A DNA stretch of 45,714 nucleotides. It comes from a virus (taxonomy: Duplodnaviria > Heunggongvirae > Uroviricota > Caudoviricetes). How positions within the stretch are numbered: the stretch's first letter is position 1; each line of letters starts with the position of its first letter. Both the position numbers and the translations under genes were made by a program. The notes beneath the pieces are model-generated. The model saw only the letters and a program-made list of their open reading frames with translations. It was not told the DNA's origin and searched no databases. Location of the stretch: IMG/VR virus record IMGVR_UViG_2718218126_000004, one strand, 5' to 3'. Positions 1-45,714 of this stretch are shown piece after piece.

Positions 1-155
1 CTAGATGTAGAACTGTGTGGTGACGGTCTTCCAGCTATTCGGCTCCTGCTGTATTGAAGCATACCAGGCTATTTCAATATCGCTATGCTGCGGCAGCATT
101 TAACCCCTTGTAATTCATTGCCATAATTGATTTAATTCACAAATAAAACTATAAC

Positions 156-824
156 ATGGTGAAATTAATGAAAAAAAACACAGATGATGGGGCTAAAATT
201 TACACACCACTTACCCTAAAGCTTTATGACTGGTGGGTTTTGGGAGTATCAAATCGGCTTGCATGGGGATGTCCTACAAAGGAACACCTTCTTCCACACT
301 TTCTGGAACATTTAGGTAACAACCATCTGGATATTGGTGTTGGAACTGGGTTTTACCTTACTCACGTACCTGAGAGTAGTCTGATATCTTTAATGGATTT
401 GAACGAAGCTAGCCTGAACGCGGCATCTACAAGGGCTGGGGAATCAAAAATTAAACATAAAATTAACCATGATGTTTTTGAACCTTATCCCGCGGCGTTA
501 CATGGTCAATTTGATTCCATTTCCATGTTTTACCTTCTTCACTGCCTGCCTGGAAATATATCTACAAAAAGCTGTGTAATACGCAATGCGGCGCAGGCCT
601 TAACTGACGATGGAACTCTATACGGAGCCACAATTCTTGGCGATGGAGTTGTGCACAATAGCTTCGGTCAAAAACTGATGCGCATTTACAATCAGAAAGG
701 CATCTTTTCAAACACAAAAGATTCCGAAGAAGGCTTAACACATATACTCTCAGAGCATTTCGAGAATGTTAAAACCAAGGTTCAAGGTACTGTAGTAATG
801 TTTTCCGCTTCAGGGAAAAAATAG
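156..824 (+). CDS. Class I SAM-dependent methyltransferase (AT-rich cargo gene; start may be the ATG at 168)
   Basis: 222-aa ORF with a glycine-rich motif I (LDIGVGTGFY) typical of Rossmann-fold SAM methyltransferases; markedly AT-rich relative to the phage structural genes; hairpin plus T-run just downstream. Confidence 0.6.
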   Translation: MVKLMKKNTDDGAKIYTPLTLKLYDWWVLGVSNRLAWGCPTKEHLLPHFLEHLGNNHLDIGVGTGFYLTHVPESSLISLMDLNEASLNAASTRAGESKIKHKINHDVFEPYPAALHGQFDSISMFYLLHCLPGNISTKSCVIRNAAQALTDDGTLYGATILGDGVVHNSFGQKLMRIYNQKGIFSNTKDSEEGLTHILSEHFENVKTKVQGTVVMFSASGKK

Positions 825-831
825 CATCCAA

Positions 832-870
832 CCGCAGCACGTTCTTGCATAAGGCGTGTCTGCGGTTTTT
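832..870 (+). terminator. Putative rho-independent terminator downstream of the methyltransferase
   Basis: Inverted repeat ccgcagcacg...cgtgtctgcgg (832-865) followed by TTTTT (866-870). Confidence 0.35.
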
Positions 871-1371
871 CAACTATTCAGATACATCACTCCCATCACA
901 TTCATTCCTCCGCATCATAGGCATATAGGCTATATCACCTTGATATTTTTCTTCTTCAGATAAAAACTGTTATCTATGTATACTTTTAAACCCAATCCGT
1001 GTAGAGTCTCTGCATAAGATAGTTTGCAGTTGCCACTTCAGCTTGCGCCATAAACCGCCTGATTTTTGCTGCCACCTGTTAGCATTCCTGTATACCTGAA
1101 ACGACAATGTTTATCTACGAACTTTAAGAACCCCCAGGATAAAAATTGTCAACTATATCATATATAACACATTACTAATTCGAGGCTATATGAACAGCAT
1201 ACTGATAATCACTTCGCTCCTTATCATATTCAGCATTTTTAGTCATGCGCTAATAAAATTAGGGATTGGCATATCCAATAACCCAGACAAAACCGATGTA
1301 TAAGTCAACATATCCTGAATCAGACATACAATATCGCAATGAAAATCAATAATATTTTAAGGAATATCTTC

Positions 1372-1605
1372 ATGAAATCAAAAGACACCCTAAAGTGGTT
1401 CCCTGCGCAGCTTCCTGAAGTAAGAATTATCCTAGGGGATGCTGTAGTGGAAGTAGCAAAACAGGGAAGACCTATCAATACCAGAACATTGCTTGATTAC
1501 ATTGAAGGAAACATAAAGAAAAAATCATGGCTGGATAACAAAGAATTATTACAAACAGCGATATCAGTTCTTAAAGACAACCAAAATTTAAATGGTAAAA
1601 TGTAA
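1372..1605 (+). CDS. ynaE: YnaE/YdfK-family small prophage protein (cold-shock associated)
   Basis: 77-aa product from the internal ATG (MKSKDTLKWFPAQLPEVRIILGDAVVEVAKQGRPINTRTLLDYIEGNIKKKSWLDNKELLQ...) matches my recollection of E. coli K-12 YnaE/YdfK; preceded by a long AT-rich untranslated region. Confidence 0.6.
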   Translation: MKSKDTLKWFPAQLPEVRIILGDAVVEVAKQGRPINTRTLLDYIEGNIKKKSWLDNKELLQTAISVLKDNQNLNGKM

Positions 1606-1921
1606 TATAATAAACTTACTTTTTTATCATTTTTCCACTTTAACAACATTTTGCTCCACTTTTCCACGACCAAACAACTTGAAATCTGGTTAAAATAACA
1701 CGCAACACTATTCTTCTTCCTTGAGTCCGCCCGGAACTCGAAAAACAAACCGAGTTAAAGCCATTTTTCACAAAATCGATTTTGGGTCTCACCAAAATTA
1801 CGGGGTTGCATACGCATTCGTTTATTTTCGAACGTGTACATACAAATATGCACAAACATAATCATAATTATTTTCTGAGATGCATTATGATATGAACACC
1901 AATTTCGTATAGAGTCTCACT

Positions 1922-2512
1922 ATGTCTCGAATTTTTGCTTACTGTCGGATATCAACGCTGGATCAGACCACCGAAAATCAACGCCGGGAAATCGAAAGTG
2001 CAGGTTTTAAAATCAAACCTCAGCAAATAATCGAAGAACACATTAGCGGCTCAGCAGCAACCAGTGAGCGTCCTGGTTTTAACCGGTTGCTTGCTCGCCT
2101 GAAATGTGGTGATCAATTGATTGTGACAAAACTGGATCGCCTTGGTTGTAATGCAATGGATATCAGGAAAACAGTGGAACAACTGACCGAAACAGGTATC
2201 AGAGTGCATTGCTTAGCATTGGGGGGCATTGACCTGACCAGTCCAACAGGAAAAATGATGATGCAAGTAATTTCAGCAGTCGCTGAATTTGAACGAGACC
2301 TTTTACTTGAACGCACTCATTCCGGGATAGTAAGAGCCCGCGGCGCAGGGAAACGTTTTGGTCGACCACCTGTGTTAAATGAAGAACAGAAACAGGCGGT
2401 ATTCGAACGAATTAAGTCAGGTGTAAGTATAAGTGCCATTGCCCGGGAATTCAAAACCTCGCGGCAAACCATTTTAAGAGCCAAAGCAAAACTTCAGACA
2501 CCTGACATATAA
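1922..2512 (+). CDS. pin: Serine recombinase, Din-family DNA invertase (Pin)
   Basis: 196-aa ORF starting [20 protein letters not shown] with the resolvase/invertase catalytic N-terminus and C-terminal HTH; matches recalled PinR/PinQ/PinE of E. coli prophages; convergent with tfa. Confidence 0.9.
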
Positions 2513-2609
2513 AAAATAATCTCGGTGTGAGATGCTTTACGTCTTCCAAGCCCCCTTCCTTGCCGTAAATGGAAAGATACATCTAATTATAGAATTTATA
2601 TGTTTTACC

Positions 2610-3185
2610 CTACGGCAGTGCTGGCCATTCAATATCCTGTGCAGTTGACGTATCAACACGGTTCAGCAATACCCGATACTTTTTCCATGCTTCCAGCAAC
2701 GAGATTTCTTCCTCCGTTGCAATTTCCAGATCTGCAGCATCCTGAAGCGGCGCAATATGCTCACTGGCTACCTGCATCAGGTTGTTTTTTGTTTCTTCCG
2801 CCTCCCGGATCCGGAACAGTTTTTCTGCTTCCGTATCCTTCACCCAGGCTGTGCCGTTCCACTTCTGAAACTCCCCTTCCGGCGATAACCAGGTAACATT
2901 TTTCGGTAACGGACCGAGTTCAGAAATAAATAACGCGTCGCCGGAAGCCACGTCATAAACCGTTTTACCCCGATGATCTTCAACGAGATGCCACGATGCC
3001 TCATCACTGTTGAAAACAGCCACAAAGCCAGCAGGAATATCTGGTGGTGCAATATCGGTACTGTTTGCTGGCAGACCTGTATGAGGCGGAATATATGCGT
3101 CACCTTCACCAATAAATTCATTAGTTCCGGCCAGCAGATTATAAATTTTTATGGTCCGTGGTTGTTCACTCATTCTGAATGCCAT
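2610..3185 (-). CDS. tfa: Tail fibre assembly protein Tfa
   Basis: 191-aa ORF immediately downstream of stf with a 1-nt stop/start overlap (TAATG); N-terminus resembles lambda/Rac Tfa. Confidence 0.85.
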
Positions 3186-6100
3186 TATGCAAGCCTCACA
3201 ATATAGTTAAATGCGATGTTTTTGACGGTGTTTTCCGCGTTACCAGCAGCGTTAACGGTGATGGTGTGTCCATGTGAACCAATCGCAACGGAGTGCGTAT
3301 GAGCACCAATACCGACAGTATGCGCGTGTGCACCTGCAGATGCTGCTGTGCCGGACAGTGAATGGCTATGATTACCATCTGTACTGGTATTCGCTAACCA
3401 CCCCGTAGACATACCTACTGAGCCTTGTACACCCCAGGTATTTTGACCTGAGCTTGTATAACCATATTGATAAGTATCTTTAAAAACACTGGGGTTAAAT
3501 CGACGGCCATCTCTATGGCTGTGATTACCAGCTGCATTCGTGCTGCCACTTAAACTATGGGTATGCGCACCAGTGTTATTCGTGGATTTAGTGCCGTAAT
3601 CAAACGACGATGTGGTTTTCGTCCCCAAATCCGTACTGGATGCGCTGGCGCTGTGGGTATGCGATTTAATGCCATCCTGTTCCTGAGACAATACGGCACG
3701 ACCACTGGCGGGCTTGCCCTTAATCGTCCAGCCACGCAAATCAGGGATCACGCCTGACGGATAAGCGGCAGCAAGTTTCGGGTAGGCAGATTTGTCAAAA
3801 GTCTGCCCCTGCATCAGGGCATAACCAGACGGAACGGTATCTGATGGCCACGGGATTGGTGCGCCGACTGGGTAGCTTTCTGGTGGAAGATTTTTCGAGG
3901 TATAAACTTCTGCCCAGTCTTCCTCAAAACCATAGCCATCTCTTGAAGAACGGTAGAACAGACCACCATTTCTGTAATGCGCCTTCATCTGCAGGGTCCG
4001 GCAACTTCCGACTCCGGTATAGAAGTTAACCAGAATATAGCTGTCGCCAGAGCGGGTGACATTGTAAGCGCCTGATTCGGCATTCCAGGGAACGCCACCA
4101 TCCGCATCGGCATATGTATCCGTTGCCCTTCTGGCAAAAGCAGCCACATGCGCGGCGGTTAAAGTAATATCTTTGGAACCATCAAACTCAACACCAGAAA
4201 CCCGTCTTGGCGTTTGCAGCTTTGTTGCTGTTAATGCATTACCGTTCAGACTTGCGGACAGTTTGGTTCCAATAACCAGTTCGCCGGTTGCGTTATCAAT
4301 AGCAAACGGTCTTAATGTATTCCAGCCACCATAAACATCACCTTGATTGGTAAGCAGCAGGTAAGTTTTAGCGCCATCATTACGCCATAATGCCCCATAC
4401 TCCCCACCTATCATTCGAATCTGATTACCACCACGCGCTACAATTTCGTCTGTGGCAAAAAGTTTTTTGCACGACAAGTTATCGTTAACGATTAACGAAT
4501 GAGACTCATAAAAACCACGCCCACTCTTAAAATCAAGGATAACGTCCGCCGCGATACATTCAGTCGCTGGATTTGTTGCCCCAAACTTATAGGTCGTATC
4601 ATTAACAACGAGATCAGCACCAGGTGCGGATATTGACAGGCCATCTTCGATAAACGCAAAAACAGGGAAAGCAGCGCCATCAACATAGAACACAGAGCGC
4701 AAATCATCGCCCTTATTACTCATCATTATTGAGTGGATGGCTCGTTCATTGTTTTGATATTGCCAGAACATTCCATAAGCATAACGCCCCCTGTCAGTCC
4801 AGCCACCAGGCATAACAAATCCGTTAAACTCGCAGTTATTCATCGGATCGCCTGCGGTTCGCGTTGCCGTGGTGATAATGACCCTTGATGCCAGTTCGCT
4901 TACTGAGCCAGCAGAACGCATAACAACAACAGGGTAATATTTTCCAGATGTTGCACCTGCAGGAGCGTTAACCCGCACATAACGCATACCACGCTTATCA
5001 GCAAAGTCTGTTTTACTGACCGCGTTAATGTTGTTCAGGAAGCGTCCCTTATCGGGTATATCAGCGCCGTTCTGGTCTTTCTGCAGACGTTTCTCTGCAT
5101 TGTCATAGGCTGATTTTACTGCCTTTGGCGTTGCCGCCAGCGTTTCAGACGTACTGTTGGTCGCACTGCTGAGCTGTACTATCCCCTTTTTCGTCGTACT
5201 TGCATCCTCAAGCGCCACGGCGGATGCAATATCCTCTGCCCGTTTTGCCGCTGTCTCGGCGCGCGTTGCCGCGGATTCCGCCGTACTTTTGCTCTGTGCT
5301 GCCGCCGTCGCACTGCCAGCTGCCTCTGTCGCCTTCGTGGATGCCGTCGTGGCGCTGCCCTTCGCTGCGGACGCTTGTCTGGTCGCCTCATCTTTTGAAG
5401 CAGACGCCGATGATGCCGATGACGCCGCCGAACTGGCGGACGATGCGGCAGCCGTTTTTGAGGATTCTGCGCTGGTTTCCGACGCTTTCGCGTTCGTCTC
5501 GGATGTCTTCGCTGCGGAAGCAGACCTTGCTGCTGCGCTGGCCTGTTCAGTGGCTTCGCCAGCCTTCGTTGTGGCTGTTGAAGCAGACGATGCGGCGCTT
5601 TCTGCCGATTTTCCGGCGGCGGTGGCACTGGCTGAGGCCTGCCCGGCACTTGTTGACGCGGCACTGGCAGACGACGCAGCCGCTGTTTTTGAGCCTGCCG
5701 CAGCCGAGGCGCTCTGTCCCGCTGCCGTTTCAGAAGACCTGGCGTTTGTCTCAGACGTCTTTGCCGCCTTCGCGGAATTGCCTGCCGCCGTTGCCGAGGA
5801 AGCGGCACTACTGGCGCTTGATGATGCGTTCGTTTCTGATGATTTCGCTGCCTCTTTTGAGGCCGCCGCATCCCGGGCTGAGGTGGCTGCTTCTGACGCC
5901 TTCGTGGTCGCGGCGGATGCAGAAGTGGCTGCTGATTGTTGTGACGCTGCCGCATTCGTTTCTGACGTTTTCGCCGCAGCGGCACTGGTGACCGCCGCGC
6001 TTTTTGAGGACTCTGCAGCGGCAGCACTTTTTTCCGCTTCAGTGGCCTTTGTTGATGCCGTTCCTGCGCTGGAAGACGCTGACTGAGCCGACGAAGCGGC

Positions 6101-6589
6101 CTGTCCGGCTGACGTGCTGGCTGCGCGTGCTGAGCCTGCAGCATCAGTCGCATGGGTTGCCGCCTCACGGGCTGATGTGCCGGCATCGCTGGCTGACTTC
6201 TTCGCGGCTGCCGTGTTCTGTGCCACCGCGGACGCGTTACGCGCCACCTCTTCCACCATCAGTTCAAAACGGCGCAGTGCCTCAGGACGGGCATCATCCT
6301 CCGTCATGGCACCGAGAAAATCATTCAGCGTACCGGGTCGGGAATCTTCATACACGGTGATGGTCCCGGCATGTGACGGCGGGAATCCCTCCACCAACAG
6401 AATAACGCTGTACTGCCCGTACTCAACGTCCATGCTGTAACGCCCGGCTTCATCCGGATTTTCTGAGGCCAGCGTGTTCACCACCACCGTGGTGCTGTTA
6501 CGTTTTGCTTTCAGCTGGATTGTGCAGTTCTGTACCGGTTTTCCTGTGCCGTCTTTCAGTACACCTGAAATCTTTACTGCCATATTCAC
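3185..6589 (-). CDS. stf: Side tail fibre protein Stf (likely start at the ATG at 6583)
   Basis: About 1130-aa ORF; N-terminus [26 protein letters not shown] as in lambda Stf/StfR; long Ala/Ser/Thr-rich low-complexity shaft; C-terminal HxH repeats (GAHTHS, GNHSHS, GAHAHT, GSHGHT) typical of fibre-tip domains. Confidence 0.9.
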
Positions 6590-6590
6590 C

Positions 6591-6619
6591 CCACAAAAAA
6601 GCCCGCCTGAACCGGCGGG
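6591..6619 (-). terminator. Putative rho-independent terminator between lom and stf (minus strand)
   Basis: Hairpin gcccgcc-tgaacc-ggcgggc (6601-6619) followed on the minus strand by a T-run (plus-strand A-run 6595-6600). Confidence 0.4.
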
Positions 6620-6647
6620 CTGTCATAACACTGTGTTACCTGGCTAA

Positions 6648-7247
6648 TCAGAATTTATAACCGACACCCACGATGAAACCGTCAGTGCGCCAGTCACCAC
6701 TGCCGGAGCCTTCATAAGCAATATCAATGGCCACGGATTCGGTCGGGTTAAACTGCACGCCAGCCCCCCACGCCAGAGACGTGTTGCTGTGGCGACCGTC
6801 ATCACTTCCGGTCAGCACATCGTGCTTTTTCCCCTTGTTGTCAGTTACGCGAAGATAATCCCCGGAGAAAGTCGACACACGGCTGTAAGCTACACCCGCC
6901 ATCGCATACGCGCTGAACCATTCATTCACGCGCACAGACGGCCCCGCCATTACGCTGAACCAGCGGTTACGAACGGAATCTTCATGCCAGCGGGTATCGC
7001 TGTAACGGGTCAGCTGGCGATTCTTGTCTCCTGCATAGCTGAATGACGTCACCAGCCCCAGTGTGTCCGTAAACTCATAACGGTATTTCACGTTAATCCC
7101 GTTCAGATTATCGCTGCCGGGGACGTTCGTCGAGGCATGAAGATACCCCGCGCTCAGCGTGGACTGATGTTCAGATGCCCATGCAGGCGCACCGGATACG
7201 GCCAGACAAATGGCTGCGGACAAAATGGCGGCATAAAGTTTACGCAT
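6648..7247 (-). CDS. lom: Outer membrane protein Lom (Ail/Lom family), full-length copy
   Basis: 199-aa ORF with signal peptide and C-terminal AYEGSGSGDWRTDGFIVGVGYKF as in lambda Lom; sits between J and stf as in lambda. Confidence 0.9.
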   Translation of the reverse strand: MRKLYAAILSAAICLAVSGAPAWASEHQSTLSAGYLHASTNVPGSDNLNGINVKYRYEFTDTLGLVTSFSYAGDKNRQLTRYSDTRWHEDSVRNRWFSVMAGPSVRVNEWFSAYAMAGVAYSRVSTFSGDYLRVTDNKGKKHDVLTGSDDGRHSNTSLAWGAGVQFNPTESVAIDIAYEGSGSGDWRTDGFIVGVGYKF

Positions 7248-7270
7248 AATTACCTCTCGCTTTTCTGCAA

Positions 7271-7296
7271 TAAAAAAGGCACCATTTCTGGTGCCC
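7271..7296 (-). terminator. Putative rho-independent terminator downstream of the J copy, upstream of lom
   Basis: Hairpin aaggcacc-atttct-ggtgccctt with adjacent A-run on the plus strand (T-run on the minus strand). Confidence 0.4.
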
Positions 7297-7316
7297 TTAT
7301 ATGGGTTATAACAATT

Positions 7317-9895
7317 TCAACGAATACTGATGCCGGAAGCGGCTTTTTTGGTCACAATCACCGTACAGTCGGTGATATTGCCTGCCCCCTGATTGCCTTT
7401 CTGGAAAATCTTAAACTCCAGAGTGACGCTTCCCCTGCCACTCGGCATATCAATAACTGCACTGTAACTACCGGGAATGGCCCCTTTAGTTTCTCTGGAT
7501 GCGATTAATACGCCGTTTTTGCGAACTTCAAAACCATAACCCGTGTATCGCGTGCCTCCTGGGTTATTTCCGCTCCCCGGATCGTCATACGCTATACCGT
7601 TAAAAATAATGGGCGGAATAATAATCTGGCGGTCAAAGTTATGATCATCGCTGATGGTGACTGTAACCGTACCATTTGGTGTTTCCGTGTTACCCCACGT
7701 ACCGACTTTTTTCGGGAAGGCTTTTGATACAGCTTTAACGAAATCTCCTCTGACCTGGGTCGCCTCCAGCATGCCCTTAATCGTACAGTTCTGGTTAATC
7801 GTGACATTGTTGAGCGTTCCTGAGTTCGCATTCACACTGCCACTGATATCCGCATTTTTCGCCGTCAGTCTCCCGTCTGATGTCAGGGAAAATGCCGGAG
7901 GATTACCGCCGCTGGTAATGGTGGGGGCCGTCAGGCGTTTCAGGAACACTTCATTCATGAATATCTGATCGCCCTGACCAACAAACATCGGCTTTGTGTT
8001 GCCATTCGCAGGATTAATCATCGCAATCCTGTCTGCTGCCAGCAGCACCTGACTCTGCATGCCGTCAGGGGTGTTCTCAATACCGGCACCGATACCCGCA
8101 ATATAAAGGCGTCCGTCCTGCATCTGCTGCAGCTTCACTGCCCACATGCTGTTCAGGTTATTATTTGTATCAACCTGAACCTTCTGTATCTGCTGGATCG
8201 CTGCACTCTGGTCTTCCAGTTTCTTATTGACGGTCTGTGTTATTTCATTGCTGACATCCGTTATGGACGTCCTGATTTCAGTCAGGTCAGGCGCAAGCTG
8301 ACCGTTATCAATCTGCGTCCACAGCTCCTGAGCCAGATGGGTTTTCCCTATCTCGCCTTTGAAAAAATCCAGATAGCCTGATGCATCATCACTCGGCTGA
8401 CCGACAGCCTCCACGAATGCCGATTTGCCAACGGTGTTCACACTGCGAACGTAAAAATAATAATCATGGCCCGGTTTGATATTGATACTGGCGGCTATCC
8501 AGTACAGTGCCGTACCAAGATAACGCGCGCTGGTTTCAACCTGCCTGATATCCGCAATCCGTTTTTCCGAGAACCAGAACTCAAACTGTACCGTCGGGTC
8601 ATAAACCGCAAGATGCGGCGTGGCGGTTATCTGAAAATAGCCCGGCGTCAGCTCAATCCGCGACGGCGCTGCCGGTGCGGCAATCCGGAACGATACCGAC
8701 GCCGGATCGCCCTGCTGCCCCCACGCATTTACCGCCCGGACTGTCAGCCTGTAGTTCCCCAGCGCCAGTTGCCTGAAGCGGTATGTGGTTTCCGTCGTCC
8801 GGGCCGTGCTGACCAGCCGCTCACTGCCGTCATCCGCTGTTACGGTCAGACGGAGCAGGAAGCTCACGCCCTTCACCACCTTCGGCGTGTCCCAGCGGGC
8901 CAGCACCTGGTATTCCCCGCTGTCTGCGGTGACTTCTGCGGTCAGGTGCTGCACCGCTGGCGGCGTGACACCATTTACCGTGCCGCTCTGGTCGCCGTCA
9001 AAGTGCGCCCCGTTATCCACGATGGCCTCTTTTTCCGGTACATGCTGCACGGCGGTGATGGCATACGTGCCGTCGTCGTTCTCACGGATACTCACGCAGC
9101 GGAACAGGCGCTGGCGCAACGTCGGCAGCTTCAGCCCCCATACGCTGTATTCAGCAACGCCGTCAGGAACACGGCTCACTTTTACCTTCACGCCGTCGGT
9201 GACGGACTGGACCTCCACGCTGACCGGATTGCCACTTCCGTCAACCAGGCTTATCAGCGTGGTACCGGAGGATGGCAGCGTGATTTCACGGTCGAGCGTC
9301 AGCGTCCGGGTCTGGCTGTTCACCGCCAGCACGCGCCCGCCGGTGCTGATACCCGCATAGTCATCATCGCAGATTTCAATGACATCCCCCGGTACATGGC
9401 GAAGCCCTTCCGCACCCACGCTGAAGTCCACGGTCTGCGTTTCCAGCAGTTCCGTTTTAATCAGCCACAGCCCGGCGCGGTGCGCCTGCCCCCGACTGGT
9501 ACAGCCAAAGGCATCCATCTTCGTGACGTTACGACCGTAACGGGCAATGGCCTGCGTGTCCTCCACAAGCTCTGTCGCCGTCTCCCAGCCGTTATCCGGG
9601 TCAATCCAGTTCACCTCAACGGCATTATGGCGGTCCTTCAGGGCGCTGAAGCTGTAGCGGAACGGCGCGCCATCATCCGGCATCACCACATTACTGCGGT
9701 TATAGGTCCACACCTTATCTGATGGTCGGTCCTGCACGAACGTCAGCGTCTGCCCGTTCCATACCGGCATACAGCGCATCGCAGAGCAGAAATCACTGAG
9801 CACATCCCACGCCTTGCGCTGTGTGGTCAGGTACGCATTACAGGTGATGCGCGGCTCCGTGCCGCCAAAACCGTCCGGCACCGACTGATCGCAAT
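7317..9895 (-). pseudogene. 5'-truncated duplicate of tail tip gene J (lacks roughly the first 306 codons)
   Basis: ORF 7317-9881 translates to the C-terminal ~854 aa of J; its upstream end fuses abruptly at 9895/9896 to sequence from inside lom; no plausible start or RBS. Confidence 0.8.
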
Positions 9896-10254
9896 GCTAC
9901 ACCCGCCATCGCATACGCGCTGAACCATTCATTCACGCGCACAGACGGCCCCGCCATTACGCTGAACCAGCGGTTACGAACGGAATCTTCATGCCAGCGG
10001 GTATCGCTGTAACGGGTCAGCTGGCGATTCTTGTCTCCTGCATAGCTGAATGACGTCACCAGCCCCAGTGTGTCCGTAAACTCATAACGGTATTTCACGT
10101 TAATCCCGTTCAGATTATCGCTGCCGGGGACGTTCGTCGAGGCATGAAGATACCCCGCGCTCAGCGTGGACTGATGTTCAGATGCCCATGCAGGCGCACC
10201 GGATACGGCCAGACAAATGGCTGCGGACAAAATGGCGGCATAAAGTTTACGCAT
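9896..10254 (-). pseudogene. 3'-truncated duplicate of lom (first ~119 codons) fused out of frame to the J fragment
   Basis: ORF 9838-10254 matches full lom for ~120 aa (MRKLYAAILSAAICLAVSGAPAWASEHQ...YAMAGVA) then diverges at the junction. Confidence 0.8.
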
Positions 10255-10277
10255 AATTACCTCTCGCTTTTCTGCAA

Positions 10278-10303
10278 TAAAAAAGGCACCATTTCTGGTG
10301 CCC
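10278..10303 (-). terminator. Duplicate copy of the J-lom intergenic hairpin terminator
   Basis: Same sequence as 7271-7296 at +3007 bp. Confidence 0.4.
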
Positions 10304-10323
10304 TTATATGGGTTATAACAATT

Positions 10324-13300
10324 TCAACGAATACTGATGCCGGAAGCGGCTTTTTTGGTCACAATCACCGTACAGTCGGTGATATTGCCTGCCCCCTGAT
10401 TGCCTTTCTGGAAAATCTTAAACTCCAGAGTGACGCTTCCCCTGCCACTCGGCATATCAATAACTGCACTGTAACTACCGGGAATGGCCCCTTTAGTTTC
10501 TCTGGATGCGATTAATACGCCGTTTTTGCGAACTTCAAAACCATAACCCGTGTATCGCGTGCCTCCTGGGTTATTTCCGCTCCCCGGATCGTCATACGCT
10601 ATACCGTTAAAAATAATGGGCGGAATAATAATCTGGCGGTCAAAGTTATGATCATCGCTGATGGTGACTGTAACCGTACCATTTGGTGTTTCCGTGTTAC
10701 CCCACGTACCGACTTTTTTCGGGAAGGCTTTTGATACAGCTTTAACGAAATCTCCTCTGACCTGGGTCGCCTCCAGCATGCCCTTAATCGTACAGTTCTG
10801 GTTAATCGTGACATTGTTGAGCGTTCCTGAGTTCGCATTCACACTGCCACTGATATCCGCATTTTTCGCCGTCAGTCTCCCGTCTGATGTCAGGGAAAAT
10901 GCCGGAGGATTACCGCCGCTGGTAATGGTGGGGGCCGTCAGGCGTTTCAGGAACACTTCATTCATGAATATCTGATCGCCCTGACCAACAAACATCGGCT
11001 TTGTGTTGCCATTCGCAGGATTAATCATCGCAATCCTGTCTGCTGCCAGCAGCACCTGACTCTGCATGCCGTCAGGGGTGTTCTCAATACCGGCACCGAT
11101 ACCCGCAATATAAAGGCGTCCGTCCTGCATCTGCTGCAGCTTCACTGCCCACATGCTGTTCAGGTTATTATTTGTATCAACCTGAACCTTCTGTATCTGC
11201 TGGATCGCTGCACTCTGGTCTTCCAGTTTCTTATTGACGGTCTGTGTTATTTCATTGCTGACATCCGTTATGGACGTCCTGATTTCAGTCAGGTCAGGCG
11301 CAAGCTGACCGTTATCAATCTGCGTCCACAGCTCCTGAGCCAGATGGGTTTTCCCTATCTCGCCTTTGAAAAAATCCAGATAGCCTGATGCATCATCACT
11401 CGGCTGACCGACAGCCTCCACGAATGCCGATTTGCCAACGGTGTTCACACTGCGAACGTAAAAATAATAATCATGGCCCGGTTTGATATTGATACTGGCG
11501 GCTATCCAGTACAGTGCCGTACCAAGATAACGCGCGCTGGTTTCAACCTGCCTGATATCCGCAATCCGTTTTTCCGAGAACCAGAACTCAAACTGTACCG
11601 TCGGGTCATAAACCGCAAGATGCGGCGTGGCGGTTATCTGAAAATAGCCCGGCGTCAGCTCAATCCGCGACGGCGCTGCCGGTGCGGCAATCCGGAACGA
11701 TACCGACGCCGGATCGCCCTGCTGCCCCCACGCATTTACTGCCCGGACTGTCAGCCTGTAGTTCCCCAGAGCCAGTTGTGTGAAGCGGTAAGTGGTTTCC
11801 GTCGTCCGGGCCGTGCTGACCAGCCGCTCACTGCCGTCATCCGCTGCCACGGTCAGGCGAAGCATAAAGCTCACCCCCTTCACCACCTTCGGCGTGTCCC
11901 AGCGCGCCAGCACCTGATATTCCCCGCTGTCTGCGGTGACTTCGGCAGTCAGGTGCTGCACCGCTGGCGGCGTGACACCATTTACCGTGCCGCTCTGGTC
12001 GCCGTCAAAGTGCGCCCCGTTATCCACGATGGCCTCTTTTTCCGGTACATGCTGCACGGCAGTGATGGCATACGTGCCGTCATCGTTCTCACGGATACTC
12101 ACACAGCGAAACAGGCGCTGACGCAGTGTCGGCAGCTTCAGCCCCCACACGCTGTATTCGGCTATTCCGTCAGGAACCCGGCTCACTTTCACCTTCATGC
12201 CGTCGGTGACGGACTGGACCTCCACGCTGACCGGATTGCCACTTCCGTCAGCCAGGCTTATCAGCGTGGTGCCGGAGGATGGCAGCGTGATTTCACGGTC
12301 GAGCGTCAGCGTCCGGGTCTGGCTGTTCACCGCCAGCACGCGACCACCGATGCTGATACCAGCATAGTCATCATCGCAGATTTCAATAACATCGCCCGGT
12401 ACATGGCGAAGCCCTTCTGCGCCCACACTGAAATCCACGGTCTGCGTCTCCAGCAGCTCCGTTTTAATCAGCCACAGCCCGGCGCGGTGTGCCTGCCCCC
12501 GGCAGGTACAGCCAAAGGCATCCATCTTCGTAACATTACGACCGTAACGGGCAATGGCCTGCGTATCTTCAACAAGCTCTGTCGCCGTCTCCCAGCCGTT
12601 GTTCGGGTCAATCCAGTTCACCTCAACGGCATTATGGCGGTCCTTCAGGGCGCTGAAGCTGTAGCGGAACGGCGCGCCATCATCCGGCATCACCACATTA
12701 CTGCGGTTATAGGTCCACACCTTATCCGACGGTCGGTCCTGCACGAACGTCAGCGTCTGCCCGTTCCATACCGGCATACAGCGCATCGCCGAGCAGAAAT
12801 CACTGAGCACATCCCACGCCTTGCGCTGTGTGGTCAGGTACGCATTACAGGTGATGCGCGGCTCCGTGCCGCCAAAGCCGTCCGGCACTGACTGGTCGCA
12901 GTACTGGCCGATGACATACAGCGCCCATTTGTCCACATCCGCCGCACCAAGACGTTTCCCCATGCCGTAGCGCGGATGGGTCAGCATATCCCACAGACAC
13001 CAGGCCATGTTGTTGCTGTATGCTGGCTTAAACGTTCCGTCCCAGATACCGCTGTATTGCCGCGTCTGCGGGTTATAGTTCGACGGCACCTGCAGAATGC
13101 GCCCGCGCAGATGATAATTACGGCTCACCTGCTGGCTGCCGAACTGCTCCGAATCCACCTGCACGCCGACCAGTGCCGTGTTCGGGTAGCACTGTTTCAC
13201 ATCGATGATTTCGGTGTATGACGACCAGAGCGTTTTGTTCTGCAGCTGGTCTGTGGTGCTGTCCGGCGTCATCCTGCGCATCCGTATATTGAACGGGCGC

Positions 13301-13821
13301 GGCGGCAGGTTACCCACCACCACCGAGGCCAGATACTGCGAGGTGGTTTTGCCCTTAATGGTGATGTCTTTTTCCGTCACCCAGCCACCATTACGCTGGA
13401 TCTGAACCAGCAGGCGGACTTCCGACGGATTCCGGTCCCCCTTTGAGGTGGTTTCCACCAGTGCCTGCACGCCGAAGGTAAAGCGCAGACGGTCGATGTT
13501 TGCAGACGTAATGGTGCGGGTGATCGGCGTGTCATATTTCACTTCCGTACCCAGCACCGTCTCGGAGCCGGAGGATTCAAACCCCTCCGGCGGTGTCTGC
13601 TCCTGCTCACCGGCACGGAACACCACCGTGACACCGGAGATGTTGGTATTCCCCTCAGTGTCCAGCACCGGCGTACTGTTCAGCAGCACGCTTTTTAATC
13701 CATCCACCGGACCTTCAACCGGCCCTTCGCTGATGGCATCGATCACACTCAGCAACTGCGTGGACTTCAGGTTGTCCTTCGCTTCGCGCGGGGTATGCCC
13801 CTTACTGCTTCCTTTACCCAT
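10324..13821 (-). CDS. J: Tail tip / host specificity protein J (central tail fibre)
   Basis: 1165-aa ORF starting [34 protein letters not shown], matching recalled lambda gpJ over the N-terminal portion; C-terminal receptor-binding region differs from lambda. Confidence 0.95.
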
Positions 13822-13881
13822 TCCTCACGCTCCATAAATGACAAAACCGCCCGCAGGCGGTTTCACATAAAACATTTTGCA

Positions 13882-14553
13882 TCAGCGACCAATCACCACA
13901 ACCTGACCACCGTCCCCTTCGTCTGCCGTGCTGATCTCCTGAGAAACCACGCGAGACCCCACGCGCATTTCCCCGTACAGAACAGGCAGAACATTGCCCT
14001 GGGCAACCATGTTATCCAGTGAGGAGAAATAGGTGTTCTGCTTACCGTTATCCGTTGTCTGTGTACGGGGAGTTCTGGCTTTCGGTGCCAGCATCTGCGC
14101 CACACCACCGAGCACCATACTGGCACCGAGAGAAAACAGGATGCCGGTCATACCACCGGCCCCAATGGCTGCCCCCCATGCTGCAAGGGTGGCTCCGGCG
14201 GTAAAGAATGATCCGGCAATGGCGGCAGCCCCCAGGACAATCTGGAATACGCCACCTGACTTGGCCCCGGCGACTCTGGGAACAATATGAATCACAGCGC
14301 CATCAGGCAGAGTCTCATGTAACTGCGCCGTTAACCCGGACGTGCTGACGTCCCGCCCGGCAATCCGTACCTGATACCAGCCGTCGCTCAGTTTCTGACG
14401 AAACGCCGGGAGCTGTGTGGCCAGTGCCCGGATGGCTTCAGCCCCCGTTTTCACACGAAGGTCGATGCGGCGACCAAATCGTTGTAAATCCCCGTAAAGG
14501 CAGATGCGCGCCATGCCCGGTGACGCCAGAGGGAGTGTGTGCGTCGCTGCCAT
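13882..14553 (-). CDS. I: Tail tip assembly protein I
   Basis: 223 aa, same length as lambda gpI; overlaps K by 103 nt as in lambda; glycine-rich hydrophobic C-terminus. Confidence 0.9.
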   Translation of the reverse strand: MAATHTLPLASPGMARICLYGDLQRFGRRIDLRVKTGAEAIRALATQLPAFRQKLSDGWYQVRIAGRDVSTSGLTAQLHETLPDGAVIHIVPRVAGAKSGGVFQIVLGAAAIAGSFFTAGATLAAWGAAIGAGGMTGILFSLGASMVLGGVAQMLAPKARTPRTQTTDNGKQNTYFSSLDNMVAQGNVLPVLYGEMRVGSRVVSQEISTADEGDGGQVVVIGR

Positions 14554-15194
14554 TTGTCGGTGTACCTCTCTCGTTTGCTCAGTTGTTCAGGAATATGGTG
14601 CAGCAGCTCGCCGTCGCCGCAGTAAATTGCGGCGTGATTCGGCACCGATGAACCAAAACAGCACAGCAGCACATCGCCCGGCTGTGCCGCTGACAACGGC
14701 ACCTGATACAGCCCCGTCGCCTCCAGATTATCCAGATAGAGATTCTGGCCGTTACGCCACCAGTCATCCTCACGATGAAAATCCGGCATCTCAATCCCCG
14801 CCAGATGATAAGCATCCCGGAACAGTGTGTAACAGTCCGTCACACCGTGCTCAAAGCGCCGCCCGGTGAGATGCGGCACACAGCGGAACTTATGAATCGT
14901 CCCCCGGCAGACCAGCCACCACGGCAAATCACTCTGCACCTGCAGCCGCCGGTCGGCCTCACTCAGCCAGGGTAGACCACCGGGGTGGCTGTGGACCAGC
15001 GCCACAATCTCACCCTGTCGAACTGCCTGCAGCCAGTCTTCCGGCGACATACGGAAATACGCCTCCGGCTCACCGGAGATATTCACGCAGGGGAAATATC
15101 TTTCCCCCTCCGGCGTGCTTACCACGAAGCCGCACGACTCCGCTGGCGCACATCGCCGGGCGTGCGCCAGAATCGCTGATTCTGTCTGTGTCAT
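14451..15194 (-). CDS. K: Tail tip assembly protein K (MPN/JAMM plus NlpC/P60-like domains)
   Basis: 247-aa ORF MTQTESAILAHARRCAPAESCGFVVSTPEG...; JAMM-like motif ALVHSHPGGLPWLSEAD; as I recall, lambda K is annotated from an internal Met 48 codons downstream (about 15050). Confidence 0.85.
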   Translation of the reverse strand: MTQTESAILAHARRCAPAESCGFVVSTPEGERYFPCVNISGEPEAYFRMSPEDWLQAVRQGEIVALVHSHPGGLPWLSEADRRLQVQSDLPWWLVCRGTIHKFRCVPHLTGRRFEHGVTDCYTLFRDAYHLAGIEMPDFHREDDWWRNGQNLYLDNLEATGLYQVPLSAAQPGDVLLCCFGSSVPNHAAIYCGDGELLHHIPEQLSKRERYTDKWQRRTHSLWRHRAWRASAFTGIYNDLVAASTFV

Positions 15195-15897
15195 GGGATT
15201 TACTGCGAAAGTTTGTTATGGAAAGGAAGCCGCCAAAGTTGCCGACGTTATTGCGGAACTTACAACCGCTCAGGCATTTGCTGCATTTATCCTTCGTGAT
15301 ATCGGACGTCGGCTGGTCATATTCATCCGCGACAGCCGGACCGCTATAACCGCACTCGTCACCGCGATAGGTCCAGGTGCAGGTGTTGGCCAGCATGATA
15401 CGTCCCGGAAAAACAGCGCCATCCGTTTCCGTCGGCGTGGACAGTACAAAGGAGGCACTCACCGCGCTCAGTTCGCTGCACTGCTCAATGCGCCAGCGGC
15501 TGATCACCTCCTGCTCCGGATCGGCGTAACTGTTTCCGTTGACGAAGTTCACCGCATCCAGAAAACGGGCGTAAACCTTACGCCGGACCACCGTTCCGCC
15601 GACCAGACTCTGCATATCTTCCGCCATCCCGGTGACCATACCGTACAGGTTAGAAACCGTCAGCGTGGGGCGCGTACTGGTGCCTTTGCCATTCAGTTCA
15701 AAACCGCTCCCCTGAATGGGATACGGCTGATACTGTCGCCCCTGCCAGGTGACCGGCTCACCTTTTTCGTTCTGCTCATTACAGAAAAAATAACGTTCTC
15801 CACCGACCTCTGTCAGGTCGATTTCCCAGAGCACCACGCTGGCCGACTGCTCCGCACGGGTGCATTCATTCAGTGTTTCCTGCCGGATATCCTGCAT
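15070..15897 (-). CDS. L: Tail tip assembly protein L, with an apparent C-terminal frameshift that extends the ORF into K
   Basis: First ~227 aa match recalled lambda gpL (MQDIRQETLNECTRAEQSASVVLWEIDLTEVGGERYFF... Cys cluster CSKCLSGC); the expected stop TAA (15200-15202) is out of frame by one nucleotide, so the ORF reads 48 extra codons into K. Confidence 0.8.
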   Translation of the reverse strand: MQDIRQETLNECTRAEQSASVVLWEIDLTEVGGERYFFCNEQNEKGEPVTWQGRQYQPYPIQGSGFELNGKGTSTRPTLTVSNLYGMVTGMAEDMQSLVGGTVVRRKVYARFLDAVNFVNGNSYADPEQEVISRWRIEQCSELSAVSASFVLSTPTETDGAVFPGRIMLANTCTWTYRGDECGYSGPAVADEYDQPTSDITKDKCSKCLSGCKFRNNVGNFGGFLSITNFRSKSHDTDRISDSGARPAMCASGVVRLRGKHAGGGKIFPLREYLR

Positions 15898-16226
15898 CAG
15901 TTCACCACCTGTTCAAACTCTGCGCTGAACTCAACACGCAACATACTGACCCGCGACGACCATTTTGCGCAGGTCACCTTTATCTGCCGCCACTCATAAG
16001 GCGGCGTCCACAGAAAGGATTTCCAGCCCCCGTGCTCTTCCAGAAACGACTCCAGTACCGTGGCCTCCTCACGGGGGACAGAAAGCGTCACGCTGTACGT
16101 TTTCAGGTTGGCATTCAGCCCGGCAGGCGCTCGCTGAGAATAGCCATCACCAAAGCGCACCTTTCTTACAGAAGGGACCGAAGCCACATCCATACCGGGT
16201 TTCACTTTCCAGCGGAAGGTCTTCAT
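15897..16226 (-). CDS. M: Tail tip assembly protein M
   Basis: 109 aa, same length and position as lambda gpM; 4-nt overlap with H and 1-nt overlap with L. Confidence 0.9.
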   Translation of the reverse strand: MKTFRWKVKPGMDVASVPSVRKVRFGDGYSQRAPAGLNANLKTYSVTLSVPREEATVLESFLEEHGGWKSFLWTPPYEWRQIKVTCAKWSSRVSMLRVEFSAEFEQVVN

Positions 16227-18784
16227 CGTCCACCTCCGGAGAACAGGCCACCATCACGCATCTGTGTCTGAATTTCATCACGGGCACCCTTGCGGGCCAT
16301 GTCATACACCGCCTTCAGAGCAGCCGGACCTATCTGACCGTTCGTGCCGTCGTTGTTAATCACCACATGGTTATTCTGCTCAAACGTCCCGGACGCCTGC
16401 GACCGACTGTCCGCCATGCTGCCCGGTGTACCGACATAACCGCCGGTGGCATAGCCGCGCATCAGCCGGTAAAGATTCCCCACGCCAATCCGGCTGGTTG
16501 CCTCCTTCGTGAAGACAAATTCACCACGGTGAACAATCCCCGCTGGCTCATATTTGCCGCCGGTTCCCGTAAATCCTCCGGTTGCAAAATGGAATTTCGC
16601 CGCAGCGGCCTGAATGGCTGTACCGCCTGACGCGGATGCGCCGCCACCAACAGCCCCGCCAATGGCGCTGCCGATACTCCCGACAATCCCCACCATTGCC
16701 TGCTTAAGCAGAATTTCTGTCATCATGGACAGCACGGAACGGGTGAAGCTGCGCCAGTTCTGCTCACTGCCGGTCAGCATCGCCGCCATATTCTGTGCAA
16801 TACCATCAAAGGTCTGCGTGGCTGCACTTTTTACCTGCGACATACTGTCCGTGGCGCTCTCTTCCCACTCACTCCAGCCGGACTTCAGGCCTGCCATCCA
16901 GTTCCCGCGAAGCTGGTCTTCAGCCGCCCAGGTCTTTTTCTGCTCTGACATGATGTTATTCAGCGCCAGCGGATTATCGCCATACTGTTCCTTCAGGCGC
17001 TGTTCCGTGGCTTCCCGTTCTGCCTGCCGGTCAGTCAGCCCCCGGCTTTTCGCATCAATGGCGGCCCGTTTTGCCCGTTGCTGCTGTGCGAATTTATCCG
17101 CCTGCTGCGCCAGCGCGTTCAGGCGCTCCTGATACGTAACCTTGTCGCCAAGTGCAGCCAGCTGGCGTTTGTACTCCAGCGTCTCATCTTTATGCGCCAG
17201 CAGGGATTTCTCCTGTGCAGACAGCTGGCGACGTTGCGCCGCCTCCTCCAGTACCGCGAACTGGCTCTCCGCCTTCCACAAATCCCGGCGCTGCTGGCTG
17301 ATTTTCTCATTTGCTCCGGCATGCTTCTCCAGCGTCCGGAGTTCTGCCTGAAGCGTCAGCAGGGCAGCATGAGCACTGTCTTCCTGACGATCGCCCGCAG
17401 ACACCTTCACGCCGGACTGTTTCGGCTTTTTCAGCGTCGCTTCATAATCCTTTTTCGCCGCCGCCATCAGCGTGTTGTAATCCGCCTGCAGGATTTTCCC
17501 GTCTTTCAGTGCCTTGTTCAGTTCTTCCTGACGGGCGGTATATTTCTCCAGCGGCGTCTGCAGCCGTTCGTAAGCCTTCTGCGCCTCTTCGGTATATTTC
17601 AGCCGTGACGCTTCGGTATCGCTCTGCTGCTGCGCATTTTTGTCCTGTTGACTCTGCTGCTCAGCCTTCTTTCGGGCGGCTTCAAGCGCAAGACGGGCCT
17701 TTTCACGATCATCCCAGTAACGCGCCCGCGCTTCATCGTTAACAAAATAATCATCCTTGCGCAGATTCCAGATATCGTCCGCTTTCTTAAACGCGGCCTC
17801 TGCCTTAATCAGCATCTCCTGCGCGGTATCAGGACGACCAATATCCAGCACCGCATCCCACATGGATTTGAATGCCCGTGCTGTCCTGTCTGCCCAGGTT
17901 TCCAGCGTGCCCATGTTCTCTTTCAGGCGTCGGGTCTGGTCATCAAACCCTTTCGTTGCGGCCTCGTTCGCCGCCTGCAATGCCCCGGCTTCATCGCCGG
18001 AACGCTGCAACTGAGCAACATACGCAATCTGCTCCGCCGTCACGTTATGGAACTGGCGCGCCATCGCCGTCAGCCCCGACGTCGGGTCAGTGGTCAGCTT
18101 CCCGAAGGCTTCAGCGACCTTGTCCACCTCCACGCCGGATGCAGAGGAGAAACGCGCCACACTCTGGCTGATGGACGCAATCTGAGCCTCACCGCTTACC
18201 CCCGCCTTAACCAGTGCGCTGAGTGACTCGCTGGTCTGGTTAAACGTCAGCCCTGCCGCCTGCCCGGCTCTGGACAGGACCAGCATACGATCTGCCGTCA
18301 GTCCCGCCTGATTGCCGGAAAGGACCAGCGTTTTGTTGAAATCGGACAGGGTTGAGTTGCCCTGATACCAGGCATACGCCAGCGCTCCGGTCGCCACCGC
18401 CAGCGAGGTAGCCCCCACCATCGGCAGGGTGATCGCACCGGCAAGCCCCCGGAACATGGGGATCATCCCGCCGAAGGAGTCCTTCACCTGACCCCCCTGT
18501 TGCAGCAGGATCAGCCACGGACTTTGCCCGCCTGCAAGCTGCGTGGCCACGTCAGTGAACTGCGCAGGCAGCATACGCATGGCGGCTTTATACTGCCCGA
18601 CGGAAATTCCCGCTTTCTGTGCAGCCAGCGCCTGCCGGTTCATCGACTGTTCAACGACTGCCGCTGTTTTTTTCGCATCACTTTCCGTACCGGAAAAATG
18701 ACGCCTGACTCTGGCCATCTGCTCGTCAAATCTGGCCGCATCCAGACTCAAATCAACGACCAGATCGCCTACCGGTTCAGCCAT
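16223..18784 (-). CDS. H: Tail tape measure protein H
   Basis: 853 aa (same as lambda gpH), starts MAEPVGDLVVDLSLDAARFDEQ; coiled-coil-rich centre and glycine-rich C-terminal region. Confidence 0.95.
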   Translation of the reverse strand: MAEPVGDLVVDLSLDAARFDEQMARVRRHFSGTESDAKKTAAVVEQSMNRQALAAQKAGISVGQYKAAMRMLPAQFTDVATQLAGGQSPWLILLQQGGQVKDSFGGMIPMFRGLAGAITLPMVGATSLAVATGALAYAWYQGNSTLSDFNKTLVLSGNQAGLTADRMLVLSRAGQAAGLTFNQTSESLSALVKAGVSGEAQIASISQSVARFSSASGVEVDKVAEAFGKLTTDPTSGLTAMARQFHNVTAEQIAYVAQLQRSGDEAGALQAANEAATKGFDDQTRRLKENMGTLETWADRTARAFKSMWDAVLDIGRPDTAQEMLIKAEAAFKKADDIWNLRKDDYFVNDEARARYWDDREKARLALEAARKKAEQQSQQDKNAQQQSDTEASRLKYTEEAQKAYERLQTPLEKYTARQEELNKALKDGKILQADYNTLMAAAKKDYEATLKKPKQSGVKVSAGDRQEDSAHAALLTLQAELRTLEKHAGANEKISQQRRDLWKAESQFAVLEEAAQRRQLSAQEKSLLAHKDETLEYKRQLAALGDKVTYQERLNALAQQADKFAQQQRAKRAAIDAKSRGLTDRQAEREATEQRLKEQYGDNPLALNNIMSEQKKTWAAEDQLRGNWMAGLKSGWSEWEESATDSMSQVKSAATQTFDGIAQNMAAMLTGSEQNWRSFTRSVLSMMTEILLKQAMVGIVGSIGSAIGGAVGGGASASGGTAIQAAAAKFHFATGGFTGTGGKYEPAGIVHRGEFVFTKEATSRIGVGNLYRLMRGYATGGYVGTPGSMADSRSQASGTFEQNNHVVINNDGTNGQIGPAALKAVYDMARKGARDEIQTQMRDGGLFSGGGR

Positions 18785-19211
18785 ACCGGACTCCTCCTGC
18801 GATCCCTTCTGATACTGTCATCAGCATTACGTCATCCTCCGTCATGTCCGCCACATCCGGGGAAGCGGGGATAACTTCATTCCCGTCCGGACCAAAGCGG
18901 ACGCCTCCGGCAAGCCCTGCCGCTTTCTGCATCAGCACATCATCTTCAGGCTCTTCGTCAGCCTCGCGCCGGTTCAGCAGACTGAAATCCAGCGGATGCA
19001 TATCCGGATCGCTGAAAAACAGGCTGAGTACGGTGTACGTCAGCCCGGAAAAGTGCATATCCAGCAGAACATCATGAAAATAATGGGTACTGTAAAAGCG
19101 GTGCCAGTCGGCATACTCCGTGGATGACATCCCGGCAAGCATGGCGCGCCAGTCGGGTCGCCCCATCTCACGCGCCAGTTTCAGGGCAAAACTCAGCTCA
19201 CCGTCGAACAC
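18777..19211 (-). CDS. T: Tail assembly chaperone T segment, expressed as a G-T fusion by -1 programmed frameshift
   Basis: ORF in the -1 frame relative to G, beginning right at the slippery heptamer and running to the start of H; no independent ATG, as in lambda. Confidence 0.8.
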   Translation of the reverse strand: MFDGELSFALKLAREMGRPDWRAMLAGMSSTEYADWHRFYSTHYFHDVLLDMHFSGLTYTVLSLFFSDPDMHPLDFSLLNRREADEEPEDDVLMQKAAGLAGGVRFGPDGNEVIPASPDVADMTEDDVMLMTVSEGIAGGVRYG

Positions 19212-19615
19212 TTTCCCGCAGAAACAGGCTCTGCTGGCCCGGCGTCATCTGCCTGTTCAGGTGCATCATTCACCACAAACTCAGACATACCGGACAGACG
19301 CATTACCACATTTTCAGCCTGAGCAATTGCCTCTGTGGGCCAGGTGGTAAGCACTTCCTGCTCAATTTGTTTAACGGCTTCATTCATGGACGGCATCTTT
19401 GTCTTCTGCGGATGGCTATGCCACAGGGACATCGCCACCAGAAAAGCACCGGTTCTGACGAGATCTTCCACGCTCACCTGTCGATTGAGACTGGATCCCG
19501 CCTGTTCTGCCTGTCGTTTCAGCAGGGCGAGATGCTCAATTCGCTGCAGGGCTGACAGTTCAGAAAGCGTGACGCTCACACCGTTATATTCAAATGATTC
19601 GGTTTTCAGGAACAT
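19193..19615 (-). CDS. G: Tail assembly chaperone G
   Basis: 140 aa, MFLKTESFEYNGVSVTLSELSALQRIEHLALLKRQAEQ, matches recalled lambda gpG. Confidence 0.9.
   Translation of the reverse strand: MFLKTESFEYNGVSVTLSELSALQRIEHLALLKRQAEQAGSSLNRQVSVEDLVRTGAFLVAMSLWHSHPQKTKMPSMNEAVKQIEQEVLTTWPTEAIAQAENVVMRLSGMSEFVVNDAPEQADDAGPAEPVSAGKCSTVS
19211..19217 (-). other. Programmed -1 ribosomal frameshift slippery site (GGGAAAG on the coding strand) for G-T
   Basis: Plus-strand ctttccc at 19211-19217 is GGGAAAG on the minus strand, positioned a few codons before the G stop exactly where the T frame opens. Confidence 0.8.
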
Positions 19616-19630
19616 CGCTGACTCTCCGGA

Positions 19631-20371
19631 TTAACTGTCGGTGACGGTGATTTCTGCAACCACAGCAAGTTCACCATTACCGGATACAACCGGAATGTTG
19701 ACCTTGCCTGCAGCAACACCTTTCACGGTGATGGTCATACCACTGACCGACACGGTGGCTTTTGTTTTATCCGCAGACACCGCACGGAAGCTCTTGTCGG
19801 TTGCGCCTTCCGGCTGGAATGCCACGGTCAGCGTGGTGCTCTGCCCTTTCACCACCGAAGTGCTGGCAGGCGTCACGGTCATGCCGGTTGCCGCTGTTAC
19901 CGTGCTGCGATCTTCTGCCATCGACGGACGTCCCACGTTGGTGACTTTCACCGTGCGGGTGATCACTTCCTTCGCCGTCACCGCCTTACCGATACTGCTG
20001 ACCCAGCCGCGGAACACATCGACCGTGCCGTTCGGGAAGCGGATTTTATAGGCACGGGTATCCCCTTCATTAAACCACGCCAGCAGCGCCTGCTGCCCCT
20101 GCTCTCCGGGCATCCACGCCAGCGTGAAGCTGGTATCTCCGGCAGATTTCTGCCCCTGCCCGGTCGCAGTCCAGTCCGCATCTTCATCATCGAGATAGCT
20201 GTCGTCATAGGACTCAGCGGTCAGTTCGCCGGGCGTCAGGTCTTTAACTTTAGCCAGACGCGACCAGTCAACGTCTGAAAGCGGGTTCGCATAAGGGTCA
20301 CCGTTCCCCTTATAAACCCACAGTGTGGTCCCGGCCCCTTTCACCGGCATTACTGGATTTGGTACAGGCAT
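19631..20371 (-). CDS. V: Major tail tube protein V (with C-terminal Ig-like domain)
   Basis: From the internal ATG, 246 aa [45 protein letters not shown], matching lambda gpV; the track ORF begins 10 codons upstream. Confidence 0.9.
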
Positions 20372-20378
20372 ATCGTCC

Positions 20379-20774
20379 TCACATTTCATAGGTAATGACA
20401 TAAGTCAGATCGGCTGAACTCCACAGGCCCGCATCATCGTCGCGCCGGTAGTCATAGCCACTGGCCACCATACTGGTGATCAAATCTGACAGTGCCGGGA
20501 CATCGCTCATCACCGGATAAATCCGGGACTCCATCCACGAATCCAGCTCTGAATCCGGCACCTGAGCAGGCAGGAAAACTTCAATATGCAGCTCCGCCTG
20601 CCAGGTATCACTGTCCAGCTCTTCGCCCGTGTATTCAGCGCCGGTGAGATAAACGGCAATTGCCGGAAAATCCGCCTCATCAAAAACAGCGGGGCGACCA
20701 TCAAAAAGCGTCGCCCCGGTGTCATGCTTCTCCAGTGCATCCAGTACGGCTGCACGGAGTTCAGTATGTTTCAT
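20379..20774 (-). CDS. U: Tail terminator protein U
   Basis: 131 aa, [51 protein letters not shown], as lambda gpU. Confidence 0.9.
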
Positions 20775-21349
20775 CGCTTTATTACCATTCTCAGTTGATG
20801 CTGCAGCGCATAGCCCAGCTCTTTCGGAAGACGTTCACGCCGTATCCGTTCAATATTCTGTTTAAACGCCGTGGTCAGCGGCACCGCCATCGGGATTTTC
20901 ACCACATCAATGGGGTAACGGTTTTTCCCGGCCACACGCTGCATGACATGCCACCGGCCATTTTTCAGTTGCTGAATAAACGCGCCGGGAATACGACGGT
21001 TTCCCACCACAAGCACGCTGCCGCCACCTTTCAGGGATGAACGCTGCCCCTTTTTACGACGTCTGCGGCGGGAAAGGACAACCCGCGCGTTACCCAGCTT
21101 GATTACGGGCAAATCCCCCCGGTTAACCCTGATTCTGGCCTGCGGATTTTTGACCGTGGCCCTTTTCAGCCTGGCCCTTTCCTTTACCAGTTTCCGGCGT
21201 ACCTTTGTCTCACGGGCAACCTGTGACGCAGACTGCGATATCGCGGATGACGCAACGCGGTTAATGGCCATTGCGGCGGCACCAGGCACCGCCGTTTTGC
21301 TGATACGGCTGAGGTTTTCAACGGCCTGCTCAAGACCTTTTATGGCCAT
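20771..21349 (-). CDS. Z: Tail completion protein Z
   Basis: 192 aa, position and length as lambda gpZ; 4-nt overlap with U. Confidence 0.9.
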   Translation of the reverse strand: MAIKGLEQAVENLSRISKTAVPGAAAMAINRVASSAISQSASQVARETKVRRKLVKERARLKRATVKNPQARIRVNRGDLPVIKLGNARVVLSRRRRRKKGQRSSLKGGGSVLVVGNRRIPGAFIQQLKNGRWHVMQRVAGKNRYPIDVVKIPMAVPLTTAFKQNIERIRRERLPKELGYALQHQLRMVIKR

Positions 21350-21360
21350 ACATCCCCCTT

Positions 21361-21714
21361 TCAGCGGCGACGGTTAACGGCAGGCGGCACGCCACGCCCA
21401 AGCCAGAGATGACAGCTTCCGCCATCATCCGGCGAAATCCGGTCCACCCAGAAGTTTTCCTCGCCGATGGTCAGTGTGTCTCCACGCCGCAGCTGCCGCA
21501 CATCATCAGTCCGGACAAACAGGGACGGGCTGGAGCCTTCAACGCGCACCCCCTGTCCGGCATAGCTGATATTTTCAGGGTCATCAAAAACACCACGTAT
21601 CACAGCACCGGACAGCTCACCGGATGTCATGGTGGCTGACGTTCCCATGTACCCGCGTATCGTTTCATCGGCGCGGGCAATGGCAGCATCGAACAGGTTA
21701 TCGGAATCAGCCAC
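21361..21714 (-). CDS. FII: Head-tail joining protein FII (start codon appears to be GTG here)
   Basis: 117 aa, MADSDNLFDAAIARADETIRGYMGTSATMTSGE, as lambda gpFII. Confidence 0.9.
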   Translation of the reverse strand: MADSDNLFDAAIARADETIRGYMGTSATMTSGELSGAVIRGVFDDPENISYAGQGVRVEGSSPSLFVRTDDVRQLRRGDTLTIGEENFWVDRISPDDGGSCHLWLGRGVPPAVNRRR

Positions 21715-21725
21715 AGCGCCTCCCG

Positions 21726-22121
21726 TTATTGCATTCTGGCCAGGCCATGTTCTGTCATTTCGGCTGCCACACCGGCAGAGACACGAAACGCCGTTCCCGG
21801 CAGCACAAATGCCACAGGCTCATCCCGCGTGGCGTGAAGTGCATCAGTATGCAGCGTCACCAGTGCCACGACCGTGACCAGAGCAGCCGTATCAGTCACG
21901 GTATCCGGCTGCGCTGATACCACCTCATTTTCATGTCCGGTCAGCGCATTTTCCGGGCTGACAGATGTGTCCTGACCGGCAGCGTCATCCGTGTCATCAA
22001 GCTCCTCTTCCAGCTCTGCCACACGGAGCACCAGTTCTTCTTTCGTCCCCGTCAGGCTGACATCACGGTTCAGTTGCTCACCCAGCACCTGAAGACGGGC
22101 AATCAGTTCATCTTTCGTCAT
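21726..22121 (-). CDS. FI: DNA packaging / head completion protein FI
   Basis: From the internal ATG, 131 aa MTKDELIARLQVLGEQLNRDVSLTGTKEELVLRVAELEEELDD, matching lambda gpFI. Confidence 0.85.
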   Translation of the reverse strand: MTKDELIARLQVLGEQLNRDVSLTGTKEELVLRVAELEEELDDTDDAAGQDTSVSPENALTGHENEVVSAQPDTVTDTAALVTVVALVTLHTDALHATRDEPVAFVLPGTAFRVSAGVAAEMTEHGLARMQ

Positions 22122-22162
22122 GGACTCCTCCACAGAGAGAAAATGGCCCCGAAGGGCCATGA

Positions 22163-23188
22163 TTACGCCAGTTGTACGGACACGAACGCATCAGGATCAG
22201 CCAGCAGCATCAGCGGTGCTGACTGAATCATGGTGAACTCACGCGCCGGATCGCCGGTGGTCACCCAGTTTTTCGGGTAGCGGGCAGAGGCGTTAATACC
22301 TTCGCGCTGTGCGTCCGCATCCTGAATGCAGCCATAGGTGCGCAGACCGCGTGCCTGAGTGTTCCCCAGCACCATCGTGTTGTCCGGCAGGAAGTTCTTT
22401 TTGACGTCGTTTTCCACGTACTGTCCGGAATACACGACGATCGCCGTATCGCCATACATCCCCTTATAGGACACCGCTTCGCCCAGGTCTTTTACCGCTG
22501 TCTCCAGCTCGGAATGAGAGCCGCGACGGGTATCCAGCTTCTCCTTGACGGCTTTGAAGGAACGGAACAGCGCCCAGCCTTTCGGATCAAACACGATGAT
22601 ATTCACCACGCCGCTGGCGTTCAGCGCATAGGCTTCGATATCGTCGGTCGGGTCATACGTGGACTTGTCACGCTTGCTCCACTCCGTACCACCGGACTGT
22701 GTGATGTTGTTCGCCGCACTGCGGCCCATATCCACCTCAACCGGATCGAAGGCTTCACCGGTCATGGTGTATTTGCCCTTAAGCACAGCAGAAACTGCCT
22801 GCATCTCTTCGACCTGAGCAATGGCCAGCTCTTCGTCTCGCATGTTCTGCATGATGATGCGACGGCGGCGGTAAGCCGGGTCCGCCAGATTCTGCGGATC
22901 TTCATCCGGCAGGCGACGCAGGGTCATCTGCGGATTCACCTCATGCTTGGGTTTGACATATCCCGGCGTAAATTCAGAGGTGGAGCCGCCACGGGAACGG
23001 ATAACCTCACCGGAAACAATCGGCGAAACGTACAGCGCCATGTTTACCAGTCCCGGAATTTGTGAGAGATAGACTTTCTCCGTGGTGAAGGGATAGCTCT
23101 CACGGAAAAAGAGACGCAGAAACAGCGGATCAAACTTAAATTTCTGCTCATTTGCCGCCAGCAGCTGGGCGGTTGTGTACATCGACAT
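22163..23188 (-). CDS. E: Major capsid protein E
   Basis: From the internal ATG, 341 aa MSMYTTAQLLAANEQKFKFDPLFLRLFFRESYPFTTEKVYLSQIPGLVNMALYVSP, matching lambda gpE. Confidence 0.95.
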   Translation of the reverse strand: MSMYTTAQLLAANEQKFKFDPLFLRLFFRESYPFTTEKVYLSQIPGLVNMALYVSPIVSGEVIRSRGGSTSEFTPGYVKPKHEVNPQMTLRRLPDEDPQNLADPAYRRRRIIMQNMRDEELAIAQVEEMQAVSAVLKGKYTMTGEAFDPVEVDMGRSAANNITQSGGTEWSKRDKSTYDPTDDIEAYALNASGVVNIIVFDPKGWALFRSFKAVKEKLDTRRGSHSELETAVKDLGEAVSYKGMYGDTAIVVYSGQYVENDVKKNFLPDNTMVLGNTQARGLRTYGCIQDADAQREGINASARYPKNWVTTGDPAREFTMIQSAPLMLLADPDAFVSVQLA

Positions 23189-23243
23189 AAAAAAATCCCG
23201 TAAAAAAAGCCGCACAGGCGGCCTTTAGTGATGAAGGGTAAGG

Positions 23244-23576
23244 TTAAACGATGCTGATTGCCGTTCCGGCAAACGCGGTCCGTTTTTTCGTCTCGTCGCT
23301 GGCAGCCTCCGGCCAGAGCACATCCTCATAACGGAACGTGCCGGACTTGTAGAACGTCAGCGTGGTGCTGGTCTGGTCAGCATCAACCGCCAGAATGCCA
23401 ACGGCAGTACCGTCGGTGGTGCCATCCCACGCAACCAGCTTACGGGTGGAGGTGTCCAGCATCAGCGGGGTCATTGCAGGCGCTTTCGCACTCAATCCGC
23501 CGGGCGCGGTTGCCGTATGTGCCGGGTCACTGTTGCCCAGCGGCTGGTAATGGGTAAAGGTTTCTTTGCTCGTCAT
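23244..23576 (-). CDS. D: Head decoration protein D
   Basis: 110 aa from [41 protein letters not shown], as lambda gpD. Confidence 0.9.
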
Positions 23577-23585
23577 AAACATCCC

Positions 23586-24191
23586 TTACACTGGTGTGTT
23601 CAGCAAATCGTTAACGGCATCAGATGCCGGGTTACCTGCAGCCAGTGGTGCCGGTGCCCCCTGCATCAGACGATCCAGCGCAGTGTCACTGCGCGCCTGT
23701 GCACTCTGTGGTGCAGCTGCCAGAATGCGGCGGGCCGTTTCCACGGTCATACCGGGGGTTTCGGCCAGCACACGTGCCTGTTCTTCGCGTCCGTGAGCTT
23801 CCTCACAGTTGAGGATCCCCATAATGCGGCTGTTTTCTGCCGCAACCGCAGCGGTGATCTGCGCGTTCACGTCCGGCTGCGCCGCGCTGGCGTTTTCGCC
23901 CTCCGTCGCTTGCACCACGTCAGTAACGTCAGCCTGCGAAGCAGTGGCTGAAACAGTTGTTGATTGAGTCTCTTTGGTCATTCGCCCTCCTGAGAGACGG
24001 GATTTACGTGCATCCAGTGCATCACGCATAACGGTGATCGCATCGGTGCTGTTGACAAGTTCATCAGCCAGTCCGGCATCAATGGCCTCCTGACCGCTGT
24101 ACACTGCAGCCTCGGTATCCAGCACAGCCTGCACGGACAGGCCGGTATATGCCGACACCTTCTGCGCAAACATCCGGCGGGTTGCATCCAT
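23586..24191 (-). CDS. Nu3: Scaffolding protein Nu3, in-frame internal start within C
   Basis: By analogy with lambda, where Nu3 shares frame and stop with C; an ATG (MDATRRMFAQKV...) lies at C residue 239, 606 nt before the shared stop. Confidence 0.6.
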   Translation of the reverse strand: MDATRRMFAQKVSAYTGLSVQAVLDTEAAVYSGQEAIDAGLADELVNSTDAITVMRDALDARKSRLSGGRMTKETQSTTVSATASQADVTDVVQATEGENASAAQPDVNAQITAAVAAENSRIMGILNCEEAHGREEQARVLAETPGMTVETARRILAAAPQSAQARSDTALDRLMQGAPAPLAAGNPASDAVNDLLNTPV

Positions 24192-24885
24192 CCGGGACTG
24201 CAGTGTCTCCCGGACATCACCCGGTAGATGGCTGTAGGGGTTGCCATCCACCTTATGGCTGCCGCTGTAAATCAGCGTGATTTCCACGCCCTGTTTCTCC
24301 AGCGCAGCGCCGTAATTACTGTGAGCCATCATGACGCCGATGGAGCCTGTCCGGGCGGTCTGCGTGACCAGACGCCGGGAGGCGGCGCTGGCAAGCAGCT
24401 GACCTGCACTGCAGTTCATGTCGTTGGCCAGCGCCCATACCGGCTTTATGTCACGCACACGGGCGATGATGTCAGCACAGTCAAATGCTCCCGCCACCAT
24501 CCCGCCCGGTGTGTCCATATCGAGCAGAATGCCGTCCACCATCGGATCGCTGGCAGCCTGTTGCAGACGGGCGATAATGCCGTTGTAACCGGTCATTCCC
24601 GAATACGGCTGCAGCGCCCGCGTCCGGCTGACCAGCGTACCGGACACCGGCAGCACGGCGATGCCGTTCATGACCTGATAACTGCGGGCCTGTCGTGGTC
24701 CGTCATCATCACCGGATAACGCCAGCGCCGCGGGTGCCTCTCCGGCAGTCAGGCTGTCGCCGGATACTGCATCCGTCAGGCGACTGATCCCAAGCTGGCC
24801 TGCAAGCGCACAAAAGAAAACCCGCGCATAGGCGGGTTCAAGCATCAGCGGCTCATTAAAAGCCATGCTGGCAATATGCGGGAGA

Positions 24886-24905
<20 letters not shown>
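23586..24905 (-). CDS. C: Head maturation protease / minor capsid protein C (S49 ClpP-like), probable GTG start
   Basis: 439 codons from VTAELRNLPHIASMAFNEPLMLEPAYARVFFCALAG, matching the recalled lambda gpC N-terminus; overlaps the portal gene end as in lambda. Confidence 0.85.
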
Positions 24906-28586
<3,681 letters not shown>

Positions 28587-28612
<26 letters not shown>

Positions 28613-29132
28613 TCAGCAACCCCGGTATCAGTTCATCCAGCGCGGCTGCTTTGTTCATGGCTTTGATGATATCCCGTTTCAGGAAATCAACATGTCGGTT
28701 TTCCAGTTCCGGAAAACGCCGCTGCACCGACAGGGGGAGCCCGTCGAGAATACTGGCAATTTCACCTGCGATCCGCGACAACACGAAAGTACAGAATGCG
28801 GTTTCCACCACTTCAGCGGAGTCTCTGGCATTCTTCAGTTCCTGTGCGTCGGCCTGCGCACGCGTAAGTCGATGGCGTTCGTACTCAATAGTTCCTGGCT
28901 GGAGATCTGCCTCGCTGGCCTGCCGCAGTTCTTCAACCTCCCGGCGCAGCTTTTCGTTCTCAATTTCAGCATCCCTTTCGGCATACCATTTTATGACGGC
29001 GGCAGAGTCATAAAGCACCTCATTACCCTTGCCACCGCCTCGCAGAACGGGCATTCCCTGTTCCTGCCAGTTCTGAATGGTACGGATACTCGCACCGAAA
29101 ATGTCAGCCAGCTGCTTTTTGTTGACTTCCAT
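28587..29132 (-). CDS. Nu1: Terminase small subunit Nu1
   Basis: 181 aa, MEVNKKQLADIFGASIRTIQNWQEQGMPVLRGGGKGNEVLYDSAAVIKWYAERDAEIENEKLRREVEELR, matching lambda Nu1; immediately downstream of cos. Confidence 0.95.
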
Positions 29133-29309
29133 TGCTCATTCCACGGCCAAAAACAGAGAAAGGAAACGACAAAGGCCCAAAAGTTCGTTTTCAGCACCTG
29201 TCGTTTCCTTTCTTTTCAGGGGGTATTTTAAATAAAAACATTAAGTTACGACGAAGAAGAACGGAAACGCCTTAAACCGGAAAATTTTCATAAATAGCGA
29301 AAACCCGCG

Positions 29310-29321
29310 AGGTCGCCGCCC
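29310..29321. other. Lambda-type cohesive end site cosN (12-nt overhang GGGCGGCGACCT, shown as its reverse complement), with the cosB-like region 29133-29309 between it and Nu1
   Basis: Plus strand aggtcgccgccc at 29310-29321; the reverse complement of 29133-29352 reads like the recalled lambda left end (GGGCGGCGACCTCGCGGGTTTTCGCTATTTATGAAAATTTTCCGG...) joined to the lambda right end (...CGGATCGCCGGAAAGGACCCG). Confidence 0.85.
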
Positions 29322-29520
29322 CGTAACCTGTCGGATCGCCGGAAAGGACCCGCAAAATGATAATAATTATCATCTGCATGTCACAACGTGCATCTACGCC
29401 ATCAAACCACGTCAAATAATCAATTATGACGCAGGTATCATATTAATTGATCTGCATCAACTTAACGTAAAAACAACTTCAGACAATACAAATCAGCGAC
29501 ACTGAATACGGGACAACCTC

Positions 29521-29754
29521 ATGTCAACGAAGAACAGAACCCGCAGAACAACAATCCGCAACATCCGCTTTCCTAACCAAATGATTGAACAAATTAACAT
29601 CGCTCTTGATCAAAAAGGGTCCGGGAATTTCTCAGCCTGGGTCATTGAAGCCTGCCGCCGGAGACTGTGCTCAGAAAAAAGAGTTTCTCCTGAAGCAAAC
29701 AAAGAAAAGAGTGACATTACTGAATTGCTCAGAAAACAGATCAGACCAGATTGA
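29521..29754 (+). CDS. Small ribbon-helix-helix-like protein (possibly YlcI/YnfO-like)
   Basis: 77-aa ORF; basic N-terminus then TTIRNIRFPNQMIEQINIALDQKG...SAWVIEACRRRL, consistent with a beta-strand/helix/helix Arc-MetJ-CopG fold; opposite strand to the late operon, AT-rich. Confidence 0.5.
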   Translation: MSTKNRTRRTTIRNIRFPNQMIEQINIALDQKGSGNFSAWVIEACRRRLCSEKRVSPEANKEKSDITELLRKQIRPD

Positions 29755-29810
29755 AGCAATTTAGATAATCGTGCAGACTACGCCCCTCATATCACATGGA
29801 AGGTACTACA

Positions 29811-30221
29811 ATGGCTCAGGTTGCCATTTTTAAACAAATATTCGATAAAGTGCGAAATAATTTAAACTATCACTGGTTTTATTCTGAACTAAAACGTCAC
29901 AATGTCTCACATTACATTTACTATTTAGCTACAGAGAATATTCATCTTGTTCTTGAAAACGATAATACGGTTTTAATAAAAGGACAGGGTAAGGTTGTAA
30001 ATGTAAGATTTTCAAAAAATAAATGCCTTATAGAAGCCACCTTAAAAGGATTCAAATCAGGAGAGTTATCATTTTACGAATACAGGAAAAATCTTGCTAC
30101 AGCAGGGGTTTTCAGATGGATTACAAATATCCACGAAAACAAAAGGTATTACTATACCTTTGATAATTCATTACTCTTTACTGAGAACATTCAGAACACT
30201 ACACAAATATTTCCGCACTAA
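29811..30221 (+). CDS. Hypothetical AT-rich moron protein (possibly DUF1398/YbcV-like)
   Basis: 136-aa product from the ATG with a GGAAGG RBS; Tyr/Asn-rich, low GC; 40 bp downstream of the RHH gene on the same strand. Confidence 0.5.
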
Positions 30222-30570
30222 ATCATAACGTCCGGTTTCTTCCGTGCCAGAACCGGACTCGCTGGCATGATGAAATATGTGTACCCGGTAACCCCGGTGT
30301 GCATCGTTTTTGATTATTCCCGCACACTCGCGCAGAAGGAGTTCCCCGTCGGGCTACGGTCTCTGTTAATACGGGAATACGGCGACGATACAGCGCATGA
30401 TGTGTCAGGCTTGAATGCCTTTATCCGTTAAAAGGGATATCAGTTAAGTTATCCCGTGCAGGGTATAAGCCATTATCAAGCCCACCCGTAGATGGGCTTT
30501 GTAATGGATAGCCGTTGCTCAGTTCTAGTAATGCTTTGATTTTTTCGATAACGCAGTTTTGCGTTTGCCA

Positions 30571-31092
30571 TCAGCACGCGATATCGAGAGTCAACTGCAG
30601 TTGCTCGCGCCAGTACTCAACATTTGCTTCAATAACCGGCTTATCCCATCGCCAGCGAGCCATCTCTCTTGCCCCATTGCTGGCTTTTGATTTCCGGTCA
30701 TCGCGAATGCGACATGCTTGCTCATATTTCTGCTGCTCAGTCAGTTCACCGCGAAGCAGACTATCAATGTGCAGGTCGCACCACACAGCAAAACGAGCAT
30801 CACACCAACGGGCAAATGCAACTGAAAGTTTTGGATGTAGCCACGTACCACCACCCCTGTCCTTTCGTGCCTTGCTGGTTTTTACATACCTCGATTGTGA
30901 GGGATGTAAAATTTGAGATTCTTTCCCGGTCAACGCTTCGTCTAAAGCACGAACGTATTCAAGCGTTTCTGCCAAACGCATCCAGTTATCAATGCGTTTC
31001 CCAAATCTCTCAGCAACACCTGTGACGTTGATCCAACCATCAGTGTTGAAACTGACAATTTCACCTTTGTAATTAAGTGGCACGATATTCAT
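30571..31092 (-). CDS. KilA-N domain protein
   Basis: 173 aa; N-terminal region ...GWINVTGVAERFGKRIDNWMRL...GTWLHPKLSVAFARWCDARFAVWCDLHID resembles the KilA-N DNA-binding domain; lies between the lysis genes and cos. Confidence 0.7.
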   Translation of the reverse strand: MNIVPLNYKGEIVSFNTDGWINVTGVAERFGKRIDNWMRLAETLEYVRALDEALTGKESQILHPSQSRYVKTSKARKDRGGGTWLHPKLSVAFARWCDARFAVWCDLHIDSLLRGELTEQQKYEQACRIRDDRKSKASNGAREMARWRWDKPVIEANVEYWREQLQLTLDIAC

Positions 31093-31296
31093 AACGTTTA
31101 CCTACCATTTGAAATGAACCTTTGCCGCACAGGAAACCAGCCCACCGAGGCTCGCCAGCACTAACTGGTATCCTCAAAGGCCCATTCCAAAGGGGCAGGT
31201 TCGGTGTAAAAAAAACATGCGTTGCGGTACGCATTTATTGCAAAAAAGCCCCGCATCGCGAGGCTCATTAAATGGACTTTGTGATTTGCAAAAAAA

Positions 31297-31734
31297 TTAT
31301 TTCAGACATTGCGTCCTGATGTACTCCTGCAGGTAGTTAACCTGCGCGGTTATCCTGTCGATTCCACTTCGGAGACGGTAATAATTGAGTTCAGCATCTG
31401 CTGTAAGTCTTGGGCTTTCTCCATCGCCCATGCTGCTGGCTCCGGTCTTTGACTTTGCACAGGAGGCGGCGACTTGCAGCCGCTTACGCCCAGCAGAAAC
31501 ATCATCACGGAGACTTTCGATAGTCGCGTTAGCATCAGCAAGCTCCTTTGTATATCTGGCATCGAGTTCTGCTACGTCACGTTGACGCTTCTGCATGTCA
31601 GCGATGATGGATGTGGCTTTGTCGCGCTGTTCTTTGTAGGTCATGGCGTTATCACGGTAATGATTAACAGCCCATGACAGGCAGACGATGATGCAGATAA
31701 CCAGAGCGGAGATAATCGCGGTTACTCTGTTCAT
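31297..31734 (-). CDS. rzpD: Inner-membrane spanin Rz (i-spanin)
   Basis: N-terminal transmembrane helix ([20 protein letters not shown]) then coiled-coil periplasmic domain; ATG overlaps the endolysin stop (ATGA); Rz1 is embedded in the +1 frame. Confidence 0.85.
31350..31535 (-). CDS. rzoD: Outer-membrane lipoprotein spanin Rz1 (o-spanin), embedded within Rz
   Basis: About 61-aa ORF within Rz in another frame; signal peptide with lipobox-like LLGVSGC then proline-rich [13 protein letters not shown]. Confidence 0.7.
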
Positions 31735-32228
31735 TGCTGACCCCACAAACAGATTTCACGCTCAATCTCACGACGAGTCATGAGACCTTTCCATTGCTTA
31801 CCGCCAGCATATGTCCAGCGACGTAGCTGATCACATGCGCCTTTGATATCGCCCTGGTTTATTTTGCGAAGAAGCGTCGATGTTCTGAAATTGCCAGCAC
31901 CCACGTTGTAAACGAATGAGTAAAGAGCGCCGCGCATTGTTTCCGGTATATCGACTTTGATGTACGGGTTAATTTGTCTGGCGACCGTGGCAAGGTCTTT
32001 ATTCAGGAGGGCTTTGCATTCTGCTTTGGTATACGTTTTACCGAGCATGATGTCTTTTCCTGTATGCCCGTGACATACAGTCCATACACCAACAATATCT
32101 TTGTATGGTATGTAGCTGACACCTTCCAGACCATCGTTACCACTTGGGCCAGTAATTAACACTGATGCTATAGCAATTGCTCCGCCACCAATAGCAGCAG
32201 CAACGGCTTTTCGTAATGATGGAGGCAT
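31731..32228 (-). CDS. rrrD: Endolysin (lysozyme family, probable SAR-endolysin)
   Basis: 165 aa, [57 protein letters not shown], matching recalled DLP12 RrrD; hydrophobic Gly/Ala-rich N-terminal SAR-like segment. Confidence 0.9.
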
Positions 32229-32443
32229 TATTCACCTCTCGCAGCCTTGCGCTTATCTTCTTTAATCTTGAAATAAAGGTTTGTCAGGTACGTCAGCAGG
32301 CCAAATACCAGGCTACCCAGCACACCTATTGCTGCCCACTGTGAGGGCGTGACTTTATCGAGCAGCTGTAAAAACCAGTAACCGGCACTACCTGCTGAGG
32401 TGCCATAGGCGACACCCGTTGTTAACTTATCCATGGATTTCAT
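32228..32443 (-). CDS. essD: Holin (class II / S21-like)
   Basis: 71-aa product [71 protein letters not shown] from the ATG with a GAGGTGGGG RBS, matching recalled DLP12 EssD; stop overlaps the endolysin start. Confidence 0.85.
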
Positions 32444-33031
32444 AACCCCACCTCGCAGACAAAGCGGGTGTAAATTGAGGGAATACAACGTATCGCAAAA
32501 AAGCAGAAACGTAACAGACTCGGAGTCAGTGAATAACTCAGGTATTGAGTTATCAGCTAATATCGAGACTCAAAAAATGGAAAAACCAGCTCGACGGCGG
32601 GTTTAAGCTGTGTGACGAAGTAACCACTCTTAACAGCATAACCAATTTTTTACGTACGTAAACCACTGAATGATATTTATGAGAATGCTACCGAGTGTTC
32701 AAAACACCACCACAAATACATAAGAAAACCTCAACAAATAACCAATAAATAATTTCAGAGGTTATTTTTAGTTGATTTAAATTAAACTGCCGAATTATAG
32801 AACCCCCATAAATAACAGCCATTAATATAAATTAGCTAATAGGTTTATTTTTGTTCAAATAAGAGCCATAAATAGGTTTCGATAGAAAAAGTTCAGATAA
32901 AAATAGAGATCTACTTCACAAATTAAATGAGAAACTAAAACTTACATCTTGAAATAATCACATTGATTAGATGAATATTTATCGCGCAGTGACATCATTT
33001 TTTAATAATAGTTCAAAAAAAAGGGCTCACG

Positions 33032-34129
33032 ATGAAAAAATTAACAGTGGCAATTTCTGCTGTAGCTGCATCAGTACTGATGGCGATGTCTGCTCAGGCA
33101 GCTGAAATTTATAATAAAGACAGTAACAAGCTGGATCTGTACGGGAAAGTTAATGCTAAGCACTACTTCTCCTCTAATGATGCAGATGATGGTGATACTA
33201 CTTATGCCCGTCTTGGCTTCAAAGGTGAAACCCAAATCAACGATCAACTGACTGGTTTCGGTCAGTGGGAATATGAATTCAAAGGCAACCGCGCTGAATC
33301 TCAAGGTTCCTCCAAAGACAAAACCCGTCTTGCATTTGCAGGCCTGAAATTCGGTGACTACGGCTCAATCGATTACGGCCGTAACTACGGTGTAGCATAC
33401 GACATCGGTGCGTGGACTGACGTTCTGCCAGAATTCGGTGGCGATACCTGGACCCAAACAGATGTGTTCATGACTGGTCGCACCACTGGTGTTGCAACCT
33501 ATCGTAACAACGACTTCTTTGGTCTGGTTGATGGTCTGAACTTTGCTGCTCAGTACCAAGGCAAAAACGATCGTAGCGATTTCGATAACTACACCGAAGG
33601 TAACGGTGATGGCTTCGGTTTCTCTGCTACCTATGAATACGAAGGATTCGGTATCGGTGCAACTTATGCGAAATCTGATCGTACCGACACTCAAGTTAAT
33701 GCAGGGAAAGTTCTTCCTGAAGTATTTGCTTCCGGTAAAAATGCAGAAGTTTGGGCCGCAGGTCTGAAATATGACGCTAACAACATTTACCTGGCCACTA
33801 CCTATTCTGAAACCCAGAATATGACTGTATTTGCTGATCACTTCGTTGCTAATAAAGCTCAAAACTTCGAAGCTGTTGCACAATATCAGTTCGATTTCGG
33901 TCTGCGTCCGTCCGTTGCTTACCTGCAATCTAAAGGTAAGGATCTTGGAGTATGGGGCGATCAGGACTTAGTCAAATATGTTGATGTAGGTGCAACCTAT
34001 TACTTCAACAAAAATATGTCTACTTTCGTTGATTACAAAATCAACCTGCTTGACAAAAATGACTTCACTAAAGCACTCGGTGTAAGCACTGATGACATCG
34101 TTGCTGTAGGTCTGGTTTACCAGTTCTAA
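33032..34129 (+). CDS. nmpC: Outer membrane porin NmpC (OmpC/OmpF-type general porin), intact
   Basis: 365 aa with signal peptide [23 protein letters not shown], porin motifs and C-terminal VAVGLVYQF; opposite strand between Q and the lysis genes as in DLP12; uninterrupted here. Confidence 0.95.
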
Positions 34130-34132
34130 TCT

Positions 34133-34292
34133 GATTACGAAAAAGATATGTTGCGGGAGGCGTTGCCTCCCCAACATATAAGTGGCTCCCTCAAGCCACT
34201 TCCTTTAGGAGCACAACCTTGCTTCTAACTATATAAACCTTCTGTTATATATTACCCTTTATTTTTGGGGGCGTTGCAACGCCCCATTTTTA
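34133..34292 (+). ncRNA. Candidate IpeX-like small RNA / structured 3' UTR downstream of nmpC
   Basis: Three consecutive hairpins after the nmpC stop: a ~16-bp stem (atatgttgcgggaggc / gcctccccaacatat), a second (aagtggc...gccactt), and a terminator hairpin with T-run; IpeX is described downstream of nmpC in DLP12, but exact boundaries are not recalled. Confidence 0.3.
34267..34292 (+). terminator. Rho-independent terminator downstream of nmpC
   Basis: GC hairpin ggggcgttgcaacgcccc (34267-34285) followed by atttttaat. Confidence 0.6.
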
Positions 34293-34318
34293 ATAACTTT
34301 CAGTAAACAATTGGCATA

Positions 34319-34702
34319 TTAATTAGAGTTATTAACAACGATATCCATCTCTAACCGGATATCTAATGCCATTAACATCCCTTCAATTATGCCCTCAGCC
34401 TTCTGTAACCTTTTCCCGATATAACCATCAGAGCAGCAATGCTTACCTGCCAGTGACATGAATGTCATACCGACTACATAATAATCTACTAATAAATCGT
34501 GCAAATCGCTGTTGTTCTTTTTCAGACGGGCCATGCACCCGCAAATGATCATCGCGTCATCGTCACAACATTGCGGGCGAGATTTTACTTTTGAAGGAAT
34601 TAATCCCTTAAAACCGGCGGCAATGGACGACCAGGTCACATCTTCATGATTATTAGCCGCCCACGCTCCCCAACGTTCAAGAACCATCTGAATATCACGC
34701 AT
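34319..34702 (-). CDS. quuD: Late gene antiterminator Q (QuuD-like)
   Basis: 127-aa product [60 protein letters not shown], matching recalled DLP12 QuuD; Cys-rich zinc-binding region; track start at 34717 is a TTG. Confidence 0.9.
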
Positions 34703-34719
34703 TAACTTTCTCCACAAAA

Positions 34720-43129: not shown

Positions 43130-43666
43130 ATGTCATTTATTAAAACTTTTTCCGGGAAGCATTTTTATTATGACAAGATAAATAAAGACGACATCGATAT
43201 TAACGATATCGCGGTTTCCCTTTCAAATATCTGTCGCTTTGCCGGTCATCTTTCGCACTTCTACAGCGTCGCCCAACATGCGGTTCTTTGCAGCCAGCTG
43301 GTGCCGCAGGAATTTGCTTTTGAAGCGTTAATGCATGATGCAACAGAAGCGTATTGCCAGGACATTCCCGCACCACTGAAACGCCTTCTTCCTGACTATA
43401 AACGGATGGAAGAAAAAATAGACGCCGTAATCCGTGAGAAATACGGGTTACCCCCAGTTATGAGTACACCCGTGAAATATGCCGATCTCATCATGCTGGC
43501 AACCGAACGCCGCGATCTCGGGCTTGATGATGGCTCTTTCTGGCCTGTATTGGAAGGCATCCCGGCAACAGAGATGTTCAACGTGATTCCACTGGCACCG
43601 GGTCATGCCTACGGGATGTTTATGGAACGTTTTAACGATTTATCGGAGTTACGCAAATGCGCATGA
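43130..43666 (+). CDS. yfdR: HD-domain phosphohydrolase (YfdR-like 5'-deoxynucleotidase)
   Basis: 178 aa from the ATG; HD-domain residues (H...HD...D: FAGHLSHFYSVAQHAVLCS, ALMHDATEAYCQDIP); length matches YfdR. Confidence 0.7.
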   Translation: MSFIKTFSGKHFYYDKINKDDIDINDIAVSLSNICRFAGHLSHFYSVAQHAVLCSQLVPQEFAFEALMHDATEAYCQDIPAPLKRLLPDYKRMEEKIDAVIREKYGLPPVMSTPVKYADLIMLATERRDLGLDDGSFWPVLEGIPATEMFNVIPLAPGHAYGMFMERFNDLSELRKCA

Positions 43667-44019
43667 ATGTTTTCGAAATGGAAGGGTTTCTTCGCGGGAA
43701 ATGTGTACCGCGAGATCTGAAAGTGAATGAAACAAATGCTGAGTACCTGTTACGTAAATTCGACGCGCTTGAAGCTAAATGTGCGGCACTGGAAAACAAA
43801 ATAATACCAGTGTCAGCTGAACTGCCACCAGCAAATGAAAGTGTTCTGTTATTTGATGCTAATGGAGAAGGCTGGCTGATTGGCTGGCGTTCTCTCTGGT
43901 ACACCTGGGGACAAAAAGAAACCGGAGAATGGCAGTGGACATTTCAGGTCGGGGACCTTGAAAACGTCAATATCACTCACTGGGCAGTAATGCCAAAAGC
44001 ACCGGAGGCTGGAGCATAA
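43657..44019 (+). CDS. yfdS: DUF551-like prophage protein (YfdS-like)
   Basis: 120 aa; C-terminal W-rich region ending ITHWAVMPKAPE resembles the DUF551 signature. Confidence 0.55.
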   Translation: MRMNVFEMEGFLRGKCVPRDLKVNETNAEYLLRKFDALEAKCAALENKIIPVSAELPPANESVLLFDANGEGWLIGWRSLWYTWGQKETGEWQWTFQVGDLENVNITHWAVMPKAPEAGA

Positions 44020-44324
44020 TGACCACATTTACCAATAAAGAACTGATTAAAGAAATCAAAGAACGAATCAGCAGCCTAGAGGTTCGAGACGATATTGAGC
44101 GCCGTGCTTATGAAATCGCACTCGTATCTCTGGAAGTAGAGCCAGATGAACGCGAAGCCTATGAATTATTCATGGAAAAGCGTTTCGGTGACTTAGTAGA
44201 TCGTCGTAGAGTAAAAAACGGCGATAACGAATACATGGCATGGGATATGACTCTCGGTTGGATCGTCTGGCAGCAACGAGCTGGTATCCATTTTTCAACA
44301 ATGACACAGCAAGAGGTGAAATAA
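44019..44324 (+). CDS. yfdT: Hypothetical early protein (YfdT-like)
   Basis: 101 aa; ATG overlaps the preceding stop (TAATG); length and context match CPS-53 yfdT as recalled. Confidence 0.5.
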   Translation: MTTFTNKELIKEIKERISSLEVRDDIERRAYEIALVSLEVEPDEREAYELFMEKRFGDLVDRRRVKNGDNEYMAWDMTLGWIVWQQRAGIHFSTMTQQEVK

Positions 44325-44695
44325 TGGAGCCATACAGCCTCACACTCGATGAGGCCTGTCAGTTTCTTAAGATATCCAGACCAACCGCCACCAACTGGAT
44401 ACGAACAGGCCGCCTACAGGCAACACGTAAAGATCCAACCAAGCCAAAATCTCCTTACCTCACAACACGGCAAGCTTGCATTGCGGCGCTTCAGTCTCCG
44501 CTGCATACTGTCCAGGTGAGCGCGGGTGATGGCATAACAGAGGAAAGAAAATGTCACTCTTCCGCAGAAATGAAATATGGTATGCCTCGTATTCGCTCCC
44601 GGGCGGGAAACGAATTAAGGAATCTCTTGGCACAAAGGACAAGCGGCAAGCTCAGGAGTTGCACGACAAGCGAAAAGCAGAACTCTGGCGAGTAG
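44324..44695 (+). CDS. AlpA/Xis-like HTH excisionase candidate (3' end uncertain; frame overlaps the integrase start by ~145 nt)
   Basis: ATG with AGAGGTGA RBS; N-terminus [38 protein letters not shown] is a typical AlpA/excisionase HTH; sits immediately upstream of int. Confidence 0.45.
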
Positions 44696-45714
44696 AAAAG
44701 CTAGGGGATTTACCTGATGTCACTTTTGAAGAGGCCTGCCTAAGATGGCTTGAGGAAAAAGCTGATAAAAAATCTCTCGATTCAGATAAAAGCCGGATTG
44801 AGTTCTGGCTTGAACATTTTGAGGGTATAAGGCTTAAAGATATCTCGGAGGCAAAGATTTACTCTGCTGTAAGCAGAATGCATAACAGAAAGACGAAAGA
44901 AATATGGAAACAGAAAGTTCAGGCCGCCATCAGGAAAGGTAAAGAACCGCCTGTTTATGAACCAAAGCCAGTATCAACTCAGACAAAGGCAAAGCATCTT
45001 GCCATGATAAAGGCCATTCTCCGTGCTGCAGAACGCGACTGGAAGTGGCTGGAAAAAGCGCCTGTCATCAAGATACCAGCGGTCAGAAACAAGCGAGTCA
45101 GATGGCTGGAAAAGGAGGAAGCAAAACGCCTTATTGATGAGTGCCCCGAACCACTGAAATCTGTCGTCAAGTTTGCGCTGGCAACTGGTCTGAGAAAGTC
45201 GAACATCATAAATCTGGAATGGCAACAAATCGACATGCAGCGACGAGTTGCCTGGGTGAATCCAGAAGAGAGCAAATCAAACCGCGCCATTGGTGTGGCG
45301 CTGAACGATACCGCCTGTAAAGTGTTGCGTGATCAAATAGGCAAGCATCACAAATGGGTGTTTGTACATACCAAGGCGGCTAAGCGAGCAGATGGAACAT
45401 CAACGCCTGCGGTCAGGAAGATGCGCATCGACAGCAAGACATCATGGCTATCAGCTTGTCGTCGTGCAGGAATTGAAGATTTCCGTTTCCATGACCTCAG
45501 ACACACCTGGGCAAGCTGGCTGATTCAGTCAGGCGTCCCATTATCAGTGCTTCAGGAAATGGGCGGATGGGAGTCCATAGAAATGGTTCGTAGGTATGCT
45601 CACCTTGCGCCTAATCATTTGACAGAGCATGCGAGGAAAATAGACGACATTTTTGGTGATAATGTCCCAAATATGTCCCACTCTGGAATTATGGAGGATA
45701 TAAAGAAGGCGTAA
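44551..45714 (+). CDS. intD: Tyrosine recombinase, prophage integrase (DLP12 IntD-like)
   Basis: 387 aa; N-terminus [52 protein letters not shown] matches recalled DLP12 IntD; C-terminal catalytic motifs (R...[39 protein letters not shown]); the ORF stop is the last base of the window. Confidence 0.95.

Follow-up and report, generated by a model that had tools for sequence, protein, structure and literature searches.

The gene labelled pin beside the tail-fibre genes of a DLP12-type prophage probably descends from a resolvase gene and has since decayed; we do not read it as a tail-fibre switch. The window, that is, the whole stretch of 45,714 nucleotides that was analysed, carries pin in a segment (156-2512) best explained as a dispensable accessory arm in a lambdoid prophage of the DLP12 family at argU. 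We assign a probability of about 0.7 to this explanation as a whole. The cluster is already known as a locus, each of its genes having a near-identical named K-12 counterpart, and the orphan status of the K-12 proteins PinR (Rac) and PinQ (Qin) is known as well. Only the "Pin invertase" is unexpected: it resembles a transposon or plasmid resolvase that has decayed and is without a key catalytic arginine. The locus as such is of minor importance; what could matter is the reinterpretation of pin. About half of all complete E. coli genomes (2,674 of 5,426), as well as viable lambdoid phages, carry a pinQ/R-type gene, and PinQ/PinR have been put forward as the founding case of "recombinase-activated phage defence" (PMC12529663).

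The accessory arm and its boundaries

The window matches NZ_CP097001 at 100%; a putative 3-kb J/lom duplication is also noted. Its right end, at 45714, is the stop codon of intD, argU lies immediately past that position, and the prophage is of the DLP12 type, integrated at argU. The 47-bp argU attachment-site repeat recurs between envY and ompT, where its second copy (attR) precedes position 1 by about 3.1 kb. This left copy falls beyond appY and ompT, not to the right of 1922. The initial annotation was unable to say whether 1-1900 is prophage or host flank; given the position of the second copy, the segment is settled as prophage and the methyltransferase is prophage cargo.

We propose that the arm would be a mosaic of two known pieces, placed like the b region of lambda, with the tail-fibre genes on one side and the attachment site on the other. 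The first piece would be an autonomous moron, consisting of an intact stand-alone YbcY methyltransferase gene with its own promoter and terminator. The second would be the ynaM-ydfK-pin module, common at ~99% to Rac, Qin and viable phages such as Tritos. The alignments are as follows. Positions 1-865 have 98.6% DNA identity with the ybcY-tfaX region of K-12 DLP12, where ybcY (b0562) has the same neighbours, tfaX, appY and ompT. Positions 828-3370 have about 99% DNA identity with the ynaM-ydfK-pin-tfa module of Rac and Qin. K-12 DLP12 is without the ynaM-ydfK-pin module, and its tfaD is joined directly to ybcY. Phage Tritos has the gene order J-stf-PinR-YnaE-int-xis, and the arm of PhiR68_2 (ompT-appY-tfaX-ybcY-ynaE-pin-tfa) is identical in layout to that of the window.

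Gene order, orientation and prophage-end position of the module match those around pinR in Rac and pinQ in Qin. The module of the window differs in lying within a DLP12-type prophage at argU and in being followed by ybcY instead of an attachment site. Like the lambda b region and morons, the arm is AT-rich (GC 0.32-0.41 across the cluster), has a promoter and a terminator of its own, and is dispensable, since K-12 DLP12 lacks part of it. To our knowledge, none of its genes is related to ea47, ea31 and ea59 of lambda. The initial annotation had placed a methyltransferase, a YdfK/YnaE gene and a serine recombinase gene here, and all three are found where it put them (Table 1).

Table 1. Features of the accessory arm and of the adjoining tail-fibre genes (window positions).
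Feature	Position	Strand	Basis
Truncated tfa remnant, 5′ part (K-12 tfaX equivalent), continues leftward	1-99	-	Homology, RefSeq
Sigma-70-like promoter candidate (TTAACC, 16-nt spacer, TG-CATAAT)	100-127	+	Consensus scan, 9/12 matches
YbcY-type class I SAM-dependent methyltransferase, 222 aa	156-824	+	Pfam Methyltransf_12/23/25/11
Intrinsic terminator of the methyltransferase, hairpin and T-run	830-867	+	Fold energy vs shuffles
ynaM/ynfT, 37-aa hydrophobic small protein	1190-1303	+	RefSeq; PHROG 35882
ydfK/ynaE, 77 aa	1372-1605	+	RefSeq "cold shock protein YdfK"; PHROG 2718
Decayed res-like region, relics of three dyads, half-site TGTCCGAAA/TGTACGAAA	1808-1911	+	Homolog alignment
Half-site TTTCGAACG	1826-1834		In res-like region
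Half-site, recognisable	1849-1857		In res-like region
Half-site TTTCTGAGA	1872-1880		In res-like region
Half-site TTTCGTATA	1903-1911		In res-like region
PinQ/PinR-type small serine recombinase, 196 aa	1922-2512	+	Resolvase + HTH_7 domains
tfa, tail-fibre assembly, convergent with pin	2610-3185	-	Pfam Caudo_TAP 6.8e-43
stf, side tail fibre (RefSeq start 6583)	3185-6589	-	Annotation; context

Lineage of Pin and the DNA upstream of its gene

Pin consists of an N-terminal Resolvase domain (PF00239, 2.5e-36) and a C-terminal HTH_7 domain (PF02796, 2e-11), and it is 99% identical to PinR and PinQ. Din-family invertases share roughly 60-70% mutual identity, and their genes carry a Fis-dependent recombinational enhancer in the 5′ coding part. 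Pin is only 39% identical to PinE and 36% identical to Gin of Mu and Cin of P1, against 74-85% identity to resolvase-type proteins of plasmids and Tn3-family elements. The labels "Din-family" and "Pin-type invertase" given by the initial annotation are therefore not appropriate. Since Pin is not a Din-family invertase by identity, the accompanying expectation that it normally flips stf/tfa ends is void; the name "pin" on a prophage gene need not imply tail-fibre inversion.

Proteins 60-85% identical to Pin are encoded on 1,868 plasmids. One homolog, 76% identical, is divergent from a Tn3-family transposase across a 159-bp intergenic region. Another, 74% identical, lies beside parA/parG. Carriers of such cassettes include a Y. 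ruckeri plasmid element and an E. amylovora pEA29-type plasmid. Gene context and dyad architecture suggest that these plasmid homologs act as resolvases. Like the Din invertases Gin, Cin, PinE and Hin, Pin has the small serine recombinase fold with an HTH at the C terminus and is encoded by phages close to their tail-fibre genes; among solved structures, by sequence score alone, Gin is slightly closer to Pin (106 bits) than is gamma-delta resolvase (84 bits). Pin differs from the Din invertases, besides its low identity, in having neither 26-bp crossover sites (core AAACC..GGTTT) nor an invertible segment, in its recognition helix (SRQTILR vs VSTLYK/R), in the orientation of its gene, which is reversed relative to the fibre genes, and in a cysteine that replaces the equivalent of Arg71.

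This residue, Cys76, corresponds to Arg71, a catalytic residue in both Tn3 and gamma-delta resolvase; in the alignment to the latter, KLDRLGC of Pin pairs with KLDRLGR. Of the 120 closest cluster representatives, 115 have arginine there, as do all the plasmid and Tn3-family homologs examined; the five prophage alleles examined all have cysteine. The catalytic set (Y6, R8, S10, D36, R68 and R71 in Tn3 numbering) is thus incomplete in Pin, which retains Y7, R9, S11 and R73, has E38 at the D36 position, as across the subfamily, and has C76 in place of R71. In Tn3 resolvase, the substitutions R71A and R71K abolish recombination and lower cleavage about 1000-fold (PMC2794168). By extrapolation from Tn3 resolvase, the change to cysteine would have eliminated or severely reduced catalysis by Pin. 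Between prophage alleles with about 15% of their residues different, dN/dS is 0.36, and therefore the protein is still constrained. The literature searched contained no paper that connects PinR or PinQ with resolvases of the Tn3 type or with the replacement of Arg by Cys.

The region upstream of pin was aligned with the upstream regions of five plasmid or Tn3-family homologs. In all five homologs, three dyads are found at fixed positions, -114/-97, -74/-51 and about -39/-20; each of the five prophage alleles has them in degraded form. The half-sites of the window have one to four mismatches each, the distal dyad can no longer be recognised in its left half, and the TATAAT of the homologs reads TATGAT. 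Over 125 bp, the upstream DNA is 64% identical to that of IncX1 and IncI homologs, with an alignment score of 31, as against a mean of about -25 and a maximum of -5 for shuffled controls; the distal half alone scores just marginally above shuffles.

Pin and the res-resolvase cassettes of Tn3-family elements and Enterobacterales plasmids thus have in common, besides 74-85% protein identity, homologous upstream DNA with the same promoter region and with dyad relics equally spaced. In the prophages, in contrast, the dyads are degraded, Arg71 is Cys, and no transposase, partition gene or second site lies near pin. No second res-like site is found anywhere in the window. An intact resolvase-type dyad (TGTCCGAAA, spacer 0-20, TTTCGGACA; up to three mismatches) has one match, at 40930, within the null range of 0-3, and a 22-bp direct repeat (989-1010 and 1895-1918), considered as a second site, has a score of 24 that lies within those of shuffles (mean 19.5, maximum 29). 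We propose that pin would have descended from a res-resolvase cassette like those of Enterobacterales plasmids and a Tn3-family transposon, and that in the prophage lineage the upstream res dyads would have decayed and the Arg71 equivalent become Cys. Because the prophage has no partner site, the present role of Pin would be exerted in trans or by DNA binding, and not by local recombination.

What PinQ and PinR may do

On the present activity of these proteins, our proposal is tentative, at about one chance in three. PinQ and PinR may be catalytically crippled descendants of Tn3-family or plasmid resolvases, kept by purifying selection as DNA-binding or accessory proteins; PinE would catalyse the reported e14 inversion and T2 resistance, and PinQ/PinR would only modulate these or select for them. 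If so, about half of complete E. coli genomes carry a domesticated pseudo-recombinase.

We consider somewhat unlikely, yet a serious contender, the published model in which PinQ and PinR are active invertases that work in trans on the P segment of e14, at its inverted pix repeats. On this model, inversion yields a chimeric StfE2, which blocks T2 adsorption; the pin of the window would then be a phage-defence switch with its target elsewhere. The study, peer-reviewed and published in 2025, concludes that PinQ is an active invertase (PMC12529663). Overproduction of PinQ is reported to bring the inverted P segment up from 30% to 88% and to confer protection from T2, deletion of pinQ reduces both survival and inversion, pinQ/pinR are up 14-fold on T2, and the effect is abolished by deleting stfP, stfE or e14 (PMC12529663). 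The near-identity of the window protein to PinQ and PinR favours extending the model to it, and the model agrees with a window free of sites.

Several observations argue against direct action, however. The Arg71-equivalent catalytic residue is Cys, and the DNA-binding domain is conserved with that of homologs using TGTCCGAAA dyads, which are unrelated to pix (TTCTCCCAAACC). A pinE deletion mutant with pinQ and pinR intact is locked in one orientation, and the main text of the study presents neither an in-vitro assay nor a catalytic mutant, nor does it try PinQ in cells deleted for pinE (PMC12529663). Moreover, the reported target is missing from most carriers, since the e14 P segment with pinE (at least 80% coverage) occurs in 170 of the 5,426 genomes (at least 95% identity in about 500 records), against 2,674 with a pinQ/R-type gene. 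Taken together, the resolvase lineage, the lost catalytic arginine and the decayed cognate site raise the question of whether the published mechanism is direct, and direct catalysis of P-segment inversion by PinQ/PinR appears doubtful from their sequences.

It is improbable that Pin is a functionless relic, the product of a decaying resolvase gene hitch-hiking with the tail-fibre module. The decayed res-like region and the lost arginine fit such a relic, and identity of ~99% in coding and flanking DNA alike may reflect recent spread and not selection. But 2,674 genomes, and viable phages too, carry an intact ORF, both alleles behind the dN/dS of 0.36 keep Cys76 and the other catalytic residues, and deletion and overexpression phenotypes are published (PMC12529663).

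Last, Pin is very hard to accept as a cis-acting tail-fibre switch of the Mu, P1 or e14 kind whose crossover sites were simply overlooked, for although pin adjoins stf/tfa and owes its historic name to distant PinE similarity, the window shows no Din-like or pix-like site, no bracketing inverted repeats, a single complete tfa and no alternative stf 3′ end; pin abuts tfa by its 3′ end and not its 5′ end; K-12 DLP12 links tfaD to ybcY without the module; and e14 alone was seen to invert both in MG1655 reads (PMC4272514) and in a BLAST survey (PMC12529663).

The searches behind this statement are as follows. Over the whole 45.7-kb window, AAACCNNGGTTT with up to two mismatches is found 19 times, against 21 expected; palindromic Din half-sites score 13 at best, the same as in shuffles; and the e14 pix 16-mer has no match with up to three mismatches. 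Searches of 1-14000 and 1-3400 found no inverted repeats bracketing tfa/stf and no flanking repeat above chance. A lone AAACCAAGGTTC at 772-783, within the gene for the methyltransferase, is unpaired, its outer half-sites are weak, and it is taken as chance. The initial annotation had spotted no Din-family crossover site next to pin or inside stf; the pattern search bears this out, for tfa as well, and it supports Pin as an orphan in cis. The same conclusion is reached from published reads of an MG1655 derivative that carries near-identical Rac and Qin modules: in a genome-wide read-level search, the e14 locus alone inverts, and no inversion is seen beside pinR or pinQ (PMC4272514).

The statement that only one tfa is present holds for complete genes, but a truncated tfaX remnant is also present, at the left border of the window or immediately outside it; RefSeq has a tfa pseudogene that ends at this border. 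Positions 2624-2777 are 82% identical to the tfaX region. The remnant is direct, not inverted, relative to the complete tfa, which is not part of an invertible unit. An Rfam IS009 match falls inside tfa, and Rfam isrG matches in stf are below threshold.

The methyltransferase and the small genes

The YbcY protein has a Rossmann-like fold with a GxGxG SAM-binding motif, which places it in class I. It is an enzyme of the small-molecule or lipid type and not a DNA methylase. Of the two options left by the initial annotation, an orphan or a small-molecule methyltransferase, the profile search (Pfam and structural matches) thus favours the latter; the absence of an adjacent nuclease is correct, the gene being flanked by the tfaX remnant and ynaM. 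An orphan DNA methyltransferase with an anti-restriction or epigenetic role is highly unlikely. The gene is prophage-borne and has a weak match among the defence-system models of PADLOC, where its only hit is mad2 (E = 7e-4, 16.6 bits). But the protein matches no DNA-methylase family in Pfam or NCBIfam, contains neither a (D/N/S)PP(Y/F/W) nor a PCQ/ENV motif, and at 222 aa is too short for a target-recognition domain; the top structural matches include no DNA methyltransferase, and homologs stand alone in metabolic chromosomal contexts. These chromosomal stand-alone homologs have no conserved partner genes. PADLOC gave no match for YnaM, YdfK or Pin.

The terminator ascribed to the methyltransferase is real. 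Its hairpin, at -20.7 kcal/mol (z = -4.57), is followed by a T-run, and none of 200 shuffles folds as well. The module held in common with Rac and Qin is bounded on the left by the same segment. In DLP12, Rac and Qin alike, homology breaks off at the hairpin, and the DNA to the left differs in each. An Rfam CssrB match at 833-970 (28.5 bits, gathering score 76) is below threshold. As for the promoter candidate, it is weak evidence, sigma-70-like sites being no commoner in the region than in shuffles.

The ybcY of the window is intact, whereas its K-12 ortholog is a pseudogene. Intact ybcY is present in 3,796 of the 5,426 complete E. coli genomes, and a YbcY-type gene is also carried by some 600 Klebsiella plasmids and, on a virulence plasmid, lies next to rmpA; the methyltransferase is thus widespread. 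A conserved pairing with the recombinase is not established, as the two genes are adjacent only in E. amylovora pEA29-type plasmids and are apart on Klebsiella plasmids and in chromosomal homologs.

The region before ydfK, described initially as a long AT-rich leader, is indeed AT-rich, and it holds ynaM/ynfT. The translated ynaM of the window is exactly K-12 YnaM, whose synthesis has been demonstrated with an epitope tag (PMC6001520). The ydfK ORF extends over 1339-1605; the upstream ATG at 1339 would yield 88 aa, and RefSeq starts the gene at 1372. At 99% identity, YdfK matches relatives annotated as cold shock protein YdfK, for which Pfam YnaE (PF27475) is precomputed; the annotation name would imply cold-shock induction. 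The YdfK/YnaE family is narrow, belonging to Enterobacterales. YnaE homologs 62% identical to YdfK occur with no adjoining recombinase, and ydfK and pin are accordingly not an obligate pair. In K-12, a cluster of Fur sites has been predicted at the start of the ydfK/ynaE gene (PMC2189734).

Position and mosaic structure of the arm

The cluster left of tfa is a known, very common prophage accessory arm, and the initial annotation had observed it correctly. The genes for the methyltransferase (YbcY), YdfK/YnaE and the recombinase (Pin) are all present where they had been placed, the region is AT-rich as described (GC 0.32–0.41), and the terminator ascribed to the methyltransferase gene was recovered as a hairpin followed by a T-run. 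Two points needed amending. The "long leader" of ydfK does lie in AT-rich DNA but is not a mere leader, as it encloses ynaM/ynfT, whose K-12 counterpart has been shown experimentally to be synthesized. Similarly, only one complete tfa is present, but a second, truncated copy is found where the window begins on the left.

Features of the accessory arm and the adjoining tail-fibre genes
Feature	Position (nt)	Strand	Remarks
Class I SAM methyltransferase (YbcY), 222 aa	156–824	+	Coordinates from the initial annotation
Hairpin and T-run	830–867		Directly past the methyltransferase gene; −20.7 kcal/mol, z = −4.6
ynaM/ynfT, 37 aa	1190–1303		Product identical to the K-12 small protein
YdfK/YnaE	ORF 1339–1605	+	RefSeq start 1372
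Serine recombinase (Pin), 196 aa	1922–2512	+	
tfa	2610–3185	−	Convergent with pin
stf	3185–6589	−	Convergent with pin
Truncated tfa (tfaX)	Left edge of window		Direct orientation relative to tfa

It had been left unclear whether positions 1–1900 are prophage or host flank; they are prophage. E. coli NCCP 15734 is 100% identical to positions 1–3300, and in its genome the window is a complete lambdoid prophage with intD as the last gene and the tRNA-Arg gene argU immediately past position 45714. The attachment-site repeat, a 47-bp exact copy of the argU 3′ end, lies between envY and ompT (8871–8917 of L001, the NZ_CP097001 locus around the window), about 3.1 kb left of position 1. The methyltransferase gene, the tfaX remnant, appY and ompT are thus all within the element bounded by the attachment sites, and the K-12 DLP12 annotation likewise counts them as inside. 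The ompT-appY-tfaX-ybcY-ynaE-pin-tfa-stf arm recurs in the PhiR68_2 phage record, and in phage Tritos the stretch from the tail-fibre genes to int/xis, which corresponds in position to the b region of λ, holds this recombinase together with a YnaE-like gene.

The arm is a mosaic. K-12 DLP12 matches positions 1–865 (98.6% identity), with ybcY a pseudogene there and intact in the window; Rac (ynaM-ynaE-pinR-tfaR) matches 828–3370 (99.0%) and Qin 816–3381 (98.6%). DLP12 lacks positions 866–2622, its ybcY hairpin being joined almost directly to tfaD. In K-12, the shared module ends on the left at this hairpin in DLP12, Rac and Qin alike (L003, L004 and L005), and beyond it the three prophages have unrelated DNA. 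On these alignments, the hairpin resembles a junction at which lambdoid prophages exchange segments of their mosaics. Among 5,426 complete E. coli genomes, 3,796 carry the methyltransferase gene and 2,674 carry pin with its flanks.

The tail genes gave further observations. Rfam IS009 has a full-length match within the tfa coding sequence (2644–2842, −; 220.9 bits against a gathering score of 117). The N-terminal half of stf (5100–6450, −) is GC-rich (~0.62), Ala/Ser/Thr-rich and repetitive, with 21- to 26-nt periodic repeats, and has weak, below-threshold isrG matches. A tandem partial duplication of ~3.0 kb (6886–9887 and 9893–12894) takes in the last 854 codons of J and the 3′ portion of lom, yielding a full J (10324–13821, −), a truncated lom′ (9838–10254, −), a 5′-truncated J′ (7317–9881, −) and a full lom (6648–7247, −). 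The copies are identical over 6889–8732, with 60 mismatches in 8733–9887. The duplication is absent from NZ_CP097001, an elsewhere matching genome, and could reflect either genuine unequal crossing-over of related prophages or an error of assembly.

Ancestry of the Pin recombinase

Pin is an orphan in cis. The initial annotation could find no crossover sites next to pin or inside stf, and neither could we: the pattern AAACCNNGGTTT, allowing up to two mismatches, has 19 matches where 21 are expected, and the palindromic Din half-site score reaches a maximum of 13, equal to shuffles. The hix, gix and cix sites, in the forms we presume for them, score 13–17. The 16-mer of pix, the crossover site of the e14 P segment, has no match at up to three mismatches, and no inverted repeats bracket tfa/stf. 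Published surveys agree. In a derivative of MG1655, whose Rac and Qin prophages bear near-identical modules, a genome-wide read-level search identified e14 as the sole inverting locus (PMC4272514), and a BLAST survey found inversions in e14 only (PMC12529663).

The Din-family label did not hold. Pin is 99% identical to PinR of Rac and PinQ of Qin, but only 39% to PinE of e14 and 36% to Gin and Cin. Since Din-family members resemble one another far more than this, Pin is not one of them. Eleven phage records have at least 95% identity to Pin, followed by almost nothing down to below 60%; this gap is filled by plasmids, 1,868 of which in PLSDB carry relatives at 60–85% identity. One relative (76%) is divergent from a Tn3-family transposase gene across a 159-bp intergenic region, an arrangement that matches the classic tnpA-res-tnpR layout. 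In E. amylovora, a pEA29-type plasmid carries another (74%) next to parA/parG, and others are set among IS elements and cargo genes.

Upstream of the recombinase gene in all five homologs examined, TGTCCGAAA/TGTACGAAA half-sites form dyads at fixed distances from the ATG, as follows: −114/−97 (9-8-9), −74/−51 (9-14-9) and a third, partial one at about −39/−20. This arrangement is res-like. The 125 bp upstream of pin are homologous to those regions. They align with the IncX1 and IncI homologs at 64% identity and a score of 31, where shuffled sequences average about −25; the distal half is only marginally above shuffles. Within the window, all half-sites are degraded, the left half of the distal dyad can no longer be recognised, and TATGAT stands in place of TATAAT; Rac, Qin and two other prophage alleles show this decay too. 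No intact dyad was found elsewhere in the window. Taken together, sequence comparison identifies Pin as a probable resolvase-derived protein with a decayed site, rather than a Din invertase. Our literature search found no paper on a resolvase ancestry of PinR/PinQ or on the Arg-to-Cys change described below.

The published trans role and the catalytic arginine

An orphan Pin already has a published explanation, as a trans-acting enzyme. Kirigo et al. (NAR 2025) reported that PinQ, or equivalently PinR, inverts the 1,797-bp e14 P segment in trans, giving StfE2, which blocks T2 adsorption; inversion rose from 30% to 88% on overproduction, and pinQ/pinR were induced 14-fold by T2 (PMC12529663). 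With this role and a resolvase-derived protein whose site has decayed, the puzzle of an invertase without sites dissolves.

Direct catalysis is another matter. In alignment with γδ resolvase, Pin Y7, R9, S11, D72 and R73 correspond to Y6, R8, S10, D67 and R68, but C76 stands opposite R71. The other catalytic residues of Pin are conserved. At the Cys76 position, 115 of the 120 closest cluster representatives have arginine, those at 90–92% identity among them, as does every plasmid and Tn3-family homolog that we examined. Cys76 is limited to prophage alleles: those of the window, Rac and Qin, an O145 allele and one with ~15% of its residues different. Tn3 resolvase with either R71A or R71K no longer recombines, and its cleavage is about 1000-fold lower (PMC2794168). 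The DNA-binding domain of Pin is conserved with homologs whose sites look unlike pix. Moreover, in the study of Kirigo et al., deleting pinE while leaving pinQ and pinR in place locks the segment in one orientation, and the main text contains no in-vitro assay, no catalytic mutant and no experiment with PinQ in cells deleted for pinE (PMC12529663). The P segment with pinE is also far rarer than pinQ/R (170 genomes at ≥80% coverage against 2,674); at ≥95% identity, about 500 records contain it. These observations argue for caution on direct inversion of the P segment by PinQ/PinR, and the one point worth following up is whether the trans role can be direct without the catalytic arginine. The dN/dS ratio is 0.36 between two divergent prophage alleles, against 0.13–0.19 among plasmid alleles and for prophage versus plasmid alleles; Selection therefore still constrains Pin, if less tightly.

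The methyltransferase and YdfK

The methyltransferase (PHROG 2132) matches generic class I families only, the NCBIfam matches to CpaM, RquA and PmtA being weak and far below cut-off. Its sequence has a GxGxG motif and lacks a DNA-methylase motif. Profile search against the PDB gave juvenile-hormone acid methyltransferase and UbiG. The predicted structure is confident (pLDDT 90.7) and in both structure searches matches small-molecule, lipid and natural-product methyltransferases, with no DNA methyltransferase in either top list; the best Foldseek match is a bacterial phosphatidylethanolamine N-methyltransferase (E = 3e-12, TM about 0.6). Defence-system models gave no convincing match. At 56–65% identity, homologs occur on Salmonella, Enterobacter and Erwinia chromosomes as stand-alone genes with metabolic neighbourhoods that are unrelated, and others are carried by about 600 Klebsiella plasmids. 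Of the two substrates initially considered, profiles and models favour a small molecule over DNA, and we conclude that the gene is probably an autonomous moron for a small-molecule or lipid enzyme.

The YdfK family (Pfam YnaE) is narrow, with 94 clusters in Enterobacterales; no informative homology was found for YdfK, and distant members have no recombinase linkage. A Fur-site cluster is predicted at the gene start of the K-12 ydfK/ynaE copies (PMC2189734). In Enterobacter and E. coli contigs (L030–L037), YnaE/YdfK homologs (~62%) adjoin a 2,860-aa GH94-family protein, YnfU and GnsAB-type small genes; no recombinase is present there.

On the pEA29-type plasmid (L021, 4001–5574), a PinQ-like recombinase gene (74%) is directly followed by a YbcY-like methyltransferase gene (53%) and then a choline transporter gene. 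Plasmids of Klebsiella, E. coli and Enterobacter (L020, L027, L028) repeatedly carry a PinQ-like recombinase gene beside betT, which encodes a BCCT-family choline transporter, and a DUF2254 gene. The linkage is not general; it may point to an ancient cargo module and to an amine or lipid head group as the methyltransferase substrate. A YbcY-like methyltransferase gene (65%) adjoins the mucoid-phenotype genes rmpA, rmpD and rmpC on a virulence-type plasmid (IncFIB/IncHI1B) of Klebsiella pneumoniae (L023, 4995–5648).

Follow-up and report, generated by a model that had tools for sequence, protein, structure and literature searches.

Spontaneous tandem duplications were reportedly described for phage lambda in the 1970s by Bellett, Busse and Baldwin and by Emmons et al, and those of bacterial chromosomes, with illegitimate or microhomology recombination, are said to be covered in the reviews of Reams and Roth. 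The locus analysed here lies in the tail region of a DNA sequence of 45,714 nucleotides (IMG/VR record IMGVR_UViG_2718218126_000004), the whole of which is referred to as the window. It resembles the spontaneous duplications of lambda and of bacteria in its direct head-to-tail copies, its one novel junction with a microhomology of a few nucleotides and no flanking repeat, its kilobase size and its expected instability. Unlike the laboratory-selected duplications, however, the example in the window comes from a natural prophage sequence, and its copies have diverged via a patch from another allele. Phages possess recombination systems that act readily on diverged sequences, which contributes to the mosaicism of lambdoid phages (PMC2327257), and the locus is also similar to the lambdoid tail-gene mosaicism described by Martinsohn, Radman and Petit (2008, PMC2327257) in that it contains a 1.2-kb block of ~5% divergence with sharp boundaries in J, which is identical to an allele of a different prophage type. 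The difference from the usual lambdoid mosaicism is that the window keeps the replaced ancestral segment next door, with both states being readable in one sequence. Spontaneous tandem duplication and lambdoid mosaic exchange are both known, and the window adds another example of the two combined. The locus is an ordinary one-off structural variant and not a new system.

A collinearity comparison indicated that the window is a lambda-like (lambdoid) Escherichia coli prophage of the argU (DLP12)-site type. The whole window was collinear with the complete GPEC617 argU-site lambdoid prophage, at an identity of 99.6–99.9% on both sides of the repeat, and outside the repeat it differed from its relatives at a handful of sites over 40 kb. 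A few private changes of an odd kind were present in the window, namely the loss of 1 nt close to the end of gene L and a cluster of compensated indels in K. The window extends from just past the tail-fibre module to the integrase stop codon beside tRNA-Arg, and it therefore looks like a provirus excised from a bacterial chromosome at gene boundaries. The size of the element is ~45.7 kb with the duplication and 42.7 kb without it, and both forms fall inside the packaging range of lambda, which is ~38–51 kb.

A self-comparison of the window shifted by 3007 revealed a 3007-bp direct repeat arranged head to tail, beyond both ends of which the identity was directly at the background level (~25%). 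The two copies are adjacent and direct, with a single novel junction and an offset of exactly 3007, and the relatives carry the unit once, as is the case for a tandem duplication. The first-pass annotation had reported a 3007-bp tandem duplication with its junction at 9895/9896, and the self-comparison confirmed both the extent of the copies (6889–9895 and 9896–12902) and the junction text quoted there, in which CTGATCGCAAT is followed directly by GCTACACCCGCC. The ORFs and the domain map also agreed with the layout given in that annotation, that is, full J, a lom fragment of ~119 codons, a J lacking ~306 N-terminal codons and full lom. On the minus strand, the complete order is full J, the spacer, the lom fragment (lom'), the J fragment ('J), the same spacer with its hairpin, full lom and then stf/tfa, with the spacer after full J being 69 nt in length. 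A search of Rfam gave no match within the repeat. The coordinates of the features are summarised in Table 1.

Table 1. Features of the duplicated J-lom locus, in window coordinates.
Feature	Coordinates	Strand	Basis or remark
Side tail fibre (stf) and tail fibre assembly (tfa) genes	2610..6583	-	Downstream of the duplication; 3 kb further from J than before
Intact lom, Ail/Lom outer-membrane beta-barrel, 199 aa	6648..7247	-	Profile positions 1–199 of 199; qualifies as Ail/Lom
Copy A of the 3007-bp unit: lom 5' part, J-lom spacer, J codons 307–1165	6889..9895		Near-identical to single-copy relatives
Terminator-like hairpin, J-lom spacer of copy A	7275..7298	-	Sequence; same as the copy B hairpin
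'J fragment, codons 307–1165	7317..9895	-	FNIII-A domain and beginning of the hub region absent
Central J segment of ancestral type, retained in the truncated copy	8733..9895		100% identical to GPEC617 and nearest single-copy relatives
lom' hybrid ORF: Lom residues 1–119, then 19 out-of-frame codons from J sequence, stop	9838..10254	-	ORF and profile
Copy B of the 3007-bp unit: 3' 2.6 kb of intact J, spacer, truncated lom	9896..12902		Self-comparison
Novel junction, 3-nt microhomology GCT	9896..9898		Parental J GCAAT/GCTGGCC and parental lom TGTAA/GCTACAC
Terminator-like hairpin and U-run, J-lom spacer of copy B	10282..10305	-	Fold -20.6 kcal/mol, z = -3.5
Intact tail-tip attachment gene J, 1165 aa	10324..13821	-	All gpJ Pfam domains
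Foreign patch in full-length J	11740..12903		63 differences from nearest relatives

The gpJ of lambda is built of hub domains, two FNIII domains, a helical shaft, a central fibre and a receptor-binding domain (PMC11101478). The product of full-length J in the window shares with it the complete gpJ Pfam domain set (FNIII-A, Phage-tail_3, Ig_J, Ig_J_second, Phage_Tail_Tip and Ig_GpJ_C) and was assigned to gpJ/TipJ, whereas 'J begins at residue 307, inside the part that corresponds to the hub domains. Lacking FNIII-A and residues 1–306, the fragment at 7317–9881 cannot be classified as gpJ/TipJ, and, as judged from the published gpJ structure, it probably lacks the segment needed for building the hub with gpL, gpM and gpI. 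Its ORF, as delimited mechanically, runs from 9881 to 7317 (854 aa) with a GTG start, before which no Shine-Dalgarno sequence was visible, and an in-frame TAG lies directly upstream of 'J. The frame is open to the natural stop, and the receptor-binding domain is kept. The lom' ORF, in turn, matched the Ail_Lom profile only over positions 1–124 of 199, which does not qualify it as Ail/Lom, and its presumable product, a signal peptide followed by part of an eight-stranded barrel, should not fold because only about half of the barrel is there. As far as can be judged from the sequence, lom' and 'J would be non-functional by-products, neither of which looks expressible as a functional protein, and the phage presumably retains a single intact copy of each of J and lom. 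A Lom-J fusion protein was considered as a candidate and rejected, as the two frames are different, that of lom' is closed by a stop after 19 codons, and the J frame has the TAG directly before the junction codon.

The first-pass annotation had also suggested that the duplication could be a substrate for host-range switching. While its interpretation as a tandem duplication with a truncated lom and an N-terminally truncated J was upheld, the host-range idea was not, as the last 472 codons of J, which include the tail-tip fibre and the C-terminal receptor-binding domain, were nucleotide-identical between the copies and the internal amino-acid differences were confined to residues 407–681. Because the receptor-binding portions are identical in both J copies, the locus stores no alternative host range, and a host-range cassette was rejected for this reason. 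The sole outcomes open to recombination between the two copies are loss of the duplication and reshuffling of the central J region. A functional arrangement, in which the second J segment is a stored cassette of this kind or in which 'J yields a soluble receptor-binding protein, with expression driven for instance by the lom signals in the lysogen, is hardly credible. The expression of lom in lambda lysogens and the intact frame of 'J with its receptor-binding domain would suit the latter possibility, but such an arrangement conflicts with the identity of the receptor-binding parts, with the absence of a fusion frame and of a Shine-Dalgarno sequence before the GTG at 9881, and with the absence of the arrangement from thousands of related prophages. 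Furthermore, the repeats are direct, which led to the rejection of an invertible segment, and a search of 1–7000 revealed no inverted repeats. No reverse transcriptase was found among six proteins scanned, and the locus did not show the features that define programmed tail-fibre diversification by an invertible segment, a shufflon or a diversity-generating retroelement.

With regard to the origin of the repeat, the homology to J extends to 9898 and the homology to lom begins at 9896, which places the join inside the common GCT. The self-comparison indicated that a longer repeat was absent at the ends of the unit and that the flanks were unrelated, and the junction was assigned to the class with an overlap of a few nucleotides by a classification scheme taken from the preprint 10.64898/2026.05.22.727201. 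No Chi site was present in 6000–14000. Because the join lies within 3 nt, with neither a longer unit-end repeat nor a nearby Chi site, the junction bears the signature of illegitimate recombination at the level of microhomology, as opposed to that of unequal homologous exchange between repeats that existed beforehand. The junction was seen in one sequence only, that is, the window: it was not found in 5,426 complete E. coli genomes or 50,697 phage records by using a 400-bp query, or in IMG/VR, GTDB representative genomes and JGI metagenomes by using exact or degenerate 25–33-mers. Look-ups of identical proteins gave no record for the full-length J, the 'J ORF or the lom' hybrid, and a literature search on the duplication yielded nothing relevant. 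The Pas small RNAs, which came up as a literature match, were unrelated.

In accordance with the relatives carrying the unit once, more than 3,400 complete E. coli genomes matched the J-lom region end to end, and the best-matching records listed each spanned 4394 bp, which is the single-copy length. An identical Stf was encoded by seven contigs, and one J was followed by one lom in all of those listed. When copy B was removed from the window, the remaining sequence differed from GCA_045882455.1 and from a Logan assembly of SRR13343677 at only 11 sites in 16.6 kb. Therefore, the ancestral state is a single J-lom carrying the allele of copy A.

The two copies are not identical throughout, a point that the first-pass annotation had missed. 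Over 1844 bp, comprising the lom 5' part, the spacer and the last 472 codons of J, 6889–8732 equals 9896–11739 exactly, and an exact repeat of this length cannot be due to chance. In the remaining 1163 bp (8733–9895 versus 11740–12902), there were 62 substitutions and no indels, resulting in an identity of 94.7% in this part and of 97.9% over the whole unit. At the codon level, the alleles differed by 48 synonymous and 10 non-synonymous changes, one of the latter being in the junction codon, and the nine internal amino-acid differences were located at residues 407–681, which cover the Phage-tail_3 domain with the segment that follows it, and the first Ig domain. The proportion of synonymous changes points to two functional alleles, and not to decay or sequencing error. 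In the block of copy B, 1162 of the 1163 bases (11741–12902) were identical to the J of Qin-site prophages in strains YZMc17-1 and EC17CM12, which are chicken isolates from China. Qin-type alleles matching the patch are strongly divergent from the window in the 3' part of J, with 49 mismatches in 10500–10999. A site-by-site table bore out the allele matches and located the left end of the patch at 11740/11770 and its right end between 12903 and ~13300, a stretch without informative sites. The coincidence of the patch end with the unit end carries no meaning because there are no variable sites from 12903 to ~13300.

Within the identical 1844 bp, the variants at 7109, 8660 and 8667 were absent from the nearest relatives and present in both copies, and the three together occurred in no complete genome (best match, 99.8%). 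Therefore, the copies trace back to one molecule of this lineage, or they have been homogenised within the lineage. The bases at 8660 and 8667, whose counterparts in copy B are at 11667 and 11674, are of the donor type and lie ~70 nt from the patch. The complete mosaic full-length J was not found, the best match being 98.9% in complete genomes. Among ~135 viral and metagenome loci that share a 52-mer at the patch boundary, the best match to it was 98.1%, and none had the duplication.

An assembly artefact, which the first-pass annotation had held to be an equally good explanation, is conceivable but improbable. It would require that a chimeric read or a mis-join made the lom/J junction and that the divergent J was derived from the reads of a co-resident lambdoid prophage, with the true genome carrying one J-lom. 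Paralogues could be confused in this way, as the number of J homologues per E. coli genome is 2–3 in the median and up to 14–17; moreover, the junction was unique across all the collections searched, the hybrid ORFs were not on record, and the deletion in gene L and the indel cluster in K could be residual errors. The structure of the locus argues otherwise, however. An overlap of 3 nt cannot yield a false join in a k-mer or overlap assembly, and reads containing the junction must therefore exist. The substitutions between the copies form one block free of indels, each version of which matches a natural allele exactly, and the three lineage-private variants are common to both copies. Furthermore, the duplication is internal and not at the end of a contig or of the window, and elsewhere the window departs very little from its relatives. 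A simple repeat artefact is also at variance with the microhomology at the junction; identical or error-like copies and a position at a contig end, by which a repeat expansion or an untrimmed overlap would be recognised, were not observed.

On the basis of the junction and the allele pattern, we consider it probable that the locus arose in an argU-site lambdoid prophage, in which illegitimate recombination generated the tandem duplication and a patch exchange into the full-length J followed. In the first step, one illegitimate event, involving sister or replicating copies within this prophage lineage, would have fused lom at codon 119 with J at codon 307 through the 3-nt GCT, with a 3007-bp head-to-tail duplication of the form J-lom'/'J-lom as the product. 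In the second step, the order of which is inferred, a central segment of 1.2–1.6 kb in the upstream full-length J may have been exchanged, through homologous or homeologous recombination, for the corresponding part of a different lambdoid J allele, one of the type that Qin-site prophages carry, and the ancestral allele would consequently survive only in the truncated downstream copy. The duplication should be unstable, since a RecA- or phage-mediated crossover in the 1844-bp identical stretch would restore a single J-lom, and it is probably short-lived and transient unless it was recently fixed by a bottleneck.

Some observations are less easily accommodated by this two-step history. The persistence of an unstable duplication until a second recombination event is somewhat unexpected; the donor-type bases at 8660/8667 near the patch hint at a more complex route, either conversion between the copies or import in one step; and the exact mosaic of the full-length J has not been encountered elsewhere, with the junction being known from this sequence alone. 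Import in one step would mean that a segment of a related phage with the other J allele entered by a homologous crossover in the 5' region of J (12903 to ~13300), together with an illegitimate join of lom codon 119 and J codon 307. Such an import could take place by homology-facilitated illegitimate recombination or by unequal exchange between two co-replicating phage genomes, in which case the locus would be a trapped intermediate of modular exchange. Several features would be compatible with it: the foreign allele occupies the upstream copy and continues into the shared 5' region, where informative sites are lacking, the ancestral allele is the displaced and truncated copy, and the donor-type bases at 11667 and 11674 adjoin the patch. 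We nevertheless regard it as very unlikely, as the donor must have equalled the resident over the other 1844 bp, including the private lom variant, or later homogenisation must have occurred; no such donor allele was found, and the Qin-type alleles matching the patch are mismatched to the window in the 3' part of J, as described above.

It is similarly doubtful, if slightly less so, that the locus represents a captured intermediate of modular exchange in a receptor-recognition gene, generated by one homologous and one illegitimate crossover with the displaced ancestral segment left silent alongside. If this were the case, homologous resolution could lead to a new mosaic J or to further chimeras, and the locus would be a direct snapshot of how lambdoid tail-gene mosaics arise.

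Returning to the probable history of duplication followed by patch exchange, the locus, if real, would represent an illegitimate tandem duplication and an allelic patch exchange between co-circulating lambdoid prophages, caught together in one natural prophage. The ancestral and the replaced segments of a tail-tip gene being side by side, it could serve as a useful illustration of mosaic formation, although the duplication locus reveals no new mechanism, gene or host-range device. With respect to annotation, caution should be taken that the extra "J" and "lom" calls are fragments.

A complex duplication of the tail region is also present in E. coli strain C3 (NZ_CP010119.1, locus L006), where the order is H'-'J-lom'/'J-lom'/'H-M-L-K-I. 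Like the window, it joins truncated lom copies to internally truncated tail genes. Unlike the window, its breakpoints are located in lom at ~10062 (in window coordinates), in J at ~13463 and in H at ~17448, and its unit is larger, with deletions nested inside it. The two events are independent. Other assemblies thus also contain rearrangements with an end in the lom 5' part, and the tail-lom region is not immune to such events.

Three lineage-private variants were found in both copies of the 3007-bp tandem repeat in the J-lom region. Two of them, at 8660 and 8667, lie approximately 70 nt from the divergent block, the terminal part in which the copies differ, and carry the bases of the donor (Qin-type) allele, the J allele type seen in Qin-site prophages. 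The presence of donor-type bases so close to the block suggests an additional conversion step in the history of the copies.

Features in window coordinates
Feature	Position	Strand	Remark
Lineage-private variants	7109, 8660, 8667		twins at 10116, 11667, 11674 in the other copy
Pin-like serine recombinase gene	1922-2512	+	adjoins tfa
Gene L	15897-15201	minus	extent in relatives
365-aa ORF	33032-34129	+	between Q-like antiterminator and lysis genes

The rearrangement in E. coli C3 (NZ_CP010119.1; positions 3460-9480 of its locus L006) is an independent and complex event, with tail genes in the order H'-'J-lom', 'J-lom' and 'H-M-L-K-I (primes mark truncated sides). Both truncated lom copies stop at one common point, and the arrangement resembles a tandem duplication of a larger unit that later suffered internal deletions.

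In gene L, 1 nt is deleted at 15218-15219, five codons ahead of the gpL stop; the protein then ends not in NKLSQ but in a 48-aa extension overlapping gene K. Neither the collinear prophage of E. coli GPEC617 nor the nearest relatives have this deletion, which may be a genuine mutation or an error left over from sequencing. Gene K (C40 peptidase) contains a compensated indel cluster at 15018-15023, resulting in E58V and M59R compared with all close relatives.

The Pin-like recombinase gene is placed beside tfa as in invertible tail-fibre segments. A search with a 12-nt seed detected no inverted repeat in window 1-7000, so the segment may no longer invert, or its sites may be too short for detection. 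An Rfam family IS009 match (220.9 bits; 2644-2842, minus strand) falls within the tail fibre assembly gene.

The window is probably a gene-boundary provirus excerpt rather than a packaged genome, because it starts 7 nt past a host-region tfa pseudogene and ends (45714) exactly at the integrase stop codon, beside tRNA-Arg in relatives. The 365-aa ORF, the counterpart of which is annotated as a porin in the GPEC617 prophage, is a lysogenic-conversion-type cargo gene, similar in type to nmpC of DLP12.

Follow-up and report, generated by a model that had tools for sequence, protein, structure and literature searches.

Phage lambda gains DNA from defective prophages via relaxed homologous recombination (De Paepe et al. 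2014, PMC3945230), and lambda Red is efficient at recombining diverged sequences (Martinsohn et al. 2008, PMC2327257). Tandem repeats in E. coli with 4-15 bp of homology at their borders have been ascribed to template switching (Slack et al. 2006, PMC1428787), and microhomology-mediated break-induced replication can give complex events (Hastings et al. 2009, PMC2621351). In E. coli, one end of an exchange can also be made by homologous recombination and the other by illegitimate joining, an outcome termed homology-facilitated illegitimate recombination that is reportedly very rare, at 3e-10 per recipient (Amarir-Bouhram et al. 2011, PMC3240628).

Here we describe a locus that resembles each of these systems in part. 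It lies in a 45,714-nucleotide stretch of viral DNA (IMG/VR record IMGVR_UViG_2718218126_000004; hereafter the window), which by its sequence is an apparently intact lambdoid prophage of the DLP12/argU integration site and belongs to the same type as the prophage of the chicken E. coli strain GPEC617. As in lambdoid mosaicism (PMC3945230, PMC2327257), a tail-gene patch of kilobase size appears to have been swapped for a natural allele with crossovers in identical flanks, and the donor alleles sit in prophages at other chromosomal sites (for instance Qin/ydfJ in YZMc17-1). Unlike in lambdoid mosaicism, the replaced allele is kept in an adjoining tandem duplicate, leaving both parental alleles in one genome. 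The repeat is spacer-free and head to tail, with a joint of a few bases and no insertion sequence (IS) or long repeat, as in microhomology duplications (PMC1428787, PMC2621351), and one segment may have been templated from a second related locus, as in the complex events of microhomology-mediated break-induced replication (PMC2621351). It differs from the E. coli duplications of PMC1428787 in the size of the unit (3 kb versus 7-32 kb) and of the microhomology (3 bp versus 4-15 bp), in lying inside a prophage, in having two copies only and in the lack of evident copy-number selection. Like the products of homology-facilitated illegitimate recombination (PMC3240628), it has perfect homology (12904-13365 or further) immediately beside the joint position; unlike them, its inserted unit is not purely donor, the distal 1844 bp being resident-type.

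The gene affected shares the domain architecture of lambda gpJ, the central tail fibre or tip attachment protein, and like it is followed by lom, stf and tfa. Unlike lambda gpJ, its product has 1165 rather than 1132 amino acids and a different C-terminal region, and both J and lom are single-copy in lambda. We found no report of a J-lom tandem duplication in the literature searched.

Structure of the repeated J-lom region

Ungapped pairwise comparison showed that 6889-9895 and 9896-12902 form a gap-free, direct head-to-tail tandem repeat of 3007 bp with no spacer. A repeat search of the window returned the 3007-bp spacing again, and no further direct or inverted repeat of at least 40 bp. The two units differ by 62 substitutions, all of which lie in 8733-9895 versus 11740-12902 (the first at 8733/11740, the last at 9894/12901), and there is no difference across the first 1844 bp. 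If 62 differences were placed uniformly, the probability of finding all of them within the final 1163 of 3007 positions is approximately 10^-25.6. The two diverged segments, which we call A (downstream unit) and B (upstream unit), differ by 5.3%, and the longest identical run within this block is 123 bp. The features of the region are collected in Table 1.

Table 1. Parts of the duplicated J-lom region, with window coordinates. J' and lom' denote the truncated copies.
Feature	Coordinates	Strand	Remarks
Repeat unit 1	6889..9895		Copy downstream in the direction of transcription
Repeat unit 2	9896..12902		Upstream copy, directly joined to the J 5' end
New lom/J joint, 9895/9896	9893..9898		3-bp microhomology GCT (9896-9898)
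Full-length J	10324-13821	-	1165-aa ORF, the sole complete J
J 5' part "X", unduplicated, codons 1-306	12904..13821	-	Haplotype common to the resident backbone and the B-type donor prophages
"B" patch in full-length J, read as imported, codons 307-694	11740..12903	-	63 differences from GPEC617, all inside
Full-length J 3' part, codons 695-1165 and stop	10324..11739	-	Same sequence as 7317-8732; includes the receptor-binding domain
Duplicated J-lom intergenic region and lom' (first 119 lom codons)	9896..10323	-	ORF 9838-10254, 138 aa
Truncated J'	7317-9895	-	859 open codons
"A" resident segment, 5' end of truncated J'	8733..9895	-	Equals codons 307-694; 100% to GPEC617
Truncated J' 3' part	7317..8732	-	Same sequence as 10324-11739
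Intact lom	6648..7247	-	199 aa; Ail_Lom profile 1-199 of 199

Third codon positions account for 52 of the 62 differences, transitions outnumber transversions 46 to 16, and 48 of the codons that differ between the J copies are synonymous. At the protein level there are nine differences (truncated to full copy: D407N, S440C, T491I, V524A, V542M, V553I, L653M, T659A and R681T). With this excess of third-position changes, the A and B alleles both look functional. A diversity-generating retroelement or cassette switching was also considered and rejected, as the substitution spectrum is ordinary, mostly in third positions and free of adenine bias; the collinear GPEC617 prophage has no annotated reverse transcriptase.

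A first-pass annotation of this DNA had described two partly diverged J copies with about 1.8 kb of identity at the start of the repeat, and had named a pairwise alignment of the units as the check. The alignment agrees with it: the differences are clustered and not evenly spread. The four residue examples it gave are all correct, and its count of eight amino-acid differences becomes nine by translation. It had further considered the truncated copy to carry the lambda-like residues, which holds at seven of the nine sites and fails at two, where the N407 and T681 of the full copy match lambda; at the nucleotide level, identity to lambda is about equal for the two copies (95.9% and 95.4%).

Six Pfam families scored above their cut-offs in the full-length J ORF, in the order known for gpJ / TipJ: FNIII-A_GpJ (aa 86-207), Phage-tail_3, two Ig_J, Phage_Tail_Tip and the C-terminal receptor-binding Ig_GpJ_C. 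The synteny of gpJ / TipJ is likewise present, with the tail tip genes L, K and I upstream and lom, stf and tfa downstream, as judged from the ORF map and from the annotated genes of lambda and of the collinear prophage in GPEC617. Of the positions aligned between this protein and lambda J, 963 of 1126 are identical, and nucleotide identity in the middle segment is 95-96%. The B patch spans Phage-tail_3 and the greater part of the first Ig-like domain. The receptor-binding domain of the full-length J is resident-type, with B-type prophages differing from it at 49 sites in 10557-11044.

At the other end of the unit, the first 359 nt of lom (6889-7247) lie inside the repeat. The lom' frame crosses the joint out of frame with J, stops at 9838-9840 and matches positions 1-124 only of the 199-position Ail_Lom profile (Pfam). 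An in-frame TAG at 9897-9899 precedes J', where the first possible start is a GTG at 9881 that has no Shine-Dalgarno motif; from this start and stop context, J' is probably untranslated.

Resident and B-type alleles of J

The GPEC617 prophage is unduplicated and holds one copy of the repeat unit. It is 99.6% identical to the window over 1-9898 and 9896-32901, and 99.9% identical over 32877-45714. Of the 89 differences in 9896-32901, 63 fall in 11740-12903 and none in 12904-15017 (GPEC617 being L001 in our set of compared loci); outside the B patch, the window departs from GPEC617 in just a few small clusters of single-nucleotide polymorphisms (SNPs). The adjacent backbone occurs at 99% identity or more in 289 genomes, several of which match the A-type J end, GCT included, at 100%.

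Each of the diverged segments could be traced. Allele A (8733-9895) is 100% identical to the single-copy J of GPEC617, and its best phage match is 98.0%. Allele B (11741-12902) is found at 100% in YZMc17-1 and EC17CM12 and at 99.9% in F1267 and VTB97379v, and F1267 (L005) matches the longer interval 11064-13754 with one mismatch. The B block is bounded by identical flanks (11064-11739 and 12904-13754), and the resident and B-type donors are identical for 460-850 bp beyond 12903 (12904-13365/13754). Loci L002-L006 show no mismatch over 12906-13365, an interval in which most IMG/VR loci show 4-25 mismatches per 460 bp. All 63 A/B sites are common biallelic polymorphisms, shuffled across the lambdoid J pool, and the best match of the whole mosaic J is 98.8%. 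GPEC617 itself was considered as the donor's home and rejected, as it has no B-type J at 99% identity or more.

Two hallmarks of gene conversion were found, namely a sharp-edged cluster of substitutions in a near-identical backbone and a patch that exists independently as an allele. On these matches, the truncated copy is taken to hold the resident allele A and the full-length J the import, B. Since both diverged segments are natural single-copy alleles elsewhere, the 5.3% divergence between them is older than the duplication. For the shared 1844 bp, the best match among 5,426 complete E. coli genomes was 99.8%, with no exact one, and 18 differences from GPEC617 are common to both copies. Because this stretch has no exact match elsewhere, both copies of it derive from one genome. 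Judged from sequence, the 3007-bp tandem duplication is real and recent.

The first-pass annotation had proposed a mosaic origin from two distinct J alleles, and this is borne out in that both exist base for base in unrelated E. coli prophages. It had set this origin against a simple recent duplication. Import of a second allele fits that wording, but the duplication is itself recent, with 1844 bp identical between the copies.

The lom/J joint and its origin

The parental sites in GPEC617 read ...CGCAAT/GCTGGCC in J and ...TGTAA/GCTACACC in lom, where the slash marks the point of joining. BLAST matches to the window end at 9898 on the J side and begin at 9896 on the lom side. GCT is present in both resident sites, which share no longer homology; B-type J has ACT at this position and B-type lom has GCC, so the joint was built from resident sequences. 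By itself, a 3-bp microhomology is weak evidence, as a few per cent of joints would have one by chance. The duplication endpoints carry no IS and no long repeat.

We searched for the joint in several collections. A 300-bp BLAST query across 9895/9896 returned no joint-spanning record from 5,426 complete E. coli genomes or 50,697 phage records, a 40-mer over the joint had no exact match in IMG/VR, GTDB representative genomes or JGI metagenomes, and exact protein look-up gave no record of the chimeric Lom' or the mosaic J. The structure was observed a single time among all collections searched. Two further records that looked as if they had two J genes or a lom/J joint were rejected: phage vB_EcoS-569R4 has a split J and no duplication, and E. 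coli LZHX12 has a deletion remnant.

The best explanation overall, to which we give a probability of about 70%, is a recent illegitimate tandem duplication together with homologous import of a second J allele, as opposed to divergence in place. In recent ancestry, a 3007-bp segment bounded by J codon 307 and lom codon 120 would have been duplicated head to tail when lom was joined illegitimately to J at GCT, both partners being resident-type. The first 1164 bp of the upstream copy (11740-12903) would have been copied from a type B allele by homologous recombination, the likeliest donor being a further lambdoid phage or prophage presumed to reside in the same cell. The downstream copy would then retain type A as a J fragment lacking a promoter and a start, behind a truncated and frame-shifted lom'.

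The last A/B difference (12903) lies no more than 3 bp from the duplication endpoint, and the homologous anchor (12904-13365/13754) directly abuts the position of the illegitimate joint. This proximity of endpoint and patch edge, a coincidence spotted post hoc, hints that duplication and import were one coupled break-repair event, which we consider somewhat more likely than not. We speculate, tentatively, that the structure is the frozen by-product of a single prophage-to-prophage break repair in which copying from a homeologous J stayed incomplete because the second end started exactly at the edge of the diverged block, so that the old and the new allele were left next to each other. In such an event, the resident J would break at ~12905/12906, and the end on the J 5' side would invade a B-type prophage over at least 460 identical bp and copy the B segment. 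It would return to the resident template within 11064-11739, with synthesis continuing into lom. Re-annealing would fail at the other broken end, which has five mismatches to the B copy in its last 27 nt, and the break would finally be sealed through the GCT microhomology.

The insert is not donor-only: 9896-11063 is resident-type, and B-type prophages differ from it at the 49 sites given above and in lom. Because the 3' 1844 bp of the unit is resident-type, a simple one-donor insertion is insufficient, and one more template switch has to be assumed in the coupled model. Among 75 distinct IMG/VR J alleles, a sample of limited power, there was no excess of identical-tract ends at 12903 that would mark a breakpoint hotspot. 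A non-exhaustive Pfam scan identified no Red/Rad52-type recombinase in the scanned part of the early region.

The same outcome could have been reached in two independent steps, an A/A tandem duplication through microhomology-mediated template switching or unequal sister exchange, and later a gene conversion from a B-type prophage that replaced the central part of the upstream copy through crossovers in 11064-11739 and 12904-13754. This account departs from the best explanation solely by uncoupling the events. Both processes are well known (PMC1428787, PMC3945230), and resident-type GCT stands on both sides of the joint. The upstream copy alone has unbroken homology to the B donor on both flanks of the block, making it the expected conversion target, and the perfectly identical flanks would be likelier places for crossovers than a 5%-diverged block in which identical runs are so short. 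The endpoint, however, would have to fall within 3 bp of the A/B block edge by chance, at roughly 1e-3 to 1e-2, and two rare events would be needed within the short expected lifetime of the repeat, since a 3-kb tandem repeat is expected to be short-lived in a recombination-proficient host. We regard two separate steps as possible but somewhat unlikely.

An error of assembly or of a finishing step, in which a strain with two prophages, one of them A-type and the other with a B-type J, was given a false tandem arrangement, is improbable in our judgement. A singleton would be expected from such an error, E. coli genomes carry a median of three J-like copies that tangle assemblies, and the A copy ends where the A and B types merge into shared sequence, a typical place for a graph branch. 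Yet only 3 bp are shared at the joint, where an overlap or k-mer assembler would need reads containing the joint, and a contig end derived from the graph should hold k-1 shared bases rather than the 0-3 present here. The window contains no Ns, and both alleles are perfect natural haplotypes (63/63 sites) with no sign of a mixture of reads. We also looked for a similar coincidence at the lom end, a sign that would point to an assembly-graph artefact, and rejected it: the lom endpoint is not at a shared/unique boundary, and SNPs between resident and B-type lom flank it on both sides.

Unequal, illegitimate crossover between two related phage genomes, one with the B patch (contributing 9896 onward) and the other with A (below the joint), would produce the whole structure in one event. 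It fits the recombination between two alleles suggested by the earlier annotation, and lambdoid phages recombine readily (PMC2327257). It requires a B-patch version of this exact backbone, and none was found; at the joint there is no switch of parentage in the SNPs relative to GPEC617. The parents would also have to share the 1844 bp that match nothing else exactly, and the endpoint coincidence is left unexplained. For these reasons, we consider such a crossover very unlikely.

An old duplication that diverged in place and was later homogenised over 1844 bp, in line with the earlier suggestion of partial gene conversion, would account for the sharp boundary between identical and diverged sequence, but it is hardly credible given that each diverged segment is identical to a single-copy allele in other genomes, that every A/B site is a common polymorphism of the J pool and that the joint is missing from all relatives.

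Implications for lambdoid tail genes

On the preferred reading of recent duplication and import, the processes involved are already well known; the snapshot is unusually clear and the mechanism ordinary. Mosaics of lambdoid tail genes are usually visible only as finished products, and here the replaced and the replacing allele share one genome. A datable illegitimate joint beside both alleles gives a rare natural view of inter-prophage exchange and microhomology rearrangement acting on a tail-tip gene. The functional J would be a hybrid absent from the public collections of genomes, phages, metagenomes and proteins that we searched. Its amino-acid changes lie outside the receptor-binding domain and therefore imply no change of host range. 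For annotators, the locus carries a warning: neither the second "J" (7317-9895) nor the first "lom" (9838-10254) is an additional gene, and both are fragments. If duplication and import were indeed coupled, illegitimate joints and duplications in prophage tail genes would arise preferentially at edges of homeology, and each such duplication would be a transient step on the way to a mosaic.

The tandem repeat and its genes

The collinear prophage of chicken E. coli strain GPEC617, the closest relative of the window, carries one J (the tail-tip gene) and one lom, and matches the window at 99.65% over 1-9898, 99.61% over 9896-32901 and 99.90% over 32877-45714. The window is therefore a lambdoid prophage with 3007 bp of extra DNA, a tandem duplicate. 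The GPEC617 element sits between ompT/appY and tRNA-Arg, the DLP12 site, and the stop codon of the DLP12-type integrase gene (44551-45714) is the exact window end, with tRNA-Arg next in GPEC617. At its other end (1-824) the window begins a short way upstream of a class I SAM-dependent methyltransferase gene (156-824), and it appears to have been cut from a chromosome at predicted prophage boundaries.

A repeat search of the window found a direct repeat spaced by 3007 bp and no further long repeat, direct or inverted. An ungapped comparison of 6889-9895 with 9896-12902 gave a gap-free alignment with 62 substitutions. As the first-pass annotation had described, the J repeat is part identical and part diverged: the first 1844 bp contain no mismatches, and every difference is confined to 8733-9895 versus 11740-12902. 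The differences are clustered, since 62 evenly spread changes would all fall within the last 1163 of 3007 positions with a probability of ~10^-25.6. Third codon positions hold 52 of the 62, synonymous codons account for 48 of the differing ones, and transitions to transversions stand at 46:16. The segment in the truncated copy (allele A) and that in full-length J (allele B) are two functional-looking alleles, neither sequencing noise nor decay. Translation gives nine amino-acid differences rather than the eight first counted, and the four residue examples cited then are all correct. The truncated copy had also been called lambda-like; this holds for its variable residues (7 of 9 agree with lambda J, against 2 of 9 in the full copy) but not for overall nucleotide identity, which is ~95.4-95.9% for both copies.

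Genes across the duplication and clusters of differences from the GPEC617 prophage
Feature	Coordinates	Strand	Basis or content
Full J, 1165 aa	10324-13821	minus	ORF map
Truncated lom (lom')	9838-10254	minus	ORF map
J fragment (J')	7317-9895	minus	ORF map
Intact lom	6648-7247	minus	ORF map
stf	3185-6589	minus	ORF map
tfa	2610-3185	minus	ORF map
SNP cluster	3632-3938		11 differences, in stf
SNP cluster	7109-7313 (= 10116-10320)		16 differences, around lom-J intergenic region
Small indel cluster	15018-15022
SNP cluster	39425-39503		9 differences, early region

By Pfam, the long J ORF has the complete gpJ domain series and the intact lom a full Ail/Lom barrel; lom' covers profile positions 1-124 of 199 only, with 119 lom codons followed by 19 out of frame. 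The J' reading frame has a TAG directly at the joint (9897-9899) and its earliest candidate start, GTG 9881, lacks a ribosome-binding motif, which makes the J' fragment in all likelihood silent. It is followed by intact lom together with that gene's upstream region. The residues that differ between A and B lie at aa 307-694, in Phage-tail_3 and the first Ig-like domain (Pfam). These are outside the receptor-binding domain, and a change of host range is therefore not implied.

A pin-like serine recombinase gene (1922-2512) adjoins tfa and stf, a placement known from invertible tail-fibre segments; inverted repeats of at least 40 bp were not detected in the window. A prophage-borne gene for a 365-aa porin (33032-34129) separates the lysis genes from the antiterminator gene; its GPEC617 counterpart is annotated 'porin'.

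Resident and imported alleles

Rightwards from 9896, the window differs from GPEC617 at 63 positions in 11740-12903 and then nowhere until 15018. The backbone at 12904-16900 occurs at ≥99% identity in 289 genomes, several of which match the A-type J end, GCT triplet included, at 100%, and the closest match to the mosaic full-length J reaches just 98.8%. Together, these comparisons identify A as this prophage type's resident allele and B as an imported patch. Allele A (8733-9895) is 100% identical in GPEC617, with a runner-up of 98.6% among 5,426 genomes. Allele B (11740-12902) is matched at 100% over 11741-12902 by J of two chicken isolates, YZMc17-1 and EC17CM12, whose prophage occupies the Qin/ydfJ site, and at 99.9% by F1267 and VTB97379v; F1267 has one mismatch to window 11064-13754. 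In VTB97379v the IS21-family element ISEc62 interrupts J (locus 5818-7784), and this donor-type J is a pseudogene there, yet retains the B allele. The patch spans at least 11740-12903 and at most 11064-13754, because resident and donors are identical in the flanks. Full J is thus resident at its 5' end, B in the middle and resident at its 3' end, and the gene is intact.

Across 80 IMG/VR J loci, each of the 63 A/B sites is a common polymorphism with two states, and almost every allele shuffles them differently. Alleles A and B are therefore haplotypes drawn from a finely mosaic natural pool, and in-place divergence of an old duplication is ruled out. The earlier proposal of a mosaic origin from distinct J alleles is supported and sharpened, as both exist in other genomes.

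Outside the duplication, nearly all differences from GPEC617 sit in the few tight clusters tabulated, which look like additional recombination mini-patches. In 13 IMG/VR loci the intergenic haplotype is seen again, with at least 14 of its 16 sites. At 8660 and 8667 (= 11667, 11674) GPEC617 has T at both sites, against G and C in each copy of the window, and population counts show either state to be common (70:17 and 59:28). Either GPEC617 or the window may be the recombinant here, a choice that might inform the order in which the events took place.

The lom|J joint

The joint lies at 9895|9896. GPEC617 reads ...CGCAAT|GCTGGCC at the J site and ...TGTAA|GCTACACC at the lom site, sharing GCT, whereas B-type prophages have ACT and GCC, respectively; by these triplets, the partners were resident J and resident lom. 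Nothing else matches the mismatch-free 1844 bp exactly (best 99.8%), and 18 departures from GPEC617 are common to the two copies, which makes this part a true duplicate within one genome. Recombination-proficient hosts are expected to lose 3-kb tandem repeats readily; with the perfect identity, this instability points to a recent event. The joint was absent from 5,426 E. coli genomes, 50,697 phage records, IMG/VR, GTDB representative genomes and JGI metagenomes, and a protein lookup found no record of the chimeric Lom' or mosaic J. Two loci considered as similar duplications were rejected: the annotated "two J" of phage vB_EcoS-569R4 (ON470598.1) are a single split J plus a small extra lom fragment, and in the decayed prophage of E. 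coli LZHX12, J remnants adjoin and overlap a terminase small-subunit gene.

A proposed coupled repair model and its alternatives

The final resident/donor difference is at 12903 and the duplication endpoint at 12902/12903, ambiguous up to 12905 because of microhomology. Resident and donors are identical over the next 460-850 bp, a stretch in which the wider population is polymorphic, most loci having 4-25 mismatches per 460 bp. Were the endpoint placed at random within J, the coincidence would have a probability of ~10^-3 to 10^-2, a post hoc estimate. A tally over 75 distinct IMG/VR J alleles showed no population-wide breakpoint hotspot at this J position, and the lom endpoint has no comparable coincidence.

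We infer a coupled repair model that would explain the coincidence. Resident J would break at about 12905/12906, and its 5'-side end would invade a B-type J via ≥460 bp of perfect identity, copying the B segment. The copying end would go back to the resident template within the shared 11064-11739 and on into lom. Annealing to the second broken end would fail, as its terminal 27 nt have five mismatches to the new strand, and GCT would finally seal the copied end. Such repair resembles the template-switch and microhomology-mediated break-induced replication models proposed for E. coli duplications (PMC1428787, PMC2621351), homology-facilitated illegitimate recombination, a published process (PMC3240628), and the ready recombination of lambdoid phages with resident prophages (PMC3945230, PMC2327257).

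The main caveat is an assembly artefact, since the structure is a singleton; however, graphs built on overlaps or k-mers cannot yield a joint with a 3-bp overlap unless reads support it, the sequence contains no Ns, and each allele is a perfect natural haplotype. Unequal crossover between two sister phage genomes might also give the structure, but requires an unobserved parent, and a two-step history of duplication followed by conversion must accept the endpoint coincidence. The inserted unit has a resident-type 3' part, which contradicts a simple insertion from one donor.

The duplicated mosaic J adds a further example of known processes. It represents a natural intermediate in which A and B are both preserved, and hints that illegitimate joining is linked to homeology edges.

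Follow-up and report, generated by a model that had tools for sequence, protein, structure and literature searches.

Gene L of lambda encodes a well-known tail-tip protein, gpL, of 232 residues. Why, then, does the L reading frame of a lambda-like prophage run on into the next gene, K, and give a translation of 275 residues? We considered a real mutation, an error in the sequence record, a natural longer form of gpL, and a recoding site. The window (the whole stretch of DNA that was analysed) is 45,714 nucleotides long. The best explanation overall, to which we assign a probability of roughly 0.85, is that L of this prophage has lost one base of a TT dinucleotide in codons 227/228, and that the lesion is private. 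The finding is ordinary: a well-known gene carries a private lesion, or an error, of a single base, and this represents no new form of gpL. The coordinates of the relevant features are collected in Table 1.

Table 1. Features of the L-K region in the window (position 1 is the first letter of the window).
Feature	Position	Strand	Description and basis
Frameshifted tail-tip gene L	15897..15070	minus	ATG at 15897; 275-aa ORF, gpL residues 1-227 plus a 48-residue out-of-frame tail; ORF list
Single-base deletion site	15218..15219	minus	plus strand TTATGG versus TTAATGG in relatives; coding CCATAAC versus CCATTAAC; alignments with lambda, lambda imm21 and the GPEC617 prophage
48-codon extension and new TGA stop (15072..15070)	15070..15216	minus	from 15194 down, K codons 1-42 in another frame; translation
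Lambda-type L stop TAA, out of frame here	15200..15202	minus	in relatives, 4-5 nt upstream of the K ATG
Tail assembly gene K	14451..15194	minus	247 aa, Prok-JAB + NlpC/P60; ATG at 15194; Pfam
Internal K start	15048..15066	minus	GGAGG 15066..15062, ATG 15050..15048 (Met49); sequence read directly
K substitution, 5 of 6 nt	15018..15023	minus	GAAATG to GTTCGA (E58V/M59R); private; 200 nt from the L deletion

The identity of the gene is clear. L lies between M and K in a lambda-like late operon on the minus strand (order H-M-L-K-I-J), and Pfam PF05100 (Phage_tail_L) matches its residues 29-229 with an E value of 1.4e-100 (profile positions 1-205/206). An earlier note, made from the sequence alone, had recognized a likeness to gpL over about 227 residues, and residues 1-227 are in fact 100% identical to the lambda gpL chains in the PDB (8IYK chain L, 8IYL, 8K35, 8XCG, 9E7M). 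The protein therefore shares with lambda gpL the HDI domain, the 4Fe-4S domain with Cys173/182/205/212, and the position of its gene between M and K. It differs in its length (275 versus 232 residues), in the replacement of the terminal NKLSQ by 48 unrelated residues (TNFRSKSHDTD...REYLR), which overlap K and come from the wrong frame of its start, and in the loss of the stop that adjoins the K start. The lambda ending given in that note, GGFLSINKLSQ-stop, is correct. Its placing of a 1-nt frameshift near the 3' end of L, with the lambda-equivalent TAA 698 nt from the start and hence out of frame, also holds, as does the extension of the ORF by 48 codons into K.

Alignment of the window with lambda J02459, lambda imm21 and the prophage of E. 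coli GPEC617 revealed that exactly one base is absent at the L-K junction. The indel that the earlier note expected against lambda is thus present. However, it had assigned the loss to an A/C-rich run (ataaacaaa to ataacaaa), whereas the alignment puts it in the TT dinucleotide of CCATTAAC, where one T is gone (on the plus strand, one A of the AA at 15218/15219). The part of that reading which stands is a frame-shifting deletion of one nucleotide; the proposed site and slip mechanism do not. The TT spans codons 227/228 (ATT AAC). Codon 227 changes from ATT to ATA and still encodes Ile; accordingly, residue 228 is the first to be altered.

The deletion sits in a prophage that is otherwise in good order. 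The window is a lambda-like prophage with 99.7% identity to its closest relative, the GPEC617 prophage (NZ_CM142807.1, 3404000-3452000). The latter adjoins a tRNA-Arg gene between fimZ and appY-ompT-envY, and its annotation follows DLP12 naming, with intD (next to that tRNA-Arg gene), quuD, essD, rrrD, and nohD. As the flanking tRNA-Arg gene falls just outside the window, the argU/DLP12 site is read from this relative, and to judge by it, the window is a prophage integrated at that site of the E. coli chromosome. The window proteins that match the products of these named genes are 99.7-100% identical to them. The two prophages differ by substitutions, most of which lie in mosaic patches, by one uncompensated indel, and by a 3-kb partial duplication. 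All 52 annotated coding sequences are full length in the window and free of stops, except L, and at least 44 have 100% protein identity. Compared with lambda, the identity is 97.8% over 18 kb, and the one further indel that bears on a frame is a base that the lambda reference lacks and the window has. A noisy assembly was considered and rejected, given a single uncompensated indel in 45.7 kb against a relative of 99.7% identity. The prophage is not generally decayed.

Through the gene names of this relative, the window is linked to DLP12-type prophages at argU. It differs from these in that its full lambda-like head and tail genes are intact with L alone broken, and in that it carries a lom'-J' partial duplication. 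DLP12 of E. coli K-12 is a remnant. With complete lambda-like head and tail genes and an intact porin gene at 33032..34129, the window, a full-length lambdoid prophage of the DLP12 kind, resembles an undecayed counterpart of that remnant.

The partial tandem duplication (6889..12903, period 3007 bp) covers the 5' end of lom together with the intergenic region and 2.6 kb from the 3' end of J. As a result, a complete J (13821..10324) is followed by a shortened lom' fused to part of J (J', 9896..7320) and then by a complete lom; the J' fragment is 100% identical to residues 307-1165 of GPEC617 J. Over 1844 bp the copies match at 100%, and beyond that they differ by about 5%, which speaks for recombination as the origin and against an artefact of assembly. 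The junction of the duplication was absent from 5,426 E. coli genomes.

How widely is the deletion carried? A 44-nt probe centred on it, which cannot seed on the wild-type sequence, was run against 5,426 complete E. coli genomes and 50,697 phage records and found no match in either set. The best matches to a longer probe of 120 nt lay at 9,217 places in 4,308 of those 5,426 genomes and in 163 phage records. The best of these matches carry the extra base: the 60 E. coli and 30 phage matches listed were all 99.2% identical, with 121 bases of the record aligned to 120 of the query. Exact deletion patterns of 42 and 25 nt gave no match in 185,579 species-representative genomes; likewise, the 42-nt pattern had none in IMG/VR and the 25-nt pattern none in the JGI metagenomes. 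As a control, a wild-type 26-mer matched at least 120 IMG/VR viral contigs. At the protein level, the 275-residue L was absent among about 15 billion proteins, while the neighbouring K protein was found in the same set as an exact match (APL69338.1/WP_073520418.1). The presence of K on record without the 275-residue L suggests that L carries no protein annotation in the source record. The deletion in L is private to one record.

We consider the odds slightly better than even that the base is truly missing in the DNA, i.e., that the mutation is real. The strongest competing explanation, whose chances we place a little short of even, is an assembly or consensus error, in which case the strain itself carries the normal CCATTAAC and an intact L, and the base was dropped only in the record. 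Such an error would fit a variant that occurs in no other sequence searched and that constitutes the only frame-breaking difference in 45.7 kb, although one indel over this length also means that the assembly is not noisy. The resolution of a 3-kb tandem repeat suggests a long-read assembly, and assemblies of this type leave occasional single-base deletions. In addition, other ORFs with the same out-of-frame tail, described below, stem from error-ridden sequences. On the other hand, the run consists of only two bases, with no long homopolymer. A TT dinucleotide is no classic site of slippage or of homopolymer error; therefore, the sequence context favours neither origin. What further opposes a consensus error is a second private change only 200 nt away, the patch in K, which is atypical of errors of this kind.

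This patch affects codons 58-59 ('AEMQGE'), a site nearly invariant in about 110 alleles. Neither IMG/VR nor the best E. coli matches contain its GTTCGA, and no ectopic template for it was found elsewhere in the window. The patch does not resemble the errors typical of a consensus. For two private events placed at random in 45.7 kb, a distance of 200 bp or less is expected only about 1% of the time. The proximity of the K patch and the L deletion hints at one real local mutational event.

A natural, functional longer isoform of gpL, common to a subgroup of lambdoid phages, is very unlikely. Among the 94 representatives that reach the C-terminus, 90 L homologues (35-99% identity) end 3-14 residues past the equivalent of residue 227, with a mode of 5. 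The 48 residues that follow residue 227 in the window are far outside this family range, and the tail is merely the 5' end of K in another frame. In favour of an isoform, an exhaustive HMMER search found four database ORFs with a similar tail (P0029, P0034, P0046, and P0075). These, however, are fragments starting at an internal Met; their frames shift at different places (FLPLTNF, FPLTNFRK, and others), and they hold further indels; none of the four has the FLSITNF junction, and their source sequences are visibly error-ridden. They are independent frameshifts or errors and not a family. Furthermore, a search with the tail only, among 5.8 billion proteins, returned just small ORFs in alternative frames. 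Real C-terminal variation, an option that the earlier note had kept, is therefore refuted: the junction occurs in no database sequence, homologues end about 5 residues past residue 227, and no family of L proteins sharing the 48-residue extension was found in other phages.

Two small proteins labelled 'partial' from other records (P0016 and P0017; one record is labelled Pseudomonas juntendi) are alternative-frame translations across a lambda-like L-K junction. Their probable origin is the spurious calling of ORFs on short contigs, or contamination with lambda DNA.

A programmed ribosomal frameshift in L, like the G/GT site of the same operon and with normal L still made, is scarcely credible: the lambda tail operon does hold one programmed -1 frameshift, at G/T, and G and T are intact here, but the -1 shift needed would fall in TCC ATA ACA AAC, which has no in-phase X XXY YYZ slippery heptamer (direct reading of 15205-15225 gave no slippery motif), L lies in a single frame in all relatives, and the shifted arrangement is conserved nowhere among the E. 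coli genomes and phage records.

Taking the private one-base loss as real, what would it do to gpL? The ligands of the gpL 4Fe-4S cluster are Cys173, 182, 205, and 212 (PMC10721106), and the C-terminal domain that binds the cluster comprises residues 154-232. All four cysteines lie upstream of the shift and are hence kept, as residues 1-227 are identical to those of lambda. In the Ur-lambda tip, all 232 residues of gpL are ordered (PMC12617516), which argues that the last five belong to the fold or to an interface. A junk tail of 48 residues in their place would be expected to upset this ordered end of gpL within the tail tip.

The same deletion could also act on K. K is 247 residues long in 99 of 104 IMG/VR loci, and in 117 of 120 the L stop precedes the K ATG by 4-5 nt. 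No Shine-Dalgarno sequence stands before this ATG; its anti-Shine-Dalgarno duplex (+0.7 kcal/mol) is the weakest among 23 phage genes checked. K is alone among these 23 genes in having no Shine-Dalgarno complementarity before its ATG (15173..15194). The conserved spacing, together with the missing Shine-Dalgarno sequence, suggests an obligatory translational coupling of K to L. In relatives, the close stop and the start without a Shine-Dalgarno sequence form a layout of the termination-reinitiation type. In the window, the L stop is out of frame, so that translation of L passes the K start and stops 122 nt inside K. Since K has no Shine-Dalgarno sequence of its own and the L stop 5 nt before its start is lost, translation of full-length K is probably lowered. 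Tail assembly depends on K (PMC12617516).

Ribosomes ending at the new L stop may nevertheless restart at the internal GGAGG-ATG (Met49), which lies 19 nt past that stop and is the annotated start of the 199-residue K in reference lambda. The resulting N-truncated K would lack Glu19, the putative catalytic residue of the JAB domain as assigned from the AESCG motif. Against a polar effect on K, this internal Shine-Dalgarno-ATG pair might supply enough K activity.

The length annotated for K in lambda is itself affected by a one-base discrepancy. The lambda reference (J02459/NC_001416) lacks one G at about 14266 (window 15060; GGAGGC-TATTTCC), and this G is present in the window, in lambda imm21, and in GPEC617. 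HK629/630 and several resequenced lambda records are one base longer than the reference over this stretch, consistent with the missing G. With the extra G, K has 247 residues with JAB and NlpC/P60 domains, and its start lies 5 nt past the L stop; the reference annotates just 199 residues. A literature search on gpK with NlpC gave no match.

The L deletion resembles two other single-base indels, namely, the stf frameshift of laboratory lambda (PMC10721106, PMC12617516), likewise in a tail gene with intact neighbours, and the above discrepancy in K of J02459, which likewise alters an annotated product and leaves the neighbours intact. In the window, by contrast, the affected gene is L, only a single E. 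coli record carries the indel, and the stop beside the start of the next gene is lost as well.

Beyond annotation, the importance of the finding is small. If the record is an artefact, L is to be annotated as intact. It is improbable, in our view, that the deletion is real and the phage viable all the same, with the tail hanging from the surface-exposed Fe-S domain without blocking tip assembly and a 199-residue K made by reinitiation at Met49. If this were true, neither the C-terminus of gpL nor the JAB N-terminus of K would be essential for lambda tail assembly. More generally, a point lesion that inactivates a gene fits the usual path of prophage decay. Should the base be missing in the DNA, tail assembly would be expected to be defective in a prophage that is sound in all other respects. 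With every gene but L intact, such a prophage is probably unable to make tails, which bears on the release of infectious phage, and it would illustrate on a small scale how prophage decay begins at the DLP12 site.

Follow-up and report, generated by a model that had tools for sequence, protein, structure and literature searches.

Gene content of the locus

The window, which is the whole 45,714-nt stretch of DNA that was analyzed (IMG/VR record IMGVR_UViG_2718218126_000004), is a lambda-type prophage in reverse orientation. Two genes were found on its plus strand: ORF77 (positions 29521 to 29754), which runs from an ATG to a TGA codon and encodes 77 amino acids, and ORF136 (29811 to 30221), which encodes 136 amino acids. 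To the left of the pair, on the minus strand, lie the genes for the terminase large subunit (26687 to 28612) and Nu1 (28587 to 29132). The lambda left-end sequence had an exact 45-nt match at 29277 to 29321 of the minus strand, with 0 matches expected by chance, and cosN was therefore placed at 29310 to 29321, where the 12-nt cohesive end GGGCGGCGACCT is read on the minus strand and marks the right end of the virion DNA. A putative cosQ equivalent, the heptamer GGGTCCT (29345 to 29351, minus strand), is identical to the sequence labeled "cosQ; termination of DNA packaging" in the record of phage 434. To the right of ORF136, all on the minus strand, are a KilA-N domain gene (30571 to 31092; late-operon strand; Pfam KilA-N, 8.2e-22; PHROG 129), Rz, R and S. 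An earlier note on this DNA, made from its letters, had described two co-oriented plus-strand genes between cos and the lysis genes that oppose the late operon; both genes were present in the list of open reading frames, and the cosN match and the minus-strand neighbors agreed with the described position.

The open reading frame list also contained a longer reading of ORF136 (29796 to 30221, plus strand), of 141 amino acids. The start at 29811 was preferred; it was also chosen by RefSeq on an identical sequence and is preceded by a Shine-Dalgarno sequence, GGAAGG (29798 to 29803), at a spacing of 7 nt from the ATG. With this start, the spacer between the genes (29755 to 29810) is 56 nt long, and the gap of 40 bp given in the earlier note has to be corrected, as 41 nt belongs to the 141-amino-acid reading. 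The description of the pair as AT-rich applied to ORF136, which has a GC content of 31.1% compared to 51.8% for the window, and only mildly to ORF77 (43.6%). ORF136 was indeed rich in Asn (11.0%) and Tyr (7.4%).

Comparison of the 52 codons of the ORF77 core with the homologue in phage BP-4795 gave a dN of 0.097 and a dS of 0.78, which is a dN/dS of approximately 0.12, and the dN/dS values of ORF136 versus its lambda, Qin and ycgX homologues were 0.21 to 0.30. These values of 0.12 to 0.30 indicated that ORF77 and ORF136 are real genes and not chance open reading frames, and that both are under purifying selection.

ORF77 is a member of the YlcI/YnfO family

A profile search of both proteins, which had been proposed as a check, assigned each to a family. 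ORF77 scored 74.7 bits against Pfam DUF3950 (PF13132; cut-off, 25) and 35.7 bits against NCBIfam YlcI_YnfO_N (NF041551; cut-off, 30), and an identical protein is named "YlcI/YnfO family protein" by RefSeq. Its conserved part comprises residues 1 to 52 and is basic, while the tail varies between phage types. The protein has a pI of 10.55, and the highest Kyte-Doolittle average over 19 residues was 0.34, indicating the absence of a hydrophobic segment.

The conserved core of about 50 residues has the size of a minimal ribbon-helix-helix (RHH) domain. A monomer model of low confidence (pLDDT of 64) contained an extended segment at residues 1 to 18, a helix at 19 to 32, a G-S-G-N turn and a second helix at 34 to 54. 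This predicted order of strand, helix and helix is compatible with an RHH subunit, in which the strand forms only in the dimer. The YlcI alignment was compared by hhalign with Arc, Mnt, CopG and a small RHH profile of seven sequences. ORF77 RNIRFP-NQMIEQINIALDQKG was aligned in register with Arc FNLRWP-REVLDLVRKVAEENG at a nonsignificant P value of 0.021, and the match to the RHH profile was likewise in register and nonsignificant (P = 0.012); the hhalign probability was 2 to 3%. These alignments paired the strand, the first helix and the glycine turn with those of Arc, Mnt and the RHH profile. Searches of PDB sequences with the ORF77 protein and with a profile gave no match, and none was obtained when the low-confidence model was submitted to Foldseek. 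The earlier designation of ORF77 as RHH-like was thus plausible with respect to the helix pattern and the in-register match but was not demonstrated, as the matches were nonsignificant and the PDB and Foldseek searches were empty.

Arc and Mnt of phage P22 resemble ORF77 in their size and basic N-terminal arm and in an N-[IL]-R-[FW]-P strand motif followed by two helices that flank a glycine turn, all in register. They differ from it in that the similarity is statistically nonsignificant and that ORF77 has no known operator or regulated target. Given its pI, the predicted strand and helices and the in-register alignment, ORF77 would probably dimerize and bind DNA as a small repressor or autoregulator, like Arc and Mnt.

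ORF136 has the fold of YdfO

ORF136 scored 147 bits against Pfam DUF1398 (PF07166; cut-off, 22), covering profile positions 1 to 119 of 119. It was aligned end to end with E. coli K-12 YdfO (E = 2.9e-67; 76% identical), for which a soluble NMR structure has been solved (PDB 2HH8), and it shares the YdfO fold. The highest 19-residue Kyte-Doolittle average was 0.39, with no membrane segment and no signal peptide. The product is a soluble 16-kDa protein that contains a duplicated alpha-alpha-beta-beta-beta unit and has the orphan YdfO fold.

The DUF1398 family gave just 189 clusters among 1.84 billion representatives, and a search of BFVD for the fold of ORF136 gave no match at an E value of ≤0.001. 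No enzyme, toxin or membrane signature was detected in ORF136, and its structural relatives included none with a known defense role and no toxin fold. In the genome collection, genuine DUF1398 genes were confined to the Enterobacteriaceae, namely, Escherichia, Shigella, Citrobacter, Kluyvera, Pseudocitrobacter and Salmonella diarizonae. DUF1398 matches in nonenterobacterial assemblies were set aside as probable stray lambda DNA and not part of the true distribution.

Closest relatives and prevalence

The 1.3-kb region is 100% identical to DNA of E. coli GPEC617, in which ORF77 is annotated as "YlcI/YnfO family protein" and ORF136 as "DUF1398 domain-containing protein." Of 5,426 complete E. coli genomes, 4,893 contained DNA matching this region, at a median of two places each, and the version in the window was present at 98 to 100% identity in the active phages ev099, Kati, Chlobot and PhiR49_1.

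The closest layout in K-12 is that of the Qin prophage, which has the same order and orientation (nohA/Nu1, cos, ynfO and ydfO, followed by the lysis genes) and the same spacing, the stop-to-stop distance being 467 to 470 nt in ynfO-type loci. YnfO of Qin differs from ORF77 at 4 of 77 residues, which result from four nonsynonymous changes in the DNA with no synonymous change. The ydfO gene is a distinct allele with a dS of 0.70 relative to ORF136. This disparity between 0 synonymous changes in ynfO and a dS of 0.70 in ydfO places a mosaic or recombination joint between ORF77 and ORF136. Qin also differs downstream, where it has gnsB, ynfN and cspI and the window has the KilA-N gene.

Lambda and the DLP12 prophage carry homologues of both genes, likewise located between the lysis genes and Nu1/cos and transcribed in the same direction: in lambda, an unannotated ylcI-like open reading frame, lambdap79 and lambdap78, and in DLP12, ylcI-ybcW-ybcV. 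The lambda proteins are 93% identical to the ORF77 core and 76% identical to ORF136. These loci differ from the window in having an intervening gene of opposite orientation (ybcW/lambdap79), a short YlcI protein of 64 amino acids with a different tail, and bor downstream, which is absent from the window. The earlier note had placed the pair where lambda carries bor; lambda does have bor there but carries it in addition to homologues of both genes and not instead of them. In phage 434 and the Stx phage BP-4795, the corresponding position holds a YlcI gene that is oriented against the late operon and followed by the same conserved segment, but these phages differ from the window in having no DUF1398 gene.

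The gene pair is therefore already known and very common, being carried by lambda and most E. coli lambda-like prophages. In genomes of the lambda type, it is the standard pair of small accessory genes that are transcribed leftward and located immediately inside the right cohesive end. The earlier note had offered YlcI- and YbcV-like prophage genes as its alternative reading, and this was borne out by family scores above the cut-offs, the alignment with 2HH8 and the layout of Qin.

The two genes occur independently of each other

The pair was intact in 79 of 80 near-identical ynfO-type viral loci. As these loci are 96 to 100% identical to each other, this intactness reflects common descent, although there may be some functional cooperation of the pair within the near-identical lambda-type lineage. 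Proteins of metagenome sets in which DUF3950 and DUF1398 appeared to be fused (P0010 and P0014) were rejected as fusions, the TGA codon having been read as Trp by the gene callers.

Beyond this lineage, tblastn matched YlcI to 154 phage records, against only 43 for DUF1398. The records with YlcI but no DUF1398 numbered at least 111, and the Stx1a-, Stx2- and Stx2c-converting phages among the matches belong to this group. In BP-4795, the DUF3950 gene lies between Rz and the HNH and TerS genes; DUF1398 is absent, and the HNH-TerS-TerL packaging module is unrelated to that of the window. In phage 434, cosQ is followed by DUF3950, the conserved segment and then bor, and both DUF1398 and ybcW are lacking.

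The converse arrangement was detected in chromosomes. None of 23 divergent chromosomal DUF1398 loci (23/23) had a YlcI homologue, none had a match to Nu1, TerL, Rz, R or S of the window within 5 kb, and no conserved neighbor was common to these loci. The K-12 gene ycgX stands alone beside iraM and bluR without YlcI, and the DUF1398 locus L034 likewise had no YlcI homologue. DUF1398 was under purifying selection also in loci without YlcI. Even where lambda and DLP12 carry both homologues, about 650 bp and an opposite-strand gene separate them. The pair consists of a YnfO/YlcI (DUF3950) gene and a YdfO/YbcV (DUF1398) gene, and we consider it highly likely that these form two separable units and not a coupled toxin-antitoxin system.

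ORF136 is an optional insert next to a backbone gene

The presence of YlcI without DUF1398 in phages 434 and BP-4795 indicated that ORF136 is an optional insert, and alignment of the downstream DNA delimited this insert, which comprises ORF136 (together with ybcW in lambda) and lies between ylcI and a conserved noncoding segment. This segment (30285 to 30400) is an imperfect long inverted repeat of approximately 115 bp and forms the right flank of the ORF136 cassette. It was detected in 432 phage records, mostly unannotated. It directly follows ylcI in 434 and BP-4795, adjoins Rz in BP-4795 and 1720a-02, and has bor downstream of it in 933W and lambda. Because of a 1-nt indel in the lambda copy, the segment cannot contain a common open reading frame, and little covariation was observed.

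The term "cargo," which had been applied to both genes, was appropriate for ORF136, an insertable AT-rich cassette that is absent from 434 and BP-4795, but not for ORF77, which is part of the conserved backbone. The combination of deviant composition and presence or absence between conserved flanks that identifies a moron was found for ORF136 and not for ORF77, which is conserved across module types. ORF77 is a lambdoid backbone gene at the junction of the lysis and packaging regions, with or without ORF136. The truly variable slot is downstream of ORF136. It is occupied by the KilA-N gene in the window, by bor in lambda and by gnsB, ynfN and cspI in Qin, and the KilA-N gene was present in just 11 of the 80 near-identical ynfO-type loci.

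Noncoding signals and transcription

An AT-rich, Fur-box-like palindrome with the core GATAATAATTATC lies between cosQ and ORF77 (29353 to 29371). It was the sole site in the window to match 16 of the 19 positions of GATAATGATAATCATTATC, with 0.03 such sites expected by chance. The palindrome is at the same place in lambda and is conserved in Qin, and it was not found upstream of the YlcI homologue of BP-4795. It overlaps a promoter-like site pointing toward Nu1. Comparison of the noncoding flanks of the window and BP-4795 detected no common upstream motif, the conserved downstream segment being the only element in common, and an Rfam search of positions 29000 to 31200 gave no match.

No sigma-70-like promoter was found on the plus strand upstream of either gene, and the counts of promoter-like matches equaled those in shuffled sequence; the transcription unit is hence one that we infer. 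The spacer had a folding z-score of +2.6, being less structured than all 200 shuffles, and contained no terminator-like site on the plus strand. With both genes on the same strand, an unstructured spacer of 56 nt, a good Shine-Dalgarno sequence and no terminator, co-transcription of ORF77 and ORF136 in the window appears likely.

Two hairpins follow the pair. The first (30230 to 30258, plus strand), GTCCGGTT-(13 nt)-AACCGGAC, starts 9 nt after the stop codon of ORF136 and has no U-tract. It was present in both the minimum-free-energy and the centroid folds of a 76-nt stretch that is not unusually stable (z = -0.49). This hairpin is kept in lambda, and Qin has one compensatory change from T-A to C-G. 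The second, a stable hairpin formed by inverted repeat I3 (30470 to 30507), lies between the convergent ORF136 and KilA-N units, had folding z-scores of -3.5 on the plus strand and -4.9 on the minus strand, and is probably a two-way terminator.

Published observations on the homologues

Regulation of the homologues has been recorded in several studies. The mRNAs of ybcV and ybcW were approximately 10-fold lower in a pdhR mutant (PMC7660256), ydfO was induced 116-fold by an ionic liquid (PMC4077768), overexpression of DicC altered ydfO expression (PMC11430063), and an hha ydgT mutant showed derepression of ycgX (PMC3686432). In lambda, the ORF136 homologue lambdap78 was nonessential by CRISPRi (PMC10695390) and is dispensable for lytic growth. 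The 2024 y-ome lists ynfO and ydfO as "uncharacterized" (PMC11551758), and YcgX was given "no consistent inference" in 2025 (PMC12356324). A frequently repeated role of overexpressed YdfO in resistance to oxidative stress, the one functional claim for this protein in the literature, was rejected as a citation slip that mixes up YdfO with YfdO: Wang 2010 names YfdK, YfdO and YfdS of CPS-53 and never mentions the ydf genes. For DUF1398, the names "head protein" and "putative envelope protein" that occur in phage records are unsupported.

Discussion

The analysis of this locus indicated a backbone gene of the YlcI/YnfO family and an optional DUF1398 cassette, and several other interpretations were weighed against it. 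One is that ORF77 serves packaging by binding DNA at cos itself or close by, with the palindrome beside cosQ as one candidate site, and so regulates terminase expression or packaging, with ORF136 as an unrelated passenger. YlcI genes do adjoin packaging modules with unrelated terminases (Nu1/A in lambda and HNH-TerS-TerL in BP-4795), and they have also been reported in capsid-forming PICIs with TerS and TerL (PMC13612085). The conserved palindrome between cosQ and ORF77, with its overlapping promoter-like site toward Nu1, also fits a packaging role, but such promoter-like matches were no more common than in shuffled sequence, and the BP-4795 homologue has no such palindrome upstream even though its putative DNA-reading strand is identical. 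Furthermore, 933W-type phages have the conserved flank and no YlcI, and minimal cos fragments are packaged without a YlcI-type gene. A role in packaging is accordingly regarded as unlikely.

A role in superinfection exclusion or antiphage defense from the prophage, or in antidefense early in infection, for the pair or for ORF136 alone was considered to be similarly improbable. The pair occupies a place used by lambdoid phages for accessory genes, bor among them, and lies at the right end of the DNA, which in lambda enters the cell first. The AT-rich ORF136 cassette is found in only some phages, and homologues are transcribed from cryptic prophages. On the other hand, the search with PADLOC detected nothing beyond noise, and no structural relative has a known defense role. 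Neither ORF77 nor ORF136 has a hydrophobic segment by Kyte-Doolittle analysis, which argues against membrane or envelope localization of the type seen in typical Sie proteins, and ORF136 has no signal peptide. The divergent chromosomal paralogues are found among stress and biofilm genes and not in defense islands, and no phenotype has been reported.

A further interpretation treats the pair as a host-interface unit, in which the YlcI core would be a minimal RHH repressor of the genes at the first-entering end and DUF1398, with its orphan fold, would bind and disable or redirect a specific enterobacterial factor, for example, one of defense or of the stress response. This interpretation, if true, would explain the exchangeable and diversifying nature of the phage cassette and also its repeated chromosomal domestication (YcgX and the Kluyvera and Pseudocitrobacter paralogues), and we hold it to be improbable.

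The interpretation favored by the earlier note, in which the pair is a toxin-antitoxin or exclusion module, was not supported; in its type II toxin-antitoxin form, ORF77 would be an RHH antitoxin and autorepressor and ORF136 the toxin. Like RelBE, ParDE and CcdAB, the pair has a small, possibly RHH gene 5' of a larger co-oriented gene, here with a short spacer and no terminator, and it was intact in 79/80 near-identical viral loci; the order of a small basic protein and a larger partner is, as layout alone, no evidence for a toxin-antitoxin system. ORF136 also had a match to HEPN_AbiA_CTD, which was below threshold (E = 0.014; 15.8 bits versus a cut-off of 27); this match and one to Csx23 (E = 0.025), the only additional ones in the family searches, were both subthreshold noise. 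Unlike in those systems, the genes are separable in both directions: DUF1398 persists without YlcI in 23/23 divergent loci, at ycgX and in L034, and at least 111 phage records have YlcI but not DUF1398. The genetic coupling is not tight, with 56 nt between the genes here and about 650 bp, with ybcW on the opposite strand, in lambda and DLP12, and ybcV has its own regulatory region. In RHH antitoxins, the tail binds the toxin, but the tail of ORF77 is hypervariable and is reduced to 14 residues in lambda even though the DUF1398 proteins are 76 to 78% identical. Neither protein matched a known toxin, antitoxin or PADLOC family, ORF136 has neither a known toxin fold nor a membrane segment, YdfO was produced in quantity for the NMR structure 2HH8, and the papers that a search by these gene names retrieved do not treat them as a toxin-antitoxin pair. 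A type II toxin-antitoxin system is thus very improbable.

We therefore retain the interpretation of two separable genes. For ORF136, the soluble product could well bind a host macromolecule when made from the prophage, as in functions of the lysogenic-conversion type. The handle on function provided by the window is just the separability of the two genes, and the practical value of the case is one of annotation. Both families are among the commonest uncharacterized genes of E. coli and both are carried by lambda; for this best studied of phages, knowledge of what they do would close a gap of long standing.

Annotation and distribution of the gene pair

Comparison of window positions 29521-30221 with the K-12 Qin locus (L003) detected 0 synonymous and 4 non-synonymous differences between ORF77, the YlcI/YnfO family (DUF3950) gene, and Qin ynfO, and a dS of 0.70 between ORF136, the DUF1398 gene, and Qin ydfO. 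At the sequence level, these values indicated that a mosaic joint separates ORF77 from ORF136 when the window is compared with Qin.

Database proteins P0010 and P0014, which appeared to be fusions of DUF3950 and DUF1398, were rejected as artefacts in which the TGA stop codon of ORF77 had been translated as Trp (…RPD-W-SNLD…); P0014 represents 761 member sequences. In PHROG 413 and in RefSeq phage records (e.g., NC_001416 and NC_019711), DUF1398 proteins carry the name 'head protein' or 'putative envelope protein'. The DUF1398 protein is soluble, without a membrane segment, and was also found as a chromosomal gene remote from phage genes; both labels are unsupported. An increase in oxidative-stress resistance upon overexpression of YdfO has been described (PMC4077768, citing PMC3105296). 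This role was discounted, as YdfO, encoded in Qin, had been mistaken for YfdO, encoded in CPS-53, and ydf genes appear nowhere in PMC3105296.

The right end of lambda, including ylcI and ybcV, was detected in approximately 30 non-enterobacterial assemblies (among them Kitasatospora, Flavobacterium, Cohnella and Pedobacter) and, likewise, in many ENA contigs of ~3.5 kb, the combined set comprising loci L013-L033 and L044-L047 and proteins P0019-P0048. These occurrences probably represent stray lambda control DNA and no real distribution of the two genes.

Non-coding elements and variable cargo

A Fur-box-like palindrome, CAAAATGATAATAATTATC, adjoins cosQ at 29353-29371 and matches 16 of the 19 consensus positions. 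It was the only such site found in the whole 45.7 kb, versus 0.03 expected by chance, and its position is common to the window, lambda and Qin. The palindrome also shares bases with a promoter-like - strand site directed toward Nu1.

Downstream of ORF136 lies a non-coding segment of ~115 bp (30285-30400) that forms an imperfect long inverted repeat and is kept in 432 phage records, including those of 933W, 434, BP-4795 and lambda, where its annotation is nearly always missing. The segment is flanked by the packaging side on one side and by bor or Rz on the other. A shared ORF was ruled out by a 1-nt indel in lambda, and an RNA-structure test was limited by scant sequence variation.

AT-rich DNA (26 to 34% GC at 32600-33199) leads into an nmpC-like porin gene on the + strand (33032-34129; region, 32600-34129), which is named 'porin' in the identical RefSeq record. 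The AT-rich stretch and porin gene are placed between Q and the holin gene, the same arrangement as in DLP12.

The convergent units of ORF136 and KilA-N are separated by a very stable hairpin (30470-30507; z = -3.5 for the + strand and -4.9 for the - strand), which borders the KilA-N insert and probably acts as a terminator in both directions. The gene in this insert, encoding KilA-N plus an ORF11CD3-like region (30571-31092; PHROG 129, 'transcriptional regulator'), is on the - strand, that of the late operon, and occupies the slot that corresponds to the bor position in lambda. It was found in only 11 of 80 closely related loci, and this KilA-N gene is the true variable cargo of the site.
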